The notes beneath the pieces were generated by a model. The model was not told where the DNA came from. It was given only the letters and a program-made list of their open reading frames with translations, and did no database searches. From Tepidamorphaceae bacterium (GTDB lineage: Bacteria; Pseudomonadota; Alphaproteobacteria; Rhizobiales; JAKSCL01), in the NCBI GenBank assembly GCA_028289445.1, contig JANQPO010000017.1, positions 479,537-543,536 on the forward strand: 64,000 bases of DNA, given 5' to 3'. Position 1 is the stretch's first letter. The number at the start of each line of letters is the position of its first letter. This document shows positions 1 to 64,000 of this stretch, in pieces. The position numbers and the translations under genes were made by a program.

Positions 1-426
1 TGCCGACGACCGCGCACCCGTCGCCGCGTCGGCGAACAGGAGTTGGACATCGCGGGCGCGCACATCCTTGCCGTTGATGCGATAGCTCGATCCGGATTCG
101 CGCGCGATCTTGCGCGAGACCTCCAGGTGGTCGTTGTCGTTGAATGCGGCGGGCGCAAACCTTTGCGTATTGTCGATGCCCAGCGTCACTTCGGCGATAT
201 TGCGCGAGGGCCGGTTGCCGGATCCGGAAAAGATCACATCGTCCATGCCGGAGCCGCGCAGGTTCTTGTACGAGCTTTCGCCCATCACCCAGCGCAGCGC
301 CTCGACCAAATTGGACTTGCCGCAGCCGTTCGGCCCCACGACGCCGGTCAACCCGGTCTCGATCATCAGGTCAGTGGCGTCGACGAAGGACTTGAAGCCG
401 GACAGGCGGAGTTTGGTCAGTTGCAT
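1..426 (-). CDS. smc: Chromosome segregation protein SMC, N-terminal 142 codons (gene continues past the left edge)
   Basis: Not in the ORF track because it is truncated. My reverse translation from the ATG (complement of 424-426) reads [58 protein letters not shown]..., the SMC head with Walker A GPNGCGKS. The + ORFs 43-609 and 110-691 are its shadows. Confidence 0.85.
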
Positions 427-531
427 GACCGCACCCCTGAGGTGGGCGCGGCGTCCACCGAGCGATCACACGATATCCACAGATTCGCTGCGACTTGCCC
501 ACATGTGCGGGCGGAGTCGGGCCGACCGCGA

Positions 532-1179
532 TCAGCTCTCCAGATGCGGCTTAAGCAGGGCTTCCAACTCGTCAAGCGAAACGGCTCCTCTCACGAGTGC
601 GCCGTTTAGAAAAAACGTTGGAGTCGAGCTGACTTGGAACTCTTTTTCAGCTCGCTCACGCACCCATCGAATCCCGTCCAACAATTCTTGATTCGACAGG
701 CAGCTGTCAAAGTCCGCGCGGGTCAATCCGCCCTGTTTGGCCATGGAAAACAAAGCATCCACAGGTTTGTCTGAAAATGCCCAGTCTTGCTGCTTCTCAA
801 ACAGCAGATCGATGAAATCGAAATAGGCGTTCTCCGGCACGCAGCGCGCCAGCATGAAGGCGGCCGCCGCCAGCGGATCGAGCGGAAACTCGCGGAAGAC
901 GAAGAAGACCTTGCCCGTTTCGATGTAGTTTTCCTTCAGCGCCGGATAGGTGTCGATGTGAAAGCGGGCGCAATGGCCGCACGTCGCCGAGGCATATTCG
1001 ATGAACGTGATGGGGGCGGAGGGATCGCCAAGCGTCATTTCGGCGAGCGGTCCCGTTTGCATGAGCGCATCGACCGATACCTGTCCCAAGGCCTTGGACC
1101 AAAGCCCGCCCGACGAAAGGACGGCGGCCGAGGCAAGTCCGGTCAGGACTGTGCGGCGGTGAATGAGCGGCAAGGACAT
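532..1179 (-). CDS. DsbA-family thiol:disulfide oxidoreductase, exported
   Basis: ORF 532-1542 trimmed to the internal ATG at 1179 (MSLPLIHRRTVLTGLASAAVLSSGG, signal-like leader). Thioredoxin-fold CxxC motif (SATCGHCARF). The upstream 121 codons are Arg/Pro-rich and do not look coding. Confidence 0.8.
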   Translation of the reverse strand: MSLPLIHRRTVLTGLASAAVLSSGGLWSKALGQVSVDALMQTGPLAEMTLGDPSAPITFIEYASATCGHCARFHIDTYPALKENYIETGKVFFVFREFPLDPLAAAAFMLARCVPENAYFDFIDLLFEKQQDWAFSDKPVDALFSMAKQGGLTRADFDSCLSNQELLDGIRWVRERAEKEFQVSSTPTFFLNGALVRGAVSLDELEALLKPHLES

Positions 1180-1273
1180 CGGACACTCCAAATCTGGAAG
1201 GCGAATAAGCTGGCATTTGGAGGTGCCAGCCTGAATGGGCCATGAATTACGCCAGTTTTGGGGCGTTCGGCAA

Positions 1274-1786
1274 TCACGCTTTGTTGAGTTCGGCCGCAAT
1301 GCTGCGGCCAAGCGAGGCCAAAGACTCGCGCAGTCGATCGTCGCCGATGTCTTGCACCTGTCGCTCGACGGCCTTGGATGCATCGGGCGAGCAGGCCTTC
1401 TTCGGCGGTCTTGCAGGCGACGCGGCCCGAACCGGGGCTTGCACAAAGCGCACCTTGCCGATCGCGCCATATCCGAAATAGACATTGAGTCGTTCAAGAA
1501 TTTGCGGGGCCATATGCTGGACTTCGACCGCCACCGGTCCATCCACCCGGATCACGATGGTCGCCGGTTCGGCCGGCGCGGCGGGATCGGCGTCGGCGGC
1601 TGGGCGCGGCCAAATCAGCTTCTCCGGCTGGGTCGCTTCGGCCAGCTGCCCGCCGATGATCTGCGGCCAATGCGCCAGGATGTCGCCGGTTTGAAAGCCG
1701 CGCCGCCGCAGGGCCGGGTCAAGGGTGCGCGCGACAAAATCGGCAAGCGCCCCTTGCTGCCGCGATCCGGTCTTTCGATCTGCCAT
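1274..1786 (-). CDS. DUF721 (DciA-type) domain protein
   Basis: ORF 1274-1906 trimmed to the ATG at 1786 (MADRKTGSRQQGALADFVARTLDP...). The pattern HWPQIIGGQLAEATQPEKL ... IVIRVDGPVAVEVQHMAPQILERLNVYFGYGAIGKVRF matches my memory of DUF721. Confidence 0.6.
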   Translation of the reverse strand: MADRKTGSRQQGALADFVARTLDPALRRRGFQTGDILAHWPQIIGGQLAEATQPEKLIWPRPAADADPAAPAEPATIVIRVDGPVAVEVQHMAPQILERLNVYFGYGAIGKVRFVQAPVRAASPARPPKKACSPDASKAVERQVQDIGDDRLRESLASLGRSIAAELNKA

Positions 1787-1788
1787 TC

Positions 1789-2850
1789 TTGGCCTCTCGC
1801 ACGAGCATTGTGACCGACTTAAGCGCACATCGTCTTTTGGATTGGTATGACGCCAATCGCCGGGTGCTCCCATGGCGCGCTGCACCCGGGGAGCCAAGCG
1901 ACCCATACCACGTTTGGCTGTCGGAAATCATGCTGCAACAGACGACGGTCAAGGCGGTCATCCCCTATTTCCAGAGCTTTGTTGCCGCCTGTCCAACGGT
2001 TTCGGCGTTGGCCGGCACGCCGCGCGACGATGTGCTGAAGGCCTGGGCGGGGCTCGGTTACTATGCGCGGGCACGCAATCTTCATCGGTGCGCGGAGATC
2101 GTCGCGACGGAGCACGACGGCGCGTTCCCGCAAACGGAAGGGGCGCTCAAGCAGTTGCCCGGCATCGGCGACTACACCGCGGCCGCGATCGCGGCGATTG
2201 CCTTTGGCGCGCCGGCGGCGGTGGTCGACGGCAATGTCGAGCGGGTGATCGCGCGGGCCTATGCGATCGACACGCCGCTGCCGAAAGCAAAGGTCGCGAT
2301 CAAGGACAGGGTTGCGGGATTGGTTCCAGCCGAGCGGCCGGGCGATTTCGCGCAGGCGATGATGGATCTGGGCGCCACGATCTGCACGCCGAAGACACCG
2401 TCTTGTCTCCTGTGTCCCTGGTCGGGGACATGCGCTGCCAACGCGGCGGGGCAACAAACCGCGTTCCCGGTCAAAGCGGGCAAGAAGGCGAGGCCGCTGC
2501 GGCGCGGCCACGCCTACTTCGTGCGCGACGGCTCAGGCCGTGTGCTGGTGCGCAAACGGCCGGATAAGGGCCTTCTGGGTGGGATGACCGAGATCCCGAC
2601 AAGTCCTTGGCGCGAAGACGATATTGCAGCCGAAGCGCAACAGCCGGTCGCGGCGACCTATAAGCGTGTTCCGGGCTTGGTTCGCCACGTCTTTACCCAT
2701 TTCGAGCTTGAACTGACCGTTCACGTCGCCCGCGCCGACGGGGCCGCACCGGTTGAGGGTTATTGGGTCGACGAGGATCAGCTTGACGGAGAGGCATTGC
2801 CATCGGTTATGCGCAAGGTTGTCGCCCACGCGCGCGCGGTAGGCGCATGA
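1789..2850 (+). CDS. mutY: A/G-specific adenine DNA glycosylase MutY
   Basis: HhH-GPD region LPGIGDYTAAAIAAIAFG. Fe-S loop C-x6-C-x2-C-x5-C (CTPKTPSCLLCPWSGTC). C-terminal NUDIX-like domain. TTG start at 1789; an alternative in-frame GTG lies at 1810. Confidence 0.9.
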   Translation: MASRTSIVTDLSAHRLLDWYDANRRVLPWRAAPGEPSDPYHVWLSEIMLQQTTVKAVIPYFQSFVAACPTVSALAGTPRDDVLKAWAGLGYYARARNLHRCAEIVATEHDGAFPQTEGALKQLPGIGDYTAAAIAAIAFGAPAAVVDGNVERVIARAYAIDTPLPKAKVAIKDRVAGLVPAERPGDFAQAMMDLGATICTPKTPSCLLCPWSGTCAANAAGQQTAFPVKAGKKARPLRRGHAYFVRDGSGRVLVRKRPDKGLLGGMTEIPTSPWREDDIAAEAQQPVAATYKRVPGLVRHVFTHFELELTVHVARADGAAPVEGYWVDEDQLDGEALPSVMRKVVAHARAVGA

Positions 2851-2856
2851 TCCGTC

Positions 2857-2958
2857 AGAGCATATTCGGTGAAAGTCGGTCACCGAAAATGCTCTAACTC
2901 TTTGATTTTGAGCATATTCTTTTCCGAAAACCGCGCGCACTTTTCGGGAACATGCTCT
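2857..2958. repeat. Intergenic mosaic palindromic element, copy A (two imperfect hairpins built on GAGCAT(A/G)TTC ... GAAnATGCTC)
   Basis: Hairpin 1: 2857-2872 agagcatattcggtga pairs with 2880-2895 tcaccgaaaatgctct (15 of 16). Hairpin 2 spans 2910-2957. It shares the exact 12-mer ctttgattttga (2900-2911) and the exact 18-mer ttttcgggaacatgctct (2941-2958) with copy B at 32609-32770. It fills the gap between convergent mutY and gene 2957-3361. Confidence 0.75.
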
Positions 2959-3361
2959 AGCTCTCGCGCTTGGGCACCATGACGACACGCGGGATCGGCA
3001 CCGTGCCGTGGCCGAAGTCGAGCGTTTCGGGGAGCTTTGTCTTGGTCGGCTGCGGTGCCGAGGGCGCGGCGTCCTCGATCATGTCGCCGGCGCGGATCGA
3101 GGCGACCGTCGCGTCGACCAGATCGGCGAAACCGCCCTTGTGGAGACCGGCCAGGAACGCCATCGTGTTGGCGGCGCCGGCCTCGAACTGCCAGGTGCAG
3201 TCCCTGAAGTCGCATCCCGACAAAACCGGCGGTCGGCCGCCGCCATAGATGAAGGCGCAGCCCGCGAAGCGGCAGTCGCGGAACGAACTGGCGTCAAGCA
3301 CGATTGTTTCGTTCTTGAAGGTCCGGCGCTCGAAATCGCCCTGAACGCGCTTTGCTTTCAT
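2957..3361 (-). CDS. Hypothetical small protein with repeated F-R-D-C motifs
   Basis: C-terminal part of ORF 2957-4045. The upstream part overlaps SapC on the other strand and is rejected. ATG at 3361 (MKAKRVQGDFERRTF...), alternative ATG at 3397. Contains SFRDCRFAGCAF ... GCDFRDCTWQF. I recognise no family. Confidence 0.5.
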   Translation of the reverse strand: MKAKRVQGDFERRTFKNETIVLDASSFRDCRFAGCAFIYGGGRPPVLSGCDFRDCTWQFEAGAANTMAFLAGLHKGGFADLVDATVASIRAGDMIEDAAPSAPQPTKTKLPETLDFGHGTVPIPRVVMVPKRES

Positions 3362-3463
3362 CGGTTTCGTTGCCCGAATGCCGCTTTCAACTGCCATGCC
3401 AATGATATACACGGATAAGGGGCGGGCGCCACGCCAAGCCCGTATGATGCGAAGCAGGCCACA

Positions 3464-4264
3464 ATGAGCGACGTTTCCGACGCTGCGGCGGACACACCGG
3501 GCACCGGCCAGGCCCCGGAGCAACCCTCGCGCGGTCCGACGCAAACGCCGCTGCCGCTTTTCTATCGATCGCCGGAAGTCTTGGATCCAGAGCGTCACGG
3601 TGGGCTGGCACTGGCGGATAAGGCAGACTACCGGTTCGCCGCCGGCGTCAATGCGATCCCGATCAATTCGTCGGAATATCCGCTTGCGGCCCGCCACTAT
3701 CCGATCGTCTTCACAGGCGGTGCGACGGCACCGACATCGATTGCGGTTCTGGGCCTCAGACAAGGGCAAAACGTGTTCATCGATGGCGAGGGCTCCTGGG
3801 AGGCCGATGCCTATATTCCGGCCTATGTTCGCCGCTTCCCGTTCATCCTGGCACGCGGCGGCGAGGAGCCGCGCTATGCGCTGTGCGTCGAACGGGCCGA
3901 CACGCATATCGTCGAAGGCGGCGCGCATCGGTTGTTCGATGGCGAGTCCTTGACGGACACGGCGAAGAAGGCGCTCAATTTTTGCGTTCAGTACGAGGCC
4001 GAAGCGCAGGCGACGGAGCGTTTCGCCAAGGCCTTGGTCGAACACGATCTATTGGTGGTGAACCAGGCCCGCTTCTCGCTACCGTCGGGCGATGTGCTGG
4101 CGCTCACCGATTTCAAGGTCGTCGACGAGGCCAAGTTCAACGCTCTGTCCGACGAGGCGTTCCTGGAGCTGCGGCATGCCGGTGCCCTGGCAGCGATCTA
4201 CTGCCATCTGGTCTCCATGCGCGCCTGGCAGGCGCTTGTCCGCCGCGCGGGTGCGACGAGCTAG
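3464..4264 (+). CDS. SapC family protein
   Basis: 266 aa. The pattern FYRSPEVLDPERHGGL ... NAIPINSSEYPLAARHYPIVF ... YIPAYVRRFPFIL matches my memory of the SapC family (PF07277). Confidence 0.7.
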   Translation: MSDVSDAAADTPGTGQAPEQPSRGPTQTPLPLFYRSPEVLDPERHGGLALADKADYRFAAGVNAIPINSSEYPLAARHYPIVFTGGATAPTSIAVLGLRQGQNVFIDGEGSWEADAYIPAYVRRFPFILARGGEEPRYALCVERADTHIVEGGAHRLFDGESLTDTAKKALNFCVQYEAEAQATERFAKALVEHDLLVVNQARFSLPSGDVLALTDFKVVDEAKFNALSDEAFLELRHAGALAAIYCHLVSMRAWQALVRRAGATS

Positions 4265-4276
4265 CGCGCTTACGCC

Positions 4277-4831
4277 TTATCCGCGCGCTCTCAGGCTCAG
4301 CTTGTCATAGGCGCTGGTGAATCCGACCAGCGTCACCGGCACTGTGAGGTTTTGCCGCTGCGCCGATTGCATGCCGATCTGCAGGGTCTGACCGTTTTTC
4401 AGCCGCTCAAGAAGATCGTCGCCGATTCCCGTGCCGGCATAGGCGCCGTTGGCGTCACTGGTCTGCACCGCCAGTTGTAGCGGCTCGGCGTCATCGATCT
4501 TCAAGGTGACGCCAGCCGGCAGGAACAGGCCGTGCGGCAAGGCCAGCACCAAGGCGTGATTGGGCGCGCCCTCGCGCGGTTCGATGATGACGGTCAGGAG
4601 CCGCTGGCGGGATCCTTGAACGATAATGTTCTGCGACATGCGGCAAACGGGGGAGTCGCTCTGCTCGGTTTCGGTGCATCTGACGATCCAGTTCGGCGCC
4701 GTCGACGGCGCCTCGGTGGCCTGCTCCGCCTGTGCCAGGCGGAGTTCGGACGCCATGGCGTCGGCGCTGGCGGAGACGATCGTAACCGCACAAAAACCGA
4801 CGATGCTCAGTCCGCGCAAAAACGTCCTCAC
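4277..4831 (-). CDS. Invasion-associated locus B (IalB) family protein, exported
   Basis: 184 aa with a GTG start and a signal peptide (GFCAVTIVSASADA). The pattern WIVRCTE...SPVCRMSQNI ... LALPHGLFLPAGVTLKIDD is typical of IalB-like proteins. Confidence 0.7.
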   Translation of the reverse strand: MRTFLRGLSIVGFCAVTIVSASADAMASELRLAQAEQATEAPSTAPNWIVRCTETEQSDSPVCRMSQNIIVQGSRQRLLTVIIEPREGAPNHALVLALPHGLFLPAGVTLKIDDAEPLQLAVQTSDANGAYAGTGIGDDLLERLKNGQTLQIGMQSAQRQNLTVPVTLVGFTSAYDKLSLRARG

Positions 4832-4880
4832 AAAGACCCTCCCAGCTTGTCCACGGGTAACTATAAATCAAATCCCTGCC

Positions 4881-4902
4881 GTCGCCACATTTGCGTGGCG
4901 AC
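4881..4902. promoter_or_regulatory. Perfect 8-bp inverted repeat (gtcgccac-N6-gtggcgac) in the divergent ialB-like/GMC promoter region
   Basis: Read directly: 4881-4888 gtcgccac, 4895-4902 gtggcgac. It lies between divergent starts at 4831 and 5011. Function unknown. Confidence 0.3.
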
Positions 4903-5010
4903 AATCCTCCGGTAGATGCTGAGACGTAAATCGGAATGCGACCGATGCCGCGCCGCGACCATGGGCGCGGGCCGATCCGCCGAGAAACTGCATGGATACG
5001 ACACCTGCCG

Positions 5011-6672
5011 ATGGACGAGTTTGATTATGTGATTGTCGGCGCCGGATCGGCGGGCTGTTTGCTCGCCAATCGCCTGTCGGAGAACGATCGATACAGTGTG
5101 CTCGTCTTGGAGGCCGGCAGAACCGGTCGCGGCAACTGGATCGATCTTTCAATCGATCGCGGGCACCGTTGCTCGCGCGCTGATTGGGGCTTTGTGACGG
5201 AGCCGGATCCGGGAACCCGAAATCGGCGCAGCTATTGGCCGTGCGGCAAGGTTCTGGGCGGCTCGTCCACGGCGGGCGCGATGGTCTATGTTCGCGGCCA
5301 GGCCGCCGATTTCGATGCCTGGGCAGCGGCCGGCAATGTCGGCTGGGGGTGGGACACGGTCTTTCCGCTTTTTGGTGCGATCGAAGACTATTCCGGTGCC
5401 GAGAGCACTTGGCGCGGCACCAGCGGGCCGCTTCCGGTGCGCAATATCGAGGCGGAGGCCCATCCCCTTTGCGCCGTGTTTCTCGCGGCCGCCGAAGAGG
5501 CCGGGTTGCGCCACGTTGCCGACATCAACAGTGCGACGTTGGAGGGCGCCGGCATCTTTCAGGTCGTGGCGCGAGACGGTGTGCCGGAATCGGCCTCCGC
5601 CATGTTTCTCGACCCTGCGATCAAGCGAAAGAATCTGGCGATCGAGACCAAGGCGCAGGCGACGCGCGTTCTCTTCAAGGGCCGCCGGGCGATCGGTGTC
5701 GAATATCTGAAAGCCGGCCGACGGCACACAGTTCGAGCCAGGGCGGAAGTCATCCTGTCGGCGGGCGCGATCAACTCGCCGCACCTGTTGCAGCTTTCTG
5801 GGATCGGTCCCGGTGCGCAACTGCGTCGGCAGGGCCTGGATGTGGCCTACGACAGTTCCAACGTGGGCAGCAATCTTCAGGACCATATCGGGCTCGACTA
5901 TGTCTACGCTTCGCGCGAGCCGACGCTGAACAACAAGCTGAGCTCGGGCCGTGCGCGAACCGGGAATGTCCTTCGCCGCATGCTGCGCCACGCCGGTCCG
6001 TTGTCGCTCGGTGTTTCGCAGGCCGGTCCATTGTCGCTCGGCACCGCGCAGGCCGGTGCGTTTTTGCGGTCGAATGCCCATGTCGAGCGCGCCAACATTC
6101 AGATTCGCTTCTCGCCGCTCAGCTACACCAAGGCACCGCCCGGAGAGCGGCCGGACCTTCAGCCCGACCCGCATTCCGGATTCGTCATCGGCGTTGCGAA
6201 CTGTCGGCCCGCGAGCCGTGGTCATATGCGGCTCAGATCGCCCGATCCCCTGGAACCGCCGGCGATCTATCCAAACTACCTTTCGACTCCCGGCGACGTT
6301 CGGGAACTGCTCGACGGCGTGCATTTCATTCGTCGGCTGGCGGCGACTGAGGCTTTCTCGCAAATCATCGAAGAAGAGTTGTCGCCGGGTTCTGAAGTCT
6401 CCGGCGATATCGCGCTCATCGACGACATTCGCGCGCGCGCCGATAGCCTGTATCATCCTTCCGGTACTTGCCGGATGGCCCCCGATCCCGACGATGGCGT
6501 CGTCGATGCACGATTGCGCGTTCACGGCCTGGCCGGACTGCGCGTGATCGATGCTTCGGTCTTCCCCTCGATCCCATCGGGCGACACATTCGCGCCGACC
6601 ATGATGGTGGCCCTTCGCGGCGCCGACATGGTTCTGGAGGACGCCCTTTGCGGATCGATGGAACACGCCTGA
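5011..6672 (+). CDS. GMC family (choline dehydrogenase-like) FAD oxidoreductase
   Basis: ORF 4936-6672 trimmed to the ATG at 5011 (MDEFDYVIVGAGSAGCLLANRLSEN, ADP-binding fold). C-terminal HPSGTCRMA and VIDASVFPSIPSG are typical GMC motifs. Confidence 0.85.
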   Translation: MDEFDYVIVGAGSAGCLLANRLSENDRYSVLVLEAGRTGRGNWIDLSIDRGHRCSRADWGFVTEPDPGTRNRRSYWPCGKVLGGSSTAGAMVYVRGQAADFDAWAAAGNVGWGWDTVFPLFGAIEDYSGAESTWRGTSGPLPVRNIEAEAHPLCAVFLAAAEEAGLRHVADINSATLEGAGIFQVVARDGVPESASAMFLDPAIKRKNLAIETKAQATRVLFKGRRAIGVEYLKAGRRHTVRARAEVILSAGAINSPHLLQLSGIGPGAQLRRQGLDVAYDSSNVGSNLQDHIGLDYVYASREPTLNNKLSSGRARTGNVLRRMLRHAGPLSLGVSQAGPLSLGTAQAGAFLRSNAHVERANIQIRFSPLSYTKAPPGERPDLQPDPHSGFVIGVANCRPASRGHMRLRSPDPLEPPAIYPNYLSTPGDVRELLDGVHFIRRLAATEAFSQIIEEELSPGSEVSGDIALIDDIRARADSLYHPSGTCRMAPDPDDGVVDARLRVHGLAGLRVIDASVFPSIPSGDTFAPTMMVALRGADMVLEDALCGSMEHA

Positions 6673-7976
6673 TGGGCGGTGCTTCGGCGGCGTTTGCCGA
6701 GGACTTCAAAACCGATCCTTATTGGTGGGAGCGCACGCCGCGCCCGAAGCTTGAGACAGTCGCGTTCCCAAAAGCGGTCGATGTTGCCGTGGTTGGCTCC
6801 GGCTACACTGGCTTGTGTGCGGCTCTCCAAACGGCGCGTGGCGGTCGCGAGACCATCGTATTCGACGCCCAGGCCGCCGGATGGGGCTGCTCGACACGCA
6901 ACGGCGGCCAGGTTAGCACCAGCGTCAAGGGCGAGTACGACGATCTCGTCCGTCGCCATGGCGAGGCGGCGGCACGGGCGGTGCTCAAGGATGGGCGCAA
7001 TGCGCTCGATTGGCTCGGCACCTTCATCGCCGACGAGGCGGTCGATTGCGATTTCAGGACGGTCGGCCGGTTTCATGCCGCGCATACGCCGGGTCGCTAC
7101 CGGGTTCTTGAGCGAAATTACGCCAAACTCCCGCGAGACTTGGGGATCGAGGCTCATCTGGTGCCGCGAAGCGATCAGCACGCCGAGCTTGGCTCCGATG
7201 CCTATCATGGCGGTGTCGTCTATCCCGATCACGCATCGCTCGATCCGGCGCGTTACCACCACGGTCTGCTGGACCGCGCTCTCGCGTCCGGCGTGAGCGT
7301 TGTCGACAACTGTGCCGTCACCGCGATCGAAGGCACGGGGTCCGGATTTCGTTTGGCGACCGCGCGGGGCGAACTCACCGCTCGCGACGTGGTACTAGCA
7401 ACAAACGGCTATTCCGGCGCCGTTGTGCCATGGCTTAGACGTCGGGTCATTCCCATCGGCAGCTACATCATCGCGACGGAGCCTCTCGCCCCCGGCTTGA
7501 TGGATCGTCTCATTCCGAAGGATCGTGTCATTAGCGATACTCGCCGGCTCGTCTACTATTACCGCGCTTCGCCGGACCGGAGACGGATGTTGTTTGGCGG
7601 GCGTGTAAGCTTCGCCGAGACCGACCCCCGCCGGTCGGCGCCGCGATTGCGAGCGGAGATGGTGCGCCTGTTTCCCGATCTGGTAGGGGCGCGCATCAGT
7701 CACTCCTGGGTCGGCTTCGTCGCCTACACCTTCGATACGCTCGCCCATATCGGTCAACACAGCGGCACCCACTATGCCGCCGGGTATTGTGGCTCCGGTG
7801 TATCGATGGCGAGCTATCTCGGTATGCGCCTGGGTCGAAATGTGCTCGGTCTAGACGACCGACCCACGGGGCTCGAACGGCTCGCGTTCCAAACCCGGCC
7901 GCTCTATACGGGCAATCCATGGTTCCTTGCGCCCACGGTCATGTTCTACCGCTGGTGTGATCGGCTGGGTGTCTAG
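6672..7976 (+). CDS. FAD-dependent oxidoreductase (DAO family)
   Basis: ORF 6468-7976 trimmed to the ATG at 6672 (MGGASAAFAEDF...). Dinucleotide fold VDVAVVGSGYTGLCAAL. The ATG overlaps the GMC stop (cTGATGg), implying coupling. Confidence 0.8.
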   Translation: MGGASAAFAEDFKTDPYWWERTPRPKLETVAFPKAVDVAVVGSGYTGLCAALQTARGGRETIVFDAQAAGWGCSTRNGGQVSTSVKGEYDDLVRRHGEAAARAVLKDGRNALDWLGTFIADEAVDCDFRTVGRFHAAHTPGRYRVLERNYAKLPRDLGIEAHLVPRSDQHAELGSDAYHGGVVYPDHASLDPARYHHGLLDRALASGVSVVDNCAVTAIEGTGSGFRLATARGELTARDVVLATNGYSGAVVPWLRRRVIPIGSYIIATEPLAPGLMDRLIPKDRVISDTRRLVYYYRASPDRRRMLFGGRVSFAETDPRRSAPRLRAEMVRLFPDLVGARISHSWVGFVAYTFDTLAHIGQHSGTHYAAGYCGSGVSMASYLGMRLGRNVLGLDDRPTGLERLAFQTRPLYTGNPWFLAPTVMFYRWCDRLGV

Positions 7977-8215
7977 TAAATAATCATGATATTCCCTGTT
8001 CTTTCGACCTGCGATAGCCACTGCAACGTCGCAATCAACGCTATCATGTTATGATGCTAAAGTTATTTTTCAATATTATCTCCCATAAATATTTGAGTAT
8101 ATTACAAGCATTCCAATTTTTATTGCATAAATTGTAATATATATTTCTTTCTATACGCTTATCCTCTGATATGAGGTGATCGTATCAATAATCACAAAAC
8201 GGTCGCCGCGTTCAA
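7977..8215. other. Strongly AT-rich intergenic island upstream of the TRAP operon
   Basis: My hand count over 8041-8200 gives 41 G+C in 160 nt (about 26%), against GC-rich flanks. No ORF of 60 aa or more. Many TA steps and A/T tracts (e.g. attgcataaattgtaatatatatttctttctata). Confidence 0.8.
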
Positions 8216-8325
8216 ATTGCGTTGCGATTTGGAACGCATGGGCTATTGTGACGTAAGCGCGATGCGTCCGGCGCAGGGGCAATGGTGCAGGCGCTCAAAG
8301 AATTACCATGGGAGGAAACCTACGA

Positions 8326-9354
8326 ATGCATACGTTGTCAAAGGCATTAGGGGCGGTCGCGGCCGTCGGTCTGTTTGCTGGTGTGGGCCTGTCGGTCGCA
8401 CAAGCACAGAACACGCAGCTGCGCATCCAAACCCACTACGCGCCCGAAACCGTTTCGGGCAAGCTCGCCGCGCAATATGTCGAGGACATCACCAAAATGT
8501 CCAACGGTGAGATCCAGGTCGAGATGTTCTACTCGTCCTCCGTCGTCAAGTCGGTCGAGACGTTCGACGCTGCGGCGACCGGTATCCTCGATTGCGACAT
8601 GACGGGCGGCGGCTATCAGACGGGTAAGAACCCGGCGTTCCAGTTCGTCGGCGACATCATGGGCGGTTACGACACACCGTATCAGCAGCTCTCATGGCTC
8701 TATTATGGCGGTGGTCTTGAAGACGCCCAGGCGCTTTACAACAAGTACGACATGCAGCTTGTCGGCTGGTGGGTCTATGGCCAGGAGTCGCTCTCTTCAT
8801 CGAAGCCGATCGCCGGCCCGGACGATTTCAAGGATTGGAAATTCCGTTCGCCTCCGGGCATGGAAACCAAGATCTTCGAAAAGCTCGGCGCCAAGCCGAT
8901 CGTGATGGACTTCACCGAAATCTTCACCGCGCTTGAAACCGGCATCATCGACGGCGCCGATGCGTCGGGCCTGGCCAATAATGTCGGCCTCGGCCTCTAC
9001 GATCTGGTCAAGCACGCCAACTTCCCCGGCTTCCACTCCATGCCGTCGGATCACCTGGCGTGCAACAAGGCGAAGTGGGACGCAATGCCGGAGAACCATC
9101 GCACCATTATGTCGGTGGCGATGGAAGCGCTCGCGCTACGGACCGCGCTGACGTTCGAGAAGGCGAATGCCGAGGCTGCCGCCGAGTTGCGCGAAAAGGG
9201 CGTGACGCTGCACCAGTGGTCGGCTGCAGATCTGCAGACCTTCCGCGATGCCGCCCAGGCGACATGGCCTGAGTTCGCCACCACGCCGGAAGCCAAGGCG
9301 CTGGTGGAAAGCCACCTCAACTACCTCACGCAGCTGGGTCTCGTTTCCCAGTAA
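8326..9354 (+). CDS. TRAP transporter substrate-binding protein (DctP type)
   Basis: ORF 8308-9354 trimmed to the ATG at 8326, preceded by the gggagga RBS. Signal peptide MHTLSKALGAVAAVGLFAGVGLSVAQA. Followed by DctQ- and DctM-type genes. Confidence 0.85.
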   Translation: MHTLSKALGAVAAVGLFAGVGLSVAQAQNTQLRIQTHYAPETVSGKLAAQYVEDITKMSNGEIQVEMFYSSSVVKSVETFDAAATGILDCDMTGGGYQTGKNPAFQFVGDIMGGYDTPYQQLSWLYYGGGLEDAQALYNKYDMQLVGWWVYGQESLSSSKPIAGPDDFKDWKFRSPPGMETKIFEKLGAKPIVMDFTEIFTALETGIIDGADASGLANNVGLGLYDLVKHANFPGFHSMPSDHLACNKAKWDAMPENHRTIMSVAMEALALRTALTFEKANAEAAAELREKGVTLHQWSAADLQTFRDAAQATWPEFATTPEAKALVESHLNYLTQLGLVSQ

Positions 9355-9368
9355 GCTGTCGCGAAAAT

Positions 9369-9400
9369 GGGCGGGGTCGTGTGTCGACCTCGCCCTCTTT
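9369..9400 (+). terminator. Intercistronic stem-loop after the TRAP binding-protein gene (attenuator or mRNA stabiliser)
   Basis: gggcggggtcg (9369-9379) pairs with cgacctcgccc (9385-9395) with one G-U pair, followed by tcttt. Confidence 0.45.
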
Positions 9401-9421
9401 GGCGTGGGGAGCTAAGCCGCC

Positions 9422-9991
9422 ATGGTTGAACACGAGCGCACGGGTCCGGTCGACCTTGTCGTTTGGGGGTTCAGTAGGATCGCCATGATCCTACCGGCGG
9501 TCATCGTTTCGATCATGTTCTATGAAGTGGTGATGCGCTATGTCTTCGCGCGGCCGACGCTTTGGGTGAACGAGGCGTCGCTTTGGCTTGCCGGCATGGT
9601 CTACCTCTTTGCCGGGCTCTACGCCATGCAGCAGCGCAGCCATATTCGAATCTTCATTCTCTACGACATGGTTCCGCGCTGGCTGCGCCGCACGTTCGAT
9701 GTCTTGTCCGTGGCGTGTCTAAGTGGGTTCGCGATCGCCACGATCTGGGGCGGCTACGGCGAAGCCTATGCGAAACTGATGCGGTGGGAGAGGTTCGGCA
9801 CGGCCTGGGATCCACCGATCCCTGCGACCATGAAACCGCTGATCCTGCTGACGCTGGTGTTCGTGATGCTGCAGGCGATTTCCAATCTCGTTCACGATTG
9901 GAACCGGGATCCCGAGCACCACGATCCCGCCGACGAGGTCGACTTCGAAATCGAGGAAATCAAAGCGGCCCAGGCCGCGCCGAAAGAGTAG
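9422..9991 (+). CDS. TRAP transporter small permease (DctQ type)
   Basis: 189 aa with four hydrophobic segments, positioned between the DctP- and DctM-type genes. Acidic C-terminal tail. Confidence 0.8.
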   Translation: MVEHERTGPVDLVVWGFSRIAMILPAVIVSIMFYEVVMRYVFARPTLWVNEASLWLAGMVYLFAGLYAMQQRSHIRIFILYDMVPRWLRRTFDVLSVACLSGFAIATIWGGYGEAYAKLMRWERFGTAWDPPIPATMKPLILLTLVFVMLQAISNLVHDWNRDPEHHDPADEVDFEIEEIKAAQAAPKE

Positions 9992-10036
9992 CGCAGCGCC
10001 GGCAGGCGCGTCGGTCGCGGACGGGGGAGTGCGGCG

Positions 10037-11623
10037 ATGGACATCGGGACAATTTCGCTGGTCCTGCTGATCGGCATGCTGGCCTTGCTGGCGATCGGCA
10101 TGCCGCTGGGCTTTGCATCCGGCTTTTTGGCCGTCGTCGTCATGGTCATGAAGTTCGGTCCGGACCTTTTGTTCGGGAATTTCGGGACCGGGCCGCTCAA
10201 CATCCTGGCGCAGCGCATGTATGGGCTGACCACCGACTATGTGCTGATCTCCGTTCCGCTGTTCATTCTCATGGCGACACTGTTGGAGCGATCCGGGATC
10301 GCGCGCGACATGTATTCGTCGCTGTCCATGTGGCTCAACCGCACGCGCGGCGGCATCGCCATCGTCACGTCGCTCATGGCTGTCGTCATGGCCGCGATGT
10401 CGGGCATCATCGGCGGTGAAGTGGTGCTTTTGGGCCTGATCGCGCTGCCGCAAATGCTGCGGCTCGGCTACAACCAAAACCTCGCCATCGGCACGATCTG
10501 CGCCTCCGGTTCGCTGGGCACGATGATCCCACCGTCGATCGTGCTGATTTTCTATGGACTGATTACCGAGACATCGATCCACGCGCTGTTTAAAGGCGCC
10601 TTCGTGCCGGGCTTCATCCTGGCGTCCTGCTACATCGTCTACATACTTGTGCGCACGCGCATGAATCCGTCCCTGGCGCCGCTGCCGGAACCCGGCCCGG
10701 AAGACATGACGGGGCAGCAAAAGCTGATCTACGGCGCCTCGCTTCTGTCGATGATCGCCGTTGTCTACATGGCGATTACGATCGTGCGGACCGTGTTCTT
10801 GATCGGGTTCGACCGGGTCGACGAAGAAACGACGGTCCTCACGACCGCGCAGATGATGACGCGGGGCGGGATCATGGCGATCCTTCTCGCTTTCCTTCTC
10901 TTTTATGTCGGGAAGGAGCGGGTCAAAGGGGCCTGGGATGCCGGCAAGGGGCTGTTGGCACCGCTTCTGGTCGTCGGCGTTGTGCTCGGCTCGATCTATG
11001 GCGGCATCACCGGCATCACCGAGGCGGCCGGCATGGGTACGGTCGCGGTCCTTATCCTCATCATCCTGCGCGGCGAGTTTTCCCTCACTCTCGTGCGCGA
11101 GGCTTTGATGCGCACGTTCAAATCGACGGGCACGATCATCTGGGTGACGTTCGGCGCCACGGCATTGGCGGGCGCCTATACGATTGCCGGCGGCCCAACC
11201 TATGTCGCTAACTTGATCGTCGGCTATGAGCTTCCAACGCTCGGCGTCCTCATGGTCATGATGATCATCTTCTTGTTTTTGGGCGCCTTCATGGACTGGG
11301 TCGGCATCGTTCTTTTGGTCATGCCGGTCTTCTTGCCGATCGTCCTGAAGCTGCCGATCGAGGAGATTGGCGTCTTCGCGCCATTGGTCGAGAATCCGCG
11401 CTTCGTATCGGTCTGGTTCGGCATCCTCTTTTGCGTAAACATGCAGGTGTCGTTCTTGTCGCCGCCGTTTGGGCCGGCGGCGTTCTATCTCAAGTCCGTC
11501 GCGCCGCCGCACATCACGCTGCCCGATATCTTCCGGGGCTTCTTGCCCTTCATCTGCCTGCAAATCTTCGTGCTCATGCTCATCCTGTTCTTCCCGGAAC
11601 TGACCATGTTCTTTGCGGAGTAG
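10037..11623 (+). CDS. TRAP transporter large permease (DctM type)
   Basis: 528 aa polytopic membrane protein with typical DctM length and context. Confidence 0.85.
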   Translation: MDIGTISLVLLIGMLALLAIGMPLGFASGFLAVVVMVMKFGPDLLFGNFGTGPLNILAQRMYGLTTDYVLISVPLFILMATLLERSGIARDMYSSLSMWLNRTRGGIAIVTSLMAVVMAAMSGIIGGEVVLLGLIALPQMLRLGYNQNLAIGTICASGSLGTMIPPSIVLIFYGLITETSIHALFKGAFVPGFILASCYIVYILVRTRMNPSLAPLPEPGPEDMTGQQKLIYGASLLSMIAVVYMAITIVRTVFLIGFDRVDEETTVLTTAQMMTRGGIMAILLAFLLFYVGKERVKGAWDAGKGLLAPLLVVGVVLGSIYGGITGITEAAGMGTVAVLILIILRGEFSLTLVREALMRTFKSTGTIIWVTFGATALAGAYTIAGGPTYVANLIVGYELPTLGVLMVMMIIFLFLGAFMDWVGIVLLVMPVFLPIVLKLPIEEIGVFAPLVENPRFVSVWFGILFCVNMQVSFLSPPFGPAAFYLKSVAPPHITLPDIFRGFLPFICLQIFVLMLILFFPELTMFFAE

Positions 11624-11643
11624 CCTGAGGAACCCACCGCCCT

Positions 11644-12735
11644 ATGGCGACGATCGCGACTATCGAGACGGGATTCTTTCGCATTCCGCTGAAAGAAACC
11701 CTGGTCGATGCGCGCCACGGCGTGCATCGCGACTTTGAATTGATCACCGTTGCCGTTACGGACGAAGACGGCGCGACGGGCGTCGGCTACACCTATACCG
11801 GCGGGCGCAATGGCGGTGCGATCTTCGATGTGGCGTCTCGCGAGATCGTCGAACTCGCCGCCGGCCAGGACGCCGACCGGATCGAAAAACTGTGGGACAC
11901 GATCTGGTGGGCGACCCATTACGGCGGGCGGGGCGGCGCGACGATCTTCGCGCTGTCCGCCTTCGACATGGCGTTGTGGGACCTGAAGGCACGCCGAGCC
12001 GGTCTGCCGCTTTGGACGATGCTTGGCGGCTACGACCCTGCGGTCGACTGTTATGCTGGTGGTATCGATCTGCATCTTTCGCCGGACGATCTGATTGCCC
12101 AGTCAGAGAAGAACGTCGCGCGCGGTTTTCGCGCCATCAAGATGAAGGTGGGACGCGACCGGCTGTCGGAAGACGTGGACAAGCTCGCTGCCATGCGCGG
12201 CCATTTCGGCGACGATTTTCCGCTTATGGTCGATGCCAACATGAAGTGGACCGTCGATGAGGCGATCCGCGCCGCGCGTGCCTTTGCGCCCTATGACCCC
12301 GTCTGGCTGGAGGAGCCGATCATCCCCGACGATCTGGAGGGGTTTGCGCGTGTCGTGCGCGACGGCGGATTGCCGATCGCGACCGGTGAGAATATGCGCA
12401 CGATCTGGGAGTTCCGCCAAGCGATCACCATCGGCAAGATCGGCTTTCCCGAGCCGGACGTCACCAATTGCGGCGGCGTCACGCCGTTCATGAAGATTGC
12501 GCACCTGGCCGAGGCCTTCAATCTGCCGGTCACCACCCATGGCGCGCACGATGTGACCGTCCACTTGCTCGCCGCCGTGCCGAACGCTTCGTACTTGGAG
12601 GCGCACGGCTTCGGTCTCGACGATTATATCGAAAGCCCGATGGAGATCGTTGACGGGAAGGCGATCGCACCGAGCAGGCCTGGCCACGGCGTGGTCTTCG
12701 ATTGGGCGGCGCTGGACCGGGTGCGTGCCGGATAA
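11644..12735 (+). CDS. Enolase-superfamily enzyme, mandelate racemase/muconate lactonizing subgroup
   Basis: 363 aa. KxK motif (IKMKVG), metal ligands in MVDANMKW, WLEEP and ATGEN, and a late His (THGAHD). Confidence 0.8.
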   Translation: MATIATIETGFFRIPLKETLVDARHGVHRDFELITVAVTDEDGATGVGYTYTGGRNGGAIFDVASREIVELAAGQDADRIEKLWDTIWWATHYGGRGGATIFALSAFDMALWDLKARRAGLPLWTMLGGYDPAVDCYAGGIDLHLSPDDLIAQSEKNVARGFRAIKMKVGRDRLSEDVDKLAAMRGHFGDDFPLMVDANMKWTVDEAIRAARAFAPYDPVWLEEPIIPDDLEGFARVVRDGGLPIATGENMRTIWEFRQAITIGKIGFPEPDVTNCGGVTPFMKIAHLAEAFNLPVTTHGAHDVTVHLLAAVPNASYLEAHGFGLDDYIESPMEIVDGKAIAPSRPGHGVVFDWAALDRVRAG

Positions 12736-12759
12736 CGAGAGCAACAAGGGAGCGGAACC

Positions 12760-13653
12760 ATGGCCCATCGTGAAGTCCTCACCGACGCTCAAGTCGCGCA
12801 TTACCGCGACACAGGCTATCTGGTCCTGGAAGACCGCATCCCTTCGGAGATCATCGCCGCCATCCGCGCGGAGATCGCCCGCTTCGAGGACGAAGCGCGC
12901 GGCATGACGGAGTCGAACGATCGGCTCGATCTTGAAGACACCCATACGCCCGAAAGCCCGCGCGTGCGGCGCATCAAGCTCCCCCACACCACCAGCGATG
13001 TGATGCGCGATCTGTTGACATCGGATCATATCCTGGCACCGGTGCGCGATCTGATCGGCCCGAACCTGCGGCTGCACACGACAAAACTGAACATGAAATC
13101 GGCCGGCTACGGCGCGGCGATCGAGTGGCATCAGGACTTCGCGTTCTATCCCCATAGCAATGACGATGTGCTCGCCGTCGGCGTTATCATCGACGACATG
13201 GGCGAGGAGAACGGCCCGCTGATGGTTTTTCCGGGCTCCCACAAGGGTCCGATCCACGATCATCATCTTGACGGGGTCTTCGTCGGCGCGATGGACCTGA
13301 AGGCCTGCGGTTACGACCTAGCCGATGCCGTTGCGCTTTCAGGGCCGGCCGGATCGATCTCCATTCACCATGGCCGCATCGTGCACGGTTCGGCGCTCAA
13401 CACCTCGGACCGTGACAGGCGGTTGCTGTTCTATGAGATGATGGCGGCGGACGCCTTTCCAATCATGGGGAGCATGACCACGTTTGCTTCTATCGAAGAG
13501 TACAACGCTAAGATGCTGTGCGGCGCGCCGACCCTTCAGCCGCGCCTGACGGACGTGCCCGTGCGCATTCCGCAACCCCAGCCGGAACTCAATCGCTCGA
13601 TCTACGAAGTTCAGTCTCGTTTGCGGGCGCGTTCGTTTGAAAAAATCGCCTGA
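12760..13653 (+). CDS. Phytanoyl-CoA dioxygenase (PhyH) family Fe(II)/2-oxoglutarate oxygenase
   Basis: 297 aa. N-terminal YRDTGYLVLED, facial-triad region IEWHQDFAFYP, and a later His in SISIHHGRIVHGS. RBS aagggag. Confidence 0.75.
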   Translation: MAHREVLTDAQVAHYRDTGYLVLEDRIPSEIIAAIRAEIARFEDEARGMTESNDRLDLEDTHTPESPRVRRIKLPHTTSDVMRDLLTSDHILAPVRDLIGPNLRLHTTKLNMKSAGYGAAIEWHQDFAFYPHSNDDVLAVGVIIDDMGEENGPLMVFPGSHKGPIHDHHLDGVFVGAMDLKACGYDLADAVALSGPAGSISIHHGRIVHGSALNTSDRDRRLLFYEMMAADAFPIMGSMTTFASIEEYNAKMLCGAPTLQPRLTDVPVRIPQPQPELNRSIYEVQSRLRARSFEKIA

Positions 13654-13695
13654 TATGGGGGCGTCACGCCATCATGTGTCGACCGGCGGTGCGGG

Positions 13696-14595
13696 ATGAC
13701 CGCCCCGGTCGCCGTCGCCTCGTCCGATCGGACTCCTTTTGCCATCGGCTTGGTTTTGATCGCGTTTTTCTCCTTTTCGTTCGTCGATACGGGCGTCAAA
13801 TGGCTGGCGATTGCCGGGATGCCGGCCCTGCAATTGGCGTTCATGCGCTATGTTGGCCACTTCGCCATTTCGGCCGTGTTGATTGCGTCGGGCGGGCTGG
13901 ATTGGCGCCGCTTTGCGACCGACCGTTGGGGCGTGGTGGTCGTGCGCGGTCTCTTGCTTCTCGGCTCGACAGTGTTCAATTTTTTCGCCGTCGGCTATCT
14001 CCCGTTGACCCTGACGGCGACGATCCTGTTCTCGGCGCCGATCATCGTCTGCGCCTTGTCCGGCCCGATGCTGGGCGAACGCGTCGGCATCTGGCGCTGG
14101 TCGGCGATCATTGTTGGCTTTGTTGGGATTTTGGTTGCCATCAGGCCGTTCGGCGAGGCGTTCCATCCGGCCGCGTTCTTGTCACTTGCCGCCGCGACGT
14201 GTTTCGCCGTCTACGTCATCCTGACGCGCAAGGTTGCGAGCGAGATCCCCACGGACACCATGCAGTTTTACTCCGGACTGGTGGGAACGGTGGCGATGCT
14301 GCCGTTTGCAATCCTGGAATGGCAGACGCCGGCCACTGGCATCGATTGGACGATCTTGGTCATGCTCGGCTTTTTCGCTTGGGCGGGCCATCAATTGTTG
14401 ATCCGGGCCAATGCCTATGCGCCGCCGAGCGCCGTCATGCCGTTCAGCTATTCGTTCATTGTCTATCTGACGATCTGGAGCGCCTTGGTGTTCGGTCAGT
14501 TGCCGAACGGCCAGACGATCGTGGGCGCGGCAATCATCGTTGCCGCCGGCCTGTTCATCTGGTTTCGCGAACGCAGGCTTCAGCTTAGCGCTTGA
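13696..14595 (+). CDS. DMT superfamily (EamA/RhaT) transporter
   Basis: 299 aa with about 10 hydrophobic segments and a two-EamA-repeat architecture. Confidence 0.75.
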   Translation: MTAPVAVASSDRTPFAIGLVLIAFFSFSFVDTGVKWLAIAGMPALQLAFMRYVGHFAISAVLIASGGLDWRRFATDRWGVVVVRGLLLLGSTVFNFFAVGYLPLTLTATILFSAPIIVCALSGPMLGERVGIWRWSAIIVGFVGILVAIRPFGEAFHPAAFLSLAAATCFAVYVILTRKVASEIPTDTMQFYSGLVGTVAMLPFAILEWQTPATGIDWTILVMLGFFAWAGHQLLIRANAYAPPSAVMPFSYSFIVYLTIWSALVFGQLPNGQTIVGAAIIVAAGLFIWFRERRLQLSA

Positions 14596-15091
14596 GCGTG
14601 ATCTCGCTGAGGTCCGCCGACTCGCCGGTGTCGTCGACCGTGCCCGAGCTGGCAATCGTGAACTCATCGGGCGAAAGGTGCCATGTCATGGTGGCGGAGA
14701 CATCCTGCTGGGTCTCCGGGTCCTTGCCGCGGACTTGAAACGTAATGATGTCGCCATTGCGCAAGCCCCGGATGTCCCTCGCACCGGCTCCGAACGGGTT
14801 GGACCAAACGCCGGCATAGGCCTTGCCGCCCTCCAGTTCGTCGATATAGCCCTCGACCTTGACCGCCTTTCCCGGAGACGCGCATTTGCCGTTCAGCGCA
14901 AGGCGCCGATTGTTGCGCTGGTAGTTCGCGGTGATGCGGCAGCGAATGGCTTCCGGTGCGCCGGAGACGGAGCGTTTCACCCAGCCCGATCCCGTCCAGG
15001 GTCCGTCGATGGGCGCCAGTATCGTCTCAGCGGTTGCCGGCCCTGTCGCGACGCAGACCAGAGCGACGACAATCGAGGCAAGCCGGATCAT
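14585..15091 (-). CDS. Secreted hypothetical protein (last gene of the KAS III/RND operon)
   Basis: ORF 14585-15103. I prefer the ATG at 15091, which forms an ATGA overlap with the RND stop (15088-15090). Signal peptide MIRLASIVVALVCVATGPATA. Two Cys in the mature part. I recognise no family. Confidence 0.6.
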   Translation of the reverse strand: MIRLASIVVALVCVATGPATAETILAPIDGPWTGSGWVKRSVSGAPEAIRCRITANYQRNNRRLALNGKCASPGKAVKVEGYIDELEGGKAYAGVWSNPFGAGARDIRGLRNGDIITFQVRGKDPETQQDVSATMTWHLSPDEFTIASSGTVDDTGESADLSEITLKR

Positions 15092-17304
15092 CGCCGTGCC
15101 CATCGTTGGCGCAAGAGCGCAGGCAGAAGAAGAAGATCGGCCAAGAGGGCCGTCACGAAGGTTAGTATCAAGAGCATTCCGAACAATCTCACCACCTCAA
15201 AAGCGCTTGCGAAGACAACCAACAATCCCGCCGAAATGATGACGGTCGTTGCGATCATCACCCGGCCGGTTTGGTTGATCGCCAGGTCAAGCGCGGCGTC
15301 GACATCGAGGCCGCGCTCGCGTTCCAGGCGATAACGATTGGTGAAATGGATCGAATCGTCAATGGCAATCCCGAAGGCGATGGTGAGTGCGATGACGGCC
15401 GTTGGATTGGCCTGACCGTTGTTGAGGATGTGGAGCGCCGATGCGGTGACCAACAGCGGCAGCAGATTGGGGGCGACCAGGACCAGCGCCAGGGTCGGCC
15501 AGCGAAACGCCGCTGCAACCACCGCTATGGCAAGGAGGCACGCGGCGATCAGTCCGATGCCGAGCTGACCGACGATGGCGATCGGTTCGTGGCGCAAGAT
15601 CACGGGCAAGCCGGTGATCCGTTCCGCGCCGGCGGACAGGGCGGCGGCTTCGATCCGATCGTGAACGGCGCGGGTCTCGTGGCTGCGCATCGGCTCTGGC
15701 GCGAAGGTCACCACGCGCGCCATCGTACCCTGCGGCGAGGTGAGTTGATGCCGCAGATCTTCGGGAACGTCGATCATCTCCTCCGCCGTCGGTATGCGCT
15801 CCGGCGTTCCAAGCCATCGGGCGACCGAAGCGAGAGAGATGACCGAATAGTCGGGCGCCGCATCCTCGATCGCGGCGGTCAGTCGAGTCAGTCGTGCCCA
15901 TCCGTCAGGTGTTTCAAGTGCCGCATCGCCTGTGGCTTCGATCTCGCTCCAGATTCGCAAGAACCCACCGAACTCGGCCTCGATGGTCTCATTGGCATGC
16001 CGCATATCGCTGTCGAGCGGCAGGTATTGGTGCAGCGGGAACCAGGGTTCGATCCGCCAGAATCCAATCGCGCTTGCAACAGCAATCACAAGCGCGATCG
16101 CGATCACGCACCGATCCTTGGTCATCACCGCGCGCGCAACAGCGCCCGGGACGCGCAAAAGGTCGGTCGACCATTTTGGTTGCGATGAGGCTCGGGCGCA
16201 TAGCGGCGCCATCAGCGCGAAGGTCGTGACGACCACCACATAGGACACGACAACGCCGAGACTGCCGACGACGGCCATTTCGAACAATTGGTCGTTGTCG
16301 GTGAGCGCGATCGCGATGAAGGCAATGGCCGTTGTGATCGCCGTCAGCCCGCAGGCGGGCGCGATGTCGCGCACCGAGCGGTCGATCCGGTCGCGCACCG
16401 GCAACGACGGGTCCGATCTAACCAGATGCATCGTCAAATGGATGCTGTCGGCGAGGCCCAGCACGAGGATCAGCAGCGGCACGACATTGCTGATCACCGT
16501 GATCGGATAGTCGAACAAGACGAAGATCGAGACGCTGACAAGGGCGCCCAGCAGGGCTGGGATCATGGCGACGAGTGCCGCCGATAGCTGCCCGAAAACG
16601 AGGAAGGCCAGCAGGAATGCGATGGCACTACCGGCCGCATTCAACACGACGATGTCGTCCTGGATGCCGTCGACGATCTCCGTGGTGATCGCGTTCTCGC
16701 CGGTGACCGTGAAGCGCAGGCCGGGGCCGGCGAAGTCCTGGGTGAGCTGTCGAAACGCCGCCAAAACGGCGCGGATGTCGACAGCATCGTTCTTGGTATC
16801 GATGGCTGCGGCCATGATCAGTATTCGACTGTCGGCCGCGATCAGCGGCTTGAGCGAAGGGTCGGTCGCGCGGTAGGCCGCTAGGCGGGCGGTTGCTTCA
16901 TCGATGTCGATGACCGCTGGAAAGACCGGCTCGCCTGGAAAGTCGGGATGGGTCTTCGCGAAGCGCGCCGAAAAGGGCGAGACGACCGATGTCACATGGT
17001 CGGCCAGCTCCAGTTCGAGCGCCAGATCGCGCAGGCGCGTCAGATCGTTGGCGGAGAACGGGTCATCGGCTTCCGCCAAGACGACGATGTCGGTGATGCG
17101 GGTCCCCAAGGTTTCCAGGAAGTCCGCATAATCCTGCGACTGCTGGCTTTGCGACGAGAAGGCCCGCAGCATGTCGTCATCGAAGCGGGCGGACGGCACG
17201 GCCAAGAGTGCCGCCAGAACGACACCGGCAAGGATCACCGTTGCCCAAACCGGCCGCCGCAGCGCGAAGAGGCCGGGCGCGGCAAGGCCGATGGCACTAA
17301 TCAT
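15088..17304 (-). CDS. RND-superfamily exporter of the MMPL/HpnN type
   Basis: 738 aa. Two repeats, each a large periplasmic loop plus a 5-6-helix bundle (e.g. VVPLLILVLGLADSIHLTMH and TIAFGIAIDDSIHFTNRY). Confidence 0.8.
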   Translation of the reverse strand: MISAIGLAAPGLFALRRPVWATVILAGVVLAALLAVPSARFDDDMLRAFSSQSQQSQDYADFLETLGTRITDIVVLAEADDPFSANDLTRLRDLALELELADHVTSVVSPFSARFAKTHPDFPGEPVFPAVIDIDEATARLAAYRATDPSLKPLIAADSRILIMAAAIDTKNDAVDIRAVLAAFRQLTQDFAGPGLRFTVTGENAITTEIVDGIQDDIVVLNAAGSAIAFLLAFLVFGQLSAALVAMIPALLGALVSVSIFVLFDYPITVISNVVPLLILVLGLADSIHLTMHLVRSDPSLPVRDRIDRSVRDIAPACGLTAITTAIAFIAIALTDNDQLFEMAVVGSLGVVVSYVVVVTTFALMAPLCARASSQPKWSTDLLRVPGAVARAVMTKDRCVIAIALVIAVASAIGFWRIEPWFPLHQYLPLDSDMRHANETIEAEFGGFLRIWSEIEATGDAALETPDGWARLTRLTAAIEDAAPDYSVISLASVARWLGTPERIPTAEEMIDVPEDLRHQLTSPQGTMARVVTFAPEPMRSHETRAVHDRIEAAALSAGAERITGLPVILRHEPIAIVGQLGIGLIAACLLAIAVVAAAFRWPTLALVLVAPNLLPLLVTASALHILNNGQANPTAVIALTIAFGIAIDDSIHFTNRYRLERERGLDVDAALDLAINQTGRVMIATTVIISAGLLVVFASAFEVVRLFGMLLILTFVTALLADLLLLPALLRQRWARR

Positions 17305-17322
17305 CGGCGGTCCACAGCCAGC

Positions 17323-18045
17323 TCACCTGTAAAAGTACCGAAAGCCGACGGAGACGGCATTGTCGAAGCCGGCCTGCATTTCCGACCGGAAGCTGGCCGC
17401 CGCATTTCGGTCGTTGAACTCGGCTTCAGATCGGAAAATCCCGGAATAGCGCAGGCTGAGATCGACTTTCTCCGTCATCGTGATATTGACGCCGGCCATC
17501 AGACACAGGACGCCGAACGTGTCGGAATCCGAGATCAAGAAGCGGCCGCCCTTCTTGCCCACACCATCCTGCTTCATATGGGCGAAACCGCCGCCGAGAC
17601 CGACGAACGGCACGATGGTTTCGGAGACTTCCGGGAAATCATAAAAGGCGGCGGCCGTGGCGGCGAACATGTGGATTTGGCCAGTGCCGTCGCGCTTTCG
17701 GCCCGCATCCGGATTGCCCGCGAAACCGTTCTTGAACCGCATGGTGAAGTTCGTGAACTGACCGTAGGCCACGGACGTTTCAAGATGGATGCGGCGGGTC
17801 GGATAATAGCCATGGACCAGCGCTAGGACGCCGCCCAGTTTAGAGCGCATATCGATATCGCCGGTGAACCGCGCGCCGATGGAATTGGTCATGCGAACAT
17901 CGACGGGTGCCGGCAGATTTGTGCCCAGATGCATCTCGACATAGGCCCGCCGACCGGGCTCGGGCGCCTCGAACAACCATCGGTCTGCGGCTGCCTCCGA
18001 CACCAGGCCAAACGCACAGATCAACCCTATCGCCATGCGCTTCAT
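17323..18045 (-). CDS. Outer-membrane beta-barrel protein (OmpA-like/OmpW-like small barrel)
   Basis: 240 aa. Signal peptide MKRMAIGLICAFGLVSEAAA. Alternating amphipathic strands. Aromatic C-terminus ...VGFRYFYR. Confidence 0.65.
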   Translation of the reverse strand: MKRMAIGLICAFGLVSEAAADRWLFEAPEPGRRAYVEMHLGTNLPAPVDVRMTNSIGARFTGDIDMRSKLGGVLALVHGYYPTRRIHLETSVAYGQFTNFTMRFKNGFAGNPDAGRKRDGTGQIHMFAATAAAFYDFPEVSETIVPFVGLGGGFAHMKQDGVGKKGGRFLISDSDTFGVLCLMAGVNITMTEKVDLSLRYSGIFRSEAEFNDRNAAASFRSEMQAGFDNAVSVGFRYFYR

Positions 18046-18057
18046 GCCGCTGCCCCC

Positions 18058-19086
18058 CTAAAACGTGAACAAGCTTAGGCCAATGGATATTCCTGCGCCA
18101 CCGGAGATGACCAGAACCCGGTCACCGCGCGTGATCTGCCGCTGATCGATGGCAAGGCTGAGCGCGAGCGGCACACTGGCGGAAACCGTGTTGCCATAAT
18201 CGCGATGGATGTCGAAGTGGCGGTCGGCGGGCAGTTTCAGCGCCTCCAAGAGGCGGTCCGAAAAGCGTGCGCTGGCGCTGTGAATGAGGCTGATATCGTA
18301 GTCTGGATCGATGAGCCAAGGTGTTTCGGCGAACATCTTTTCTATCAGAATTTGGCACGCCGACAGAAGGTCGGTGGAATAGGAGTAAAACTTCTCCGGT
18401 TCGATCCGCTCGGATAGCTGCGGGGCGAAACGGCCGACGTTCTTGAGCGGGATCATGCACAGGTCATGGTGCTCCGCTTCAGTTGCGAAAGTGACGTCGA
18501 TATCGGGGCCATCGGCGGTGAGGACCGTCGCGGTCGCCGCTTCTCCAACGGTGAGACCGGCCAGATAGCGGTCGAGGTCGGATGACGACTGAAGCTCGAA
18601 TTGGCCGAAGTCGGTCATGCCCGCTTCGCAGTTGACCACGAGCGCGGTTTTATAGTTCCCCGTCTTGAGGAGGGCCTGGACGACTTCTAGTGCGCGGAGC
18701 CAACTGACGCAGGCGTCCAGAATGTCGAAGGCCGTTGCGCTGTGTGCCCCCAATTGGTGTTGGACCAAGCTGGCATGGGACGGTTCGACGGCGCCGCGCC
18801 CGACGCCGACATAGATGACGAGGTCGAGATCGTTTGCGGTCAGCTCAGCGGCCTCAAGTGCGTCGCGAGCAGCGTCGATCGTCATGTGGAACACCGGGGC
18901 GTCGAACTCGGCGACATGACGGCGTTCGGTTCCGCTCAATACGAATCCGGCCTGTAGCCGACGTTCCAGGCGATCCAGTTCGGCTGCGGAGCAATGAGCG
19001 GCACTAGCGGCCCGAACCAGCGCCGCGAGATCGTCATTGCTCAACACCCGATCGGGCAGGCGGTGCCGTACCGACGCAATCTTCAA
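18058..19086 (-). CDS. 3-oxoacyl-ACP synthase III (FabH)-like condensing enzyme, non-housekeeping context
   Basis: 342 aa with a TTG start. Cys126 (DILDACVSW), His269 (SLIHSAS), Asn299 (DYGNTVSASVPLAL). The His-to-Asn spacing of 30 is as in E. coli FabH. C-terminal GGAGISIG. Confidence 0.8.
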   Translation of the reverse strand: MKIASVRHRLPDRVLSNDDLAALVRAASAAHCSAAELDRLERRLQAGFVLSGTERRHVAEFDAPVFHMTIDAARDALEAAELTANDLDLVIYVGVGRGAVEPSHASLVQHQLGAHSATAFDILDACVSWLRALEVVQALLKTGNYKTALVVNCEAGMTDFGQFELQSSSDLDRYLAGLTVGEAATATVLTADGPDIDVTFATEAEHHDLCMIPLKNVGRFAPQLSERIEPEKFYSYSTDLLSACQILIEKMFAETPWLIDPDYDISLIHSASARFSDRLLEALKLPADRHFDIHRDYGNTVSASVPLALSLAIDQRQITRGDRVLVISGGAGISIGLSLFTF

Positions 19087-19154
19087 GCCAACGCCCCTTT
19101 TCCCCTTCGGATTTCACCGTAGTGAAGGTGGATTGGGCGTCAACGGAGCGTGCC

Positions 19155-20261
19155 TCACTTTCCAGTGATTTCGTCGATACCCCAGTCACTTAGCACCTCG
19201 GCCGTGTGTTCGCCCGGCTTTGGTGGCGACCGCTGGATGCTTGGCTCTGTCCGGCTGAAGCGTGGGGCGGGGGCCGGTTGGACGACGCCGTCGCGCTCGA
19301 CAAAGGTGCCGCGAGCCTGATTGTGGGAGTGGGCGGGTGCTTCGTTCATGTCGAGGATTGGCGCGAAGCACACATCGGTTCCCTCCAGACGCTCGCACCA
19401 CTCGGCGCGCGTCTTCGACTTGAAGATTGCTTGAAACTTTTCCCTCAGAGCCGGCCAAGACGCCGTGTCCTCGCGGGCGTCGAACGCATGATCGTCGGCA
19501 CCGATCTTTTCCCGCAAAAGGGCATAGAACTGCGGTTCGATGGCACCGATGCCGATCCATTTGCCGTCCGCGCATTCGAAGGTGCCGTAGTAGGGCGCGC
19601 CGCCATCGAGGAAATTGCTCTCTCGCGCATTCGTCCAATGGCCGTCCGCCTTGAAGCCGTAGATCATGGTCATGAGATGCGCGGCGCCATCCGTCATCGC
19701 CGCGTCGATCACCTGGCCTTGACCGGAAGACCGCGCCTCAAGCAGTGCGCACACCATGCCGAACGCCAGATAGAGCGCGCCGCCACCGAAATCGCCGATC
19801 AGATTGAGCGGCGGAACCGGTCCGCCCGCCTTCGTGCCGATGGAATGCAGCGCACCGGTGAGCGCGATGTAATTGATATCGTGACCGGCCGCGTGGGCGA
19901 GGGGACCGTCCTGGCCCCAGCCCGTCATCCGCCCATAGACCAGCTTGGGATTGTGCGCCAGGCAGGTCTCCGGCGACAGACCCATCCGCTCCATCACGCC
20001 GGGCCGGAAGCCCTCGATCAGGCCGTCGGCTTTGCCGATCAGCGCCTTGGCGCGCGCCAGACCCTCCGGCGTCTTCACATTGGCGGCGACCGACCGGCGG
20101 CCACGCGCCAACACATCGTAGGTTACAGCGATACCGGTGTGCGCATCCGGCCGCTCGATCCGCACGACATCGGCACCCATGTCGGCCAACAGCATCGCGG
20201 CGAACGGGCCGGGGCCAATGCCCGCCATTTCAACGATCCGGATGCCGGCAAGCGGTCCCAT
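19155..20261 (-). CDS. Class III CoA-transferase (CaiB/BaiF family; alpha-methylacyl-CoA racemase-like)
   Basis: 368 aa. The N-terminus [38 protein letters not shown] is diagnostic of the family. Confidence 0.85.
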
Positions 20262-20277
20262 GAGATTTACGCTCCGG

Positions 20278-21102
20278 TCAAAAGGTCAGGCCACCGCCGA
20301 CGATCAAGGTCTGTCCGCTGATGTAATTCGACTCCGGCGCGCACAGGAGATAGACGCCATCGGCGGCCTCCTCTGGCGTGCCGGCCCGGCCGAGCGGGAT
20401 GATCATTTGCACCATCGCCGCCATGCCCTTGGGGATGCCGACGGCGATGTCGTTGCCATCGACCGTGATCGTCTTTTTTTCGTCGACCGCTTCGGTCAGT
20501 CGCGTTTCGATCAGGCCGAGGGCGACGCAATTGACGTTGACCTTGTAGCGTCCCCATTCCTTGGCCATGGCGCGCGTCAGCCCGATCACGCCGGCCTTGG
20601 CGGATGCATAGTTCGCCTGGCCGACATTGCCGCCGGTCGCCGCGATGGACGAAATATTGACGACCTTGCGGAACACTTCGGTGCCGGCCTCGGCTTCGGC
20701 CTTCGCGGTTGAGCGGATGAAGTCGCTCGCCGCGCGCAGGATTCGGAAGGGGGCCTTCAGATGGACATCGAGCATGGCGTCGAACTGATCGTCGCCCATG
20801 TCCTGGATCATTGAGTCCCAGGTGTAGCCGGCATTGTTGACGATGATGTCGACGCCGCCGAACGTGTCGATCCCGGTCTGGATGAAGCGGTCGGCGAAGC
20901 CGTCGTCAGTGACGCTGCCGATGGCGGCGGTGGCGCGACCGCCAGCGGCTTCGATGGCGTCAATCGTCTCGCCGACCGGTTCTTTATCTAGATCGTTGAC
21001 GACGACGGCCGCGCCCTCGCGCGCCAGTTTCAGGGCGATCGCGCGGCCGATGCCGCGGCCCGCGCCGGTCACATAAGCGGTCTTGCCGGTGAGCTTGCTC
21101 AT
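20278..21102 (-). CDS. SDR family oxidoreductase (FabG-like)
   Basis: 274 aa. [12 protein letters not shown] cofactor motif and the catalytic NYASAKAG (YxxxK). Confidence 0.85.
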
Positions 21103-21190
21103 GATCCCCCGTCACCCGTTTCTAGCGTTGAACCAGCGAACGGGCTTTTGGCGATCAAGGCAAGGGCGAAATTTGAGTCGGTGCCGTGGG

Positions 21191-22102
21191 TTACGCCGAT
21201 TTCTTAATGAACGTGCCGGCGTTCAGGTCGCGCATCGCCTGGCGGAGTTCGTCCTGGGTGTTCATGACGATCGGGCCATGCCAGGCGACCGGTTCGCGGA
21301 TGGGGCTGCCGGAGACCAACAGAAAGCGGATACCGTGTTCGCCGGCCTGAACGGTGATCGTATCGCCGGTGCCGAACAGCACGAGCGAGCGGTCGCCGGT
21401 CCGGTCGCGGATCAGAATTTCTTCGCCGCCGGCTTCTTTCTCCAACAGAACGCCGACAGGATCCGACGCGTCGCGGAACGTGCCGGCGCCTTCGAAGATA
21501 TAGGCGAAGGCCTTTTGATATGTGTCGACCGGCAAGGTCTTCTTGATGCCGGGCGGGATGAAAATGTCGAGATAGCGCGGCTGCGCCGCGATCCCATCGA
21601 CCGGGCCGATCTGGCCCCAAAACGTGCCGCAAATGACCTTAACGCGGGTGCCGTCATCGTCGATGATCTCTGGAATGTCGGTGGCCTTGACGTCCTGATA
21701 GCGCGGGTCGGTCATCTTCAAGCTGGACGGCAGGTTCGCCCAAAGCTGGAAACCGTGCATGCGGCCAGCCGCGTCGCCCTTCGGCATCTCTTGATGCAGG
21801 ATGCCGCTGCCGGCGGTCATCCACTGCACGTCGCCAGCCTCAAGCGCGCCGACATTGCCGAGCGAGTCGCCATGATCGACCGTGCCGGTCAGCACATAGG
21901 TGATGGTCTCGATGCCGCGATGGGGATGCCAGGGAAAACCGCGCAGATAGTCTTCCGGCCGATCGTTGCGGAAGTCGTCGAAAAGCAGGAACGGGTCGGC
22001 GAGGTCCGGGTCGCCGAAGCCGAAGGCGCGGTGCAGTTTGACACCAGCGCCTTCTAGCGTTGGCTGGGCTTCGGAAATCTGGGCGACGGGACGAATGGAC
22101 AT
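21191..22102 (-). CDS. Pirin family protein
   Basis: 303 aa. Cupin metal site FPWHPHRGIETITYVL and a typical pirin bicupin length. Confidence 0.85.
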   Translation of the reverse strand: MSIRPVAQISEAQPTLEGAGVKLHRAFGFGDPDLADPFLLFDDFRNDRPEDYLRGFPWHPHRGIETITYVLTGTVDHGDSLGNVGALEAGDVQWMTAGSGILHQEMPKGDAAGRMHGFQLWANLPSSLKMTDPRYQDVKATDIPEIIDDDGTRVKVICGTFWGQIGPVDGIAAQPRYLDIFIPPGIKKTLPVDTYQKAFAYIFEGAGTFRDASDPVGVLLEKEAGGEEILIRDRTGDRSLVLFGTGDTITVQAGEHGIRFLLVSGSPIREPVAWHGPIVMNTQDELRQAMRDLNAGTFIKKSA

Positions 22103-22207
22103 GGGACAACGCAGCTCCGGCCTTTAGGGAATGGACAGTCTACGCCAGTCCATATCGTTCTGGACATTGAGAAAGGCCAGTCCACGAAAAGTGGACAGAC
22201 TGTCCAC
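22096..22207. promoter_or_regulatory. Array of seven TGGAC/GTCCA pentamers, including a perfect 17-bp palindrome, upstream of pirin
   Basis: TGGAC at 22096, 22132, 22161 and 22192. GTCCA at 22148, 22180 and 22202. gtggacagactgtccac (22191-22207) is a perfect 8+1+8 palindrome. gtccac-N5-gtggac lies at 22180-22196. On the minus strand the palindrome is followed by ttttcg, so it may double as the terminator of the LacI-family gene. Confidence 0.45.
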
Positions 22208-22230
22208 GCCTGTGCACCAAGGCAAGGACC

Positions 22231-23250
22231 CTAGGGCGCGGGGCCGGTCGAGCGGCCAAGCACCAACTCAGCCTCCCACAGTTCCTGCGTATGCTCCATC
22301 GCCGGGTCATCGATGTGCTGGATGAGGATCTCCGCCGCGCGCTTGCCGGCCTTGCGGATCGACGAGCGGATCGAAGTCAGGAGCGGGATTTCACGATTGT
22401 CCTCGATGAACGACAAACAGTCGTCATAGGCGATCAGCGAAACGTCTTGACCCAATTGCAGTCCACGTTCTTGAACGGCTCTTACGACACCAAGGGCCGG
22501 GATCATGCTGGACGCGACAACCGCGGACGGCGGGTCCGGCAGATCGAACATCGCGGTCATGGCCGAATAGCCATAGGGTTCGATCATGTCGGCGGAGTGC
22601 ATGAGGTCCGGATCGGTGGCGATGCCGCGTCGATCGAGCGCTTCCAGATATCCCCGCCGCCGCCGGTCGGCGAAGCCCATGTTCTCCAGTCCGTTGACGA
22701 GCGCGATCCGCTCATGCCCCAGATCGATCAGGAGTTCGGTCGCGCGCTGAAAGGCGCGTCGGTTGTTGACGTCGAGCCAGCTATAGCCGGTTTCGGGATG
22801 CTGGCTGCGGCCATGCACCACGAAGGGAACCTGCAAGTCATTGAGGAGCTTAATCCGCCGGTCGTTGACCATCGGCCCGTGGACGATCAGTCCATCGACG
22901 CGCCGGCTGGCGGCCAAGTTGCGATAGATCATGTCCTCGCGCTCGCCGTCGACCACGGTCATCAGCATGTCATAGTCGGCGTCAGCGTAGGCCTCGCCGG
23001 CGCCGGCGATGAACTCGGCGAAGTGGGGATTAATCATGTCGTGATTGGAGAGGGGCACGACGTGGCCGATCGTGCGGGACTTGCCCGTCGCGAGCCGCGT
23101 GGCGTTGGGACTTGGCCGGTAGTTGAAGTCGCGGGCGGCCGCGGCGACCCGGCGGCGCGTCTCCTCGCTGACCTCTGGATAGCCGTTCAACGCACGGCTC
23201 ACCGTCGTCTGCGACAGGTTCAAATGTTCGGCCAATTGTTTAAGGTTCAC
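22231..23250 (-). CDS. LacI family transcriptional regulator
   Basis: ORF 22231-23271 (TTG) trimmed to the GTG at 23250, giving the typical N-terminal HTH VNLKQLAEHLNLSQTTVSRALNG. Periplasmic-binding-protein-like effector domain. Confidence 0.85.
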   Translation of the reverse strand: MNLKQLAEHLNLSQTTVSRALNGYPEVSEETRRRVAAAARDFNYRPSPNATRLATGKSRTIGHVVPLSNHDMINPHFAEFIAGAGEAYADADYDMLMTVVDGEREDMIYRNLAASRRVDGLIVHGPMVNDRRIKLLNDLQVPFVVHGRSQHPETGYSWLDVNNRRAFQRATELLIDLGHERIALVNGLENMGFADRRRRGYLEALDRRGIATDPDLMHSADMIEPYGYSAMTAMFDLPDPPSAVVASSMIPALGVVRAVQERGLQLGQDVSLIAYDDCLSFIEDNREIPLLTSIRSSIRKAGKRAAEILIQHIDDPAMEHTQELWEAELVLGRSTGPAP

Positions 23251-23267
23251 GCCGCGTCTTCCAGTCC

Positions 23268-23281
23268 TCAAAGCGCTTTGA
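23268..23281. promoter_or_regulatory. LacI-type operator O1, perfect 14-bp palindrome TCAAAGCGCTTTGA
   Basis: Read directly. It has the central CG typical of LacI/GalR operators and lies 18 bp upstream of the preferred regulator start. Confidence 0.55.
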
Positions 23282-23474
23282 AGAATTCATTGTTATGGCG
23301 ATAAAAACACATAACGACATGCGCCGTCAAAGGCGAAGCTGCGTCAGCGCCGATTCTCCTCTCAATGGTAAAGCTAGGATTTTAGCCTGTTCTCGCGAAC
23401 CTTTTGTCCTCGGCGGCGCGGTTCATTCATGATTCCAGCTTGACTCTCAAACGCCTTCGCGATTTTATCGCGTT

Positions 23475-23488
23475 CCAAAGCCCTTTGA
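23475..23488. promoter_or_regulatory. LacI-type operator O2 (cCAAAGCCCTTTGa), one central mismatch to O1
   Basis: The core caaagccctttg matches the O1 core caaagcgctttg at 11 of 12 positions. It lies about 78 bp upstream of the binding-protein ATG at 23566. Confidence 0.45.
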
Positions 23489-23565
23489 AAAGAGGCTGAC
23501 CAGCACCGCAGCATCGGTGCGACATGGTCGAAGAAGCACAACACCTGCTTCCTGGGAGGATAGCG

Positions 23566-24921
23566 ATGAAGAAGACCCTCATTCTCGGCACAGCCGTTCT
23601 GGCGCTGTCGGTCGGTTCCGCCTTCGCACAGGACAATCTGAAATTCCCCCCGGGTGAGGGCGGTTTCAACTGGGCGAGCTACGAGGCATTTGCTGAAGCG
23701 AACACCCTGGACGGTGAGACGCTGAGCATGTTCGGGCCCTGGCGCGGTGACGATCAGGCGCTGGTGGAGAGCATTCTGGCCTACTTCTCCGCGGCGACCG
23801 GTGCCACGGTCAACTATGCGTCGTCGGAAACCTATGAGCAGCAGATCGTGATCGATGCGGAGGCGGGCAGCCCCCCGAACATCGCCGTCTTGCCGCAGCC
23901 CGGCCTTATCGCGGATCTGGTCGCTAAGGGCTTTGTCGAGCCGCTGGGCGGCGAGACGGAGCAGTGGCTCCTAGAGAACTATGCCGCCGGTAGCTCCTGG
24001 GTCGGTCTCGGGTCCTATGCGGGCCCGGACGGTGAGGAGCGGCTTTACGCTTTGCCTTACAAGATCGATGTGAAGTCGCTGGTCTGGTACGTGCCGGAGA
24101 ATTTCGAGGACGCGGGCTACGAAGTGCCCGAGACCATGGAAGAGCTCAAGGCCCTGACCCAGCAGATCGTCGACGATGGCGAGACGCCGTGGTGTATCGG
24201 GCTTGGTTCCGGCGGCGCCACCGGCTGGCCGGCCACGGACTGGGTCGAGGATATGATGCTTCGCACCCAACCGCCGGAGGTCTACGACCAGTGGGTCGCC
24301 AATGAGATCGCCTTCACCGACGAGCGCGTCGTCGGCGCGATTGAGGAATTTGGCGCATTCGCCCGCAACGACGCTTTCGTCGCCGGCGGTGCCGGAACCG
24401 TGGCGTCCACCGACTTCCGGGATAGCCCCAAGGGTCTCTTCGCGTCGCCACCGCAGTGCTACATGCACCGTCAGGCGTCGTTCATCCCGACGTTCTTTCC
24501 CGATGGCGTCGAGCTTGGCGTGGACGCGGACTTCTTCTACTTCCCCGCCTATGCGGGCAAGGATCTCGGCAGCCCGCTTCTGGGTGCCGGCACGCTTGTC
24601 TTCATCACCAAGGACAGCCCGGCCGCACGCGCCTTCGTGGAATTCCTGAAGACGCCGATCGCGCATGAACTCTGGATGGCGCAGTCCGGCTTCCTCACGC
24701 CGCTGAAGTCGGTCAATCCCGACCTCTACGGCGATTCGACGCTCAAGAAGATGGGTCAAATCCTGCTGAATGCGACCACGTTCCGCTTCGACGGTTCGGA
24801 CCTGATGCCAGCCGGCGTCGGTGCCGGCTCGTTTTGGACCGGCATGGTGGATTATGCTGGCGGCAAGCCGGCCGCCGATGTCGCGTCCGAAATTCAGGCG
24901 AGCTGGGACGCCCTGAAGTAG
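23566..24921 (+). CDS. Sugar ABC transporter substrate-binding protein (AglE-like, alpha-glucoside type)
   Basis: ORF 23524-24921 trimmed to the ATG at 23566 after the gggagga RBS. Signal peptide MKKTLILGTAVLALSVGSAFA. Gene order and sizes resemble S. meliloti aglEFG(A)K as I recall it. Confidence 0.8.
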   Translation: MKKTLILGTAVLALSVGSAFAQDNLKFPPGEGGFNWASYEAFAEANTLDGETLSMFGPWRGDDQALVESILAYFSAATGATVNYASSETYEQQIVIDAEAGSPPNIAVLPQPGLIADLVAKGFVEPLGGETEQWLLENYAAGSSWVGLGSYAGPDGEERLYALPYKIDVKSLVWYVPENFEDAGYEVPETMEELKALTQQIVDDGETPWCIGLGSGGATGWPATDWVEDMMLRTQPPEVYDQWVANEIAFTDERVVGAIEEFGAFARNDAFVAGGAGTVASTDFRDSPKGLFASPPQCYMHRQASFIPTFFPDGVELGVDADFFYFPAYAGKDLGSPLLGAGTLVFITKDSPAARAFVEFLKTPIAHELWMAQSGFLTPLKSVNPDLYGDSTLKKMGQILLNATTFRFDGSDLMPAGVGAGSFWTGMVDYAGGKPAADVASEIQASWDALK

Positions 24922-24943
24922 GAGCGTCCGGCGCCAAGGGATC

Positions 24944-24970
24944 GCACCGGCCGGATTACACGGCCGGTGC
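24944..24970 (+). terminator. Perfect 10-bp stem-loop between the binding-protein and permease genes
   Basis: gcaccggccg (24944-24953) and cggccggtgc (24961-24970) with a 7-nt loop and no T tract. Probably an mRNA stabiliser or attenuator. Confidence 0.5.
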
Positions 24971-25008
24971 AGCTCACGGCGCGTCTTTTCAGGTGACGGG
25001 AGGGAACA

Positions 25009-26007
25009 TTGCATCCGGCATTGGCAGGCATCGTGACGATCATCGTCGGCGTCGGCGGATGCATCGGGTATTTCTACTTTTCCAACCTGTTCATCGACAA
25101 GATTCTGTTCCCGGCCAAGGGGCCGAACATCAGTCGCAACATCAACCGGGCGAACATGATCCGCCCGTGGCTGTTTCTGTTTCCAGCGCTCTTCGCACTC
25201 GGCCTCTATCTGGCCTATCCGGTTTTCGCGACGTTCTGGCTGTCGTTGACGGACCGCGATGCCGGCGGCGCTTTCGTCGGTTTCGACAACTACTCCCAGA
25301 TGATGACGGAGCCGAAATTCTGGGAGGCCATCCGCAACAACATGTTGTGGCTGATCGTGGTGCCGGCGATGTCGACCGCCTTCGGTCTGCTTGCGGCGCA
25401 ACTCACCGACCGGATCACCTGGGGGAACTTCGCCAAGTCGCTGATCTTCATGCCGATGGCAATCAGCTTTGTCGGCGCCTCGGTGATCTGGAAGCTGATC
25501 TACGACACACGGCCCGAGGGACAGGACCAGATCGGTGTGCTCAATGCGATCTGGCTTTATTTCGGCGGTGAGCCGCAGACCTGGCTGACGATCACGCCCT
25601 GGAACAACTTCCTGTTGATGCTCGTGCTGATCTGGATCCAGACGGGTTTCGCCATGGTGATCCTCTCGGCCGCCTTGCGCGGTGTGCCGGAAGACACCGT
25701 CGAGGCGGCCATCATCGACGGCGCCAATCCGTTTCAGATCTTTTTCAAGATCAAGATTCCGCAAATCATGGGCACGATCGTGGTGGTGTGGACCACGATT
25801 ACCATCGTCGTGCTTAAGGTGTTCGATATCGTGCTGGCCATGACCAACGGTCAGTGGGAGACGCAGGTGCTTGCCAATTACATGTACGACAAGCTTTTCC
25901 GCGCCTTCGACTGGGGCGTCGGGTCGGCGAGCGCGATGATCATCATGTTGCTGGTCAGCCCGATCCTGGTCTGGAACGTCTACAACGCCCGCAAGGAGAT
26001 GCGCTGA
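25009..26007 (+). CDS. Carbohydrate ABC transporter permease (AglF/MalF-like)
   Basis: 332 aa. TTG start after the gggaggg RBS. Polytopic, with an EAA-loop region (AAIIDGANPFQIFFKIKIP). Confidence 0.8.
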   Translation: MHPALAGIVTIIVGVGGCIGYFYFSNLFIDKILFPAKGPNISRNINRANMIRPWLFLFPALFALGLYLAYPVFATFWLSLTDRDAGGAFVGFDNYSQMMTEPKFWEAIRNNMLWLIVVPAMSTAFGLLAAQLTDRITWGNFAKSLIFMPMAISFVGASVIWKLIYDTRPEGQDQIGVLNAIWLYFGGEPQTWLTITPWNNFLLMLVLIWIQTGFAMVILSAALRGVPEDTVEAAIIDGANPFQIFFKIKIPQIMGTIVVVWTTITIVVLKVFDIVLAMTNGQWETQVLANYMYDKLFRAFDWGVGSASAMIIMLLVSPILVWNVYNARKEMR

Positions 26008-26008
26008 G

Positions 26009-27154
26009 ATGGACAGGATCGTTGGCCAAAAGTCCGCGCTCCTGTGGGCCGTGCACATCTCCGTCATTCTGCTGGTTCTCGTTTGGGTATTTCCGACGAT
26101 TGGGCTGTTCGTCTCGTCGTTCCGCACCTCCGACCAGATTTCCAGCAGTGGGTGGTGGTCGGCACTCTCCACACAGGAACGCAGCGTGCCGGCCATCCGT
26201 GTGGCCGGCGATGAGCGGCAGGACGGCAATCTCTACGTCGTCGAGGGCGAGCTGTTTCCAGATACGGAGGCCAATGTCACGGCATGGGGGACGAGTTCGC
26301 GCCGGCCGACCGAGTTTCAGCCCGGCGACACGGCGGAGCTAAAGGATGGGTGGCGGCTCACCGTTTCGGCGACCGGAACTTATCGGCTGACTTCGCCGCA
26401 AAGCGTGGAAGGTGAGCGCCTCCCCCGGATTTTCTCCACGGCGGCGTCGCCACCGGAGTTCACTCTTGGCAACTACCGAAATGTCTTGTTCAGCTCGACG
26501 GCGGCGGCCGGTGTCGGACAGGCCTTCATTAACACGCTGACCGTGGCCATTCCGGCGACCGTTATTCCCATTCTGGTTGCGGCCTTTGCCGCCTACGCTT
26601 TGGCCTGGATGCAGTTTCCGGGCCGGGCGTTGCTGATCGCCGCCATTGTCGGTCTCCTCGTCGTGCCTTTGCAGCTTGCCTTGATCCCATTACTTCAGCT
26701 TCACAACGCCGTGGGCATCGGCAAGGGCTACCTCGGCGTCTGGTTGGCGCACACCGGCTTCGGCTTACCACTCGCGATCTATCTTTTGCGCAATTACATG
26801 GTCGGCCTGCCGCGTGACATCATCGAGTCGGCCAAGGTCGATGGGGCGACGGACTTCGAGATCTTCGTGAAGATCGTCTTGCCGTTATCGTTTCCGGCCT
26901 TGGCGTCGTTCGCGATTTTCCAGTTCCTGTGGACATGGAACGATCTTCTGGTGGCGCTGGTCTTTCTCGGCACCGATGACGACACGCTGGTGCTGACGGG
27001 GCGGCTCGTCAACCTGCTGGGCTCGCGCGGCGGTGACTGGGAAATCCTCGCCACGTCCGCCTTCGTGTCGATCGTCGTGCCTCTCATGGTTTTCTTCGCA
27101 ATGCAAAAATATCTCGTCCGCGGCCTGTTGGCGGGGTCGGTCAAAGGCGGCTGA
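26009..27154 (+). CDS. Carbohydrate ABC transporter permease with a large periplasmic loop (AglG/MalG-like)
   Basis: 381 aa. A soluble insert of about 130 aa follows TM1. EAA loop ESAKVDGATDFEIFVKIVLP. Confidence 0.8.
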   Translation: MDRIVGQKSALLWAVHISVILLVLVWVFPTIGLFVSSFRTSDQISSSGWWSALSTQERSVPAIRVAGDERQDGNLYVVEGELFPDTEANVTAWGTSSRRPTEFQPGDTAELKDGWRLTVSATGTYRLTSPQSVEGERLPRIFSTAASPPEFTLGNYRNVLFSSTAAAGVGQAFINTLTVAIPATVIPILVAAFAAYALAWMQFPGRALLIAAIVGLLVVPLQLALIPLLQLHNAVGIGKGYLGVWLAHTGFGLPLAIYLLRNYMVGLPRDIIESAKVDGATDFEIFVKIVLPLSFPALASFAIFQFLWTWNDLLVALVFLGTDDDTLVLTGRLVNLLGSRGGDWEILATSAFVSIVVPLMVFFAMQKYLVRGLLAGSVKGG

Positions 27155-27186
27155 GGCCGAAGCCCAAACGGGCAAGGGAGCGTATC

Positions 27187-28271
<1,085 letters not shown>

Positions 28272-28275
<4 letters not shown>

Positions 28276-29510
28276 CTACGCAACGTCAAAACATTGCGAT
28301 CCAATAGATAGTCGGCCACGAGCGGCAGACTGGCGCCGCCGATGGCGCGGGCACCGGCACCGACCTGGCCGGGAAGAATCTCCGGGCGCGTCAGGCCACG
28401 GATGTCTTCTTGCTCCAGCGCCGCGTCGATCGCGTCAACAAGGCGACTGCGCACGTCTGCCGGAAACGCGCCGTCGATAACGACCGCCGGGAAATCGATT
28501 GTGCTGCAAATCGATACGATGGCCTGCGCGATGAGCTTCGCCGTCGTCACGATCCAGCGGTCGAGGGTCTCGCCGAAGTCGCCCCATTCGGTTGGCGACA
28601 ACCACACCGAAGATGGGTCATGGCCGTCGGCGACGAGCATCTCTTCCAGAACGTAGAGGGAGGCATATCCGAGGATGGGCCCGCGTTTGCCGTCATCGGT
28701 GAGGACGGGGAGCGGACCGAGTGCGCCGGCGTTTCTGGATGGGCCGGAATAAAGCGCGCCGTTCATGACGATGCCGCCGCCGATGAACGAGCCGATGAAG
28801 ATGTACATGAAGTCGTCGAACGCGGTGCCGGCGCCATAGACATGTTCGGCCGAGCAAGCAGCGGTGCAATCATTGTTGGTGATCACCTTGATCCCAAGCC
28901 GATCCGCCAGCGCTTCTCCGATATCGATACCGCGCCATCCGTTGAGAGTCCCATGCTCGACGCCGATGACTTCGGTCCAATTCCAGATTTCGTAAGGTGT
29001 GGCGACGCCGAGACCGACGACTCGGCGATGGTTTTCAGGGCTGAGATCGGCGGTCAGGTCCGCCGTTGCCTCGGCGGCGAAGGCCAGCGTGTCGTCGAGG
29101 TCGGGATAGGGGTGCACCCGCCGCGCCTGGCGTCTGACGTTCCCGGCCAGGTCGACAAGCACGACATCGTTGCTGCGGCGGCCGATCTTGAGGCCAAGCG
29201 CGAAGGCGCCGTCCGGATTGAGCGCCATGGGGATCGACGGCTGTCCCACGCGGCCGCGCTGCGGTGGTCCGCGCAGGAGGAGGTCCTCCGACTCCAATTC
29301 ACGCATGATGATGGTGATCGCTTGCGCGGACAGGCCGGTCATGCGCGCGATTTCGGCTTTCGACAGACTGCCGGAGCGCATGATGAGCGACAGGATCAGG
29401 CGCAGATTGTAGTCGCGCACGCGCGCCTGATTGGACCCGCCGACCGGCACCGCGCTGCGCCTTGGGCGGGCGGCAGAGTCGTCAGATGGTGTCACATCGG
29501 CAGGGGCCAT
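28272..29510 (-). CDS. ROK family transcriptional regulator
   Basis: 412 aa. N-terminal winged HTH (SKAEIARMTGLSAQAITIIMRELE) plus a ROK sugar-kinase-like domain. Its stop overlaps the convergent ATPase stop within CTAG (28272-28275). Confidence 0.85.
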
Positions 29511-29533
29511 GAGGCAACTTCGCGCGCAAAAAA

Positions 29534-29563
29534 CAATAAATCAAGTGAATTTATTTATTGACA
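29534..29563. promoter_or_regulatory. Candidate ROK operator (caataaat-N11-atttattg) overlapping a TTGACA -35-like hexamer
   Basis: Perfect 8-bp arms at 29534-29541 and 29553-29560. TTGACA at 29558-29563. It lies in the divergent ROK/binding-protein intergenic region. Confidence 0.4.
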
Positions 29564-29648
29564 AAAGCCTAGAGGATGTGTGTGCTTAAGGCACTTGGAA
29601 AAGCGCGGTGGAGTCGATCCGCGACAGTCCAAGCAAGGGAGGACTGCA

Positions 29649-30674
29649 ATGAAGAAACTTCTACTTTCGACGGTCGCCGCGACAGCGGCGCTGGCGTTCG
29701 CGGGCATCGGAACGGCGAGCGCACAGGACATCGGTGCTTGCCTCATCACCAAGACCGACACCAATCCTTTCTTCGTCAAAATGAAGGAAGGCGCGACGGC
29801 GAAGGCCGAGGAACTCGGCATTTCGCTTAAGAGCTTCGCCGGCAAGGTCGACGGTGACCATGAAACACAGGTCCAGGCGATCGAGACCTGCATTGCCGAT
29901 GGCGCCAAGGGCATCCTGCTGACCGCGTCCGACACGTCATCCATCGTTTCGAGTGTGAAGCAGGCGCGCGAGGCCGGTCTCCTGGTGATTGCGCTCGATA
30001 CGCCGCTTGACCCGATCGATGCCGCCGACGCGACGTTCGCCACCGACAACTTCAAGGCCGGTGAACTGATCGGTCAGTGGGCTGCCGCCGCGCTCGGCGA
30101 CGATGCGGCGAACGCCAAGATCGGCATGCTTGATCTGGCCGTCAGCCAGCCCACCGTTGGCGTTCTGCGCGATCAGGGCTTCCTGACAGGGTTCGGGATT
30201 GACGTGAAGGACCCCAACAAATGGGGCGACGAGGACGACCCGCGCATCGTCGGCAATGACGTGACGGCCGGCAATGAGGAAGGCGGCCGCAAGGCGATGG
30301 AAAATCTTCTTGCCAAGGATCCGATGATCAACGTCGTCTACACGATCAACGAGCCGGCCGCTGCGGGTGCTTACGAAGCACTGAAGGCAATCGGCCGCGA
30401 GAACGACGTGCTGATCGTGTCGGTCGATGGCGGCTGCCCGGGCGTTGCCAATGTCAAGGACGGCGTCATTGGCGCCACCTCGCAGCAATATCCGCTGCTG
30501 ATGGCTTCACTCGGCATCGAGGCGATCGCCGCCTGGGCGAAGGACGGCTCCAAGCCTGAGCCGACACCGGGCAAGGACTTCTTCGACACCGGCGTGGCGT
30601 TGGTCACCGACAAGCCTGTCGATGGTGTCGAGTCGATCGACACAGCCAAAGGCACGGATTTGTGCTGGGGTTGA
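29649..30674 (+). CDS. Monosaccharide ABC transporter substrate-binding protein (RbsB/FrcB-like)
   Basis: ORF 29580-30674 trimmed to the ATG at 29649 after the gggagga RBS. Signal peptide [25 protein letters not shown]. Confidence 0.85.
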
Positions 30675-30706
30675 TCCGACCCTTACGCTAGTCGCACAAT
30701 GGAACG

Positions 30707-30735
30707 AGGGGCGGTGGTCGCGCCGCCCCTTTTTG
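30707..30735 (+). terminator. Terminator-like stem-loop between the binding-protein and permease genes
   Basis: aggggcgg (30707-30714) and ccgcccct (30723-30730) followed by ttttt. Confidence 0.55.
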
Positions 30736-30757
30736 CATTCCGCTGAGGAAAACCGGC

Positions 30758-31834
30758 ATGGCATCCGACAGCAGTTCATCTTCCTTCGAGACGGCCGCAC
30801 AGGCCAGCCCGACGACGGTGGCGGAATTCGAGGACCATCATCGCGGCCCGATCTCCAAGTTCCAGCATGCGCTGCATGTGACGCCATCTTTGGTGCCGCT
30901 GATCGTGTTGGTGGCGGCGATCGCGCTGTTCGGCATTCTTCTCGGCTCCAAGTTCTTTTCCCCCTTCGCGCTGACCCTGATCCTGCAGCAGGTGCAGATC
31001 GTGGGCGTTTTGGCGGCGGCGCAGAGCCTGATCATCCTGACGGCAGGCATCGACCTTTCGGTCGGGGCCATAGCCGTTCTAACGTCGGTCATCATGGGGC
31101 AGTTCACGTTCCGCTACGGGATGCCCGCGCCGGTCGCGATCGCCTGCGGCCTGGTCGTCGGCACGCTCATCGGCGCGGCGTCCGGCTGGCTGGTGGCGCG
31201 GGTCAAGCTGCCCCCGTTCATCGTGACGCTCGGCATGTGGCAGATCGTGCTGGCCGCGAACTATATCTATTCGGCGAATGAGACCATCCGCTCCCAGGAC
31301 ATTGAGGCGCAGGCGCCCTTTCTTCAGTTCTTCGGCTCCAAGCTGCAATTTGCGGGGGCTACCTTTACCTATGGCGTGATCTTCATGTGCCTTCTGGTCG
31401 TCATTCTCGCCTATGTGCTACGCTCGACTGCTTGGGGCCGGCATGTCTACGCGGTCGGAGACGACCCGGATGCTGCCGAGCTTGCCGGCGTGAACACCAA
31501 GCGAACCATCATCCAGGTCTATGCGCTGGTGGGGCTGATCTGCGCTTTTGCCGGCTGGGTGATGATCGGACGTTTCGGCTCGGTGTCGCCGTCGGCCACG
31601 ACCGGTGTGATCGGCAATATCCAGGCGATCACGGCGGTAGTGATCGGAGGCATCTCGCTGTTTGGCGGGCGTGGCTCGATCGTCGGCGCTTTTTTCGGCG
31701 CGCTGATCGTCGGTGTGTTCGAACTCGGTCTGCGCATGTGGGGCGCCGATCCGCAATGGACGTTTTTGCTGATCGGCGTGCTGATCATCGCGGCGACCAC
31801 GGTGGACCAGTGGATCAGAAAGGTGGCGTCGTGA
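30758..31834 (+). CDS. Monosaccharide ABC transporter permease (RbsC/FrcC-like)
   Basis: 358 aa polytopic protein with the typical LTAGIDLSVGA motif. Confidence 0.85.
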   Translation: MASDSSSSSFETAAQASPTTVAEFEDHHRGPISKFQHALHVTPSLVPLIVLVAAIALFGILLGSKFFSPFALTLILQQVQIVGVLAAAQSLIILTAGIDLSVGAIAVLTSVIMGQFTFRYGMPAPVAIACGLVVGTLIGAASGWLVARVKLPPFIVTLGMWQIVLAANYIYSANETIRSQDIEAQAPFLQFFGSKLQFAGATFTYGVIFMCLLVVILAYVLRSTAWGRHVYAVGDDPDAAELAGVNTKRTIIQVYALVGLICAFAGWVMIGRFGSVSPSATTGVIGNIQAITAVVIGGISLFGGRGSIVGAFFGALIVGVFELGLRMWGADPQWTFLLIGVLIIAATTVDQWIRKVAS

Positions 31835-32610
31835 TGGAACCGATCCTGAGAACGCGCGGGCTCACGAAACACTACGGCCGGGTGGTTGCACTGGACAATT
31901 GCGATTTCGACCTGATGCCGGGGGAAATCCTTGCCGTGATCGGCGACAACGGCGCCGGAAAGTCGACCCTCATCAAGGCGATTTCGGGTGCGGTGCAACC
32001 CGATTCGGGCACGGTGGAGCTGGAAGGACGCGCGGTTTCGTTTTCGTCTCCCATCGCGGCGCGGGAAGCGGGGATCGAGACCGTCTACCAGACGCTTGCC
32101 ATGTCGCCGGCCTTGTCGATTGCCGACAATATGTTCATGGGCCGGGAGATCCGCCGGCCCGGCGTGCTCGGCAAATGGCTTCGCCAGCTTGACCGCCCCG
32201 CGATGGAGAAGTTCGCGCGCGAGAAACTGAGCGAACTCGGCCTGATGACCATCCAGAACATCAACCAGGCGGTGGAAACGCTCTCGGGCGGTCAGCGCCA
32301 GGGCGTCGCCGTTGCTCGGGCTGTCGCCTTCGGCTCGAAGGTCGTCATCATGGACGAGCCGACGGCGGCGCTCGGCGTGAAAGAGTCGCGGCGGGTGCTG
32401 GAACTCATCCTCGACGTCAAGTCACGTGGCCTGCCGATCGTGTTGATCTCGCACAACATGCCGCATGTCTTCGAGGTCGCCGACCGCATCCACGTCCATC
32501 GGCTTGGCAAGCGCCTGTGCGTCATCGATCCGAAGGATTATTCGATGTCCGACGCGGTCGCCTTCATGACCGGCGCCAAGGAGCCGCCTGCGGAGCAGAT
32601 GGCGGCCTAG
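31834..32610 (+). CDS. Monosaccharide ABC transporter ATP-binding protein, single cassette (FrcA-like)
   Basis: ORF 31387-32610 trimmed to the ATG at 31834, which overlaps the permease stop (gTGATGg). MEPILRTRGLTKHYG, GDNGAGKST, LSGGQRQG, VIMDEPTAALG. Confidence 0.85.
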   Translation: MEPILRTRGLTKHYGRVVALDNCDFDLMPGEILAVIGDNGAGKSTLIKAISGAVQPDSGTVELEGRAVSFSSPIAAREAGIETVYQTLAMSPALSIADNMFMGREIRRPGVLGKWLRQLDRPAMEKFAREKLSELGLMTIQNINQAVETLSGGQRQGVAVARAVAFGSKVVIMDEPTAALGVKESRRVLELILDVKSRGLPIVLISHNMPHVFEVADRIHVHRLGKRLCVIDPKDYSMSDAVAFMTGAKEPPAEQMAA

Positions 32611-32770
32611 AGCACTTTCGATATAATCCGATTCATCGAAGTTCTTTATCCCTTTGATTTTGAATATTTTTTCGAAAACTGCAACTATCCCAGCCTTCGC
32701 GGGGACATGTTTTTTCGGGAACATGCTCTTGAGCACATTCTTCGCAGATTGATTCCGAAGTTCGTCTTAA
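32609..32770. repeat. Intergenic mosaic palindromic element, copy B
   Basis: Contains ctttgattttga (32652-32663) and ttttcgggaacatgctct (32712-32729), both identical to copy A. Further GAGCA(C/T)(A/T)TTC modules occur at 32610 and 32731. Confidence 0.7.
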
Positions 32771-32819
32771 ACGGTTGTTCTTGACTCGTTTTCTCTAGCT
32801 GCGCCGATGGCCGTTGCAG

Positions 32820-33746
32820 TTAGGTCGTCTCGACGACAAAGTCCGGAACGATCCCGGACTGCGCGATGGCGTCGTCAACGGGGTAGCCCTTGAACAGGCC
32901 GTGTCCGGTCACAAGCACGGTCTTCCAGCCGGCCGCCGCACCGCCGAGGATGTCCGTGTGGAGGGTATCGCCGACCATGCAGATGCGGTCCGGCGCGGTT
33001 CCGGCAGGGAGGCGCGCTTTCACAAGGTCGAAGACAGAGGCAAACGGCTTGCCGTGAAAGTCAGGCGCAATCCCCGTCTCGTCGGCAAGATGGTGCGCGT
33101 AGAAGCCGGGTTCGAGCGAAAAGCCGCCCTCCTGCGGTGCGATCAGGTCGGGATTGCCGACCAGGATCGGGCGAGATCGACGCTTGAGGCTTTCCAAAAG
33201 CAGCGCATGGCGATCGAACGACCAGCCGATTGTCGACACCATGAGAAACGCGTCCGCTGCATCGTAATCGGCCGGATCGTCTTCCAACAGAGCGATTGAG
33301 GACGCAAGGCTTTCAAGGTCCGACTGCGGGATGGCCATCGCGCCCCAATGGGTCGTCGCAGAAAATCCGGCCATGGCGGTCGCGGCTGCCTCGCGACTGG
33401 CAATCACCGCGTCGGCGCGTAGCTCGTATCCATAGGACCGATAGCGTCCGAGTGCCGTGCTTGGCGGAAACGATGCGCCATTGGTCAGGACAAAGATCGT
33501 CTTTCCGGCGGCCTGCAATGCGCGCACGCGCTCCGGTGCGCCGGGTACGGGCTGTCCGCCGATATTGAGCACGCCGAAGGCGTCGAGCACGAAGACATCG
33601 AAATCATCTGCAAGATCGGCGAGCGACTGGCCGGAGTCATAAGTCTTCGGGAGCACGGCGACAGGTAGGCGCGGACGCACGGCCTCATAGCGGCGAAACG
33701 CGCGCTCGGCATCGAGCGGAAGGTTGTCGGGATCGAACACGGGCAA
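32820..33746 (-). CDS. HAD-superfamily hydrolase, subfamily IIA
   Basis: 308 aa. Motif I FVLDAFGVLN, motif IV MVGDTLHTDILGG. TTG start at 33746, alternative GTG at 33740. Confidence 0.75.
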   Translation of the reverse strand: MPVFDPDNLPLDAERAFRRYEAVRPRLPVAVLPKTYDSGQSLADLADDFDVFVLDAFGVLNIGGQPVPGAPERVRALQAAGKTIFVLTNGASFPPSTALGRYRSYGYELRADAVIASREAAATAMAGFSATTHWGAMAIPQSDLESLASSIALLEDDPADYDAADAFLMVSTIGWSFDRHALLLESLKRRSRPILVGNPDLIAPQEGGFSLEPGFYAHHLADETGIAPDFHGKPFASVFDLVKARLPAGTAPDRICMVGDTLHTDILGGAAAGWKTVLVTGHGLFKGYPVDDAIAQSGIVPDFVVETT

Positions 33747-33805
33747 GGCTTGGGGGAACGGTGGATGGACCGCTACCTTGTCGCAGATCAGACCGGATTG
33801 AGCAA

Positions 33806-34297
33806 TCAGCCGCCGCCGATTTGGGCAAGTTTCGGCGCGATCTGGGCGATCAGCGTGCCAAGACCCTCATGCCCGGCGCGCTCGGCCGCGTCGGCGACGT
33901 CGCACCACAGGCGCTGGCGTCCCGCACGCTCCGGCCAGTCGTTCAGTTCCTCGCGCACATAGAGCAGGTAGACGTCCACCTGACAGTCCAGATCGGGACG
34001 CTCGCGACGCGTTTTGCAGAACGCGTAAGACCCCACCGGTCGGCTCAGGACCGTGCCGCGAACGCCGGCTTCCTCGAAGGCCTCGCGCGCAGCGGCGTCA
34101 TGCGGCGAAAGCCCCGGAATGTGCCAGCCTTTCGGTACGATCCACTTGCGGTTGCGCCGCGTGGTGATCATTAGGATTTGACTACGGCCATCGGCGGTGA
34201 AACGCACCGGCAGCGCCGCAACTTGACGAGAGAGACCGACAACCGGCGAAACTGCGGCCGCGGACTCATGCGGAAAATCTACTGTATCCTTGATCAT
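33806..34297 (-). CDS. NUDIX hydrolase
   Basis: 163 aa. NUDIX box GLSPHDAAAREAFEEAGV. Confidence 0.85.
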   Translation of the reverse strand: MIKDTVDFPHESAAAVSPVVGLSRQVAALPVRFTADGRSQILMITTRRNRKWIVPKGWHIPGLSPHDAAAREAFEEAGVRGTVLSRPVGSYAFCKTRRERPDLDCQVDVYLLYVREELNDWPERAGRQRLWCDVADAAERAGHEGLGTLIAQIAPKLAQIGGG

Positions 34298-34372
34298 TCC
34301 TTATCAATGCCGCAAATGTCTAACCAATCCATTACGCCGCGCGCGGTTTCTATGCGCGAAGGGGTTTCCGAC

Positions 34373-35176
34373 ATGACTGACTTGAGCGAAAGGCGCGCCT
34401 TCGCCGATGCTCTGGCGCGAGATGCAGGGGCGCTCGGCCTTGAGTTTCAGCGGCAACTGGGCACGCTGGCGATCGAAAGTAAGGGGCCTCAGGACTTCGT
34501 GACGGAGGCCGATCGGGCCGTCGAGCGGCTCATTCGCGAGGCGATCGGTAAGAAGTTTCCCGATGACGCCGTACTCGGCGAGGAATATGGGGCAAGCGAC
34601 GGCACATCCGGCTTTGTCTGGGTGATCGATCCAATTGACGGTACCGCGAATTTCATCGCCGGCCTGCCGCTGTGGTGCGTCTCGATTGCGTGCTTCGTCG
34701 AGGGACGATCGGTTGTCGGGGCGATTCATGCTCCCGTCATCGGAGATACCTACACCGCCGCGGCCGGGGGCGGCACGACGCTCAATGGCGCAGCCGTCAC
34801 CGCGCGCGCTGTCAACGACTTTCGGCAGGGCAGCATTGGCGTTGGGTTTCCCGGCGGTGAGGCGGGTGCCGATTCCGCCCGCCGCGTCCTGGCCTTTTGC
34901 CAGTCGGTCATCGATTCCGGTGGCGTTTTTGTTAGGCCGGGGTCGGGTGCACTGCTGCTCGCCGACGTGGCGGCTGGCCGCCTGATCGCCGGTGTCGAGC
35001 CGCACATGAACGCCTGGGATTGCCTGGCGGGTCTTCTCATGATCGAAGAGGCGGGCGGACGGATCGAGCCCTATGACGGCGGGACGATTCTCCAACACGG
35101 CGCGCGGATCATTGCGAGTGGCGCCCCATTGTTCGATACGGTCAGACCGCTCGCCACTGAGGCCTTCGACGGCTGA
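34373..35176 (+). CDS. Inositol monophosphatase family protein
   Basis: ORF 34178-35176 trimmed to the ATG at 34373 (267 aa). Earlier in-frame ATGs at 34307, 34316 and 34352 are possible. Motifs WVIDPIDGTANF and WDCLAGLLMIEEAGG. Confidence 0.8.
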   Translation: MTDLSERRAFADALARDAGALGLEFQRQLGTLAIESKGPQDFVTEADRAVERLIREAIGKKFPDDAVLGEEYGASDGTSGFVWVIDPIDGTANFIAGLPLWCVSIACFVEGRSVVGAIHAPVIGDTYTAAAGGGTTLNGAAVTARAVNDFRQGSIGVGFPGGEAGADSARRVLAFCQSVIDSGGVFVRPGSGALLLADVAAGRLIAGVEPHMNAWDCLAGLLMIEEAGGRIEPYDGGTILQHGARIIASGAPLFDTVRPLATEAFDG

Positions 35177-35226
35177 GGCGACGGTTCAGTCGGCCCGCTT
35201 CTGGCCGAAATACCCTCAATATTTTC

Positions 35227-35303
35227 TTGAAAATCAGCGGCTTTTCAAATTGAGCCGTTCGATCTACCGTATTTCTACGAATGAAACGACCGTCGAACGG
35301 TCG
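35227..35303. promoter_or_regulatory. Two inverted repeats upstream of uraH-xdh (TTGAAAA-N8-TTTTCAA; cgaccg-N5-cggtcg)
   Basis: 35227-35233 pairs with 35242-35248, and 35287-35292 pairs with 35298-35303, all read directly. Function unknown. Confidence 0.3.
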
Positions 35304-35321
35304 GTTTGAGGGTGGTTTGAC

Positions 35322-35672
35322 ATGAGCGGCAAGCTGACATCCCATGTTCTCGACACGGCGCATGGTATCCCCGCCAAGGGGATGCGCATCGTATTGACGC
35401 GCCTGTCGGACGGCGCGGCGCTGGCGGATATCAAAACCAATGACGATGGCCGCTCCGATGCGCCGCTTCTGTCCGATGGCACGATGGCAGTTGGCCAATA
35501 TGAACTCACGTTCCATGTCGGCGACTATTTCCGTGGTCTGGGCGTCACGCTCTCAGAACCGGCCTTTCTCGATGTCGTGCCGCTGCGCTTCGGTATCGGC
35601 GACGCCGATGCGCACTATCATGTGCCCCTGTTGGTTTCGCCGTTCAGCTATTCGACGTATCGGGGCAGCTGA
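35322..35672 (+). CDS. uraH: 5-hydroxyisourate hydrolase (transthyretin-like)
   Basis: 116 aa. N-terminal [14 protein letters not shown] and the diagnostic C-terminal YSTYRGS. Confidence 0.9.
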
Positions 35673-35674
35673 CG

Positions 35675-37150
35675 ATGGTGGCCGTGCGCAACACGATCCG
35701 GTTCCTTTTGGGCAACGACCTGGTCGAGATCGATGGCATCGATCCGACCCGGACTCTGCTCGATTGGCTGCGCATCGACCGGCGCCTCACCGGCACCAAG
35801 GAAGGCTGCGCGGAGGGCGACTGCGGCGCGTGCACGGTTCTGGTCGGGCGTATCGAGAACGGTGCTCTGCGCTATCGGCCGGTCAATGCCTGCATCCGCT
35901 TTGTGTCGACGCTTGATGCCTGCCACGTTCTCACTGTCGAGCATCTGAAGACCCTGGATGGGGCGCTCCATCCAGTGCAGCAAGCCATGGTCGATCATCA
36001 TGGATCGCAATGCGGCTTCTGTACGCCGGGCTTTGTCATGTCGCTCTATCAGGTGTGGCGCGACGAGACGGCACCGGACGCCGACCGTATCGAGCGGGCG
36101 CTCCAGGGCAATCTGTGCCGCTGCACCGGTTATGAGCCGATCATCAAAGCGGGTCTTGCGATGGGTTCCGGTGACCGTTCGGCGGATCGTTGGCTTGCAG
36201 GCCAATCGGATATCGAGGCCAAACTGCACGACTTGGCCGACGGCGTGCGCATCGAGATCGAGGGCGATGGACGGCGCCTTATCCAGCCTGCATCGGTCGA
36301 CGATCTGGCGGAGGTCTATGCCGCCCATCCAGGCGCGACGATCGTTGCCGGCGCCACCGATATCGGGTTGTGGGTGACCAAGGGTATGGCAAAGCTCGAT
36401 CCGGTCGTCTTCGTCGCGCATCTGGACGACCTAGCGCAGATCTCGGTCGACGACACCGGCATCACGCTTGGCGCCGGCGTCACCTATGAGGACGGCTGGC
36501 CCGCCTTGGCCAAGGTCTTTCCCGATATCAGCGAGCTGATGCATCGGCTAGGCGGCGAACAGGTGCGGGCCATGGGAACGATCGGCGGCAATATCGCCAA
36601 CGGATCGCCGATTGGCGACACGCCGCCGCCTCTAATCGCGCTTGGTGCTACCGTAACCTTGCGCCACGGCATCGAACGCCGGACCTTGTCGCTCGAGGAC
36701 TTCTTCATCGAATACGGCAAGCAGGATCGAAAGCCTGGCGAGTTCGTCGAATCGATCTTCGTGCCGCGCTTGCCGGATAACGCTCATTTTCGGGTCTACA
36801 AGATCTCGAAACGGTTCGAGGAAGATATCTCGGCGGTTTGCGGCGCGTTCCGCGTCGATGTCGAGGATGGCAAGGTCACCAATGCCCGCATCGCCTTCGG
36901 TGGCATGGCCGGCACGCCGCATCGGGCCAAGGGGACCGAAGTTGCGCTCACCGGGGCGGCCTGGGACACGGCCTCCATCGATAAGGCGGTCGCCGCGCTG
37001 GCCGAAGACTATTCGCCCCTGACGGATTGGCGCGCCAGCGCGACCTATCGGGTGCGTTCGGCCGAAGGGTTGCTACGTCGGTTCTTCCTTGAAACGACTG
37101 CTGCATCGTCGACGCGCCTGGTTCGGGAAAGGCGGTTGGCCCATGTATAG
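35675..37150 (+). CDS. xdhA: Xanthine dehydrogenase small subunit (2Fe-2S and FAD binding)
   Basis: 491 aa. Fe-S motifs GCAEGDCGACTV and CRCTGYEPI, then an FAD-binding domain. Confidence 0.9.
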   Translation: MVAVRNTIRFLLGNDLVEIDGIDPTRTLLDWLRIDRRLTGTKEGCAEGDCGACTVLVGRIENGALRYRPVNACIRFVSTLDACHVLTVEHLKTLDGALHPVQQAMVDHHGSQCGFCTPGFVMSLYQVWRDETAPDADRIERALQGNLCRCTGYEPIIKAGLAMGSGDRSADRWLAGQSDIEAKLHDLADGVRIEIEGDGRRLIQPASVDDLAEVYAAHPGATIVAGATDIGLWVTKGMAKLDPVVFVAHLDDLAQISVDDTGITLGAGVTYEDGWPALAKVFPDISELMHRLGGEQVRAMGTIGGNIANGSPIGDTPPPLIALGATVTLRHGIERRTLSLEDFFIEYGKQDRKPGEFVESIFVPRLPDNAHFRVYKISKRFEEDISAVCGAFRVDVEDGKVTNARIAFGGMAGTPHRAKGTEVALTGAAWDTASIDKAVAALAEDYSPLTDWRASATYRVRSAEGLLRRFFLETTAASSTRLVRERRLAHV

Positions 37151-39479
37151 CGAGGCGCGCACCACGGCATTGAAGATCACGGGCGGCGTCCACGAAAAGC
37201 GGGCGCATGACTCCGCGCACAAGCACGTAGCTGGCGAGGCGGTCTATATCGACGACATCGTCGAGCCGACCGGCACTGTTCATGTCTATCTCGGTCTTTC
37301 CGAGGCGGCGCACGCGGACATCGCGACGATGAACCTGGAGCCGGTGAAGGCGGCGCCGGGCGTGATTTGCGTGCTGACGGCCGGCGATGTTCCGGGTGTC
37401 AACGATGTCGCCCCGACCGGACAGGCCGACGATCCGGTTTTCGCCGAGAAGCGTGTGATGTTCTACGGCCAGCCGATGTTCGCCGTGGTTGCCGAAACGC
37501 GCGAGCAGGCCCGTCACGCCGCGGCGAAGGCCGAAGTCACCTACAGCAAACATGACGCGCTGATCGACATCCCGGACGACTCGTCCAACGCCGATATTGT
37601 CGTCACGCCGCTGAAGCTGGAGCGCGGCGAGGTCGACAACGCGCTTGAAAAGGCCCCGCGCCGGTTGAAGGGGCGCATGGCGATCGGCGGCCAGGACCAC
37701 TTCTATCTGGAAGGTCAAATTGCCTTTGCCATTCCGGGCGAGGACGACGATGTGCTCGTCTATTCATCGACCCAACACCCGAGCGAAGTGCAGCACATGG
37801 TCGGTCACGTGCTTGGCATTCCCTCGAACGCGGTGACCGTCGAAATTCGCCGTATGGGCGGCGCCTTCGGTGGCAAGGAGACTCAGTCGAACCTGTTTGC
37901 CTGTGTCGCGGCGCTGGCCGCAAAGACAACGGGTCGCGCGGCGAAACTGCGCCCCGATCGCGACGACGACATGGTCGCCACCGGCAAGCGTCACGATTTT
38001 GTTGTCGACTATGACATCGGCTTCGACGACGACGGCAAGATCCACGGCGTCGACATGATCTATGCCGGGCGCTGCGGCTTTTCCGCCGATCTCTCCGGTC
38101 CGGTCACCGACCGGGCGCTGTTCCACATGGACAATTGCTATTACCTGCCGGCGGCGCGCGCGATCACGCGTCCGGTGCGCACCAACACCGTATCGAACAC
38201 CGCCTATCGCGGCTTCGGCGGCCCGCAGGGCATGGTCGGCGGCGAGCGGCTGATCGAGGAAGTTGCATATGCAACGGGTCTCGATCCGCTTGAAGTCAGA
38301 AAACGCAACTTCTACGGCGATGCGCCACGTAACGTGACGCCCTATCACCAGACGGTCGAGGACAACATCATTGCTCGGATCGTCGATGAGTTGGAGACCT
38401 CATCGGACTATGCGGCGCGGCGCGAGGCGATCCGATCCTTCAATGCCGACAGCCCAGTGTTGAAGCGCGGCATCGCGCTGACCCCAGTCAAGTTCGGCAT
38501 CTCGTTCACGGCGACCTGGTACAATCAGGCCGGCGCGCTCGTGCACGTCTATCAGGACGGCTCGGTCCACCTGAACCATGGCGGCACGGAGATGGGGCAG
38601 GGGCTTTACGTTAAGGTCGCGCAAGTCGTTGCCGAGGCCTTCCAGATCGACGCGGAGATGGTGAAGATCACCGCGACGACGACGGCAAAGGTTCCGAACA
38701 CGTCGGCGACGGCCGCCTCGTCTGGTACGGATCTGAACGGCATGGCGGCCAAGAACGCCTGCGACCAGATTAAAGCTCGGTTGGTCGACTTCGCGGTCGA
38801 AAAGCATGGTGTCCCGGCCGAACAGGTGGTGTTCCTGCCGAACCGGGTGCGCGTCGGCAATCAGGAGTTCGCGTTCCCGGACTTCATCAAGGACGCTTAT
38901 ATGGCGCGCGTTCAGCTTTCGGCCGCCGGCTTCTATAAGACGCCTAAGATTCACTGGGATCGTGACGCAGGGCGGGGGCGGCCGTTCTACTATTTCGCCT
39001 ATGGCGCGGCGGCGAGCGAAGTGACCATCGACACCTTGACCGGCGAGTATCAGGTCGAACGCGTCGATATTCTCCACGACGTCGGCCGCTCCATCAACGA
39101 TGCGATCGACCGGGGACAGGTCGAGGGCGGCTTCATTCAGGGAATGGGCTGGCTGACGACGGAAGAGTTGTGGTGGGATGCCGAGGGGCGCCTGCGCACC
39201 CACGCGCCTTCGACCTATAAAATCCCGCTCGCCTCCGACCGGCCGAAGGTCTTCAACGTCGATCTGGTCGACTGGTCTTCGAATATCGAACCGACGATTC
39301 ACCGGTCGAAGGCTGTCGGCGAACCACCCTTCATGCTGGCGATCTCAGTGCTCCACGCCTTGTCCGATGCGGTCGCGAGCGTCGCGGACCACAAGATTTG
39401 TCCGCGCCTCGATCCACCGGCGACGCCGGAGGCGGTGCTCGATGCCGTCTATCGTTTGCGCGCGGAGGCGGGATCGTGA
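37143..39479 (+). CDS. xdhB: Xanthine dehydrogenase molybdopterin-binding subunit
   Basis: ORF 37089-39479 trimmed to the ATG at 37143 (MYSEARTTALKITGGVHEKRAHDSAHKHVAGEAVYIDD). Motif RRMGGAFGGKETQ. Overlaps the xdhA stop by 8 nt. Confidence 0.9.
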   Translation: MYSEARTTALKITGGVHEKRAHDSAHKHVAGEAVYIDDIVEPTGTVHVYLGLSEAAHADIATMNLEPVKAAPGVICVLTAGDVPGVNDVAPTGQADDPVFAEKRVMFYGQPMFAVVAETREQARHAAAKAEVTYSKHDALIDIPDDSSNADIVVTPLKLERGEVDNALEKAPRRLKGRMAIGGQDHFYLEGQIAFAIPGEDDDVLVYSSTQHPSEVQHMVGHVLGIPSNAVTVEIRRMGGAFGGKETQSNLFACVAALAAKTTGRAAKLRPDRDDDMVATGKRHDFVVDYDIGFDDDGKIHGVDMIYAGRCGFSADLSGPVTDRALFHMDNCYYLPAARAITRPVRTNTVSNTAYRGFGGPQGMVGGERLIEEVAYATGLDPLEVRKRNFYGDAPRNVTPYHQTVEDNIIARIVDELETSSDYAARREAIRSFNADSPVLKRGIALTPVKFGISFTATWYNQAGALVHVYQDGSVHLNHGGTEMGQGLYVKVAQVVAEAFQIDAEMVKITATTTAKVPNTSATAASSGTDLNGMAAKNACDQIKARLVDFAVEKHGVPAEQVVFLPNRVRVGNQEFAFPDFIKDAYMARVQLSAAGFYKTPKIHWDRDAGRGRPFYYFAYGAAASEVTIDTLTGEYQVERVDILHDVGRSINDAIDRGQVEGGFIQGMGWLTTEELWWDAEGRLRTHAPSTYKIPLASDRPKVFNVDLVDWSSNIEPTIHRSKAVGEPPFMLAISVLHALSDAVASVADHKICPRLDPPATPEAVLDAVYRLRAEAGS

Positions 39480-40312
39480 GTCTCGCCGCGATGTTGAAGG
39501 CGGCGGCGCCGGCAGTCCTGGTGCGGGTCGCGGAGACCAAGGGCTCGGCGCCGCGCGAGGCTGGCACTGTCATGGCCGTCACGACCGATGCCATCTTCGG
39601 CACGATCGGCGGTGGCCAATTCGAATGGCTCGCAATTGACCATGCGCGCGGATTGCTCGCCGGAAAGCGCGACGAAAGCGAACTCGACATCCCGCTCGGC
39701 TCCGACATCGGCCAGTGCTGCGGCGGCCGGGTGCGCCTTCGGTTTGAACCGGTGACCGAGGCTGTGGTCGCGGCACTTGAGACAGATGAACGGGCCGCGC
39801 AGGACGCGTGGCCGCACGTCCACATTTTTGGCGCCGGGCATGTTGGTCGGGCGCTGGCTATGGCGTTGACGCCGCTGCCGGTCACCCCAATCGTCTATGA
39901 CGCACGCGCCAGCGAACTGGCATTGCTACCAGACGACATCGAGTCAAAAGAGTCGGCGTTGCCGGAGGCCGAGGTGCGCGCAGCGCGGCCGGGGTCTGCC
40001 TTTGTCGTCCTGACCCATGACCACGCGCTCGATTTCTTGATCGCGCGCGAAGCGCTGGCCCGGCGCGACGCTGCCTATATCGGTCTGATTGGCTCGAAGA
40101 CGAAGCGCGCGACGTTTCGCAACTGGTTCAAACGCGAGGGCGGCGAGCCGGAGGATTTCAAGCAGCTCGTCTGTCCGATCGGCTCGGCCGACGTAAAGGA
40201 CAAACGACCCGAGGTCATCGCGGCGCTGGCAGCCGCTGAAATCATCACAGCACTTAACAGGAACGCGAACGTGCCGGGGGAGACACATGAGCGAACAAGC
40301 AGCACGCCTTGA
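39476..40312 (+). CDS. xdhC: Xanthine dehydrogenase accessory (maturation) protein XdhC
   Basis: ORF 39398-40312 trimmed to the GTG at 39476 (GTGA overlap with the xdhB stop). GTIGGGQFEW, and a Rossmann-like IFGAGHVGRALA. Confidence 0.8.
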   Translation: MSLAAMLKAAAPAVLVRVAETKGSAPREAGTVMAVTTDAIFGTIGGGQFEWLAIDHARGLLAGKRDESELDIPLGSDIGQCCGGRVRLRFEPVTEAVVAALETDERAAQDAWPHVHIFGAGHVGRALAMALTPLPVTPIVYDARASELALLPDDIESKESALPEAEVRAARPGSAFVVLTHDHALDFLIAREALARRDAAYIGLIGSKTKRATFRNWFKREGGEPEDFKQLVCPIGSADVKDKRPEVIAALAAAEIITALNRNANVPGETHERTSSTP

Positions 40313-41825
40313 GCTGAGCGGCATCACCAAGGCGTTTCCGGGCGTTCTGGCGAACGACCATGTCAGCTTTGCCGTCCAACCCGGCGAAATACACGCGCTC
40401 TTGGGCGAGAACGGTGCCGGCAAGTCGACGCTAGTGAAAATGATCTACGGCGTTTTGAAGCCGGACGCTGGCGAGATCCGATGGGACGGTCAGACCGTTC
40501 ATACCGAAAACCCGAAAGCCGCGCGGGCGCTTGGCATCGGCATGGTGTTCCAGCACTTTTCGCTGTTCGAGGCGATGACGGTTCTGGAGAACATCGCGCT
40601 CGGCATGGACACCGCTCTTACCCGCCAGGCGTTGGAAAACCGGGTGCGCGAGGTGCTCGACACCTACGGTTTGATCCTCGATCCGCATCGTCACGTCCAC
40701 ACCTTGTCGGTCGGCGAGCGCCAGCGCATTGAGATCGTTCGCGCGCTGCTCCAGGAGCCGCGTCTGTTGATCATGGACGAGCCGACCTCGGTGCTGACGC
40801 CGCAGGAGGTGGACAAGCTTTTCGAGACGCTGCGCCAGCTTGCCCAGGAAGGCTGTTCGATCCTCTACATCTCCCACAAGCTGCACGAGATTCAGGCGCT
40901 GTGCGACACGGCGACGATCCTACGTGGCGGCAAGGTCGTCGGCGATTGCGATCCAAAGGTCGAAACCGCCAAGAGCATGGCGGAGATGATGATCGGCGCC
41001 AACCTGAAATCGGTCGAAAAGAAGGAGCGCGGCGCGGCCGGCCCGGTCCGCTTTGCCGTCAAGGATCTGGCGGCTCCCGCTGATGGCCCCTTCGGCACGG
41101 CGCTTCAGCACATTTCCTTTGAGGTCCACGCGGGCGAAATCTTCGGGATCGCCGGGGTCGCCGGTAACGGCCAGAACGAGCTCCTAGAGGCGCTTGCCGG
41201 CGAGGTGACGGCCGGCGGCACAAACATGGTGTCGCTCGACGGGGAACCCATCGGCAACGATCTGACCGGTGCCCGGCGCGCCAAGGGTTTGTGCTCCGTG
41301 CCCGAGGAGCGCAACGGCCACGGTGCTGTGCCCGACTTCTCGTTGGCCGCCAACACGGTTTTGACTGCGCGTCAGCGCATGGGCCTGGTGTCCAGCGGCT
41401 TTATCCACTTCGGCGCCTCGACGGAATTCGCCGATAAGGTCATCCAGGACTTCAACGTCAAGGCGACGGGGTCGGAGGCGGCGGCCTCCAGTCTCTCCGG
41501 CGGCAATCTTCAAAAATTCATCATGGGCCGGGAAATCCTGCAAAAGCCGGATGTCCTGGTGGTGTCGCAGCCGACCTGGGGCGTTGACGCCGGCGCGGCG
41601 GCGGCGATCCATCAGGCGCTCTTGGACCTGGCCGCCGAAGGCTCCGCCCTGGTCGTGATTTCCCAGGATCTCGATGAACTGTTGGCGATCTGCGACGAGA
41701 TCGCGGTCATCAACGAAGGTCACCTCTCGCGGACATTGCGGGTCGGCGAGGTGTCCATTGACGAAATCGGTCTGCTCATGGGCGGTATCCATGGCGCGCC
41801 GAAGGAGGTGAGCCATGCCGCTTAG
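40287..41825 (+). CDS. ABC transporter ATP-binding protein, double cassette (BMP/nucleoside-purine uptake type)
   Basis: 512 aa. First cassette GENGAGKST, LSVGERQR, LIMDEPTSVL. Second cassette with LSGGNLQK. Overlaps the xdhC end by 26 nt. Confidence 0.85.
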   Translation: MSEQAARLELSGITKAFPGVLANDHVSFAVQPGEIHALLGENGAGKSTLVKMIYGVLKPDAGEIRWDGQTVHTENPKAARALGIGMVFQHFSLFEAMTVLENIALGMDTALTRQALENRVREVLDTYGLILDPHRHVHTLSVGERQRIEIVRALLQEPRLLIMDEPTSVLTPQEVDKLFETLRQLAQEGCSILYISHKLHEIQALCDTATILRGGKVVGDCDPKVETAKSMAEMMIGANLKSVEKKERGAAGPVRFAVKDLAAPADGPFGTALQHISFEVHAGEIFGIAGVAGNGQNELLEALAGEVTAGGTNMVSLDGEPIGNDLTGARRAKGLCSVPEERNGHGAVPDFSLAANTVLTARQRMGLVSSGFIHFGASTEFADKVIQDFNVKATGSEAAASSLSGGNLQKFIMGREILQKPDVLVVSQPTWGVDAGAAAAIHQALLDLAAEGSALVVISQDLDELLAICDEIAVINEGHLSRTLRVGEVSIDEIGLLMGGIHGAPKEVSHAA

Positions 41826-42894
41826 ACTGGAAGCGCGGCCGCAATATAGCCGGCCGATGCTCTACGCCACGCCGGTTCTGGCCGTGGTGTTGACCATCAT
41901 CACCGGCGCCATTTTGTTCTCCGCCATCGGCTATAACGGGCCGGGGGCGATGTACGAGATTTTCTTCAAGCCGATCCTCGACAGCTACCGTTGGCAGGAC
42001 CTTGGCGTGAAGGCGGCGCCCTTGATCATCATCGCAATCGGTCTCGCCGCCGGTTTCCGGGCGAATGTCTGGAACATCGGCGCGGAGGGCCAATACGTCT
42101 TCGGCGCGCTTGCCGGAACCGGTGTGGCGCTCGCGACCTATGAAATGACCGGTTGGTGGATCCTGCCGCTGATGTGCATCGTCGGCGCGATCGGCGGCGC
42201 GGCCTATGCCGTGATCCCGGCTTTTCTACGCACGCGACTGGGGGTCAACGAGATCTTGACCAGCCTGATGCTGACGTATGCCGCGATCCAGCTGCTCTTT
42301 TATCTCATGAACGGGCCGTGGAAGGACCCGGAAGGGTTCGGGTTCCCGCAAAGCCGGACGTTCACCGACTATCAGATTCTGCCCACCGTCATTGACGGCA
42401 CCGTGGTTCATCTCGGCGTGCCGCTTGCGTTCCTGATCGCGATTGCCGCCTGGATCGTCTTGTCGCGCACGCTGTTTGGATATCAGATCTCTGTGGTCGG
42501 CCTGGCGCCCGCGGCGGCGCGGCACGGCGGGTTCGATGCCAACCGGACGGTCTGGCACTGTTTCCTGATCTCCGGCGCGCTCGCCGGTCTGGCCGGCATC
42601 TTCGAGGCATCCGGCGCCTTCAACCAGATGGTGCCGCAGTTCCCGACGAATTACGGCTTCACCGCCATCATCGTCGCCTTCCTGGGTCGCCTTCATCCGA
42701 TCGGCATCATTCTGGCCGGTCTGATCCTGGCGGTCTCCTATGTCGGCGGCGAGGGTGCGCAGACATCCATGGGGCTTCCGGCGGCCGGCGCCTGGATCGT
42801 GCAGGCGATGATGCTGTTCTACCTGCTCGCCGTGGACATCTTGGTGCGCTACCGGATCAAGTTCAAATCCCAGATCGCGGGAGGTGCGGCATGA
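41815..42894 (+). CDS. ABC transporter permease (BMP-type system, first permease)
   Basis: 359 aa polytopic protein. NIGAEGQ motif. Overlaps the ATPase stop. Confidence 0.8.
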   Translation: MPLRLEARPQYSRPMLYATPVLAVVLTIITGAILFSAIGYNGPGAMYEIFFKPILDSYRWQDLGVKAAPLIIIAIGLAAGFRANVWNIGAEGQYVFGALAGTGVALATYEMTGWWILPLMCIVGAIGGAAYAVIPAFLRTRLGVNEILTSLMLTYAAIQLLFYLMNGPWKDPEGFGFPQSRTFTDYQILPTVIDGTVVHLGVPLAFLIAIAAWIVLSRTLFGYQISVVGLAPAAARHGGFDANRTVWHCFLISGALAGLAGIFEASGAFNQMVPQFPTNYGFTAIIVAFLGRLHPIGIILAGLILAVSYVGGEGAQTSMGLPAAGAWIVQAMMLFYLLAVDILVRYRIKFKSQIAGGAA

Positions 42895-43814
42895 GCCCGG
42901 AAATCCTCATAGCTATCATCATGACGGTGATCGGCGCCTCGACGCCGATCCTGATCGCGGCGCTGGGCGAGCTGGTCGTCGAAAAGAGCGGCGTCCTCAA
43001 TCTCGGCATCGAGGGCATGATGCTGGTCGGTGCGATCGCGGCGTTCGCCGTGACGCTCACCACCGGCTCCCATTGGCTCGGCGTGATTGCCGGCATAGTC
43101 GCCGCGATGGCCGCATCGATGATCTTTGCCGTGTTGACCCTCTCGTTGATGTCCAATCAGGTCGCGACGGGCCTGGCGCTGACGATCTTCGGCATTGGCC
43201 TGTCGTCGCTCATCGGCGAGGGCTATGTCGGCAAGACCGTCCCGGTCTTCGGGTCGTTCTTCCCGGCAGGGCTGGCCGAGCATCCAGTGCTGAAGCTGAT
43301 CTTCGGTCATAGCCCGCTCGTCTATGTGTCGGTCGCGCTCACCATCGCGATCGCCTGGTTCCTGAAACACTCACGCGCTGGCCTCATCCTGCGCGCCGTC
43401 GGAGAGAGCGACCATGCTGCCCATTCGATCGGCTACCCGGTCATCCGGGTGCGGTACATGGCCGTCGCCTTCGGTGGGGCATTGGCTGGCGTTGCGGGTG
43501 CCTATTTCTCGCTGGTCCTGGTGCCGTTGTGGACCGAGGGCCTAACAGCCGGCCGCGGCTGGATCGCGCTGGCGCTTGTTGTCTTTTCCTCATGGAAACC
43601 GTGGCGGCTATTCCTGGGCGCCTATCTGTTCGGTCTCGTCATGACGATGGAGCTGCACTTCAAGGCGGCCGGCGTCACATTGGTCGCGTCGGAGTTCCTC
43701 GCGGCGCTGCCCTATCTGGCGACGATTGCCGTGTTGGCGATCATCTCCTGGCGCGGCCAGGAAAAGGTCAACGCGCCTGCCTGTCTCGGCAAACCGTTCC
43801 GAGAGACGACCTAG
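42891..43814 (+). CDS. ABC transporter permease (BMP-type system, second permease)
   Basis: 307 aa polytopic protein. LNLGIEGMM motif. ATGA overlap with the upstream permease. Confidence 0.8.
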   Translation: MSPEILIAIIMTVIGASTPILIAALGELVVEKSGVLNLGIEGMMLVGAIAAFAVTLTTGSHWLGVIAGIVAAMAASMIFAVLTLSLMSNQVATGLALTIFGIGLSSLIGEGYVGKTVPVFGSFFPAGLAEHPVLKLIFGHSPLVYVSVALTIAIAWFLKHSRAGLILRAVGESDHAAHSIGYPVIRVRYMAVAFGGALAGVAGAYFSLVLVPLWTEGLTAGRGWIALALVVFSSWKPWRLFLGAYLFGLVMTMELHFKAAGVTLVASEFLAALPYLATIAVLAIISWRGQEKVNAPACLGKPFRETT

Positions 43815-43825
43815 AGCGACAGGGG

Positions 43826-44686
43826 CTAACTCTTGTCCTCGGCCATGTAGGCGGCGAACGTCGCCTCATAGTCGGGATGCCAACGGGACAGCGCCGGGCG
43901 GTTTTCGATAATGTCGTTGGCCGCCCAGCGAATGCGTTTCTCGTCCATCTGACGGGTGACATCGTTATCGGGGCAAAGAATGTAGAACTCGTCCTTTGCC
44001 ATGCCGTCGACTAGCATGTCGACGACCTGTTCCGGTTCCCAGGCCCCGGCCGGCTTCTCATCATAATTGGCGCGCGTGAATCCGGTGAACGTGAAGCCTG
44101 GAATGAGCAGATGCGCGCTGACGCGACCGTCCGTTTCCTGGCGGAGAGCGTGGGCGACCTGCTCGGTGAACACCTTCACGCCGGCCTTGGAGACATTGTA
44201 GGCGGCGTTGCCCGGCGGGCAGGTGATGCCCTGTTTCGATCCGGTCACGATGATGGCGCCGGGTGCATCGCTCTCAACCATGCCCGGCGTGAAGGCGTGC
44301 ACGATATTGATGGCGCCCCACAGATTGGTGTCGAGGATGCGGCGCCAGGAGGATCCCGCCTGCAAGGCCTTGGAGCCGGGTTCGATGCCGGCATTGGCCA
44401 TCACCACGGCAACCGGGCCGAACGCATTCGTCACATGATTGGCGAGAGACCGCACCGCGGCATCGTTCGACACATCGGCCCCGATTGCCAGCACATCGGC
44501 GCCGCCATTCGGAGCAACCGCCGCCAGCTCATCGACGATGCCGCGCAATGCGGACTCATTGAGATCGACGAGGCAGACCCGCATCCCGAGTTCGGTGAAT
44601 CGTCGCGCGGTCGCAAGGCCGATGCCGCTCGCCGCGCCGGTAATCACCGCCACCTGTCCCGCTTTCAAGGCAGGGTGTGTCGCCAT
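43826..44686 (-). CDS. SDR family oxidoreductase
   Basis: 286 aa. ITGAASGIGLATA and the catalytic AAYNVSKAG. Confidence 0.85.
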   Translation of the reverse strand: MATHPALKAGQVAVITGAASGIGLATARRFTELGMRVCLVDLNESALRGIVDELAAVAPNGGADVLAIGADVSNDAAVRSLANHVTNAFGPVAVVMANAGIEPGSKALQAGSSWRRILDTNLWGAINIVHAFTPGMVESDAPGAIIVTGSKQGITCPPGNAAYNVSKAGVKVFTEQVAHALRQETDGRVSAHLLIPGFTFTGFTRANYDEKPAGAWEPEQVVDMLVDGMAKDEFYILCPDNDVTRQMDEKRIRWAANDIIENRPALSRWHPDYEATFAAYMAEDKS

Positions 44687-44717
44687 AGCTTACGCCTCCC
44701 AGGTCCCCGCGGGGGCA

Positions 44718-45998
44718 CTACGTGATGAGGATCGCCCGGAAATCGTTGACATTTGTCAGCGTCGGGCCGGTCACGACAAGGTCGCCGAGGGCTTCAAAGA
44801 AACTGTAGCCGTCATTGTTGGCAAGAAATGCCTCGGCATCAAGTCCGCTCTGCCTGGCTCGGTCAAGCGTGTCGGGGCCGCATATGGCGCCGGCATTGTC
44901 CTCCGACCCGTCGATGCCGTCCGTGTCGCAGGCAATTGCGTGAAAACCGGGTGCGCTGGAAAGGCCGATGGCAAGTGCTAAGAGAAACTCGGCATTGCGC
45001 CCGCCGCGCCCATTGCCGCGCACGGTGACCGTCGTTTCGCCGCCGGATAATAGCACAATCGGTGGATCGCCGGGTTGCCGGGCGTCGGCGTAATCGTAGG
45101 CCGTGCCGATCATATCGGCGGCGACATCGCGCGCTTCGCCCTCAATGGCATCGCCGAGGATGATGGGGTGGAGGCCAGCCTCCCGCGCAGATGCTGCGGC
45201 AGCATCAAGCGCCATTTGCGGGGTCGCGATCATCCGAACCTCGGCACGCGCCAGTCGCGGATCGTCAGGGTTCGGGGTCTCGCCGTCTGGACCCGTCAGC
45301 ACAGCGCGGACCGCATCGGGGATTGGGATCGTGTGATGCTCCAGGATTGCCAGGGCCTCGTCGGCGGTCGTCGTGTCGCCGACCGTCGGGCCGGAGGCGA
45401 TGACGGCCGGATCATCGCCCGGCACATCGGAGATAGTAAGCGTCATCACCCGAGCAGGGTGCGCTGCGGCTGCAAGCCGTCCGCCCTTGATGGCCGACAG
45501 GTGTTTGCGCACCGCATTCATCTGGTCGATCGGCGCACCCGACTTCAGGAGCGCCGTGTTGATGGCCTGCTTGTCGGCGAGCGTGAGGCCAGGCGCGGGC
45601 AGGGTGAGGAGCGACGAGCCGCCGCCGGAGATCAGCGCAATGACAAGATCGTCTTCGGTCAGACCCTCCATCATTTTGAGGATGCGCTCCGCCGCGCCCA
45701 GACCGGCCGCATCGGGAACCGGATGGGCTGCCTCGACGATTTCGATCCGCGCGCACGGGACAGCGTGGCCATAGCGCGTGACGACCAGCCCATCGAGGGT
45801 ACCCGTCCAAGCCTCTTCTAGCGCCTTTGCCATAGCGGCCGATGCCTTGCCGGCACCGATCACGACGGTTCGGCCCGTGGGTGGATCGGGCAGATGGCGG
45901 GCCAGGACATTGGCCGGGTCCGCTGCGGAAAGCGCGGCCTGAAAGAGGTCGTTCAAAGTGGCGCGTGGATCGTCGACTTCCATAGGTCCGTCGCTCAC
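44718..45998 (-). CDS. Glycerate 2-kinase / hydroxypyruvate reductase-like (DUF4147 + MOFRL, TtuD type)
   Basis: 426 aa. VIGAGKASAAMAKALE, LISGGGSSLL and MNAVRKHLSAIKGG are typical of the family. The GTG start at 45998 overlaps the hyi stop (GTGA); an alternative ATG lies at 45983. Confidence 0.8.
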   Translation of the reverse strand: MSDGPMEVDDPRATLNDLFQAALSAADPANVLARHLPDPPTGRTVVIGAGKASAAMAKALEEAWTGTLDGLVVTRYGHAVPCARIEIVEAAHPVPDAAGLGAAERILKMMEGLTEDDLVIALISGGGSSLLTLPAPGLTLADKQAINTALLKSGAPIDQMNAVRKHLSAIKGGRLAAAAHPARVMTLTISDVPGDDPAVIASGPTVGDTTTADEALAILEHHTIPIPDAVRAVLTGPDGETPNPDDPRLARAEVRMIATPQMALDAAAASAREAGLHPIILGDAIEGEARDVAADMIGTAYDYADARQPGDPPIVLLSGGETTVTVRGNGRGGRNAEFLLALAIGLSSAPGFHAIACDTDGIDGSEDNAGAICGPDTLDRARQSGLDAEAFLANNDGYSFFEALGDLVVTGPTLTNVNDFRAILIT

Positions 45999-46771
45999 AG
46001 ATAGGGTGCCAACCAGGCAAGACCGGTCTTGGTTTCGCCTTGTGGACTGTATTCACAGCCGATCCAGCCGTCATAGCCGAGGCGGTCGAGATGGTCGATC
46101 AGGAACGGGAAGTTGATTTCACCCGTTCCAGGTTCGTGACGGCCTGGCGTGTCGGCGATTTGAATATGGCCGATCAGCGGCATCATGCGTGCCAAGGTCG
46201 GGGCCAAATCGCCCTCCATGATTTGCATGTGGTAGACATCGTATTGGAACCGCAAATTGTCCGAGCCGACGGCTTGAATGATGCGCTTTGCATGTTCGGA
46301 TGTGCTGAGAAAGAAACCCGGCATGTCGCGCGTATTGATCGCTTCGATCACTAAGCCGATCCCGACCTTTGCAAAAGCGCTGGCGGCATAGCTGAGATTG
46401 GCGAGGAATGTCGACTCCAGGTCTGCCGGATCGGCGTTCGGCGGCGCCAGCCCAGCCAGACAGTTGATCTGCTTGGCGCCAAGCCGTGTCGCATAGACGA
46501 GCGCCAATTCAACGTTCTCACGAAACTCGTCTTTCCGGTGTGGCAGGATCGCGATGCCGCGTTCGCCGGCTTGCCAGTCTCCTGGTGGCATATTGTGCAG
46601 AACAAGGAAGAGGTCGTGGCGCTTGAGTGCCTCCGCGATGTCGTCGGCATCATGCTCATAGGGGAACTGGAACTCAACGCCACGAAATCCGGCCGCCGCT
46701 GCGGCATCGAACCGCTCCAGGAAGGGCAGTTCGGTAAACAGCATGGAAAGATTTGCGGCAAATCGCGGCAT
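45995..46771 (-). CDS. hyi: Hydroxypyruvate isomerase
   Basis: 258 aa. The N-terminus MPRFAANLSMLFTELPFLERF is typical of Hyi. Xylose-isomerase-like TIM barrel. Confidence 0.8.
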   Translation of the reverse strand: MPRFAANLSMLFTELPFLERFDAAAAAGFRGVEFQFPYEHDADDIAEALKRHDLFLVLHNMPPGDWQAGERGIAILPHRKDEFRENVELALVYATRLGAKQINCLAGLAPPNADPADLESTFLANLSYAASAFAKVGIGLVIEAINTRDMPGFFLSTSEHAKRIIQAVGSDNLRFQYDVYHMQIMEGDLAPTLARMMPLIGHIQIADTPGRHEPGTGEINFPFLIDHLDRLGYDGWIGCEYSPQGETKTGLAWLAPYL

Positions 46772-46809
46772 GTTCGTTTTCTTGCACGTCCAAGGAAAGC
46801 CCCGGCGCT

Positions 46810-46823
46810 TTACCGTACGGTAA
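46810..46823. promoter_or_regulatory. Perfect 14-bp palindrome TTACCGTACGGTAA in the divergent hyi/receiver promoter region
   Basis: Read directly. It is 39 bp from the hyi start and 42 bp from the receiver gene start. Confidence 0.35.
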
Positions 46824-46864
46824 GGGGCAACTTCTAGGATTCCGCCAGACTTCGGAGTTGCGCC

Positions 46865-47317
46865 ATGCCTGCGAGCGGAAAATCTTTCGGCATCCTCCTT
46901 GTTGAGGACGATTCCTTGGATGCGACGCTATTGCAAGGCGCGTTTGAACGCTACGGCGATCTGGTTGACATTCACCATATCGAAAACGGTGAAGAGGCGC
47001 TGGCCCAAATCCGTTTGCTGGTCGACGACGAGGCGACGCGGCGCCCGCATCTCATCATCATCGATGTGAGTCTGCCTGACGTGGACGGGGCCAAACTCTA
47101 TGCGCTTTGCTCGTTCTCGACCGGATCAAGGGGCATACCGATTGTGATCTTCACCGGCGGTGATCACGAGGGACTCGAAGGTTGCGCCGTGTCCGATCCG
47201 CGCACCATCTATATGCGCAAGCCCGACAGCAGCTACGGTTATGAGAAGGCGGCGGATCGCATGCTCTATCACGCCGCCGGCTACATCGCCGAGTCAGGGT
47301 TTCAGCGCGCCGGCTGA
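46865..47317 (+). CDS. Single-domain response regulator (CheY-like receiver), orphan
   Basis: 150 aa. LLVEDD acidic pair, phospho-acceptor in IIIDVSLPDVDG, VIFTG, MRKP lysine. No kinase gene is adjacent. Confidence 0.8.
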   Translation: MPASGKSFGILLVEDDSLDATLLQGAFERYGDLVDIHHIENGEEALAQIRLLVDDEATRRPHLIIIDVSLPDVDGAKLYALCSFSTGSRGIPIVIFTGGDHEGLEGCAVSDPRTIYMRKPDSSYGYEKAADRMLYHAAGYIAESGFQRAG

Positions 47318-47325
47318 GCCAAGCA

Positions 47326-48153
47326 TCACCGCCAAAGAATTGCCCGAACGCCGCTCGTCAAAGCGCCGTCGAATTGTCGACCCTCGTCTCGGCTCCTGAA
47401 GGATCCGATCAGCGTCCGATCACGTCCCAACAAGACAATCTCGCTGCCGCGCAACCGCCAATTGGCGATGCGATCGAGACCGGGCGCCGTGCATCCGGCG
47501 GCACTGGCGGGGCTGGGTCCGTCCCTGGCTCCTGCCGAAAGTGTGATCCGGCATGAGCAATCCGGTGTTCCGTCTGCCAGGCGCCATTCACCAGTCAGCG
47601 GCTTCGCGTTCAGGCTTGTGCGGCGTGCCGCCCTCGCTCGATCCCGTCTGATCGGCGCGGCGACATTGCCGAAGCGCAGGAACTGCCCGCGCCCGCCGCG
47701 CTCGACGGCGATGCGACCGCCCTCGGTCGCGCTACCGGACTGCGCTGCGGCGAACAGCGATCCGCTCGTTGCGCTGCCGCCGCCGCCGGTCGATGTCCCA
47801 GCCAGGGTGCCAGGTGGGCCGCAGGCGGCCACGATGGGTGAATAGCCGCCAATCGGGGCATCGGGATCGACGGGACCCTCCGGCTCGGCGTTGGTAACCG
47901 AGTCCGTTTCGGCGGGTTCCGCACTTGCCGCTTCGGTGCCAGCCGTTACGCCCTCCTGAGCGCCGGCCGTATCATTCGTCGCGGTCGTCTCTGTTTCACC
48001 GGCGGAGGGTGTAGCTGTGGGAGCTGGCGATGTTGTCGGCGCAGGTTCGCCCCTGTTGCCCGGGCGCACATTCGCGCAGGCGGCAAGGGCCGCTGCCAGG
48101 AGAACTACTAAAAGCAGTCGGACATGGTGTCCGGCCGAAGACATCTTGATCAT
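47326..48153 (-). CDS. Lipoprotein with a C-terminal Inh/Omp19-like (protease inhibitor family) domain
   Basis: ORF 47326-48189 trimmed to the ATG at 48153 (alternative 48144). Lipobox LAAC. A low-complexity Pro/Thr/Ala/Glu linker of about 90 aa. The C-terminus GEWRLADGTPDCSCRITLS ... CTAPGLDRIANWRLRGSEIVLLGRDRTLIGSFRS..GRQFDGALTSGVRAILWR parallels Brucella Omp19 as I recall it. Confidence 0.6.
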   Translation of the reverse strand: MIKMSSAGHHVRLLLVVLLAAALAACANVRPGNRGEPAPTTSPAPTATPSAGETETTATNDTAGAQEGVTAGTEAASAEPAETDSVTNAEPEGPVDPDAPIGGYSPIVAACGPPGTLAGTSTGGGGSATSGSLFAAAQSGSATEGGRIAVERGGRGQFLRFGNVAAPIRRDRARAARRTSLNAKPLTGEWRLADGTPDCSCRITLSAGARDGPSPASAAGCTAPGLDRIANWRLRGSEIVLLGRDRTLIGSFRSRDEGRQFDGALTSGVRAILWR

Positions 48154-48397
48154 GGGTTTGCCGCACTCGACCCTGATTCGTTGCCGCATTTAATCCCCGT
48201 TGGGCGTTGAAATGCAATGCGATCAGCAGGTTCCTCGTAAATCTGTGTATTTGCGTTCCCCAAACGATCGGCATGGATGGGGGTGAAATCGGGGGTGTGA
48301 GCTAGCCGACAGGCATGGCGAATTGCCGATGTCTTATTGAACCGGTATTCTCAACGCGGTTTGGCGACGGATGATGCCGTCGAGGAAAAGGATGCCC

Positions 48398-49087
48398 ATG
48401 TCTGTCGATCGCGCTTTTCTCGATCAAAGCGTCTCGCTCGGCGGGTTGCCGGAGGCGCTTCTTGATGAAATTGCCAAGATCGCAAGGGTCGTGCCGCTGC
48501 CGGCCAACAAAGTGCTTTTCGAGACGGGCGATCCCGGCAATGGCTTTTACTCCGTGCTTGAGGGCTCGCTGAAGGTCAGCCTTGTCTCGGTCGAGGGGGT
48601 CGAACAGCTGCTCGCGGTCCTTGGCCCCGGCAATGTTGTCGGTGAATTGGCGATTTTCGACGGGCGACCGCGCTCGGCGACCGTGACGGCGATCAAGGCA
48701 AGCCGGCTTGCGTTCGTCGACCGTATTTCGTTCGAGCGGTTGGCGGAGGACCAACCGGCCATCTATCGCCACATGTTGAAGATTGTCGGTGGCCGGTTGC
48801 GCCACGCCAATGACGTATTCGCCGCCCGCTGTTTCCTGCCGATGAACGGCCGTATCGCTCAAACGCTGCTGCAACTCGCCGACACGTTCGGCAAACCAGT
48901 CGACAACGACCGCATCCTGATCCACTACAAGGTGAGCCAAGCCGATCTTGCCAATATGTCCGGCATGGCGCGCGAGAACGCCAATCGGATCCTCAATATC
49001 TGGAAGCGCGACGGGCTGATTTCCCGTATTAGCGGATACTACTGTATCGAGGATAAGCCGGCGCTAGAGGCCGCGGCGGCGCTTTGA
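48398..49087 (+). CDS. Crp/Fnr family transcriptional regulator
   Basis: ORF 48371-49087. I prefer the ATG at 48398, which follows the aggaaaagga RBS. cNMP-binding fold (GELAIFDGRPRSATVTA) and a C-terminal HTH (SQADLANMSGMARENANRIL). No FNR-type Cys cluster. Confidence 0.8.
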   Translation: MSVDRAFLDQSVSLGGLPEALLDEIAKIARVVPLPANKVLFETGDPGNGFYSVLEGSLKVSLVSVEGVEQLLAVLGPGNVVGELAIFDGRPRSATVTAIKASRLAFVDRISFERLAEDQPAIYRHMLKIVGGRLRHANDVFAARCFLPMNGRIAQTLLQLADTFGKPVDNDRILIHYKVSQADLANMSGMARENANRILNIWKRDGLISRISGYYCIEDKPALEAAAAL

Positions 49088-49097
49088 CCGCTTCGCT

Positions 49098-49922
49098 TTA
49101 GCAGCCGGCGTCGCCGCCAACGTCCATGGTGACCGTGCGGCCGTCGCCGGTCGTCACGATCAACTGGCCTCGCTCGACAGGCAGGCGCAAGCTGCCTTCT
49201 TCAGATGCGCTGGCAAGGTTGATGTCGACGATAGCCTTGACGGCGCCATCGCCGCTTTCAAAAACCTGTAGCGGATATTGACCGAAACCGAGCGGGTCGC
49301 CGCTACTGTCGACGCGCGCCATGGCGACCATTTCGTTCTCGACCAGCACGAACCCGCGGCTGTCACCACCGGCGGCGGCCAGCTCATGGAAGAACAGGAT
49401 GGCGTTTTCATCGTCTGCGCGGGTCAACATGAGGCCGCAGCCACCGGGAAGGCGACGATCGTTAAACGCATAGGTGCCGAGCGCGAGGGACGCGGTCTGA
49501 ACGGGCGTCTCTGCAACGACCGGCTCGATGCGAATGTCCTCGGTCACCACTTTGCGGATGCCGTCGGCTGGCACAAGCGGCTCGGCTTCGGGCGCCAGCG
49601 CCGCGGTCGTTTCAGGTGCGGTGTCCGTTTCCAGTGGCTTTTTCGCTGTCGGTGCAATCGCCCCACCAGCCTCGTCCGGCTTCTTGAACAAGTCGACAAC
49701 GCTGGCAAGAATGTTGCCGGGCGTGATCTCCGCGCTGCTGGTTGCGGCCGCCGTCTCGGTCCGATCCGACCGTGCTTCAAACGGCAGAATAGCGATGATG
49801 CCGGCTGCAATGAACGCCGCCGCGCCGGCGGCGATCGCCCAATCGGCCGGGCGCAGGATGCGCTCTTGCCTATTGCGGTGCTGGTGCATGGCCGAGATAG
49901 TTCTCGCGCGATCGAATTTCAT
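49098..49922 (-). CDS. Hypothetical single-pass membrane protein
   Basis: 274 aa with one TM segment (WAIAAGAAAFIAAGIIAILPF) and an Ala/Pro/Thr/Glu-rich linker. I do not recognise the C-terminal domain of about 130 aa. Ends in ...GGDAGC. Confidence 0.5.
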   Translation of the reverse strand: MKFDRARTISAMHQHRNRQERILRPADWAIAAGAAAFIAAGIIAILPFEARSDRTETAAATSSAEITPGNILASVVDLFKKPDEAGGAIAPTAKKPLETDTAPETTAALAPEAEPLVPADGIRKVVTEDIRIEPVVAETPVQTASLALGTYAFNDRRLPGGCGLMLTRADDENAILFFHELAAAGGDSRGFVLVENEMVAMARVDSSGDPLGFGQYPLQVFESGDGAVKAIVDINLASASEEGSLRLPVERGQLIVTTGDGRTVTMDVGGDAGC

Positions 49923-50124
49923 GCATTCCCCTTAGCCAATGCATCGGTTCCGAATCGTCGCGAAATAACATAATGCAAACATGCGCGGTTCAACAAACCG
50001 AAATGGCCGTTAACATGAACCGCATCCTTGACGGGCTGTGTGGACCGAAATCACGGCGGAAGCATGGCAGTGGGATGCCACGCGGGTGTGACAACGGTTT
50101 GTTTACCATGATGGACAATCCTGC

Positions 50125-50176
50125 GGACTGTCCCGCAGCGTCCCGGGACATCGTCCAGACATCCACCGGACAGTCC
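50125..50176. promoter_or_regulatory. Three GGAC-N(1-3)-GTCC palindromes phased about two helical turns apart
   Basis: ggactgtcc 50125-50133, ggacatcgtcc 50146-50156, ggacagtcc 50168-50176. Centres near 50129, 50151 and 50172. Extra TGGAC at 50041 and 50112. The array ends 6 bp before the activator-like gene ATG. Confidence 0.45.
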
Positions 50177-50181
50177 ATCGC

Positions 50182-51585
50182 ATGTCTCAATTTCTGGTTT
50201 CTCGCCAACGCATAGAGATTGCGCTTGTTGGAGGAAGCGACCGCGAATTCGATGTCTATGGCGATTGGATCGAGCGCAGCTACGGACCGGACGTCGCGCT
50301 GGTGCGCCATGGCGATGGGCGGTCGGCGCGACCATCGGTGGCGGTAGAGATTGCGGCCTTTGTTATCGATCTGAGCACCGCGGATCTTCAGCGTGTCTTG
50401 CGATCGGCGGCCGGACGACCCGTGATCGCCATCGTCGACACTCAGGCGGAGCAGGCGCAGGTTCTCGCAGCCGGTATCGATCCGGTGAGGATTCTGGCCA
50501 AGCCGTTGTCGCGCACCAGATTTGCCGCTTGTCTCGATCCGGTGCTGGCGGTGCCGAAGACATTGACCGGCGACCCGGCTAACGCAGACCTCGGTGTCTC
50601 GTTCGATGTGATGGCCGGCGTATCGCCGGCGTTTGCGACCGTGCTTACGCAGGCGCGTCGCATTGCGCGATCGGACGCCCCAATCTTTTTGTTCGGCGAA
50701 GTGGGCACCGGCAAGGCGGCCTGCGCGCGAGCCATCCATCAAGCGTCCGAGCGCTCGGACCGTCCTTTTGTTTCAGCCGACTGCTCCGTCGCAGATGACG
50801 GTGAGCTTGAGAGTCAGCTCTTCGGTATGGGCGATCCGCAGACCACCCCAGGGGCCTTCGCTGCCGCCGATGGTGGCACGGTTTTTCTCGACAACGTAGA
50901 GGCGTTGCCGACAGAGCTGCAAGGACGACTGCTCCGCACGCTGCTCACCGGCACCGACACAACGCCCGACCGCGAGGCCGAACCAATCGATGCGCGGCTC
51001 ATCTGCGCGACCGCGTGCGATATGCAAGCCGAAGTCGACGCCGGCCGCTTTCGCAGTGACCTTTTTTACCGCCTCTATGTTCTGCCGCTTGGCCTTCCAG
51101 CGTTGCGGGATCATCCGGCGGACATCGCGCCGTTGGCCGAGGCGATGCTGAAAAGTGCGGATGCCACGGCCGGATCGTTGACGCCCGACGTCGAAGAGAC
51201 GCTGCGCGACTATGCGTGGCCGGGCAACGTGCGGGAGCTTGAAGCCGTGGTCCGGCATGTCCTTGCACGCCGAGGGCACGGGCCTGTCACCATGTCCATG
51301 CTACCGACATCCCTATACGGCCCGGCGGGGCTGATCGGCGAGATCGCAGATGACGAGGCCATTCGCCTTCACCCCGACCTCGCCAGCACGATTGCGACGG
51401 CGCTGCGCGATCTAGAGGCTTCCTCGGACGGTATCGCTCCGCTTTGGATTCAGGAGCAGCGCATCATCGAAACGGCGCTTGCGGCTTGCGAGGGCAATGT
51501 CGGAAAGGCCGCCGAGGCGCTGCAAATCAGTCCTTCCACGATCTACAGAAAAATGCAGGCCTGGCAGGACCGCGATACCGCCTGA
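50182..51585 (+). CDS. NtrC/Fis-family enhancer-binding-protein-like regulator with degenerate GAFTGA and Walker B
   Basis: 467 aa. Receiver-like N-terminus, AAA+ core (GEVGTGKAACARAIH, RFRSDLFYRLYV, GNVRELE), and a C-terminal Fis-type HTH (GNVGKAAEALQISPSTIYRKM). GAFAAA replaces GAFTGA (50851-50868). FLDNVE replaces FLDE (Asn at 50893-50895). The start codon is uncertain because no RBS is visible. Confidence 0.75.
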   Translation: MSQFLVSRQRIEIALVGGSDREFDVYGDWIERSYGPDVALVRHGDGRSARPSVAVEIAAFVIDLSTADLQRVLRSAAGRPVIAIVDTQAEQAQVLAAGIDPVRILAKPLSRTRFAACLDPVLAVPKTLTGDPANADLGVSFDVMAGVSPAFATVLTQARRIARSDAPIFLFGEVGTGKAACARAIHQASERSDRPFVSADCSVADDGELESQLFGMGDPQTTPGAFAAADGGTVFLDNVEALPTELQGRLLRTLLTGTDTTPDREAEPIDARLICATACDMQAEVDAGRFRSDLFYRLYVLPLGLPALRDHPADIAPLAEAMLKSADATAGSLTPDVEETLRDYAWPGNVRELEAVVRHVLARRGHGPVTMSMLPTSLYGPAGLIGEIADDEAIRLHPDLASTIATALRDLEASSDGIAPLWIQEQRIIETALAACEGNVGKAAEALQISPSTIYRKMQAWQDRDTA

Positions 51586-51675
51586 TCCCGGTTGCCAGAG
51601 CGGTCTTCCGACTGCGCTTGCCATCACCGCCATGGGCGTGCGAGATGGCTGGTCACGCCTTTACCGGGTTCCCCG

Positions 51676-52560
51676 ATGACCTCTCAAAGCGGCTATATGC
51701 CGGTTCTCGCGGTGGTTCTCGCCATCGCAGTTTTGTCCGTAATGGACGCGATGATCAAAGCCGCTGCCGCGGATTTCGGCACGGCGCAAATCACGTTCTT
51801 GCGTTACGCTTTCGGCTTCGCCATCGCGCTTCCCTTTGCCGTACGCGATTTGCGGCGAGGTCTGTCCAGTCAATCGATCCGCGCCAACAGTCTGCGGGGC
51901 GTGATCGTGGTCTTCACCGCGTTTTCCTTCTTCTTCGCCTTAGGACGCCTGCCGCTTGCTTTTGCCGTTACGCTGGCGTTCACGGCGCCACTGTGGATGG
52001 TCATTTTGTCGCGGCTGATCCTCGGCGAGCCGATTGGCGGTCGCGCGCTCTTGGCGATCGGGCTTGGCTTTTCGGGTGTTCTCGTCATGGTATTCGGGAG
52101 CGGTGGGCACAGCGGCAATCAACCGCTCGATCCGCTTGGCGTTGCCGCCGCACTTGTTGCGTCGATTGGTTATGCCCTGGCGATCGTCTTGTTGCGCCGG
52201 CAATCGGCCCACGACACGATCCCGGTTCTGGTCGTCACCCAGGCTTTCGTGGCGATGATCATCATCGCGCCATTCGGGATTGCGACCTTTACGCCAATCG
52301 GGTTCGAGGCGCTTTTCTGGTTCTTCGTCATCGGTGCGCTTGGAACGTTTGGCCACCTGATCCTGTCTTGGGCATTTAAACAGGCGCCGGCATCGCGCCT
52401 GGCGCCCATCGAATACACCAACTTCTTGTGGGCTGTCGGGCTCGGCTATGTGTTCTTTGCCGAGACCCCGGGCGTGGAGGTGTTCTTCGGCGCTGCGCTC
52501 ATCATCTCCGCCGCGATGATCGTCGCCGCCCAGCCGAAGCCGAAACGGATCGCCGCCTGA
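51676..52560 (+). CDS. DMT superfamily (EamA) transporter
   Basis: ORF 51592-52560 trimmed to the ATG at 51676 (MTSQSGYMPVLAVVLAIAVLSVMDAMIK). Ten hydrophobic segments. Confidence 0.75.
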   Translation: MTSQSGYMPVLAVVLAIAVLSVMDAMIKAAAADFGTAQITFLRYAFGFAIALPFAVRDLRRGLSSQSIRANSLRGVIVVFTAFSFFFALGRLPLAFAVTLAFTAPLWMVILSRLILGEPIGGRALLAIGLGFSGVLVMVFGSGGHSGNQPLDPLGVAAALVASIGYALAIVLLRRQSAHDTIPVLVVTQAFVAMIIIAPFGIATFTPIGFEALFWFFVIGALGTFGHLILSWAFKQAPASRLAPIEYTNFLWAVGLGYVFFAETPGVEVFFGAALIISAAMIVAAQPKPKRIAA

Positions 52561-52602
52561 AGCGGAATAAGTTCAAATCGAGACATCCTCTTCGTTCGTC
52601 AT

Positions 52603-52739
52603 CCCGGTCGCGGTGCAGCACCTTAGTGTTGCGCCGCAGAACCGGGATCGCGTTGTCGATGGCGCAGGTGCCAGATGTCGAACGATCCCGGATCAGCGCA
52701 GCAGCATTTCATGCCGCAGCGCGTCCGGGAAGACGCGCG
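52603..52739. repeat. Two GC-rich imperfect palindromic units (CCCGG...CCGGG type), a second intergenic repeat family
   Basis: Unit 1, 52603-52646: cccggtcgcggtgcagcaccttagtgttgcgccgcagaaccggg. Unit 2, 52687-52739: cccggatcagcgcagcagcatttcatgccgcagcgcgtccggg. Both have CCCGG(T/A) ... GCCGCAG ... CCGGG arms. Confidence 0.5.
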
Positions 52740-52767
52740 AGATGAGCTGACGCCACCTCATTCCGAT

Positions 52768-53871
52768 CTAGAGAAATGGCAAGTCCGCAACCGATGCCGG
52801 GATCGGCCCGTCGGGCGAGTCAATGACAACTCGGGTCCCCGGCTCGGTCAGATCGGTACGCACCAGTCCGATCCCGATGCTGCGCTCAAGACGCGGCGAG
52901 TGAACGATGCTCGACGCATAGCCGACCGTTTCGCCGTCCTGGCTTATTGGCCACTTACGGTCTGTCGCGGCCGCGGGCGCCGTGTCGAGCACTAGGCCAA
53001 CCTGCAGACGCGCCGGGCCGTTCTCAGCGATGCGTTGCAGCGCCGCCTTGCCGATATAATCGGCCGGCGTGTCCAGTGATACGAAGCGGTCTAGGCGAAC
53101 CTCGAACGGATTGGTCGCATCGTCCGTGTCGGAGCCATACGACAACAGCCCGCTTTCAATGCGCTCGATTGCGTTCGGCGCGCCTGGACCGATGTTGAAC
53201 GGCCGACCGGCCTCCATCATGTTCTGCCACAAGGCATCGCCGTGTGAGCCGTCGGTCAGGTAGAGCTCGAAGCCTCCCTGTTTGCTCCAGCCCGAGCGGG
53301 CGAGCACGAGCGGTATGCCGTCGAGATGCGTCTCGGTGAACCAGAACGACTTGAGCGCCCGGATGTCCTCACCGAACAGCGATGCGACCACGTCCTCCGC
53401 CTTCGGGCCCTGAACGGCAAGGGGCGAGACGTCGGGCTCGAAGACCTGGACATCGTAGCCGCGTTCACCGGCGACGGCCCTGGCCCAAAACAAAATGTCA
53501 CTATCGGCGATCGAGAGCCAAAAGCGGTCGTCGGCAAGCTTGAGGAGCACGGGATCGTTGATCAGCGTGCCGTCGTGATCGCACAGCGCCACGTACTTGC
53601 CTTTGCCGACGGCCAGCTTGGTCAGATCGCGCGAACACAAACGTTGAACGAGTGCGAAAGCATCCGGTCCGACGATTTCGACCTGGCGCTCAACGCCCAC
53701 ATCCCAAAGCGCGCAATCATTGATCAGGCGCCAATATTCGGCCAATGCATCGCCGTAGGCGACCGGCAGGACCATGTGATTGTAGACAGAGGCATGCGAC
53801 AGCCCGGCGCGCATGGCCTGTGCGTGAAAGGGCGAAAGGCGCATTCGCGCCCCGAAGGTTAGTTGAACCAT
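52768..53871 (-). CDS. Aminomethyltransferase (GcvT) family protein, DmdA-like tetrahydrofolate-dependent demethylase candidate
   Basis: ORF 52768-53991 trimmed to the ATG at 53871 after the gggagg RBS (367 aa). VYNHMVLPVAYGD ... ALWDVGVERQVEIVGPDA ... LINDPVLLKLADDRFWLSIADSD resembles DMSP demethylase as I recall it. The GcvT fold itself is secure. Confidence 0.75.
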   Translation of the reverse strand: MVQLTFGARMRLSPFHAQAMRAGLSHASVYNHMVLPVAYGDALAEYWRLINDCALWDVGVERQVEIVGPDAFALVQRLCSRDLTKLAVGKGKYVALCDHDGTLINDPVLLKLADDRFWLSIADSDILFWARAVAGERGYDVQVFEPDVSPLAVQGPKAEDVVASLFGEDIRALKSFWFTETHLDGIPLVLARSGWSKQGGFELYLTDGSHGDALWQNMMEAGRPFNIGPGAPNAIERIESGLLSYGSDTDDATNPFEVRLDRFVSLDTPADYIGKAALQRIAENGPARLQVGLVLDTAPAAATDRKWPISQDGETVGYASSIVHSPRLERSIGIGLVRTDLTEPGTRVVIDSPDGPIPASVADLPFL

Positions 53872-54021
53872 GCCGCACCTCCCGTTGCGGTCCTTCGTTT
53901 GTCTATCGCGCTTGCCATGGTTTTTCGCCGCGGTAAACAGAAATCGCGTGGGCTCTCGACCGGGCTTGCGTTTGATCGGCAACGTGCGCATATCCGTCGG
54001 TCACGAGGGAGTTTTCGTTCC

Positions 54022-54684
54022 ATGTCCGATGCCACGCTCGGCCTGCCGCCGGCCTTGACCGATTGGATGCGTTCTATGGGCGTGGCCGAGACACCGGCGC
54101 TTAAGGCGTTGCGCGAAGAGACCATGGCGCTCGATGGCATCGGCAATTGGGCGACGGCGCTGGAGCAGGGTCAGCTCAACGTGCTCCTGGCCCGGATGAT
54201 CGGTGCGCGCCGCTATGTCGAGCTTGGCACATTCACCGGCTACGGCACGCTTTGGATTGCGCAGTCGTTGCCGGAAATTCGGGTCGTTACATGTGAGCGT
54301 CACGAGGAGTTTGCAGCGATTGCCCGGCGGCATTGGCAAAAGGCCGGGGTCGACGATCGGATCGATCTGCGGATGCGCGATGCGGTCGATGTTCTGGACG
54401 ACCTGATTGCGCAAGACGGCGAGGGCAGCGTCGACATGGTCTTTATCGATGCCGACAAGCAACCCTATCCCGAATACTACCAGCGCGCCGTGCGCTTGGT
54501 GCGGCCAGGCGGTCTCGTACTTCTCGACAACGCCTTTCGCGATGGCGGCGTCGTCGATGCGAGCGATACGTCGCGAGCGACCGAGGCGATCCGAACGGTG
54601 ACCCGAGACGTGCGCGATGACGACCGCGTCGACATGGCGATCGTGCCTATTGCCGATGGATTGATCGTGGCCCGCAAGCGTTAA
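54022..54684 (+). CDS. Class I SAM-dependent O-methyltransferase (caffeoyl-CoA OMT-like, family 3)
   Basis: ORF 53863-54684 trimmed to the ATG at 54022 (220 aa). SAM motif YVELGTFTGYGTLWIA and MVFIDADKQPYPEYY. Confidence 0.85.
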   Translation: MSDATLGLPPALTDWMRSMGVAETPALKALREETMALDGIGNWATALEQGQLNVLLARMIGARRYVELGTFTGYGTLWIAQSLPEIRVVTCERHEEFAAIARRHWQKAGVDDRIDLRMRDAVDVLDDLIAQDGEGSVDMVFIDADKQPYPEYYQRAVRLVRPGGLVLLDNAFRDGGVVDASDTSRATEAIRTVTRDVRDDDRVDMAIVPIADGLIVARKR

Positions 54685-54720
54685 ACGCGCCCCGCGCGAC
54701 GGAATTTTTTCCGGCTTCGC

Positions 54721-54749
54721 CTTGACTCCTCACGCGCATGTGACTACAT
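54721..54749 (+). promoter_or_regulatory. Candidate groESL promoter (CTTGAC-N17-CTACAT)
   Basis: Hexamers at 54721-54726 and 54744-54749 with a 17-nt spacer, immediately upstream of CIRCE. It resembles alphaproteobacterial heat-shock or housekeeping promoters. Confidence 0.45.
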
Positions 54750-54762
54750 CCCCGCGCAACTG

Positions 54763-54789
54763 TTAGCACTCGGTATTTATGAGTGCTAA
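54763..54789 (+). promoter_or_regulatory. CIRCE operator (HrcA binding site)
   Basis: TTAGCACTC-ggtatttat-GAGTGCTAA, a perfect match to the CIRCE consensus TTAGCACTC-N9-GAGTGCTAA, 52 bp upstream of groES. Confidence 0.95.
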
Positions 54790-54840
54790 CAGTCTTCCGA
54801 TTAACATGTGTAATCAATCGACTACCGGAGGACTTCAGGA

Positions 54841-55152
54841 ATGAATTTCCGCCCGCTTCATGACCGTGTCCTGGTCAAGCGTCTCGACGAAGACGAGAAA
54901 ACCGCCGGGGGCATCATCATCCCCGACACCGCCAAAGAAAAGCCGTCCCAGGGCGAAGTGATCGCCGTTGGTCCGGGCGCCCGCGACGACGATGGCGAGC
55001 GTATCGATCTCGACGTCTCCGTCGGCGACCGCATCCTGTTCGGCAAGTGGTCCGGCACTGAGATCAAGCTCGATGGCGTGGATTACCTCATCATGAAGGA
55101 ATCCGACATCATGGGTATCGTCGAGGCTTCCGCCCAGGCGAAAGCGGCCTAA
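54841..55152 (+). CDS. groES: Co-chaperonin GroES
   Basis: 103 aa. [35 protein letters not shown]. Confidence 0.97.
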
Positions 55153-55182
55153 CAGGCCCGACCCAATCCGTATCCAAGTTAA

Positions 55183-56844
<1,662 letters not shown>

Positions 56845-56883
56845 GTGACTTCGCTTGCATCTGCGCTTCTCACGCAGAAATTG

Positions 56884-56915
56884 AAAAGGCCGCCTCCAGG
56901 CGGCCTTTTCTTTTT
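56884..56915. terminator. Rho-independent, probably bidirectional, terminator after groEL
   Basis: aaaa-ggccgcc-tcca-ggcggcc-ttttcttttt. The A run and T run flank a 7-bp GC stem. It lies between convergent groEL and the DUF427 gene. Confidence 0.85.
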
Positions 56916-56954
56916 GGTCGCTATGTATGCCCGCCGGGCTGCCCGGCCATCACT

Positions 56955-57350
56955 CTAGTCGCCGATCACGAACCGGACCTTCGATGACCAGAAGGCATGG
57001 AGGCCGGCGATCTCTTTCGAGAAATCGAACGGGGCTGGGTAGGTCCAGCCGATTTCCTCGCCATTGAAAGACCAATAGGTGGCGTCGCCCTTCAGCGGGC
57101 AGTGGGTCGATTTCTCGATCGGTTCGAGGCTGACGGCAAGCGAAGTCGGCGGCACATAGATGACTGGGTTCAGTGCTTTCCCGGCGAACTCGATGATCCA
57201 GACGGCATCGTCGGTGGCGGCAATCAGTGTGTCACCGGTATAGGCTCGCACGCGGCGGCCGACGGGTTTGACGGCCATGAAATGATTGTCGTTGGCAGGA
57301 TTGCGGATGATGCCTTCGAGAGGCGCGGTACTGGTTGCAGGCTCCGACAT
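56955..57350 (-). CDS. DUF427 domain protein
   Basis: 131 aa. The pattern RVRAYTGDTLIA ... THCPLKGDATYWS matches my memory of DUF427. Confidence 0.65.
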   Translation of the reverse strand: MSEPATSTAPLEGIIRNPANDNHFMAVKPVGRRVRAYTGDTLIAATDDAVWIIEFAGKALNPVIYVPPTSLAVSLEPIEKSTHCPLKGDATYWSFNGEEIGWTYPAPFDFSKEIAGLHAFWSSKVRFVIGD

Positions 57351-57433
57351 GGCATTCGCTCTCCGCGAGATAGGGCAAGCCGCCCCGATCCAAGTGGATC
57401 AGATCGGCGCGGACTTGCCAACTCGGGTGGGCA

Positions 57434-58186
57434 TCAGCGTCTGAAGTCGGCGCTTGCCGAGCCCCACAGACAACGGGGATAGAACGGGAAGGTGGTGGTA
57501 GCGAAGTAGACGTACTCGCCGTTCAACATGCCGCCATTGCAGCGGTCGAGCGTGCCGCCGCCGGCATACTCCCAATCTTGGACGTAGGTTCCGTCATAGC
57601 GGCCACCGGGGCCGGACGGGCGCGTACCCGACTTCAGGCGATAGCCGGACTTGGCGCGATTGCCGATGTAGTGAATCTCGATGCCGTCGGCGGCGTACCC
57701 AATGTGAGAACCGCTGACTGAGCCGAGCAAACCCTTCGGCACGCCGTGATAATGGTAGAGGCCGCGTTGGTCGACATGGGCATTGTTGGAGTCTAGGCCG
57801 AGCAGGTCGCTGGCGCCCATGCCCTCAAGGTTCCAACCCGACGACCGGTCGCGGCTGAATCCGCGACGCGAATTCGGGTCCCAATAGTCCGCTGTTCCAG
57901 GCCGGATGACCACGCCGTTCAGGCCAATCCCAATCGCGCCGCGCTGTTCGCGCGCCCGCGATCCCTTCTTGGGATTGGCGGTGACGCAATAGCGCGCGTT
58001 CCGGGCACGGATCGAATGGGGATTGCCGCGATTGGGGAATGTGCCGGTCGCGTGGTTCGGCAGGCCGTCGGTTGAGATACATATCTTGCCGCCGGTCTTT
58101 TCAATCGAGACGTTGGCGTTTGCGCTGGCGGAAAGCGCGAGCGAGAGGCCGATGGCAGCGACGGCACAAAGGGATTGCGATTGCAT
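57434..58186 (-). CDS. YHYH domain-containing secreted protein
   Basis: 250 aa. Signal peptide, then GLPNHATGTFPN and the GLYHYHG motif. Confidence 0.65.
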   Translation of the reverse strand: MQSQSLCAVAAIGLSLALSASANANVSIEKTGGKICISTDGLPNHATGTFPNRGNPHSIRARNARYCVTANPKKGSRAREQRGAIGIGLNGVVIRPGTADYWDPNSRRGFSRDRSSGWNLEGMGASDLLGLDSNNAHVDQRGLYHYHGVPKGLLGSVSGSHIGYAADGIEIHYIGNRAKSGYRLKSGTRPSGPGGRYDGTYVQDWEYAGGGTLDRCNGGMLNGEYVYFATTTFPFYPRCLWGSASADFRR

Positions 58187-58303
58187 GGCAAAAGTCCTTG
58201 TTCCCAGAGGTGGACGACAGTTTCATGCGCGCAATCACGATTTGGTGACGTTGCGTGATCGGAACAAATTAAAGATCGGCAAGGTTGGCGGGGCGGCAGA
58301 TCG

Positions 58304-59305
58304 CTATGTGATGGCGTTGCCCTGGTCGTCGAACTTGAACGTTCGATCTCTGTCGAACGTGGCGGTGATCGACGAGTCGATGACGATCGACCTCTCGCCA
58401 AACAAGCGGACTGTAAGAAGCCCTGCAGCGCCGCAGTCGAGATAGACATTCGTGTCACCGCCCAGATGCTCGACATGGGTGACGGAGCCTGTCAGATCAC
58501 CGCTCTCTCCGTCGATTGAAATATGCTCTGGCCGAATGCCGATGGTCTTGGCATCGGACCGGCCGAGCGCGGCAGCGTGGATGAAGTTCATCTGCGGTGA
58601 GCCGATGAAGCCGGCGACGAACATGTTGGCTGGCTTGTTGTAAAGCTCCATCGGCGAGCCGACCTGTTCGACCCGGCCCTCGTTGAGGACGACGATCCGG
58701 TCGCCGAGCGTCATTGCTTCGATCTGGTCGTGGGTGACGTAGATCATCGTAGCGTTCAGTTCGCGGTGAAGGCGGGCGATCTCTAGCCGCGTGTTGACCC
58801 GCAGCGCGGCATCGAGATTGGAGAGCGGTTCGTCGAACAGGAACAGTTTCGGTTTGCGCACGATGGCGCGACCGATTGCGACCCGCTGGCGCTGACCGCC
58901 GGACAGTTCGGCCGGCCGGCGGTCGAGAAGTTCGTCGAGGGAGAGCATCGTCGAGGCCGCATCGACGCTTTCGCTGATTTCGGATGCCGGCACTTTCGCC
59001 TGCTTTAGGCCAAGCCCCATATTGTCGCGCACGGTGAGGTGCGGGTAGAGCGCATATGTCTGGAAGACCATCGCGATGCCACGCTCGGCGGGGGGCGTGA
59101 GGCTGACCTCCTTGCCATCGATTTCGACACCGCCCTCGGTGGCGTCTTCCAGACCGGCGATGATGCGCAATAGGGTCGACTTGCCGCAGCCGGATTGGCC
59201 GACGAAGATGATGAACTCGCCGTCCTGGACATCGAGATTGACGCCCTTCAGCACCTCCACCGTGCCGAAGGCCTTGTGTATGTTGTCGAGCTTCAGCGAC
59301 CCCAA
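58304..59305 (-). CDS. Sugar ABC transporter ATP-binding protein (MalK/UgpC type)
   Basis: 333 aa. TTG start after the gggag RBS. GQSGCGKST, LSGGQRQRVAIGRA, LFDEPLSNLD. Confidence 0.9.
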   Translation of the reverse strand: MGSLKLDNIHKAFGTVEVLKGVNLDVQDGEFIIFVGQSGCGKSTLLRIIAGLEDATEGGVEIDGKEVSLTPPAERGIAMVFQTYALYPHLTVRDNMGLGLKQAKVPASEISESVDAASTMLSLDELLDRRPAELSGGQRQRVAIGRAIVRKPKLFLFDEPLSNLDAALRVNTRLEIARLHRELNATMIYVTHDQIEAMTLGDRIVVLNEGRVEQVGSPMELYNKPANMFVAGFIGSPQMNFIHAAALGRSDAKTIGIRPEHISIDGESGDLTGSVTHVEHLGGDTNVYLDCGAAGLLTVRLFGERSIVIDSSITATFDRDRTFKFDDQGNAIT

Positions 59306-59321
59306 AACGCGGCTCCCGGTG

Positions 59322-60380
59322 TCATAGATCGATCTCCCGGCCGGTGCGGATGCTCTCGTCGGCGGCCAGGCAGATGCGCAGCGACTGGACGGCGTCGGTC
59401 ATGTGCCGGGCAAGGTTCATGTCCTCGCGAATGGCCTTCAGCATGAACGCTTGCTCGCGATCGCACAGCGCCTGATGGTCGGGTTCGCCCTCCATCGCAA
59501 GGTCCGCGTCGGCGTGCCGGAAATGCCCGTCCGCGTCCGTCTCCGCGCGGTGGATACGGATGGTCGATGTCTTGGTGTGCGTGTCGATGTCGTCGGACTT
59601 GGCGCCTTCGGCCATGACGATTGAGACCGCGCCGTTCGGGGAGATGATGTCTTTCACGAAGAACGCGGTCTCTGACATCATCGGACCCCAGCCGGCCTCA
59701 TACCAGCCGACGGATCCGTCCTCGAAGATCACCTGGAAGTGGCCGTAATTGTACATCTCTGGCGCGACCTCGTCCGTCATGCGGAGGCCCATGCCGCGCA
59801 CTTTGACCGGCTTCGCATCGGTGATCTGGCACATGACGTCGACATAGTGGACACCGCAATCGACGATCGGCGAGGTCGATTTCATGAGCTGTTTGTGGGT
59901 CTGCCAGGTCGGACCCGACGACTGCTGATTGAGGTTCAATCGGAACACATAAGGCCCGCCGAGCGATCGCGCTTCCTCGATCAGCCGCATCCAGGAGGGA
60001 TGATGGCGCAGGATATAGCCGATAACGAGCTTGCGGCCCTCGGCCGTGGCAACCTCGACGACGCGCTCTGCATCGGCAACCGTCGTCGCGATGGGTTTTT
60101 CCAAGAAGACATGGGCGCCCTGACGCATCGCCGAGATCGCGTATTCGGCGTGGGACTCAGAGTAGGTGCAAACGGACGCAAGGTCCGGTTTCAGGTCGGC
60201 GAGCGCCTCGTTAAACGATGAGAGAAAAGGATAACCTTTCAACTCGGCGGGGAGGTCGACTGGAGAGCGATTGACCAGACCGACGATCTCGAAGCCGGGA
60301 TTGGCGTGATAGGCCAGCGCGTGGCTTTTGCCCATGTTTCCCAAACCCGCGACCATCACGCGGATCGGTCTGTCCGTCAT
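59322..60380 (-). CDS. Gfo/Idh/MocA family oxidoreductase
   Basis: ORF 59322-60749 trimmed to the ATG at 60380 (ATGA overlap with the permease stop). Rossmann IRVMVAGLGNMGKSHA and the FLEKPIA motif. 352 aa. Confidence 0.8.
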   Translation of the reverse strand: MTDRPIRVMVAGLGNMGKSHALAYHANPGFEIVGLVNRSPVDLPAELKGYPFLSSFNEALADLKPDLASVCTYSESHAEYAISAMRQGAHVFLEKPIATTVADAERVVEVATAEGRKLVIGYILRHHPSWMRLIEEARSLGGPYVFRLNLNQQSSGPTWQTHKQLMKSTSPIVDCGVHYVDVMCQITDAKPVKVRGMGLRMTDEVAPEMYNYGHFQVIFEDGSVGWYEAGWGPMMSETAFFVKDIISPNGAVSIVMAEGAKSDDIDTHTKTSTIRIHRAETDADGHFRHADADLAMEGEPDHQALCDREQAFMLKAIREDMNLARHMTDAVQSLRICLAADESIRTGREIDL

Positions 60381-61216
60381 TTCACTGCCCCCGCCGTGAT
60401 GCCGCGGATCAGTTGCCGCGAGAAGATGAGATAAAGAACCAGCACCGGCAGGATCGACAGCGACAGCGCCGAGAGCACCGCGTTCCAGTTGGTGACGAAC
60501 TGGCCGATGAAGACCTGGGCGCCGAGCGTGATCGTCTTCGTTTCCTCCGCCGGCGCCAGGATCAGCGGGAACCAGAGATCGTTCCAGATCGGGATCATGG
60601 TGAAGACGGCGACCGTCGCCATGGCCGGGCGCACAAGCGGCAAGACCAGGCGGAAGAAGATACGATATTCCGACAACCCGTCGATGCGGCCGGCGTTCTT
60701 CAGGTCGTCTGAGACCGTTTGCATGAACTCCGACAGGATGAAGATGCAAAGCGGCAGGCCCTGGGCCGTATAAACCAGAATGAGGGCCGTCAGCGTATTC
60801 ACCAGGCCGCTTGCTACCATCAATTGCAGGATGGCCACGGTGCCGAGCCGGATCGGGATCATGATGCCGAGCGCCAGGTAGAGGCCCATCAGCCGATTGC
60901 CCTTGAAGCGGTATTCTGCGAGCGCGAAAGCCGCCATCGCGCCGAACAGAAGAACGAGCGCCAACGAAACAACCGTGACGATCAGACTGTTCTGGAAGTA
61001 GAGGAAGAAGTCGCCCTGCTCCAAGACCGTCTGGTAGCCGATCATCGAGAACGTTTCGGCGCTTGGCAGCTCCAACGGCTTGCCGAAGATCGCCTTTCGC
61101 GTCTTGAACGAATTGATCAGGATGACGATGACCGGGAACAGCGCGATGACCGTATAGGTCGCCAGGATCGCATGGGCGGCGATCGATCGGGCAGGGGAGT
61201 GTCTGGCGGCGTTCAT
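60377..61216 (-). CDS. Carbohydrate ABC transporter permease (MalG-like)
   Basis: 279 aa polytopic protein. EAA loop NAGRIDGLSEYRIFFRLVLP. Confidence 0.85.
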   Translation of the reverse strand: MNAARHSPARSIAAHAILATYTVIALFPVIVILINSFKTRKAIFGKPLELPSAETFSMIGYQTVLEQGDFFLYFQNSLIVTVVSLALVLLFGAMAAFALAEYRFKGNRLMGLYLALGIMIPIRLGTVAILQLMVASGLVNTLTALILVYTAQGLPLCIFILSEFMQTVSDDLKNAGRIDGLSEYRIFFRLVLPLVRPAMATVAVFTMIPIWNDLWFPLILAPAEETKTITLGAQVFIGQFVTNWNAVLSALSLSILPVLVLYLIFSRQLIRGITAGAVK

Positions 61217-61226
61217 CGCTTGAAGC

Positions 61227-62156
61227 CTAGAACTGATAGCGGCGAAGCCGCGTTTGAATGCCGAACAGGTAAATGCTCACCCCGGCCAGGATGATCAGGA
61301 ACATCGCCGAGGCAATGGCTGCGCCCATGTTCGGATCGCCGAGTTGGAGCTGAAATCCGAAGAACGTTCGGTAAAGGAACGTGCCCAGAATGTCGGTCGA
61401 ATAGTCGGGGCCGGCAAGCGCACCTTGGCTGGTATAGATCAGGTCGAACGCGTTGAAATTGCCGACAAAAGTGAGGATCGAAACGATCCCGATCGAAGGA
61501 AGGATCAAAGGCAGCTTGATCTTCCAGAACTGCGACATGCCGGTGATGCCGTCGCATTCCGCCGCTTCGATGATCTCGTCCGGGATGGTCAAAAGCGCCG
61601 CGTAGATCAGCATCATCGGTATGCCGACGAACTGCCAGACGGACACAAGGCTGAGCGTGGTCAACGCATAGGCCTCCTTGCCGAGCCAAGGCTGGTAGAG
61701 GCTCTTGAGGCCGACGGCGTCGAGAATGCCGGGCGCCACGCCCCAGATTGGGCTCAGGATCAGCTTCCAGGCGAAGCCGACGATGACGAAGGAGAGGATC
61801 GTCGGGATGAAGATCGCCGTGCGGTAGAAGGCCTTCAGGCGCAGGCTCGGACTGCTTAGGAGCGCTGCCAGCAAGACCCCGATCGGATTCTGCACCAGCA
61901 TGTGAATGAAGAAGAACCAGAAGTTGTTGCCAAGCGCGTTCCAGAAGCTCTCCGACCAGCGCGGATCGCCGAAGAGGGTCTCGAAATTGGCGAGGCCGAC
62001 AAAGGTCTGAACGTTATCGACGGCGGTGTAGAGGGAAAGCTGCAGCGTCGAAAAGAGCGGTAGGATCATCACCGCCGTATAGACGAGGACGGCGGGCGCC
62101 AGAAAGACGGCGATATGCCATCTGACCGGCTTCTTGCCCCTCCGCCCGGCGCTCAT
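61227..62156 (-). CDS. Carbohydrate ABC transporter permease (MalF-like)
   Basis: 309 aa polytopic protein. EAA loop EAAECDGITGMSQFWKIKLP. Confidence 0.85.
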   Translation of the reverse strand: MSAGRRGKKPVRWHIAVFLAPAVLVYTAVMILPLFSTLQLSLYTAVDNVQTFVGLANFETLFGDPRWSESFWNALGNNFWFFFIHMLVQNPIGVLLAALLSSPSLRLKAFYRTAIFIPTILSFVIVGFAWKLILSPIWGVAPGILDAVGLKSLYQPWLGKEAYALTTLSLVSVWQFVGIPMMLIYAALLTIPDEIIEAAECDGITGMSQFWKIKLPLILPSIGIVSILTFVGNFNAFDLIYTSQGALAGPDYSTDILGTFLYRTFFGFQLQLGDPNMGAAIASAMFLIILAGVSIYLFGIQTRLRRYQF

Positions 62157-62174
62157 CGAAAGCGAGTTTGGCAG

Positions 62175-62204
62175 CGACCGGGCGGGCGGCAGCCCACCCG
62201 GTCG
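62175..62204 (-). terminator. Intercistronic stem-loop after the binding-protein gene
   Basis: cgaccgggcgggc (62175-62187) pairs with gcccacccggtcg (62192-62204), 12 of 13, with a 4-nt loop. Confidence 0.45.
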
Positions 62205-62211
62205 AGCGCGC

Positions 62212-63468
62212 TTATTGCTGCGGCGCGTACCAGCTTGCCAAGCCCTCCTGCAGGCGTTGGCCGGCTGCTTCCGGCGTCTCGCTTCCCCGGATGACGTTGG
62301 CCGAGGCGTTCCAGGTCTCGTTTTCCAGGTTCGGCGTGCCGCGCGACAGGATCTGGTAGGTCGAGCGGATCGTCGAGTTGCAGGCCTCGCGCCAGGACAC
62401 GAATTCCTGCGCCAACGGATCTTCCATGGTCACGGAGTGATTGGAGAGCGAGAAGAAGCCTGGAAGCGCGTTGGCGTAAAGCGAAGCGAATTCGGCCGAT
62501 CCGACCCAGTTGAGGAAGGCCATTGCGGCATCGGGGTTCGGCGTCTTCGGGTTCATGCCAATCGCGATATCCGTGTGATCGGAGATATAGCAGTCGTCCC
62601 CGGCACTCTTCACTGGCGGATAGAACGCGCCCATCTTGAAGTCGGCCTGGGCATTGAAGCCGGCAATTTCCCAAGAGCCCGCAGGATAAATCGCAGCACG
62701 CCCAAGGGTGAACAGGTTCTGGCTGTCCGGATAGGTTTGGGCCTCAAAGCCATCGCCCAGATAGTCCTTCCAGCGGGCGAGCGTGCGATAAGGTGCGACC
62801 CAGGCGTCATCGGTCAGCTTCTGTGTGCCCGCGATCAGCCCCAGGCGGCCGTCCTCACCCTTCCAATAGTTGGGGCCGATATTGTTGTAGCCCATGGTGG
62901 CGGCTTCCCACTGGTCGTTGGTGCCCATCGCCATGGGGATGTAGCTGCCGTCTTCCTTGATCTTGTCGAGGGCGGCAAAGAATGCATCCTCCGTCTCCGG
63001 CACTTCGATGCCGAGTTCGGCAAGGGCGTCGGCGTTGTAGATGAAACCGTGGATGACCGAGGCCATCGGCACGCAGTAGGTGACCGAGCCGTCGTCGGTG
63101 CTCCAACCGGCCTTGGCCACGCTGCCGAAATTGGCCATACCCTCCAGGTCCTGCACAGGTGCCAGATGACCCTTCTCGTAAAGGCTGAGCGAGGCATCGA
63201 ACGGGCGGCAGGTGATCAGATCGCCAGCCGATCCGGCTTCAAGCTTCGAATTCAAGGCGGCGTTGTACTCCGCCGGTGCCGTCGGCGCGAAGGTGACCTT
63301 GATGCCGGGGTGTGTGGCTTCAAAGGCCGGGATGATCGAGTCCTGCCAGATGGTCAGGTCGTCATTGCGCCAGCTTTCAATGGTCAGCGTGACGTCTTGC
63401 GCGGCGGCCATTCCGGCGGCGCCGACAAAGGTCGATGCGAGCAGTAGTCCTTTAAGGGTGTTCTTCAC
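62212..63468 (-). CDS. Carbohydrate ABC transporter substrate-binding protein
   Basis: ORF 62212-63915 trimmed to the GTG at 63468 after the ggggagaaag RBS. VKNTLKGLLLASTFVGAAGMAAAQ signal peptide. 418 aa. Confidence 0.8.
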   Translation of the reverse strand: MKNTLKGLLLASTFVGAAGMAAAQDVTLTIESWRNDDLTIWQDSIIPAFEATHPGIKVTFAPTAPAEYNAALNSKLEAGSAGDLITCRPFDASLSLYEKGHLAPVQDLEGMANFGSVAKAGWSTDDGSVTYCVPMASVIHGFIYNADALAELGIEVPETEDAFFAALDKIKEDGSYIPMAMGTNDQWEAATMGYNNIGPNYWKGEDGRLGLIAGTQKLTDDAWVAPYRTLARWKDYLGDGFEAQTYPDSQNLFTLGRAAIYPAGSWEIAGFNAQADFKMGAFYPPVKSAGDDCYISDHTDIAIGMNPKTPNPDAAMAFLNWVGSAEFASLYANALPGFFSLSNHSVTMEDPLAQEFVSWREACNSTIRSTYQILSRGTPNLENETWNASANVIRGSETPEAAGQRLQEGLASWYAPQQ

Positions 63469-63486
63469 TGTCTTTCTCCCCACTGA

Positions 63487-63530
63487 ATTGCCGTTCGGTT
63501 CGGGCGCCGAACTGGAAACCGAGCGGCAAT
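63487..63530. promoter_or_regulatory. Long inverted repeat (14-bp arms, 13 of 14) in the sugar-operon leader/promoter
   Basis: attgccgttcggtt (63487-63500) and aaccgagcggcaat (63517-63530), with a nested gttcgg/ccgaac pair. It starts 19 bp upstream of the binding-protein start. Confidence 0.4.
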
Positions 63531-63627
63531 GCTCGCAATCTTTTGCAGAGCTTTGCAAGCCCCAGATCGGTGAGTGAGGTAAAATCCTCAAACACGCTGC
63601 CGTTTCACTCCGCTGCGACGTGTGGCT

Positions 63628-64000
63628 ATGGTCGGGCAGGTGAAACCGGGGGCGAAAGTGGAGATCACGGTTGTCGAGGCTCTGACGGACCCCGGTTCGG
63701 CGGATCGCGCGAACGAGGACCGCTATGGGGCGAATGATGCCTGTGCGTTCGTCATCGACGGCGCGACGGGCCTCGGCGAGCGCCAGATCATGACGGAAGC
63801 CGGTAGCGATGCCGGCTGGTTGGCGGATTTGGCCGCAGAGGCCTTCCAGCAGAATGTCAGCTCCGCGACCGCGCTTAGCGATGTCGTTCGGGGTATCGCG
63901 GAACAGGCGGAGCACGGCTACTCGTCTGCCGCGAACGGCGAGGCGATGCCGCGCTATGCCTGGCCGACGGCGAGTTTCGCCATGCTGCGTGCCACTGACG
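63628..64000 (+). CDS. PP2C-like protein phosphatase domain protein, N-terminal fragment (runs off the right edge)
   Basis: Not in the ORF track (no stop in the window). My translation from the ATG at 63628 reads MVGQVKPGAKVEITVVEALTDPGSADRANEDRYGANDACAFVIDGATGLGERQIM... with no stop to 64000. The NED...DGATG pattern resembles PP2C_2-type proteins. Confidence 0.5.
   Translation, partial: MVGQVKPGAKVEITVVEALTDPGSADRANEDRYGANDACAFVIDGATGLGERQIMTEAGSDAGWLADLAAEAFQQNVSSATALSDVVRGIAEQAEHGYSSAANGEAMPRYAWPTASFAMLRATD

Follow-up and report, generated by a model that had tools for sequence, protein, structure and literature searches.

A rare predicted operon in a Tepidamorphaceae bacterium that probably couples an OleA/PpyS-type condensing enzyme to export of its product

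Introduction

The pairing of a biosynthetic enzyme with a lipid exporter of the MMPL/HAE3 type is a kind of system that is already known, and several described enzymes and transporters can be compared with the cluster examined here. OleA of X. campestris, from the oleABCD olefin/beta-lactone pathways, has a KAS III thiolase fold and a Cys-His-Asn triad. It also carries an essential glutamate that, among the thiolases characterised, has been described for OleA homologues only, and the OleA proteins purified in the same study derive from oleABCD, oleBC fusion, and oleACD contexts; a context of outer-membrane protein (OMP), RND transporter, and barrel protein is not among them (PMC7064751). The photopyrone and pseudopyronine synthases PpyS and PyrS, compared here by their described mechanism, are stand-alone KAS III-like enzymes that catalyse head-to-head condensation, and PpyS needs the same glutamate as OleA, in this case the essential trans-subunit residue E105 (PMC4578411). 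Their products are alkyl-alpha-pyrones, a class also made by polyketide synthases (PKSs) like Pks11/Pks18, which are encoded in sister operons of the one described below. The literature yielded no account of a PpyS served by its own RND, OMP, and carrier.

Regarding export, HpnN and HpnT of Rhizobiales, a hopanoid RND and a predicted lipocalin-like shuttle, link an HAE3-type RND to a small signal-peptide-bearing beta-barrel (PMC12324291), and the HAE3-type RND of AmeABCD in Castellaniella defragrans is co-encoded with an OMP and periplasmic proteins but no classical membrane-fusion protein (PMC6394551). Mycobacterial MmpL proteins (MmpL3 with Pks13; MmpL4/5 with MmpS4/5) are MMPL-type RNDs that export head-to-head condensed lipids and have small accessory genes beside the pump. 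Pairs of a type III PKS and an ICMT-type methyltransferase, such as BpsA/BpsB and SrsA/SrsB, make alkylpyrones or alkylresorcinols; the characterised pairs come from Gram-positive bacteria and are not known to have such an exporter.

Organization of the gene cluster

All six ORFs of the cluster lie on the minus strand of the window (the whole 64-kb stretch of DNA that was analysed):

20278-21102, minus strand: classical SDR, 274 aa (Pfam adh_short); candidate member of the module
19155-20261, minus strand: alpha-methylacyl-CoA racemase, 368 aa (match to PDB 1x74); candidate member of the module
19087-19154, minus strand: spacer of 68 nt between the racemase and condensing-enzyme genes (junction read directly)
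18058-19086, minus strand: predicted OleA/PpyS-type head-to-head condensing thiolase, 342 aa, TTG start (Pfam and motif)
17323-18045, minus strand: small outer-membrane beta-barrel protein, 240 aa, signal peptide, C-terminal YFYR (OMP_b-brl, marginal)
15088-17304, minus strand: RND-superfamily inner-membrane transporter of MMPL/HAE3/sterol-sensing type, 738 aa (Pfam, NCBIfam, and profiles)
14585-15091, minus strand: p168, predicted periplasmic beta-barrel of calycin/nitrobindin fold, 168 aa (AF2 model and Foldseek)

Direct reading of the junctions agrees with the arrangement given in the preliminary description, with gaps of 16 nt (SDR to racemase), 68 nt (racemase to condensing enzyme), 12 nt (condensing enzyme to OMP), and 18 nt (OMP to RND), followed by an ATGA overlap of the RND stop and the p168 start, provided that p168 starts at 15091. 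The length of 172 aa originally assigned to the last product is in error, as positions 14585-15091 encode 168 aa and 172 aa would require the alternative ATG at 15103. In two metagenomic copies, the 168-aa form with its 4-nt overlap was selected by an independent gene caller, and the overlap is called in all four loci with independent gene calls. The spacer at 19087-19154 is the sole gap in the cluster with room for an internal promoter; a consensus scan of it returned no significant promoter or terminator. The sequence AAGGGG lies 8 nt upstream of the TTG start of the condensing-enzyme gene, and this start is reasonable since full-length homologues cover the N-terminus. Linkage within the cluster recurs in independent genomes, which speaks against a chance arrangement.

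The condensing enzyme and the outer-membrane protein

The product of 18058-19086 matches the Pfam families ACP_syn_III_C (6e-20) and ACP_syn_III (2e-07), with a match to Thiolase_N of just 9e-4. Earlier observations that it retains Cys126, His269, and Asn299 and that it stands outside a plsX-fabH-fabD-fabG-acpP setting both hold: the three residues align with the triads of FabH and OleA, and the 64-kb window contains no ACP, oleBCD, or fab genes. The original label, FabH-like, is sound with respect to the KAS III fold and the triad but not with respect to FabH itself, given an Arg-x3-Glu-Pro motif and relatives in oleABCD-type contexts. Residues R97, E101, and P102 are invariant in an alignment of 42 family members, and a profile alignment puts the motif on SRDYLEP of OleA, which contains the catalytic Glu117 and its proline; three FabHs show Phe-Pro at this site. 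Motif and triad are retained together in 73 of 76 metagenomic relatives, some of which belong to oleABCD clusters. Moreover, an insertion after the VxxxE strand is common to the enzyme and OleA, and family members with 34-39% identity occur in oleA-oleB-oleC-oleD order at three loci. Overall identity is equal in the two directions (23-30% between the family and FabH, 24-29% between the family and X. campestris OleA, with about 26% for the window enzyme against the latter), so the OleA-type call derives from one motif, the insertion held in common, and the genes that surround relatives; the neighbour-joining tree of these relatives carries no support values. Judged from these sequence features, OleA/PpyS-type is a more fitting description of 18058-19086 than FabH-like. 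Unlike the OleA systems, the window lacks oleB, oleC, and oleD, and the enzyme gene is instead joined to genes for an OMP, an RND, and a periplasmic barrel. Its closest relatives (40-45% identity) directly follow genes for PadR, an ABC ATPase, and a MacB/FtsX permease.

The OMP_b-brl assignment of 17323-18045 is just marginal (1e-06; 29.2 bits against a cut-off of 28.7), and the AF2 model has a low-confidence pLDDT of 53, yet consists entirely of long beta strands. Beyond its own cluster, homologues were found in only two clusters or lineages among 5.8 billion proteins. In both, from genomes with a GC content of 43-44% as compared with 62% here, the OMP homologue directly follows a condensing-enzyme homologue, so that the pair recurs in every OMP-bearing lineage; in one of them, an RND gene comes next. 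The latter RND is only 26% identical to that of the window, indicating that the condensing enzyme is not bound to this particular pump.

The RND transporter and p168

Placement of the RND in the lipid-transporting MMPL/HpnN/NPC1 branch, in line with the MMPL/RND pump initially proposed, is borne out by Pfam matches to MMPL (2e-22), Sterol-sensing (7e-14), and Patched (1e-08), by a top NCBIfam match to HAE3 (TIGR00921, under its cut-off), and by a profile search in which the nearest solved relatives are NPC1, HpnN, MmpL3, Dispatched, and MmpL4/5, every one of which moves lipid or sterol. The family is tight, with the motifs GxADSxH and GIAxDDSIH. p168 matches no Pfam or NCBIfam family, DUF2147 included, although 26 of 76 members of its family weakly match DUF1579. 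This family comprises 218 representatives among 1.84 billion proteins and has a signal peptide, an invariant G-x-W-x-G-x-G, two invariant cysteines, and a C-terminal arginine that is mostly kept. The structure prediction that had been suggested as a check for a lipocalin-like cavity gave an AF2 model of p168 with 10 strands (pLDDT 91) and Foldseek matches to nitrobindin, Rv2717c, and OlmO (TM about 0.65, probability 1.0), which point with confidence to a modelled calycin-type fold.

A p168 homologue lies directly 3' of the RND gene in 67 of 79 alphaproteobacterial genome loci, with no p168 away from an RND in these 79 loci; RND and p168 form a conserved two-gene cassette. At 11 alphaproteobacterial loci, the cassette follows a type III PKS gene and an ICMT-type methyltransferase gene in a tight operon. 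The RNDs encoded there are the closest relatives of the window RND (36-53% identity), and the PKSs are nearest to the alpha-pyrone synthases Pks11/Pks18. These 11 loci suggest that the cassette serves products of condensing enzymes; the window itself has neither a PKS nor a methyltransferase gene of the BpsA/BpsB or SrsA/SrsB type.

The cassette also differs from the described exporters. The RND scores 24 bits against the HpnN-model cut-off of 1100, p168 lacks the DUF2147 match that would liken it to HpnT, and no hopanoid genes are near the cluster. The partners in AmeABCD (a DUF1302 OMP, a LolA-like DUF1329 protein, and a COG4447 protein) are not homologous to those here, and the system serves tolerance towards a compound used for growth rather than the export of something the cell makes itself. 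Against the MmpL3 model, the RND reaches 19 bits (cut-off 1400), and, in contrast to MmpL systems, the host is a diderm proteobacterium and the accessory protein a calycin barrel instead of MmpS.

The racemase and the SDR

The product of 19155-20261 had been taken for a class III CoA-transferase and does match CoA_transf_3 (6e-86). However, this candidate was rejected, as true CoA-transferases match at 1e-37 or worse, whereas M. tuberculosis alpha-methylacyl-CoA racemase (MCR, PDB 1x74) matches over the full length at 3e-119. The SDR matches adh_short (6e-46), and its top solved relative is the (3R)-hydroxyacyl-CoA dehydrogenase 2et6 (7e-58), nearest to the MFE-2 type. Together, the two resemble, by sequence, a pair of enzymes from branched-chain beta-oxidation. 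Genes for an acyl-CoA dehydrogenase, a hydratase, or a ligase are absent from the cluster. The racemase was found with the module only at two loci of the window's own lineage. No SDR homologue lies beside related condensing-enzyme genes, and only two lie near related RND genes, both on the opposite strand.

Proposed synthesis and export by a predicted four-gene operon

The preliminary description viewed the six genes as one make-and-export module. Gene context favours this for four of them (18058-19086, 17323-18045, 15088-17304, and 14585-15091), but a single six-gene unit is not upheld because SDR and racemase join the others only in the window's own lineage. In the survey of co-occurrence, RND with p168 and enzyme with OMP recur as pairs, whereas all four genes occur together only in the lineage of the window. 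Coupling of enzyme to exporter appears twice independently, as relatives of the enzyme accompany MacB-type exporters and relatives of the RND accompany type III PKSs. The presence of a condensing enzyme, an OMP, a lipid-type pump, and a periplasmic barrel in one predicted operon suggests that this rare arrangement probably makes one greasy molecule that is exported across the envelope. The fuller reading, that the four genes form one operon for synthesis of a very hydrophobic condensed lipid and its transfer out through the envelope, has about an even chance of being correct; candidates for the product are a long-chain beta-keto acid, its ketone, or a dialkylpyrone.

Alternative explanations

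It is hardly credible that 18058-19086 encodes an ordinary housekeeping FabH lying beside transport genes by accident. The complete triad, an arginine at the position equivalent to FabH Arg249 (HSASAR), and top single PDB matches that are FabHs would fit, but the protein scores beneath all NCBIfam FabH cut-offs (e.g., 120 bits against 292 for TIGR00747), has Glu-Pro for the FabH Phe-Pro, and has none of plsX, fabD, fabG, or acpP nearby; further, a search of 5.8 billion proteins gave just two relatives with more than 50% identity, arguing against a housekeeping role. Unlikely, though more probable than this, is that RND-p168 is a general system for trafficking or tolerance of envelope lipids or hydrophobes, comparable to HpnN-HpnT or AmeABCD, that the lipid made by the enzyme is retained in the cell or membrane, and that adjacency reflects co-regulation or chance. 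Many RND-p168 pairs stand without a biosynthetic neighbour (e.g., in Hoeflea; eight such loci are on record in the survey), so that the cargo of the cassette may be a general envelope lipid; what lies upstream differs between loci (PKS III and methyltransferase, DUF5995, or none), and the characterised HAE3 precedents are a hopanoid transporter (PMC12324291) and a monoterpene tolerance pump (PMC6394551). Weighing against this are the very tight spacing in the window (12 nt, 18 nt, and the 4-nt overlap), the exporters of a different class, MacB, adjoining relatives of the enzyme, the 11 tight operons with other condensing enzymes, and the recurrence of the enzyme-OMP-RND order in a genome of 43% GC.

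Two further readings include the racemase and SDR. All six genes might act jointly, with condensation by the thiolase, reduction of the 3-keto group by the SDR, and setting of C2 by the racemase yielding a 2-alkyl-3-hydroxy ("mycolate-like") lipid for MMPL-type export, functionally analogous to Pks13-CmrA-MmpL3; this is quite improbable. The six genes are close together on one strand, their order is identical in two sequenced relatives, an OleD-type (3beta-HSD) reductase gene follows the enzyme homologue at one other locus, and the chemistry fits, as the racemase works at C2 of 2-substituted acyl-CoAs, the SDR is nearest to a 3-hydroxyacyl-CoA dehydrogenase, and 2-alkyl-3-keto acids are OleA products (PMC7064751). 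However, independent co-occurrence is lacking for SDR and racemase, the 68-nt gap sets them apart from the four packed genes, and OleD, the reductase of the Ole pathway, belongs to the extended (3beta-HSD-type) SDRs rather than the classical ones. In addition, the characterised racemases nearest to this one use 2-methyl acyl-CoAs and are not known to act on long 2-alkyl groups. Finally, it is very improbable that the cluster is catabolic, with OMP, RND, and p168 taking up or tolerating an external branched hydrophobe that racemase, SDR, and thiolase (in the cleavage direction) degrade, even though small barrels of the outer membrane, among them OmpW and AlkL, let hydrophobic molecules in. A racemase and an MFE-2-type dehydrogenase are classic enzymes of branched-chain beta-oxidation, and AmeABCD provides an HAE3 pump within a catabolic island (PMC6394551), but KAS III-fold enzymes bearing the OleA glutamate condense, degradative thiolases belong to another branch, the Thiolase_N match is weak, an acyl-CoA dehydrogenase, a hydratase, and a ligase are missing from the cluster, and the RND-p168 cassette is elsewhere coupled to biosynthetic type III PKSs.

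Proposed mechanism

If the four genes synthesise and export a condensed lipid, motif and family suggest that the cytoplasmic thiolase-fold enzyme would load one acyl-CoA on Cys126, and that Glu101, contributed by the partner subunit, would serve as base and take a proton from a second acyl thioester. The two chains would be joined head-to-head in a Claisen condensation without decarboxylation, like that of OleA or PpyS and with no need of ACP or malonyl units, to yield a 2-alkyl-3-keto acid that readily decarboxylates to a long-chain ketone; a beta-ketoacyl partner would instead give a dialkyl-alpha-pyrone. As family and linkage suggest, the MMPL/HAE3-type RND may then pull the product out of the inner membrane, driven by the proton gradient, and the translationally coupled p168 may, from its fold and linkage, take it as a soluble carrier or act as a pump accessory. 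The small OMP could receive the product or insert it in the outer membrane, which is the weakest step of the model. The operon may have been assembled by joining a portable RND and barrel export cassette, which elsewhere in Alphaproteobacteria accompanies a type III PKS of the alpha-pyrone/alkylresorcinol type and a methyltransferase, to a condensing-enzyme and OMP unit that is also present in unrelated low-GC genomes.

Gene organization of the module and its surroundings

Six minus-strand open reading frames occupy the proposed module (14585-21102), as the preliminary description had reported. From upstream to downstream they are:

20278-21102, minus strand: short-chain dehydrogenase/reductase (SDR)
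19155-20261, minus strand: racemase, previously described as a class III CoA-transferase
18058-19086, minus strand: condensing enzyme of 342 aa, previously described as FabH-like
17323-18045, minus strand: outer-membrane protein (OMP)
15088-17304, minus strand: RND pump
14585-15091, minus strand: small barrel protein predicted to be periplasmic (p168)

Each junction was read directly, which bore out the spacings reported earlier: 16 nt between SDR and racemase, 68 nt between racemase and condensing enzyme, 12 nt between condensing enzyme and OMP, and 18 nt between OMP and RND, followed by an ATGA overlap of the RND stop and the p168 start, given a p168 start at 15091. That start yields a protein of 168 aa; the 172 aa originally assigned to it would need the upstream ATG at 15103, and the 168-aa form with its 4-nt overlap was picked by an independent gene caller in two metagenomic copies of the locus. 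The condensing-enzyme gene begins with TTG, and its N-terminus is covered by full-length homologues. A promoter and terminator scan of 14300-22400 returned counts at or below shuffle expectation and thus does not inform the operon boundaries.

The genes flanking the module are unrelated to it. On one side, plus-strand genes encode a TRAP transporter, an enolase-superfamily enzyme, a PhyH dioxygenase and an EamA transporter; on the other lie genes for pirin, for a LacI regulator and for a sugar ABC transporter. Elsewhere, the window encodes ordinary transport and metabolic functions. The plus-strand operon at 8308-13653, comprising the TRAP transporter DctPQM, the mandelate racemase/muconate-lactonising (enolase superfamily) enzyme and the PhyH-family dioxygenase, is probably an organic-acid utilization unit with no relation to the module. 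The PhyH gene (12760-13653) was considered as part of a branched-lipid theme and rejected, since it lies on the opposite strand and inside this operon. At 14585-14595, the convergent 3' ends of the EamA-transporter gene (13696-14595, plus strand) and the p168 gene (minus strand) overlap by 11 nt, leaving no space for a terminator between them, and the same overlap is present in both loci of the window's own lineage (L001 and L091).

The condensing-enzyme and OMP genes (17323-19086) have a GC content of 0.60-0.61 and a GC3 of 0.72-0.75, slightly below the values for the RND, p168, racemase and SDR genes (0.63-0.65 and 0.78-0.84, respectively). This difference fits a separate origin of the pair.

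Identity of the condensing enzyme

Pfam searches matched ACP_syn_III and ACP_syn_III_C, MMPL/Sterol-sensing/Patched and, marginally, OMP_b-brl (PF13505; the OMP scored 29.2 bits against a gathering threshold of 28.7); in addition, the SDR matched adh_short and the racemase CoA_transf_3. In the condensing enzyme, Cys126, His269 and Asn299 had been placed correctly and fall on the catalytic triad in alignments with solved enzymes. However, this triad is common to FabH, OleA and PpyS and does not discriminate among them. The designation FabH-like holds for the KAS III fold domains and the triad but not for FabH proper, and OleA/PpyS-type is the better label for the enzyme: it falls below the cut-off of every curated FabH model (TIGR00747, 120 bits against 292.1; PRK09352, 136 against 249; PRK09258, 138 against 285) and carries Glu-Pro in place of Phe-Pro. 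That the gene is the housekeeping fabH is essentially excluded, because only two relatives more than 50% identical to its product exist among 5.8 billion proteins. No fab or ACP genes, and no plsX-fabH-fabD-fabG-acpP neighbourhood, were found among the main open reading frames of the 64-kb window, in agreement with the setting reported earlier.

Three solved FabH enzymes have Phe-Pro at the position of E. coli Phe87, whereas the window's enzyme has Glu101-Pro102 in that alignment column. In E. coli FabH, Phe87 is a pocket-capping residue contributed by the partner subunit. R97, E101, P102 and the triad are invariant in a 42-member family alignment; among 76 metagenomic family members, Glu-Pro is kept in 74 and the Arg/Glu-Pro motif together with the triad in 73. 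When solved structures were searched by profile, the family sequence vgRgwlEPata (GRGwxEP) aligned on VSRDYLEPSTA (SRDYLEP) of Xanthomonas campestris OleA, the glutamate of which is chain residue 103 + 14, or Glu117 by the numbering used for the 358-residue constructs. An enzyme was considered OleA-type if Glu and then Pro occupied the Glu117 position, approximately 26 residues ahead of the catalytic Cys. This glutamate-proline pair is reported to be conserved in OleAs, where the partner subunit contributes the glutamate as general base; among thiolases that have been characterised, it was described as found only in OleA homologues (PMC7064751). OleA-type enzymes condense two acyl-CoAs without decarboxylation. 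OleAs also hydrolysed p-nitrophenyl esters in an assay in which FabH and Pks13 controls were negative (PMC7064751). The same glutamate is used by PpyS, a photopyrone synthase, and valine occupies the position in MxnB and CorB (PMC4578411). Compared by spacing alone, the glutamate of the window's enzyme lies 25 residues ahead of Cys126, and E105 of PpyS about 24 residues ahead of its Cys (PMC4578411). Two family members (L137 and L161) have Val in place of the conserved Glu (R-V-P), and their chemistry may differ, since the same substitution is reported for MxnB and CorB.

The family also has the insertion that follows the VxxxE strand in OleA, and it reads T-x-G where FabH has F-G-D-G. Identity is 24-29% to X. 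campestris OleA and 23-30% to Aquifex FabH. With the family equally distant from both by this measure, the assignment is based on motif, insertion and the gene context of relatives, which together point to a putative OleA-type, head-to-head condensing thiolase. Matches to the dialkylresorcinol ketosynthase DarB/StlD were below cut-off (NF053539, 23.5 bits against 550; NF005293, 30.7 against 450).

Gene contexts of condensing-enzyme relatives

A total of 80 metagenomic loci were retrieved with the family alignment, and their neighbouring genes were clustered, with recurrent neighbours named by Pfam. All four genes of the oleABCD order (oleA, alpha/beta-hydrolase, AMP-binding enzyme, 3beta-HSD) are present in L106, L117 and L139, and part of this order can be seen in L104, L109, L118 and L135. 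OleB, OleC and OleD from L117 had no tblastn match in the window, and the window holds no MacB, type III PKS or ICMT genes. Among full-length relatives, those nearest the window's enzyme (40-45% identity) are encoded right behind a MacB/FtsX-type permease. This context includes PadR and an ABC ATPase together with the permease directly upstream of the relative in L002 (6078-11038) and L004/5 (4031-9038; the same as L097), the permease and ABC ATPase in L120, and the permease with no PadR on record in L003 (5406-9032), L111 and L122. In L003, a 3beta-HSD/OleD-type reductase comes after the enzyme relative. On a neighbour-joining tree calculated without support values, the window's enzyme groups with that of L092, next to the clade containing the MacB-linked members; the members linked to oleBCD are placed elsewhere in the same unsupported tree, in other clades.

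In about ten loci, a fusion of an ABC1 kinase and a class-III aminotransferase (~900 aa) adjoins the enzyme relative, either upstream or downstream. Five of these loci (L145, L148, L157, L158 and L159) have an ACP and an AMP-binding enzyme after the relative, four of the five with an ABC ATPase as well, while L138, L163, L165, L169 and L171 carry the fusion without that set. This context looks like an undescribed lipid or aminolipid cluster. A B12-radical-SAM enzyme stands beside the relative in three loci.

The outer-membrane protein is restricted in its distribution, with only two clusters besides the window's own in the whole protein collection. Both are encoded directly behind a condensing-enzyme homologue (L172 and L173), and neither has a Pfam match on record. 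In L172, the enzyme is 54% and the OMP 48% identical to the window's, and the contig ends after the OMP; in L173 the values are 59% and 44%, and an RND gene follows, its start overlapping the OMP stop. This RND was ruled out as an ortholog of the window's pump, being only 26% identical to it. The two contigs have 43-44% GC and the window 62%, so the linkage of enzyme and OMP (and an RND) holds across very different genomes. A search of the PDB by profile and sequence returned only noise for the OMP, and its structure model has a pLDDT of 53, being built on four sequences, which are all that exist.

The RND pump and its periplasmic partner

The nearest solved relatives of the RND protein by profile are NPC1, the sterol-sensing domain of HMG-CoA reductase, HpnN, MmpL3, NPC1L1, Dispatched and MmpL4/5. 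Judged by these profile matches, the pump belongs to the lipid-moving branch of the superfamily, not to the AcrB-type drug pumps. The best-scoring model, HAE3 (TIGR00921), aligns end to end (residues 16-731) at 143.7 bits, with a cut-off of 351.9. Scores were likewise below cut-off for HpnN (NF052374, 24.3 bits against 1100; TIGR03480, 62 against 752) and for the MmpL3-type trehalose monomycolate exporter (NF052608, 19.1 against 1400). The family is tight, with approximately 24 clusters at 37-55% identity before a drop to 29%, and the members most similar to the window's pump are from Hyphomicrobiales MAGs (~53% identity).

No Pfam family was found for p168. Its signal peptide carries an A-x-A cleavage site, and a lipobox is absent; across its family G30, G34, G36 and two cysteines are invariant, W32 is nearly so, and a C-terminal Arg is mostly kept. 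An AlphaFold (AF2) model from a 76-sequence alignment has a pLDDT of 91 and ten antiparallel strands. Foldseek matched this model to nitrobindin, the fatty-acid-binding-protein-like Rv2717c and the polyketide spirocyclase OlmO (TM 0.61-0.66, probability 1.0), with lipocalins further down the list. The G-x-W in the first strand and the basic residue in the last are what we take to be the calycin signature. On the question raised in the preliminary description, whether the small secreted protein has a lipocalin-, LolA- or MlaC-like cavity, the model shows p168 as a calycin/nitrobindin-type ten-stranded beta-barrel, a kind of fold that holds hydrophobic ligands. None of the 76 family members matched DUF2147 (HpnT) at E values up to 1, and 26 had a weak match to DUF1579.

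A scan for the RND family with one genome per species yielded 79 loci, the named hosts of which are all Alphaproteobacteria (Hyphomicrobiales or Rhodobacterales). In 67 of the 79, a homologue detected by the p168-family HMM lies on the strand of the pump gene and ends 418-794 nt past the RND stop; the same search found no homologue elsewhere in the 79 loci, and in the four loci with independent gene calls RND and p168 share a 4-nt overlap. Together, these observations indicate that RND and p168 form a conserved core, here termed the RND-p168 cassette. Neither the window's type of condensing enzyme nor its OMP occurs in any of the 79 loci. The co-occurrence proposed for condensing enzyme, OMP, RND and p168 is therefore borne out as two separate pairs, RND with p168 and OMP with enzyme (L172 and L173), but not, outside the window's own lineage, as a quartet. 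The operon in the window has the appearance of a mosaic in which an enzyme and OMP unit was joined to a resident alphaproteobacterial RND-p168 cassette.

Other condensing enzymes accompany the cassette elsewhere. In 11 loci of the closest subfamily, a type III PKS and an ICMT/PEMT-type methyltransferase lie upstream of it in a tight operon (L011, 6443-10169; L012, 8428-12720; L028, 8377-12632; and L013, L014, L016, L020, L026, L027, L029 and L060). These operons occur in Hyphomicrobiales and Rhodobacterales genomes, and their PKSs are nearest the alpha-pyrone synthases Pks11 and Pks18 of Mycobacterium tuberculosis. They are predicted, from sequence, to be make-and-export systems for methylated alkylpyrones or alkylresorcinols. 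Other cassettes, such as that of Hoeflea poritis, have nothing upstream. In five loci, a DUF5995 protein (~230-256 aa) is encoded directly upstream of RND, sometimes overlapping it:

L009, 7351-8049: DUF5995 gene
L010, 4632-5330: DUF5995 gene
L018, 9220-9990: DUF5995 gene
L030, 1580-2281: DUF5995 gene
L033, 9232-9990: DUF5995 gene

In some genomes, two RND genes of the family lie a few kb apart in divergent orientation, with a p168-type partner for both pumps in L042 and for one of the two in L061 and in L067:

L042, 2434-5354 and 9971-12795: paired RND genes
L061, 4662-7353 and 9791-12253: paired RND genes
L067, 4406-7267 and 9830-12148: paired RND genes

The racemase and dehydrogenase

The gene at 19155-20261 encodes an alpha-methylacyl-CoA racemase, and its earlier designation as a class III CoA-transferase is withdrawn. 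The protein aligns end to end with M. tuberculosis MCR (1x74) at 3e-119 and with FAR (2g04) at 8e-104; the best true CoA-transferase reached only 4e-37. It holds the motifs GHDINY and GDFGGG, which presumably contain the catalytic His and Asp. The SDR is nearest the (3R)-hydroxyacyl-CoA dehydrogenase of yeast MFE-2 (7e-58), and by these similarities the two enzymes, taken alone, look like a branched-chain beta-oxidation pair. A search of related genomes for the SDR, the racemase and the flanking genes at positions next to RND-p168 recovered only weak matches to paralogues (TRAP and ABC components), indicating no positional orthology.

A proposed make-and-export route and its alternatives

From its motif and family, the thiolase would join two acyl thioesters head-to-head without an ACP or malonyl unit, a reaction consistent with the lack of an ACP gene. 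It would yield either a 2-alkyl-3-keto acid, a kind of product noted in OleA assays to lose its carboxyl group spontaneously and give a ketone (PMC7064751), or, given a beta-ketoacyl thioester partner as in PpyS, a dialkylpyrone (PMC4578411). Fold, family and gene linkage suggest that the pump would remove this product from the inner membrane, that the p168 barrel may carry it or aid the pump, and that the OMP would handle it at the outer membrane. The strongest argument for such a route is that the coupling of enzyme and exporter is seen twice independently: relatives of the enzyme lie beside another class of exporter, and relatives of the exporter lie beside other condensing enzymes. With the lipid-branch pump and the calycin barrel, this coupling favours the synthesis and export of a lipid proposed in the preliminary description, but the racemase and SDR, which had been included in that proposal, have no independent co-occurrence with the other genes.

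The RND-p168 cassette may instead be a general lipid or tolerance system, given that many of its copies stand alone, a reading to be set against the recurrent coupling of exporter and condensing enzyme. All six genes may also cooperate on alpha-branched chains, for which the chemistry fits, although the genes do not co-occur independently. An extension of such cooperation, which we regard as quite improbable, would make the six genes a proteobacterial counterpart of the mycolate pathway: two fatty acyl-CoAs would be joined by the OleA-type enzyme, SDR and the racemase for 2-substituted acyl-CoAs would yield a stereodefined 2-alkyl-3-hydroxy lipid, and the MMPL-like pump, calycin carrier and OMP would install it in the outer membrane. 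A catabolic role for the cluster is unlikely, since its condensing enzyme carries the OleA motif.

Implications

Small accessory proteins are known for MmpL pumps. Further precedents are HpnN with the lipocalin-like HpnT (PMC12324291) and AmeABCD, in which an HAE3 pump is accompanied by an OMP and periplasmic proteins (PMC6394551), so that, with the chemistry of OleA and PpyS, each idea in the proposed route has a precedent. In open-access text, no description was found of the RND-p168 cassette, including in work on type III PKSs with RND/MMPL proteins or in Rhodobacteraceae, nor of the PKS-methyltransferase-RND-p168 operon, nor of an OleA-type enzyme accompanied by an OMP and RND of its own; no paper there joined a FabH-like enzyme, MMPL, an operon and the outer membrane. 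Contexts already described for OleA are oleABCD, an oleBC fusion and oleACD (PMC7064751). The locus adds a gene context for OleA-like enzymes, and a large set of such enzymes beside exporters is flagged here. To the best of our knowledge, the products of OleA-like enzymes that adjoin exporters have been examined by nobody. The four genes from the condensing enzyme to p168 are small enough to be transferred to a heterologous host for product finding, and the putative carrier p168 could serve to fish out its ligand.

How very hydrophobic lipids of a cell's own making, such as ketones, olefins, alkylpyrones and alkylresorcinols, cross the Gram-negative periplasm is, to our knowledge, largely unknown. 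The locus points to a compact and testable route across it, in which an MMPL/HAE3-type pump would work with a translationally coupled partner of the calycin fold. This pair is conserved in at least 67 of 79 alphaproteobacterial genome loci, and different condensing enzymes plug into it.

Follow-up and report, generated by a model that had tools for sequence, protein, structure and literature searches.

Does the gene at positions 50182-51585 (forward strand) of the analyzed window, by which we mean the whole 64,000-nucleotide stretch of DNA, encode an enhancer-binding protein (EBP) that still activates transcription through sigma-54, or has it become a regulator of another kind? Its 467-aa product combines a pseudo-receiver, a degenerate AAA+ module and a Fis-type helix-turn-helix (HTH) domain. 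The closest named homolog carries the annotation "sigma-54-dependent Fis family transcriptional regulator".

A rare clade of EBP-like regulators with a pseudo-receiver

Pfam searches with the query protein placed a sigma-54 activator domain (Sigma54_activat, PF00158) at residues 145-303 (133.4 bits, E 8.5e-39), AAA_lid_14 at residues 309-378 and HTH_8 at residues 421-461, and the RFRSDLFYRL and GNVRELE motifs were found together with the HTH. The AF2 model of the regulator (pLDDT 85.6) has its best full-length structural matches in NtrX, LuxO, NtrC1 and VpsR, and its AAA+ domain reaches TM-scores of 0.8-0.84, normalized to the target, against the AAA+ domains of PspF, FlrC and FleQ. A defense-system identity was also considered and rejected, PADLOC models yielding only generic RtcR/PspF-type AAA-HTH similarity.

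Searches of 1.84 billion representatives with a profile placed the regulator in a sharply delimited clade of nine full-length proteins (seven clusters at 50% identity), separate from all other proteins in the search: scores run from 646 to 725 bits among the seven clade representatives and drop to about 376 bits for the next single-domain matches. No further members were recovered by a scan of genome contigs, a metagenome scan with the clade profile or the exhaustive profile search. The clade is very rare, and its hosts are poorly characterized alphaproteobacteria.

The pseudo-receiver, spanning residues 11-123 (50212-50550, forward strand), adopts a (beta-alpha)5 fold in the AF2 model and aligns with the receivers of related proteins over 115 columns (hhalign probability 97.1%, E 5e-11); the full-length structural alignments to NtrX, LuxO and NtrC1 also span it. 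No match to the Pfam Response_reg family (PF00072) was obtained in the query at E<=0.01. Asp63 and Lys107 are conserved, and the acidic Mg2+-binding pair that follows beta1, present as "VEDD" in relatives, is replaced by "VGGS" across the clade (LVGGSDRE in the query). The pseudo-receiver would no longer accept phosphate in the canonical way.

Deletion of the sigma-54 contact loop

The original prediction held that the GAFTGA loop had mutated to GAFAAA. The hexapeptide does exist (G224-A229; 50851-50868, forward strand), but alignments to PspF, ZraR, LuxO and the canonical relatives identify it as the G-x-F-E-x-A segment, which sits after the L1 loop and before Walker B: it aligns with PspF G94-R-F-E-R-A99, not with G83-A88, and with "GAAELA" in the canonical relatives. 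The true GAFTGA has been deleted. PDB alignments to ZraR and LuxO, as well as multiple alignments, identify FGMGDPQTTP (50821-50850, forward strand) as the L1 loop remnant, with a six-residue gap in place of GAFTGA. In the PDB alignment, ZraR "ELFGHEKGAFTGADKRREGRF" pairs with "QLFG------MGDPQTTPGAF" in the query, and the multiple alignments put the same six-residue gap as "FGMGDP------QTTPGAF", at the junction of P219 and Q220 (50838/50839).

The gap in L1 measures 6-12 residues across the clade, affecting all nine members, and none of the nine retains GAFTGA; the L2 loop of the regulator is degenerate. Because the GAFTGA loop itself is deleted, the protein has no functional sigma-54 contact loop and almost certainly cannot engage sigma-54, a claim for which the clade-wide deletion makes a stronger case than the one first stated.

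Catalytic residues are lost throughout the clade

Nucleotide-site residues, all encoded on the forward strand, were assigned by alignment against PspF, the sequence of which was checked to be identical to PDB 2vii_A. In Walker B (VFLDN, 50881-50895), Asp237 is kept and the catalytic glutamate (PspF E108) is replaced by Asn238 (50893-50895), which confirms the FLDN reading of the original prediction; the glutamate is missing from every clade member (N, N, N, N, S, Q, R, H and Q). The sensor I asparagine (PspF N149) is likewise lost in all nine, the canonical "ATN" reading "ATA" in the query (Ala278, 51013-51015), and the glutamate-switch position (PspF N64), an Asn in PspF and the canonical relatives alike, is Asp in the entire clade (Asp200 in the query, 50779-50781).

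Other elements of the site are retained in the query, including an intact Walker A motif (GEVGTGK, G172-K178; 50695-50715), whose lysine corresponds to PspF K42, the Arg fingers R291 and R297 (PspF R162 and R168; 51052-51072) and the sensor II Arg351 (PspF R227; 51232-51234). Since the Walker A Lys, Walker B Asp, Arg fingers and sensor II Arg are all present, the earlier description of this protein as ATP-binding but hydrolysis-dead is reasonable for the query. Each of the two Arg-finger positions is retained in eight of the nine clade members. The Walker A Lys is kept in seven (it is Arg in P0004 and Ile in P0005), the Walker B Asp is lost in four, and the sensor II Arg is lost in six. The nucleotide pocket is therefore not conserved clade-wide, and nucleotide sensing, which had also been put forward, is unlikely to be a conserved function of these proteins. 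The AAA+ domain is nonetheless still constrained (dN/dS 0.26), which argues that it has some function.

The gene is maintained under purifying selection

Alignment with EBPs showed that orthologs share the changes: GAFTGA, the Walker B Glu and also the Asn of sensor I are missing from all eight other clade members. These common losses, together with an identical protein sequence in an independent Logan assembly, exclude a sequencing error, and the scenario of canonical orthologs alongside a decaying query is ruled out by the sharing of the losses among all nine members and by purifying selection. Measured against the 83%-identical ortholog L082, dN/dS is 0.20 for the full protein, 0.26 for the AAA+ domain and 0.03-0.04 for the linker and the HTH (0.04 for the HTH), values which show that the gene is maintained under purifying selection and that this selection is strongest on the HTH.

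The Fis-type HTH (HTH_8; 51442-51564, forward strand), identified by its Pfam match and invariant columns, is, together with the "DGIAPLWIQEQRIIE" segment just before it, the best-conserved stretch of the protein, and is near-identical in the canonical GAFTGA-bearing relatives.

A conserved divergent control region and conserved neighbors

The 259-bp divergent intergenic control region (49923-50181) is the most conserved DNA of the locus, being 97.3% identical to that of L082 versus 83.7% for the adjacent coding sequence, and conserved blocks within it persist at loci where protein identity is down to 42-49%. Locus comparison delineated three such blocks: B1 (AAATGGCCGTTAACATGAACC, 50001-50021), B2 (AATCACGGCGGAAGCATGGCAG, 50049-50071) and B3 (GACAACGGTTTGTTTACCATGATGGACAATCCTG, 50090-50125). 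B3 contains the palindrome CAA-N4-TTG and TTTACCATGA, and B1 holds a copy of the KTTAMCATGAW core common to B3. Canonical relatives with an almost identical HTH are likewise preceded, at a distance of 50-150 bp, by the B3 core, TTGTTTACC. CAA-N4-TTG is a low-information motif. Rather than the operator of the regulator, B3 may represent a promoter element or, given the resemblance of TTTACCAT to TTAACCAT, a CtrA-type box.

In agreement with the original prediction, which reported no TGGCAC-N5-TTGC promoter in the flanking intergenic DNA, no similar site with <=2 mismatches was found in 49923-50181 or 51586-51675; the whole window contains 18 such sites, against 26.6 expected. A candidate sigma-54 promoter at 50065 ("TGGCAGTGGGATGCC") was discarded on account of its wrong spacing and its lack of conservation in L083, L084 and L086. 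A scan for E. coli-type sigma-70 promoters, which is not tuned for alphaproteobacteria, found none in the intergenic DNA. For LuxO, whose site we take to be TTGCA-N3-TGCAA, the only candidate was a TGCA-N4-TGCG sequence at ~49973, which is not conserved and was rejected. An upstream open reading frame (uORF) or N-terminal extension was likewise rejected as the source of the conserved blocks: an 80-aa ORF (49973-50215) and a 15-codon uORF change register relative to B1, B2 and B3 in L083, where there is a stop within B2. Rfam returned no structured RNA or sRNA at gathering score for the intergenic region or the rest of the window, and intergenic folding z-scores (-0.44 on the forward strand and +0.11 on the reverse strand) lend no support to a structured RNA.

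Transcribed divergently from the regulator is a partner gene (49098-49922, reverse strand), present in all seven loci for which upstream DNA is available, that encodes a 274-aa protein matching no Pfam family. In the partner protein, a basic N-terminal tail and one transmembrane helix are joined by a low-complexity linker to a C-terminal 8-strand beta domain (AF2 pLDDT ~80), which is conserved and contains the invariant Cys162 and Cys274. For its fold, Foldseek gave only weak matches (E 0.06), with PliC and with the ACP of Neisseria. Homology of the partner to the neighboring Inh-domain protein (47326-48189) was considered and rejected (BLASTP E 2.7). On the other side, 90 nt downstream of the regulator, lies an EamA/DMT-family transporter gene (51676-52560, forward strand; Pfam EamA), which usually follows the regulator, as in L081-L085, among the loci that extend that far. 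No terminator-like site was found in the 90-nt gap, and the EamA gene is probably co-transcribed with the regulator. The neighbors include no histidine-kinase gene, as had been observed at the outset. The pseudo-receiver, the divergent partner gene with the EamA operon downstream, and the conserved putative operator region had not been recognized in the original prediction.

Relationship to known sigma-54-independent EBPs

A class of atypical, sigma-54-independent EBPs has been described, in which VpsR, NtrX, HupR, TyrR, PhhR and GAFTGA-less NtrC proteins are named (PMC6158489, bioRxiv 10.1101/2023.06.06.543975), and the query shares its EBP architecture with an absent or degenerate GAFTGA. 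VpsR, in which GAFTGA is missing and Walker B reads ND, is without ATPase activity and serves as an activator of sigma-70 RNAP (PMC6158489). The combination of a missing GAFTGA with a dead Walker B is thus already documented, and the query is less unusual than the original prediction implied. Both proteins have a REC-AAA+-HTH layout with GAFTGA absent and Walker B degenerate, and VpsR is a structural neighbor of the query (7v2b), but VpsR is not an ortholog and its losses arose independently in a different lineage. Furthermore, VpsR has a recognizable receiver and uses c-di-GMP, whereas the receiver of the query lacks the acidic pair and some members of its clade lack even the Walker A Lys.

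GAFTGA is likewise missing from NtrX, Rhodobacter capsulatus NtrC and Caulobacter NtrC, which act at sigma-70 promoters (bioRxiv 10.1101/2023.06.06.543975). NtrX, known from Brucella, Sinorhizobium and Caulobacter, is the best full-length structural match of the query (5m7n/5m7p, E 2e-26) and autoregulates by binding CAA-N3-5-TTG palindromes in the promoter of its own operon (PMC9223101), a spacing range that includes the CAA-N4-TTG of B3. In contrast to the query, which has a pseudo-receiver and no kinase gene nearby, NtrX is paired with its cognate kinase NtrY, and its receiver can be phosphorylated. The query scores below the NCBIfam cut-offs for NtrX (159 bits; cut-off 600), TyrR (172; 576) and NtrC (189; 559), and does not qualify as an ortholog of any of the three; against the LuxO model (NF041946) it scores 252.8 bits, below the cut-off of 800. 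The R. capsulatus and Caulobacter NtrC proteins are, like the query, alphaproteobacterial EBPs with a deleted L1 loop, but their Walker A and B motifs are intact (and needed by Caulobacter NtrC) and NtrB phosphorylates them.

In sequence, the query is closest to LuxO-like alphaproteobacterial response-regulator EBPs, with which it is 35-46% identical. They share with the query a near-identical HTH (…PLW.QEQRIIE.AL…ISPSTIYRK.Q.W) and the upstream element GGTTTGTTTACC; unlike it, they have GAFTGA or GAFTSA, LNC, DE and ATN motifs and a Pfam-recognizable receiver, and their genomic neighborhood differs (aptA, DUF1304, hisS/hisZ). These canonical relatives possibly belong to the TacA family, a suspicion based on tacA being a direct CtrA target (PMC7010744) and on the resemblance of B3 to a CtrA half-site.

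Probable function of the regulator

On balance, we favor the view that the regulator is a sigma-54-independent, ATP-hydrolysis-dead transcription factor derived from an alphaproteobacterial LuxO-like response-regulator EBP, and we consider this explanation probable. The proposal that it had been repurposed as a DNA-binding regulator is upheld by the HTH being its most constrained part (dN/dS 0.04). Under this explanation, the regulator would bind as a dimer or oligomer to putative sites in the 259-bp intergenic region (B1 and B3), from which it would control sigma-70-type transcription of its own operon, comprising the regulator and EamA genes, and also of the divergent gene for the membrane-anchored partner. 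The AAA+ module would persist as an oligomerization and regulatory scaffold, which in the query may still bind nucleotide, and the input to the pseudo-receiver may be a protein or a ligand.

A refinement that does not contradict this explanation is that the regulator serves as a second-messenger or nucleotide sensor, its dead AAA+ pocket or receiver-AAA+ interface binding ATP or c-di-GMP in the manner of FleQ and VpsR, with the ligand switching DNA binding or RNAP contact. We regard this as conceivable but doubtful. The pocket residues retained in the query would suit such a sensor, as would its structural proximity to VpsR and FleQ, but the Walker A Lys, Walker B Asp and sensor II Arg are lost in two, four and six of the nine clade members, respectively. 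The gene neighborhoods are similarly divided: an EAL-domain gene adjoins the ortholog in L083 and another lies near a Stappia relative, whereas no EAL or GGDEF gene is found within 5 kb of the regulator in the window. In addition, what we take to be the position of the FleQ-type LFRS arginine reads SFDV in the query, which would count against such a sensor.

The near-identity of the HTH to that of GAFTGA-bearing relatives, and the upstream TTGTTTACC they have in common, would also fit a dominant-negative or competitor role, in which the regulator occupies the enhancer sites of a canonical LuxO/TacA-like activator or forms mixed rings with a canonical paralog, blocking sigma-54 activation. The Arg fingers and oligomerization surfaces are largely retained, and repressor forms of NtrC have been cited in the literature. 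The strict association of the regulator with a clade-specific partner gene, and with EamA where the contig reaches, suggests instead a dedicated local regulon, and we give the competitor role a slim chance. It is very unlikely that the regulator remains a sigma-54 activator through an unconventional contact or an ATPase borrowed in hetero-oligomers: against its strong Pfam Sigma54_activat match and retained Arg fingers, which could act in trans, stand the deleted L1 and degenerate L2 loops, the loss of the catalytic Glu and sensor I Asn in all nine members and the absence of a -24/-12 promoter nearby. A decaying pseudogene or sequencing artifact, to which the degeneracy of many catalytic residues might point, is scarcely credible for an intact 467-aa frame with an independent identical copy, nine full-length clade members, conserved synteny and dN/dS values of 0.20 for the whole protein and 0.03-0.04 for the linker and HTH.

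If the regulator is indeed a sigma-54-independent transcription factor, the locus would represent an independent and unusually complete case in which a sigma-54 activator of the AAA+ type has been pared down to a plain DNA-binding regulator. It also shows that a "Sigma-54 interaction domain" annotation cannot serve as evidence of sigma-54 control. Because the canonical relatives keep the same HTH and upstream element, they and the clade form a natural before-and-after pair for asking what an EBP still requires after losing its ATPase activity and its coupling to sigma-54. The practical impact is small, given a very rare clade of nine proteins in poorly characterized alphaproteobacteria.

A more speculative and improbable reading is that the regulator and its partner constitute a new kinase-free transmembrane signaling module, in which the partner would sense an envelope or periplasmic cue, control the pseudo-receiver/AAA+ scaffold via its juxtamembrane tail and thereby tune a regulon of partner, regulator and EamA exporter. 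If so, the module would replace both phosphorylation and ATP hydrolysis. On this reading, the basic tail of the partner would be cytoplasmic, with its single transmembrane helix leading to a PliC/MliC-like beta-barrel in the periplasm that probably contains a disulfide, and its conserved juxtamembrane tail reads R24-P25-x-D27.

Loss of the sigma-54 loop and catalytic residues

The ORF at 50182-51585 (+) encodes a 467-aa regulator resembling sigma-54-activator-type enhancer-binding proteins (EBPs), with Pfam domains Sigma54_activat (residues 145-303, E 8.5e-39), AAA_lid_14 (309-378) and HTH_8 (421-461). No NCBIfam equivalog reached its cut-off, the top score being that of LuxO (252.8 bits, cut-off 800). 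The AF2 model is confident (mean pLDDT 85.6), and its top full-length structural matches are Brucella NtrX (5m7n/5m7p, E 2e-26), LuxO (5ep0), NtrC1 (1ny5) and VpsR (7v2b). In this model, residues 11-123 fold as a (beta-alpha)5 unit that had no match to the Pfam receiver HMM, and that profile-profile comparison aligned with the receivers of canonical, GAFTGA-bearing LuxO-like relatives (97.1% probability, E 5e-11, 115 columns). Asp63 and Lys107 are conserved, and 'VGGS' replaces the acidic pair that follows beta1 (relatives: 'VEDD') throughout a clade of nine such proteins; the N-terminal domain is a pseudo-receiver. Consistent with this, no histidine-kinase gene lies near the regulator, as originally reported.

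The original prediction had taken GAFAAA for a mutated GAFTGA loop and FLDN for a Walker B without its catalytic Glu, and only the second observation stands. Walker B reads V-F-L-D-N, with Asn238 (AAC, 50893-50895) in place of Glu. The hexapeptide is present (G224-A229, 50851-50868), but every alignment places it opposite the G-x-F-E-x-A segment that lies after loop L1 and before Walker B, represented by 'GRFVEA' in ZraR, G94-RFER-A99 in PspF (the numbering reference, verified identical to PDB 2vii_A) and 'GAAELA' in canonical relatives. Equating it with GAFTGA was a mis-homology: at the true position the protein has a six-residue gap, with canonical 'FGHVKGAFTGA…' corresponding to 'FGMGDP------QTTP' and the junction falling between P219 and Q220 (50838/50839).

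The aligned orthologues share both losses, settling the comparison proposed with the original prediction. L1/GAFTGA is deleted in all nine clade proteins (gaps of 6-12 residues), and in PspF numbering all nine have lost the catalytic Glu E108 (N, N, N, N, S, Q, R, H, Q) and the sensor I Asn N149, and carry Asp at the glutamate-switch Asn N64. The Walker B Asp D107 is kept in five of the nine, the Walker A Lys K42 in seven, the Arg fingers R162 and R168 in eight each, and the sensor II Arg R227 in three. The proposal of an ATP-binding, hydrolysis-dead protein is thus upheld in part: nucleotide binding is plausible for the window protein, which retains K178, D237, R291, R297 and R351, but is not conserved across the clade. 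The E108 replacements (N, S, Q, R, H) are all hydrogen-bond donors and might bond to the Asp that now occupies the N64 position (codons 50779-50781 and 50893-50895), an apparent compensatory pair suggesting, from sequence, that the switch has been rewired and permanently locked rather than simply lost.

A class of 'atypical EBPs' is already established. In VpsR, GAFTGA is missing and Walker B has ND; the protein shows no ATPase activity and activates sigma-70 RNAP (PMC6158489); TyrR, HupR, HsfA, PhhR and NtrX are listed in the same paper (PMC6158489). The NtrC proteins of Caulobacter and Rhodobacterales have deletions in L1 and work on sigma-70 promoters, and NtrX is without GAFTGA. We infer that the clade works like VpsR, NtrX and L1-deleted NtrC. 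It is, however, not orthologous to any named atypical EBP, since its NCBIfam scores are far under the cut-offs and it separates in the profile search; it derives independently from alphaproteobacterial response-regulator EBPs of the LuxO-like kind. A relative from Stappia stellulata (P0016, locus L168, 6001-7488) has 'NSATDGA' in place of GAFTGA, an intact Walker B DE and no receiver found by Pfam; its gene lies near an EAL gene and, like the clade, upstream of groES/groEL (by 2.6 kb). It looks like an evolutionary intermediate.

A conserved neighbourhood with a novel membrane protein

Wherever upstream DNA is present (loci L081, L082, L084, L085 and L086, the Rhodobiaceae MAG L083 and the contig of P0009), the regulator is divergently paired with a partner gene (49098-49922, -). 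The partner represents a novel single-pass membrane protein family of about 240-277 aa, with no Pfam match and only six homologues in 5.8 billion proteins. Its N-terminal tail is basic and is followed by one TM helix, a low-complexity linker and a conserved all-beta C-terminal domain of eight strands with invariant Cys162 and Cys274, and it bears an invariant juxtamembrane motif, RP.D; the tail is predicted to be cytoplasmic and the domain periplasmic. Its sole fold matches, which are weak, are PliC and Neisseria ACP, both eight-stranded lysozyme-inhibitor barrels (E 0.06, probability 0.97-0.99). That regulator and partner form a kinase-free membrane-partner signalling module is a speculative proposition to which we attach little weight.

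An EamA transporter gene (51676-52560, +, in the window) lies downstream in L081-L085, where the contig reaches that far, followed by an O-methyltransferase gene and groES/groEL. It starts 90 nt past the regulator stop codon with no terminator-like site in the gap, and the two genes are probably co-transcribed. Upstream of the module are three genes. The first (46865-47317, +) encodes a stand-alone receiver domain and the third (48371-49087, +) a Crp/Fnr-type regulator; the second (47326-48189, -) encodes a protein, secreted or anchored, whose linker is rich in Ala, Pro and Thr and whose C-terminus carries an Inh (protease inhibitor) domain. All three are common to the close relative L082, not to distant clade loci. 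Between EamA and a GcvT-like gene, L082, otherwise collinear, lacks 52560-52770 or cannot be aligned to it (0-26% identity over ~200 nt), indicating a local indel.

A constrained control region and an element shared with canonical relatives

Between the window and L082, identity is 97.3% in the 259-bp divergent intergenic region, as against 83.7% in the regulator CDS, and no other stretch of a 9-kb comparison is as conserved. Identity of 97-99% spans 49900-50300, reaching ~100 nt into the CDS, compared with ~84-92% in coding and 58-85% in other intergenic DNA; neither RNA structure, for which the intergenic region gave no evidence, nor a conserved small ORF explains it. Three blocks, B1 (50001-50021), B2 (50049-50071) and B3 (50090-50125), are kept even where protein identity between loci falls to 42-49%. 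As their registers are not the same from locus to locus, a coding role was rejected. A KTTAMCATGAW core occurs in both B1 and B3, the two copies 93 bp apart, and B3 contains a CAA-N4-TTG palindrome whose arms are kept while the spacer varies between loci.

The B3 core TTGTTTACC was unexpectedly also found 50-150 bp upstream of canonical relatives, as 'GCAACGGTTTGTTTACCATGATTT' in L167 (5930-5965) and '…CAAAGGTTTGTTTACCCTGTTTTGGCA…' in eight metagenome loci. The element GGTTTGTTTACC(A/C)TG with the CAA-N4-TTG palindrome is thus common to the degenerate clade and to GAFTGA-bearing relatives (L167, L090, L093, L094, L096, L098, L099, L102 and L105); 'AAATAGGGC' and 'AACCAGTCCGCGTCGAGGGGTCGCCCGGTAATGG' are common to canonical loci directly before the start codon. 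These relatives have GAFTGA/GAFTSA, LNC, DE, ATN and a recognisable receiver, so the core predates the loss of sigma-54 coupling. By analogy with NtrX, which autoregulates via CAA-N3-5-TTG (PMC9223101), it could be an autoregulatory operator of the family; alternatively, it may be a promoter element or CtrA-type box, TTAACCAT being a documented CtrA motif (PMC6180460) and Caulobacter tacA a direct CtrA target (PMC7010744).

Proposed mechanism and alternatives

Selection on the regulator gene, estimated against the 83%-identical L082 orthologue (dS 0.50), is purifying and centred on the HTH, with dN/dS of 0.20 overall, 0.21 in the pseudo-receiver, 0.26 in AAA+, 0.03 in the linker and 0.04 in the HTH. 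Together with the lost loop and catalytic residues, the pseudo-receiver, the conserved neighbourhood and the constrained control region, this leads us to favour, with reasonable though not high confidence, a sigma-54-independent, hydrolysis-dead DNA-binding regulator. It would bind putative sites within 49923-50181 and control both the partner gene and the operon that it shares with the EamA transporter gene, its AAA+ domain presumably retained as an oligomerisation and regulatory scaffold.

A ligand-sensing variant of this regulator is conceivable but rather unlikely. The C-terminus 'DGIAPLW.QEQRIIE.ALAAC.G.VGKAAEALQISPSTIYRKMQ.W' is almost invariant and the HTH region of canonical relatives is near-identical to it; action as a competitor or dominant-negative of a canonical paralogue seems somewhat less probable still. 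Residual sigma-54 activity is very improbable: the intergenic DNA flanking the regulator has no -24/-12 consensus, a scan that bears out the earlier failure to find TGGCAC-N5-TTGC there, and the whole window holds 18 near-matches, fewer than shuffled sequence (26.6).

A pseudogene or sequencing artefact, to which we give practically no credence, was ruled out by purifying selection, by degeneracy common to all nine clade proteins and by an identical, independent copy. This copy emerged from a search of 5.8 billion proteins, which found the same protein in NCBI and in an independent Logan assembly, along with eight full-length relatives (P0002 at 83% identity, P0003-P0009 at 42-49%). When 1.84 billion cluster representatives were searched exhaustively with a profile, only the seven known clade representatives came back (646-725 bits) before single-domain matches dropped to ~376 bits, and a metagenome scan with the clade profile returned canonical relatives only. 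The clade is a genuine and very rare group with sharp limits. Ordinary single-domain EBPs were outscored in the profile search by P0127-P0135, polypeptides of 620-1027 aa in which an EBP-type AAA+ stretch occurs two or three times at separate places, and which may be tandem-AAA+ EBPs or gene fusions.
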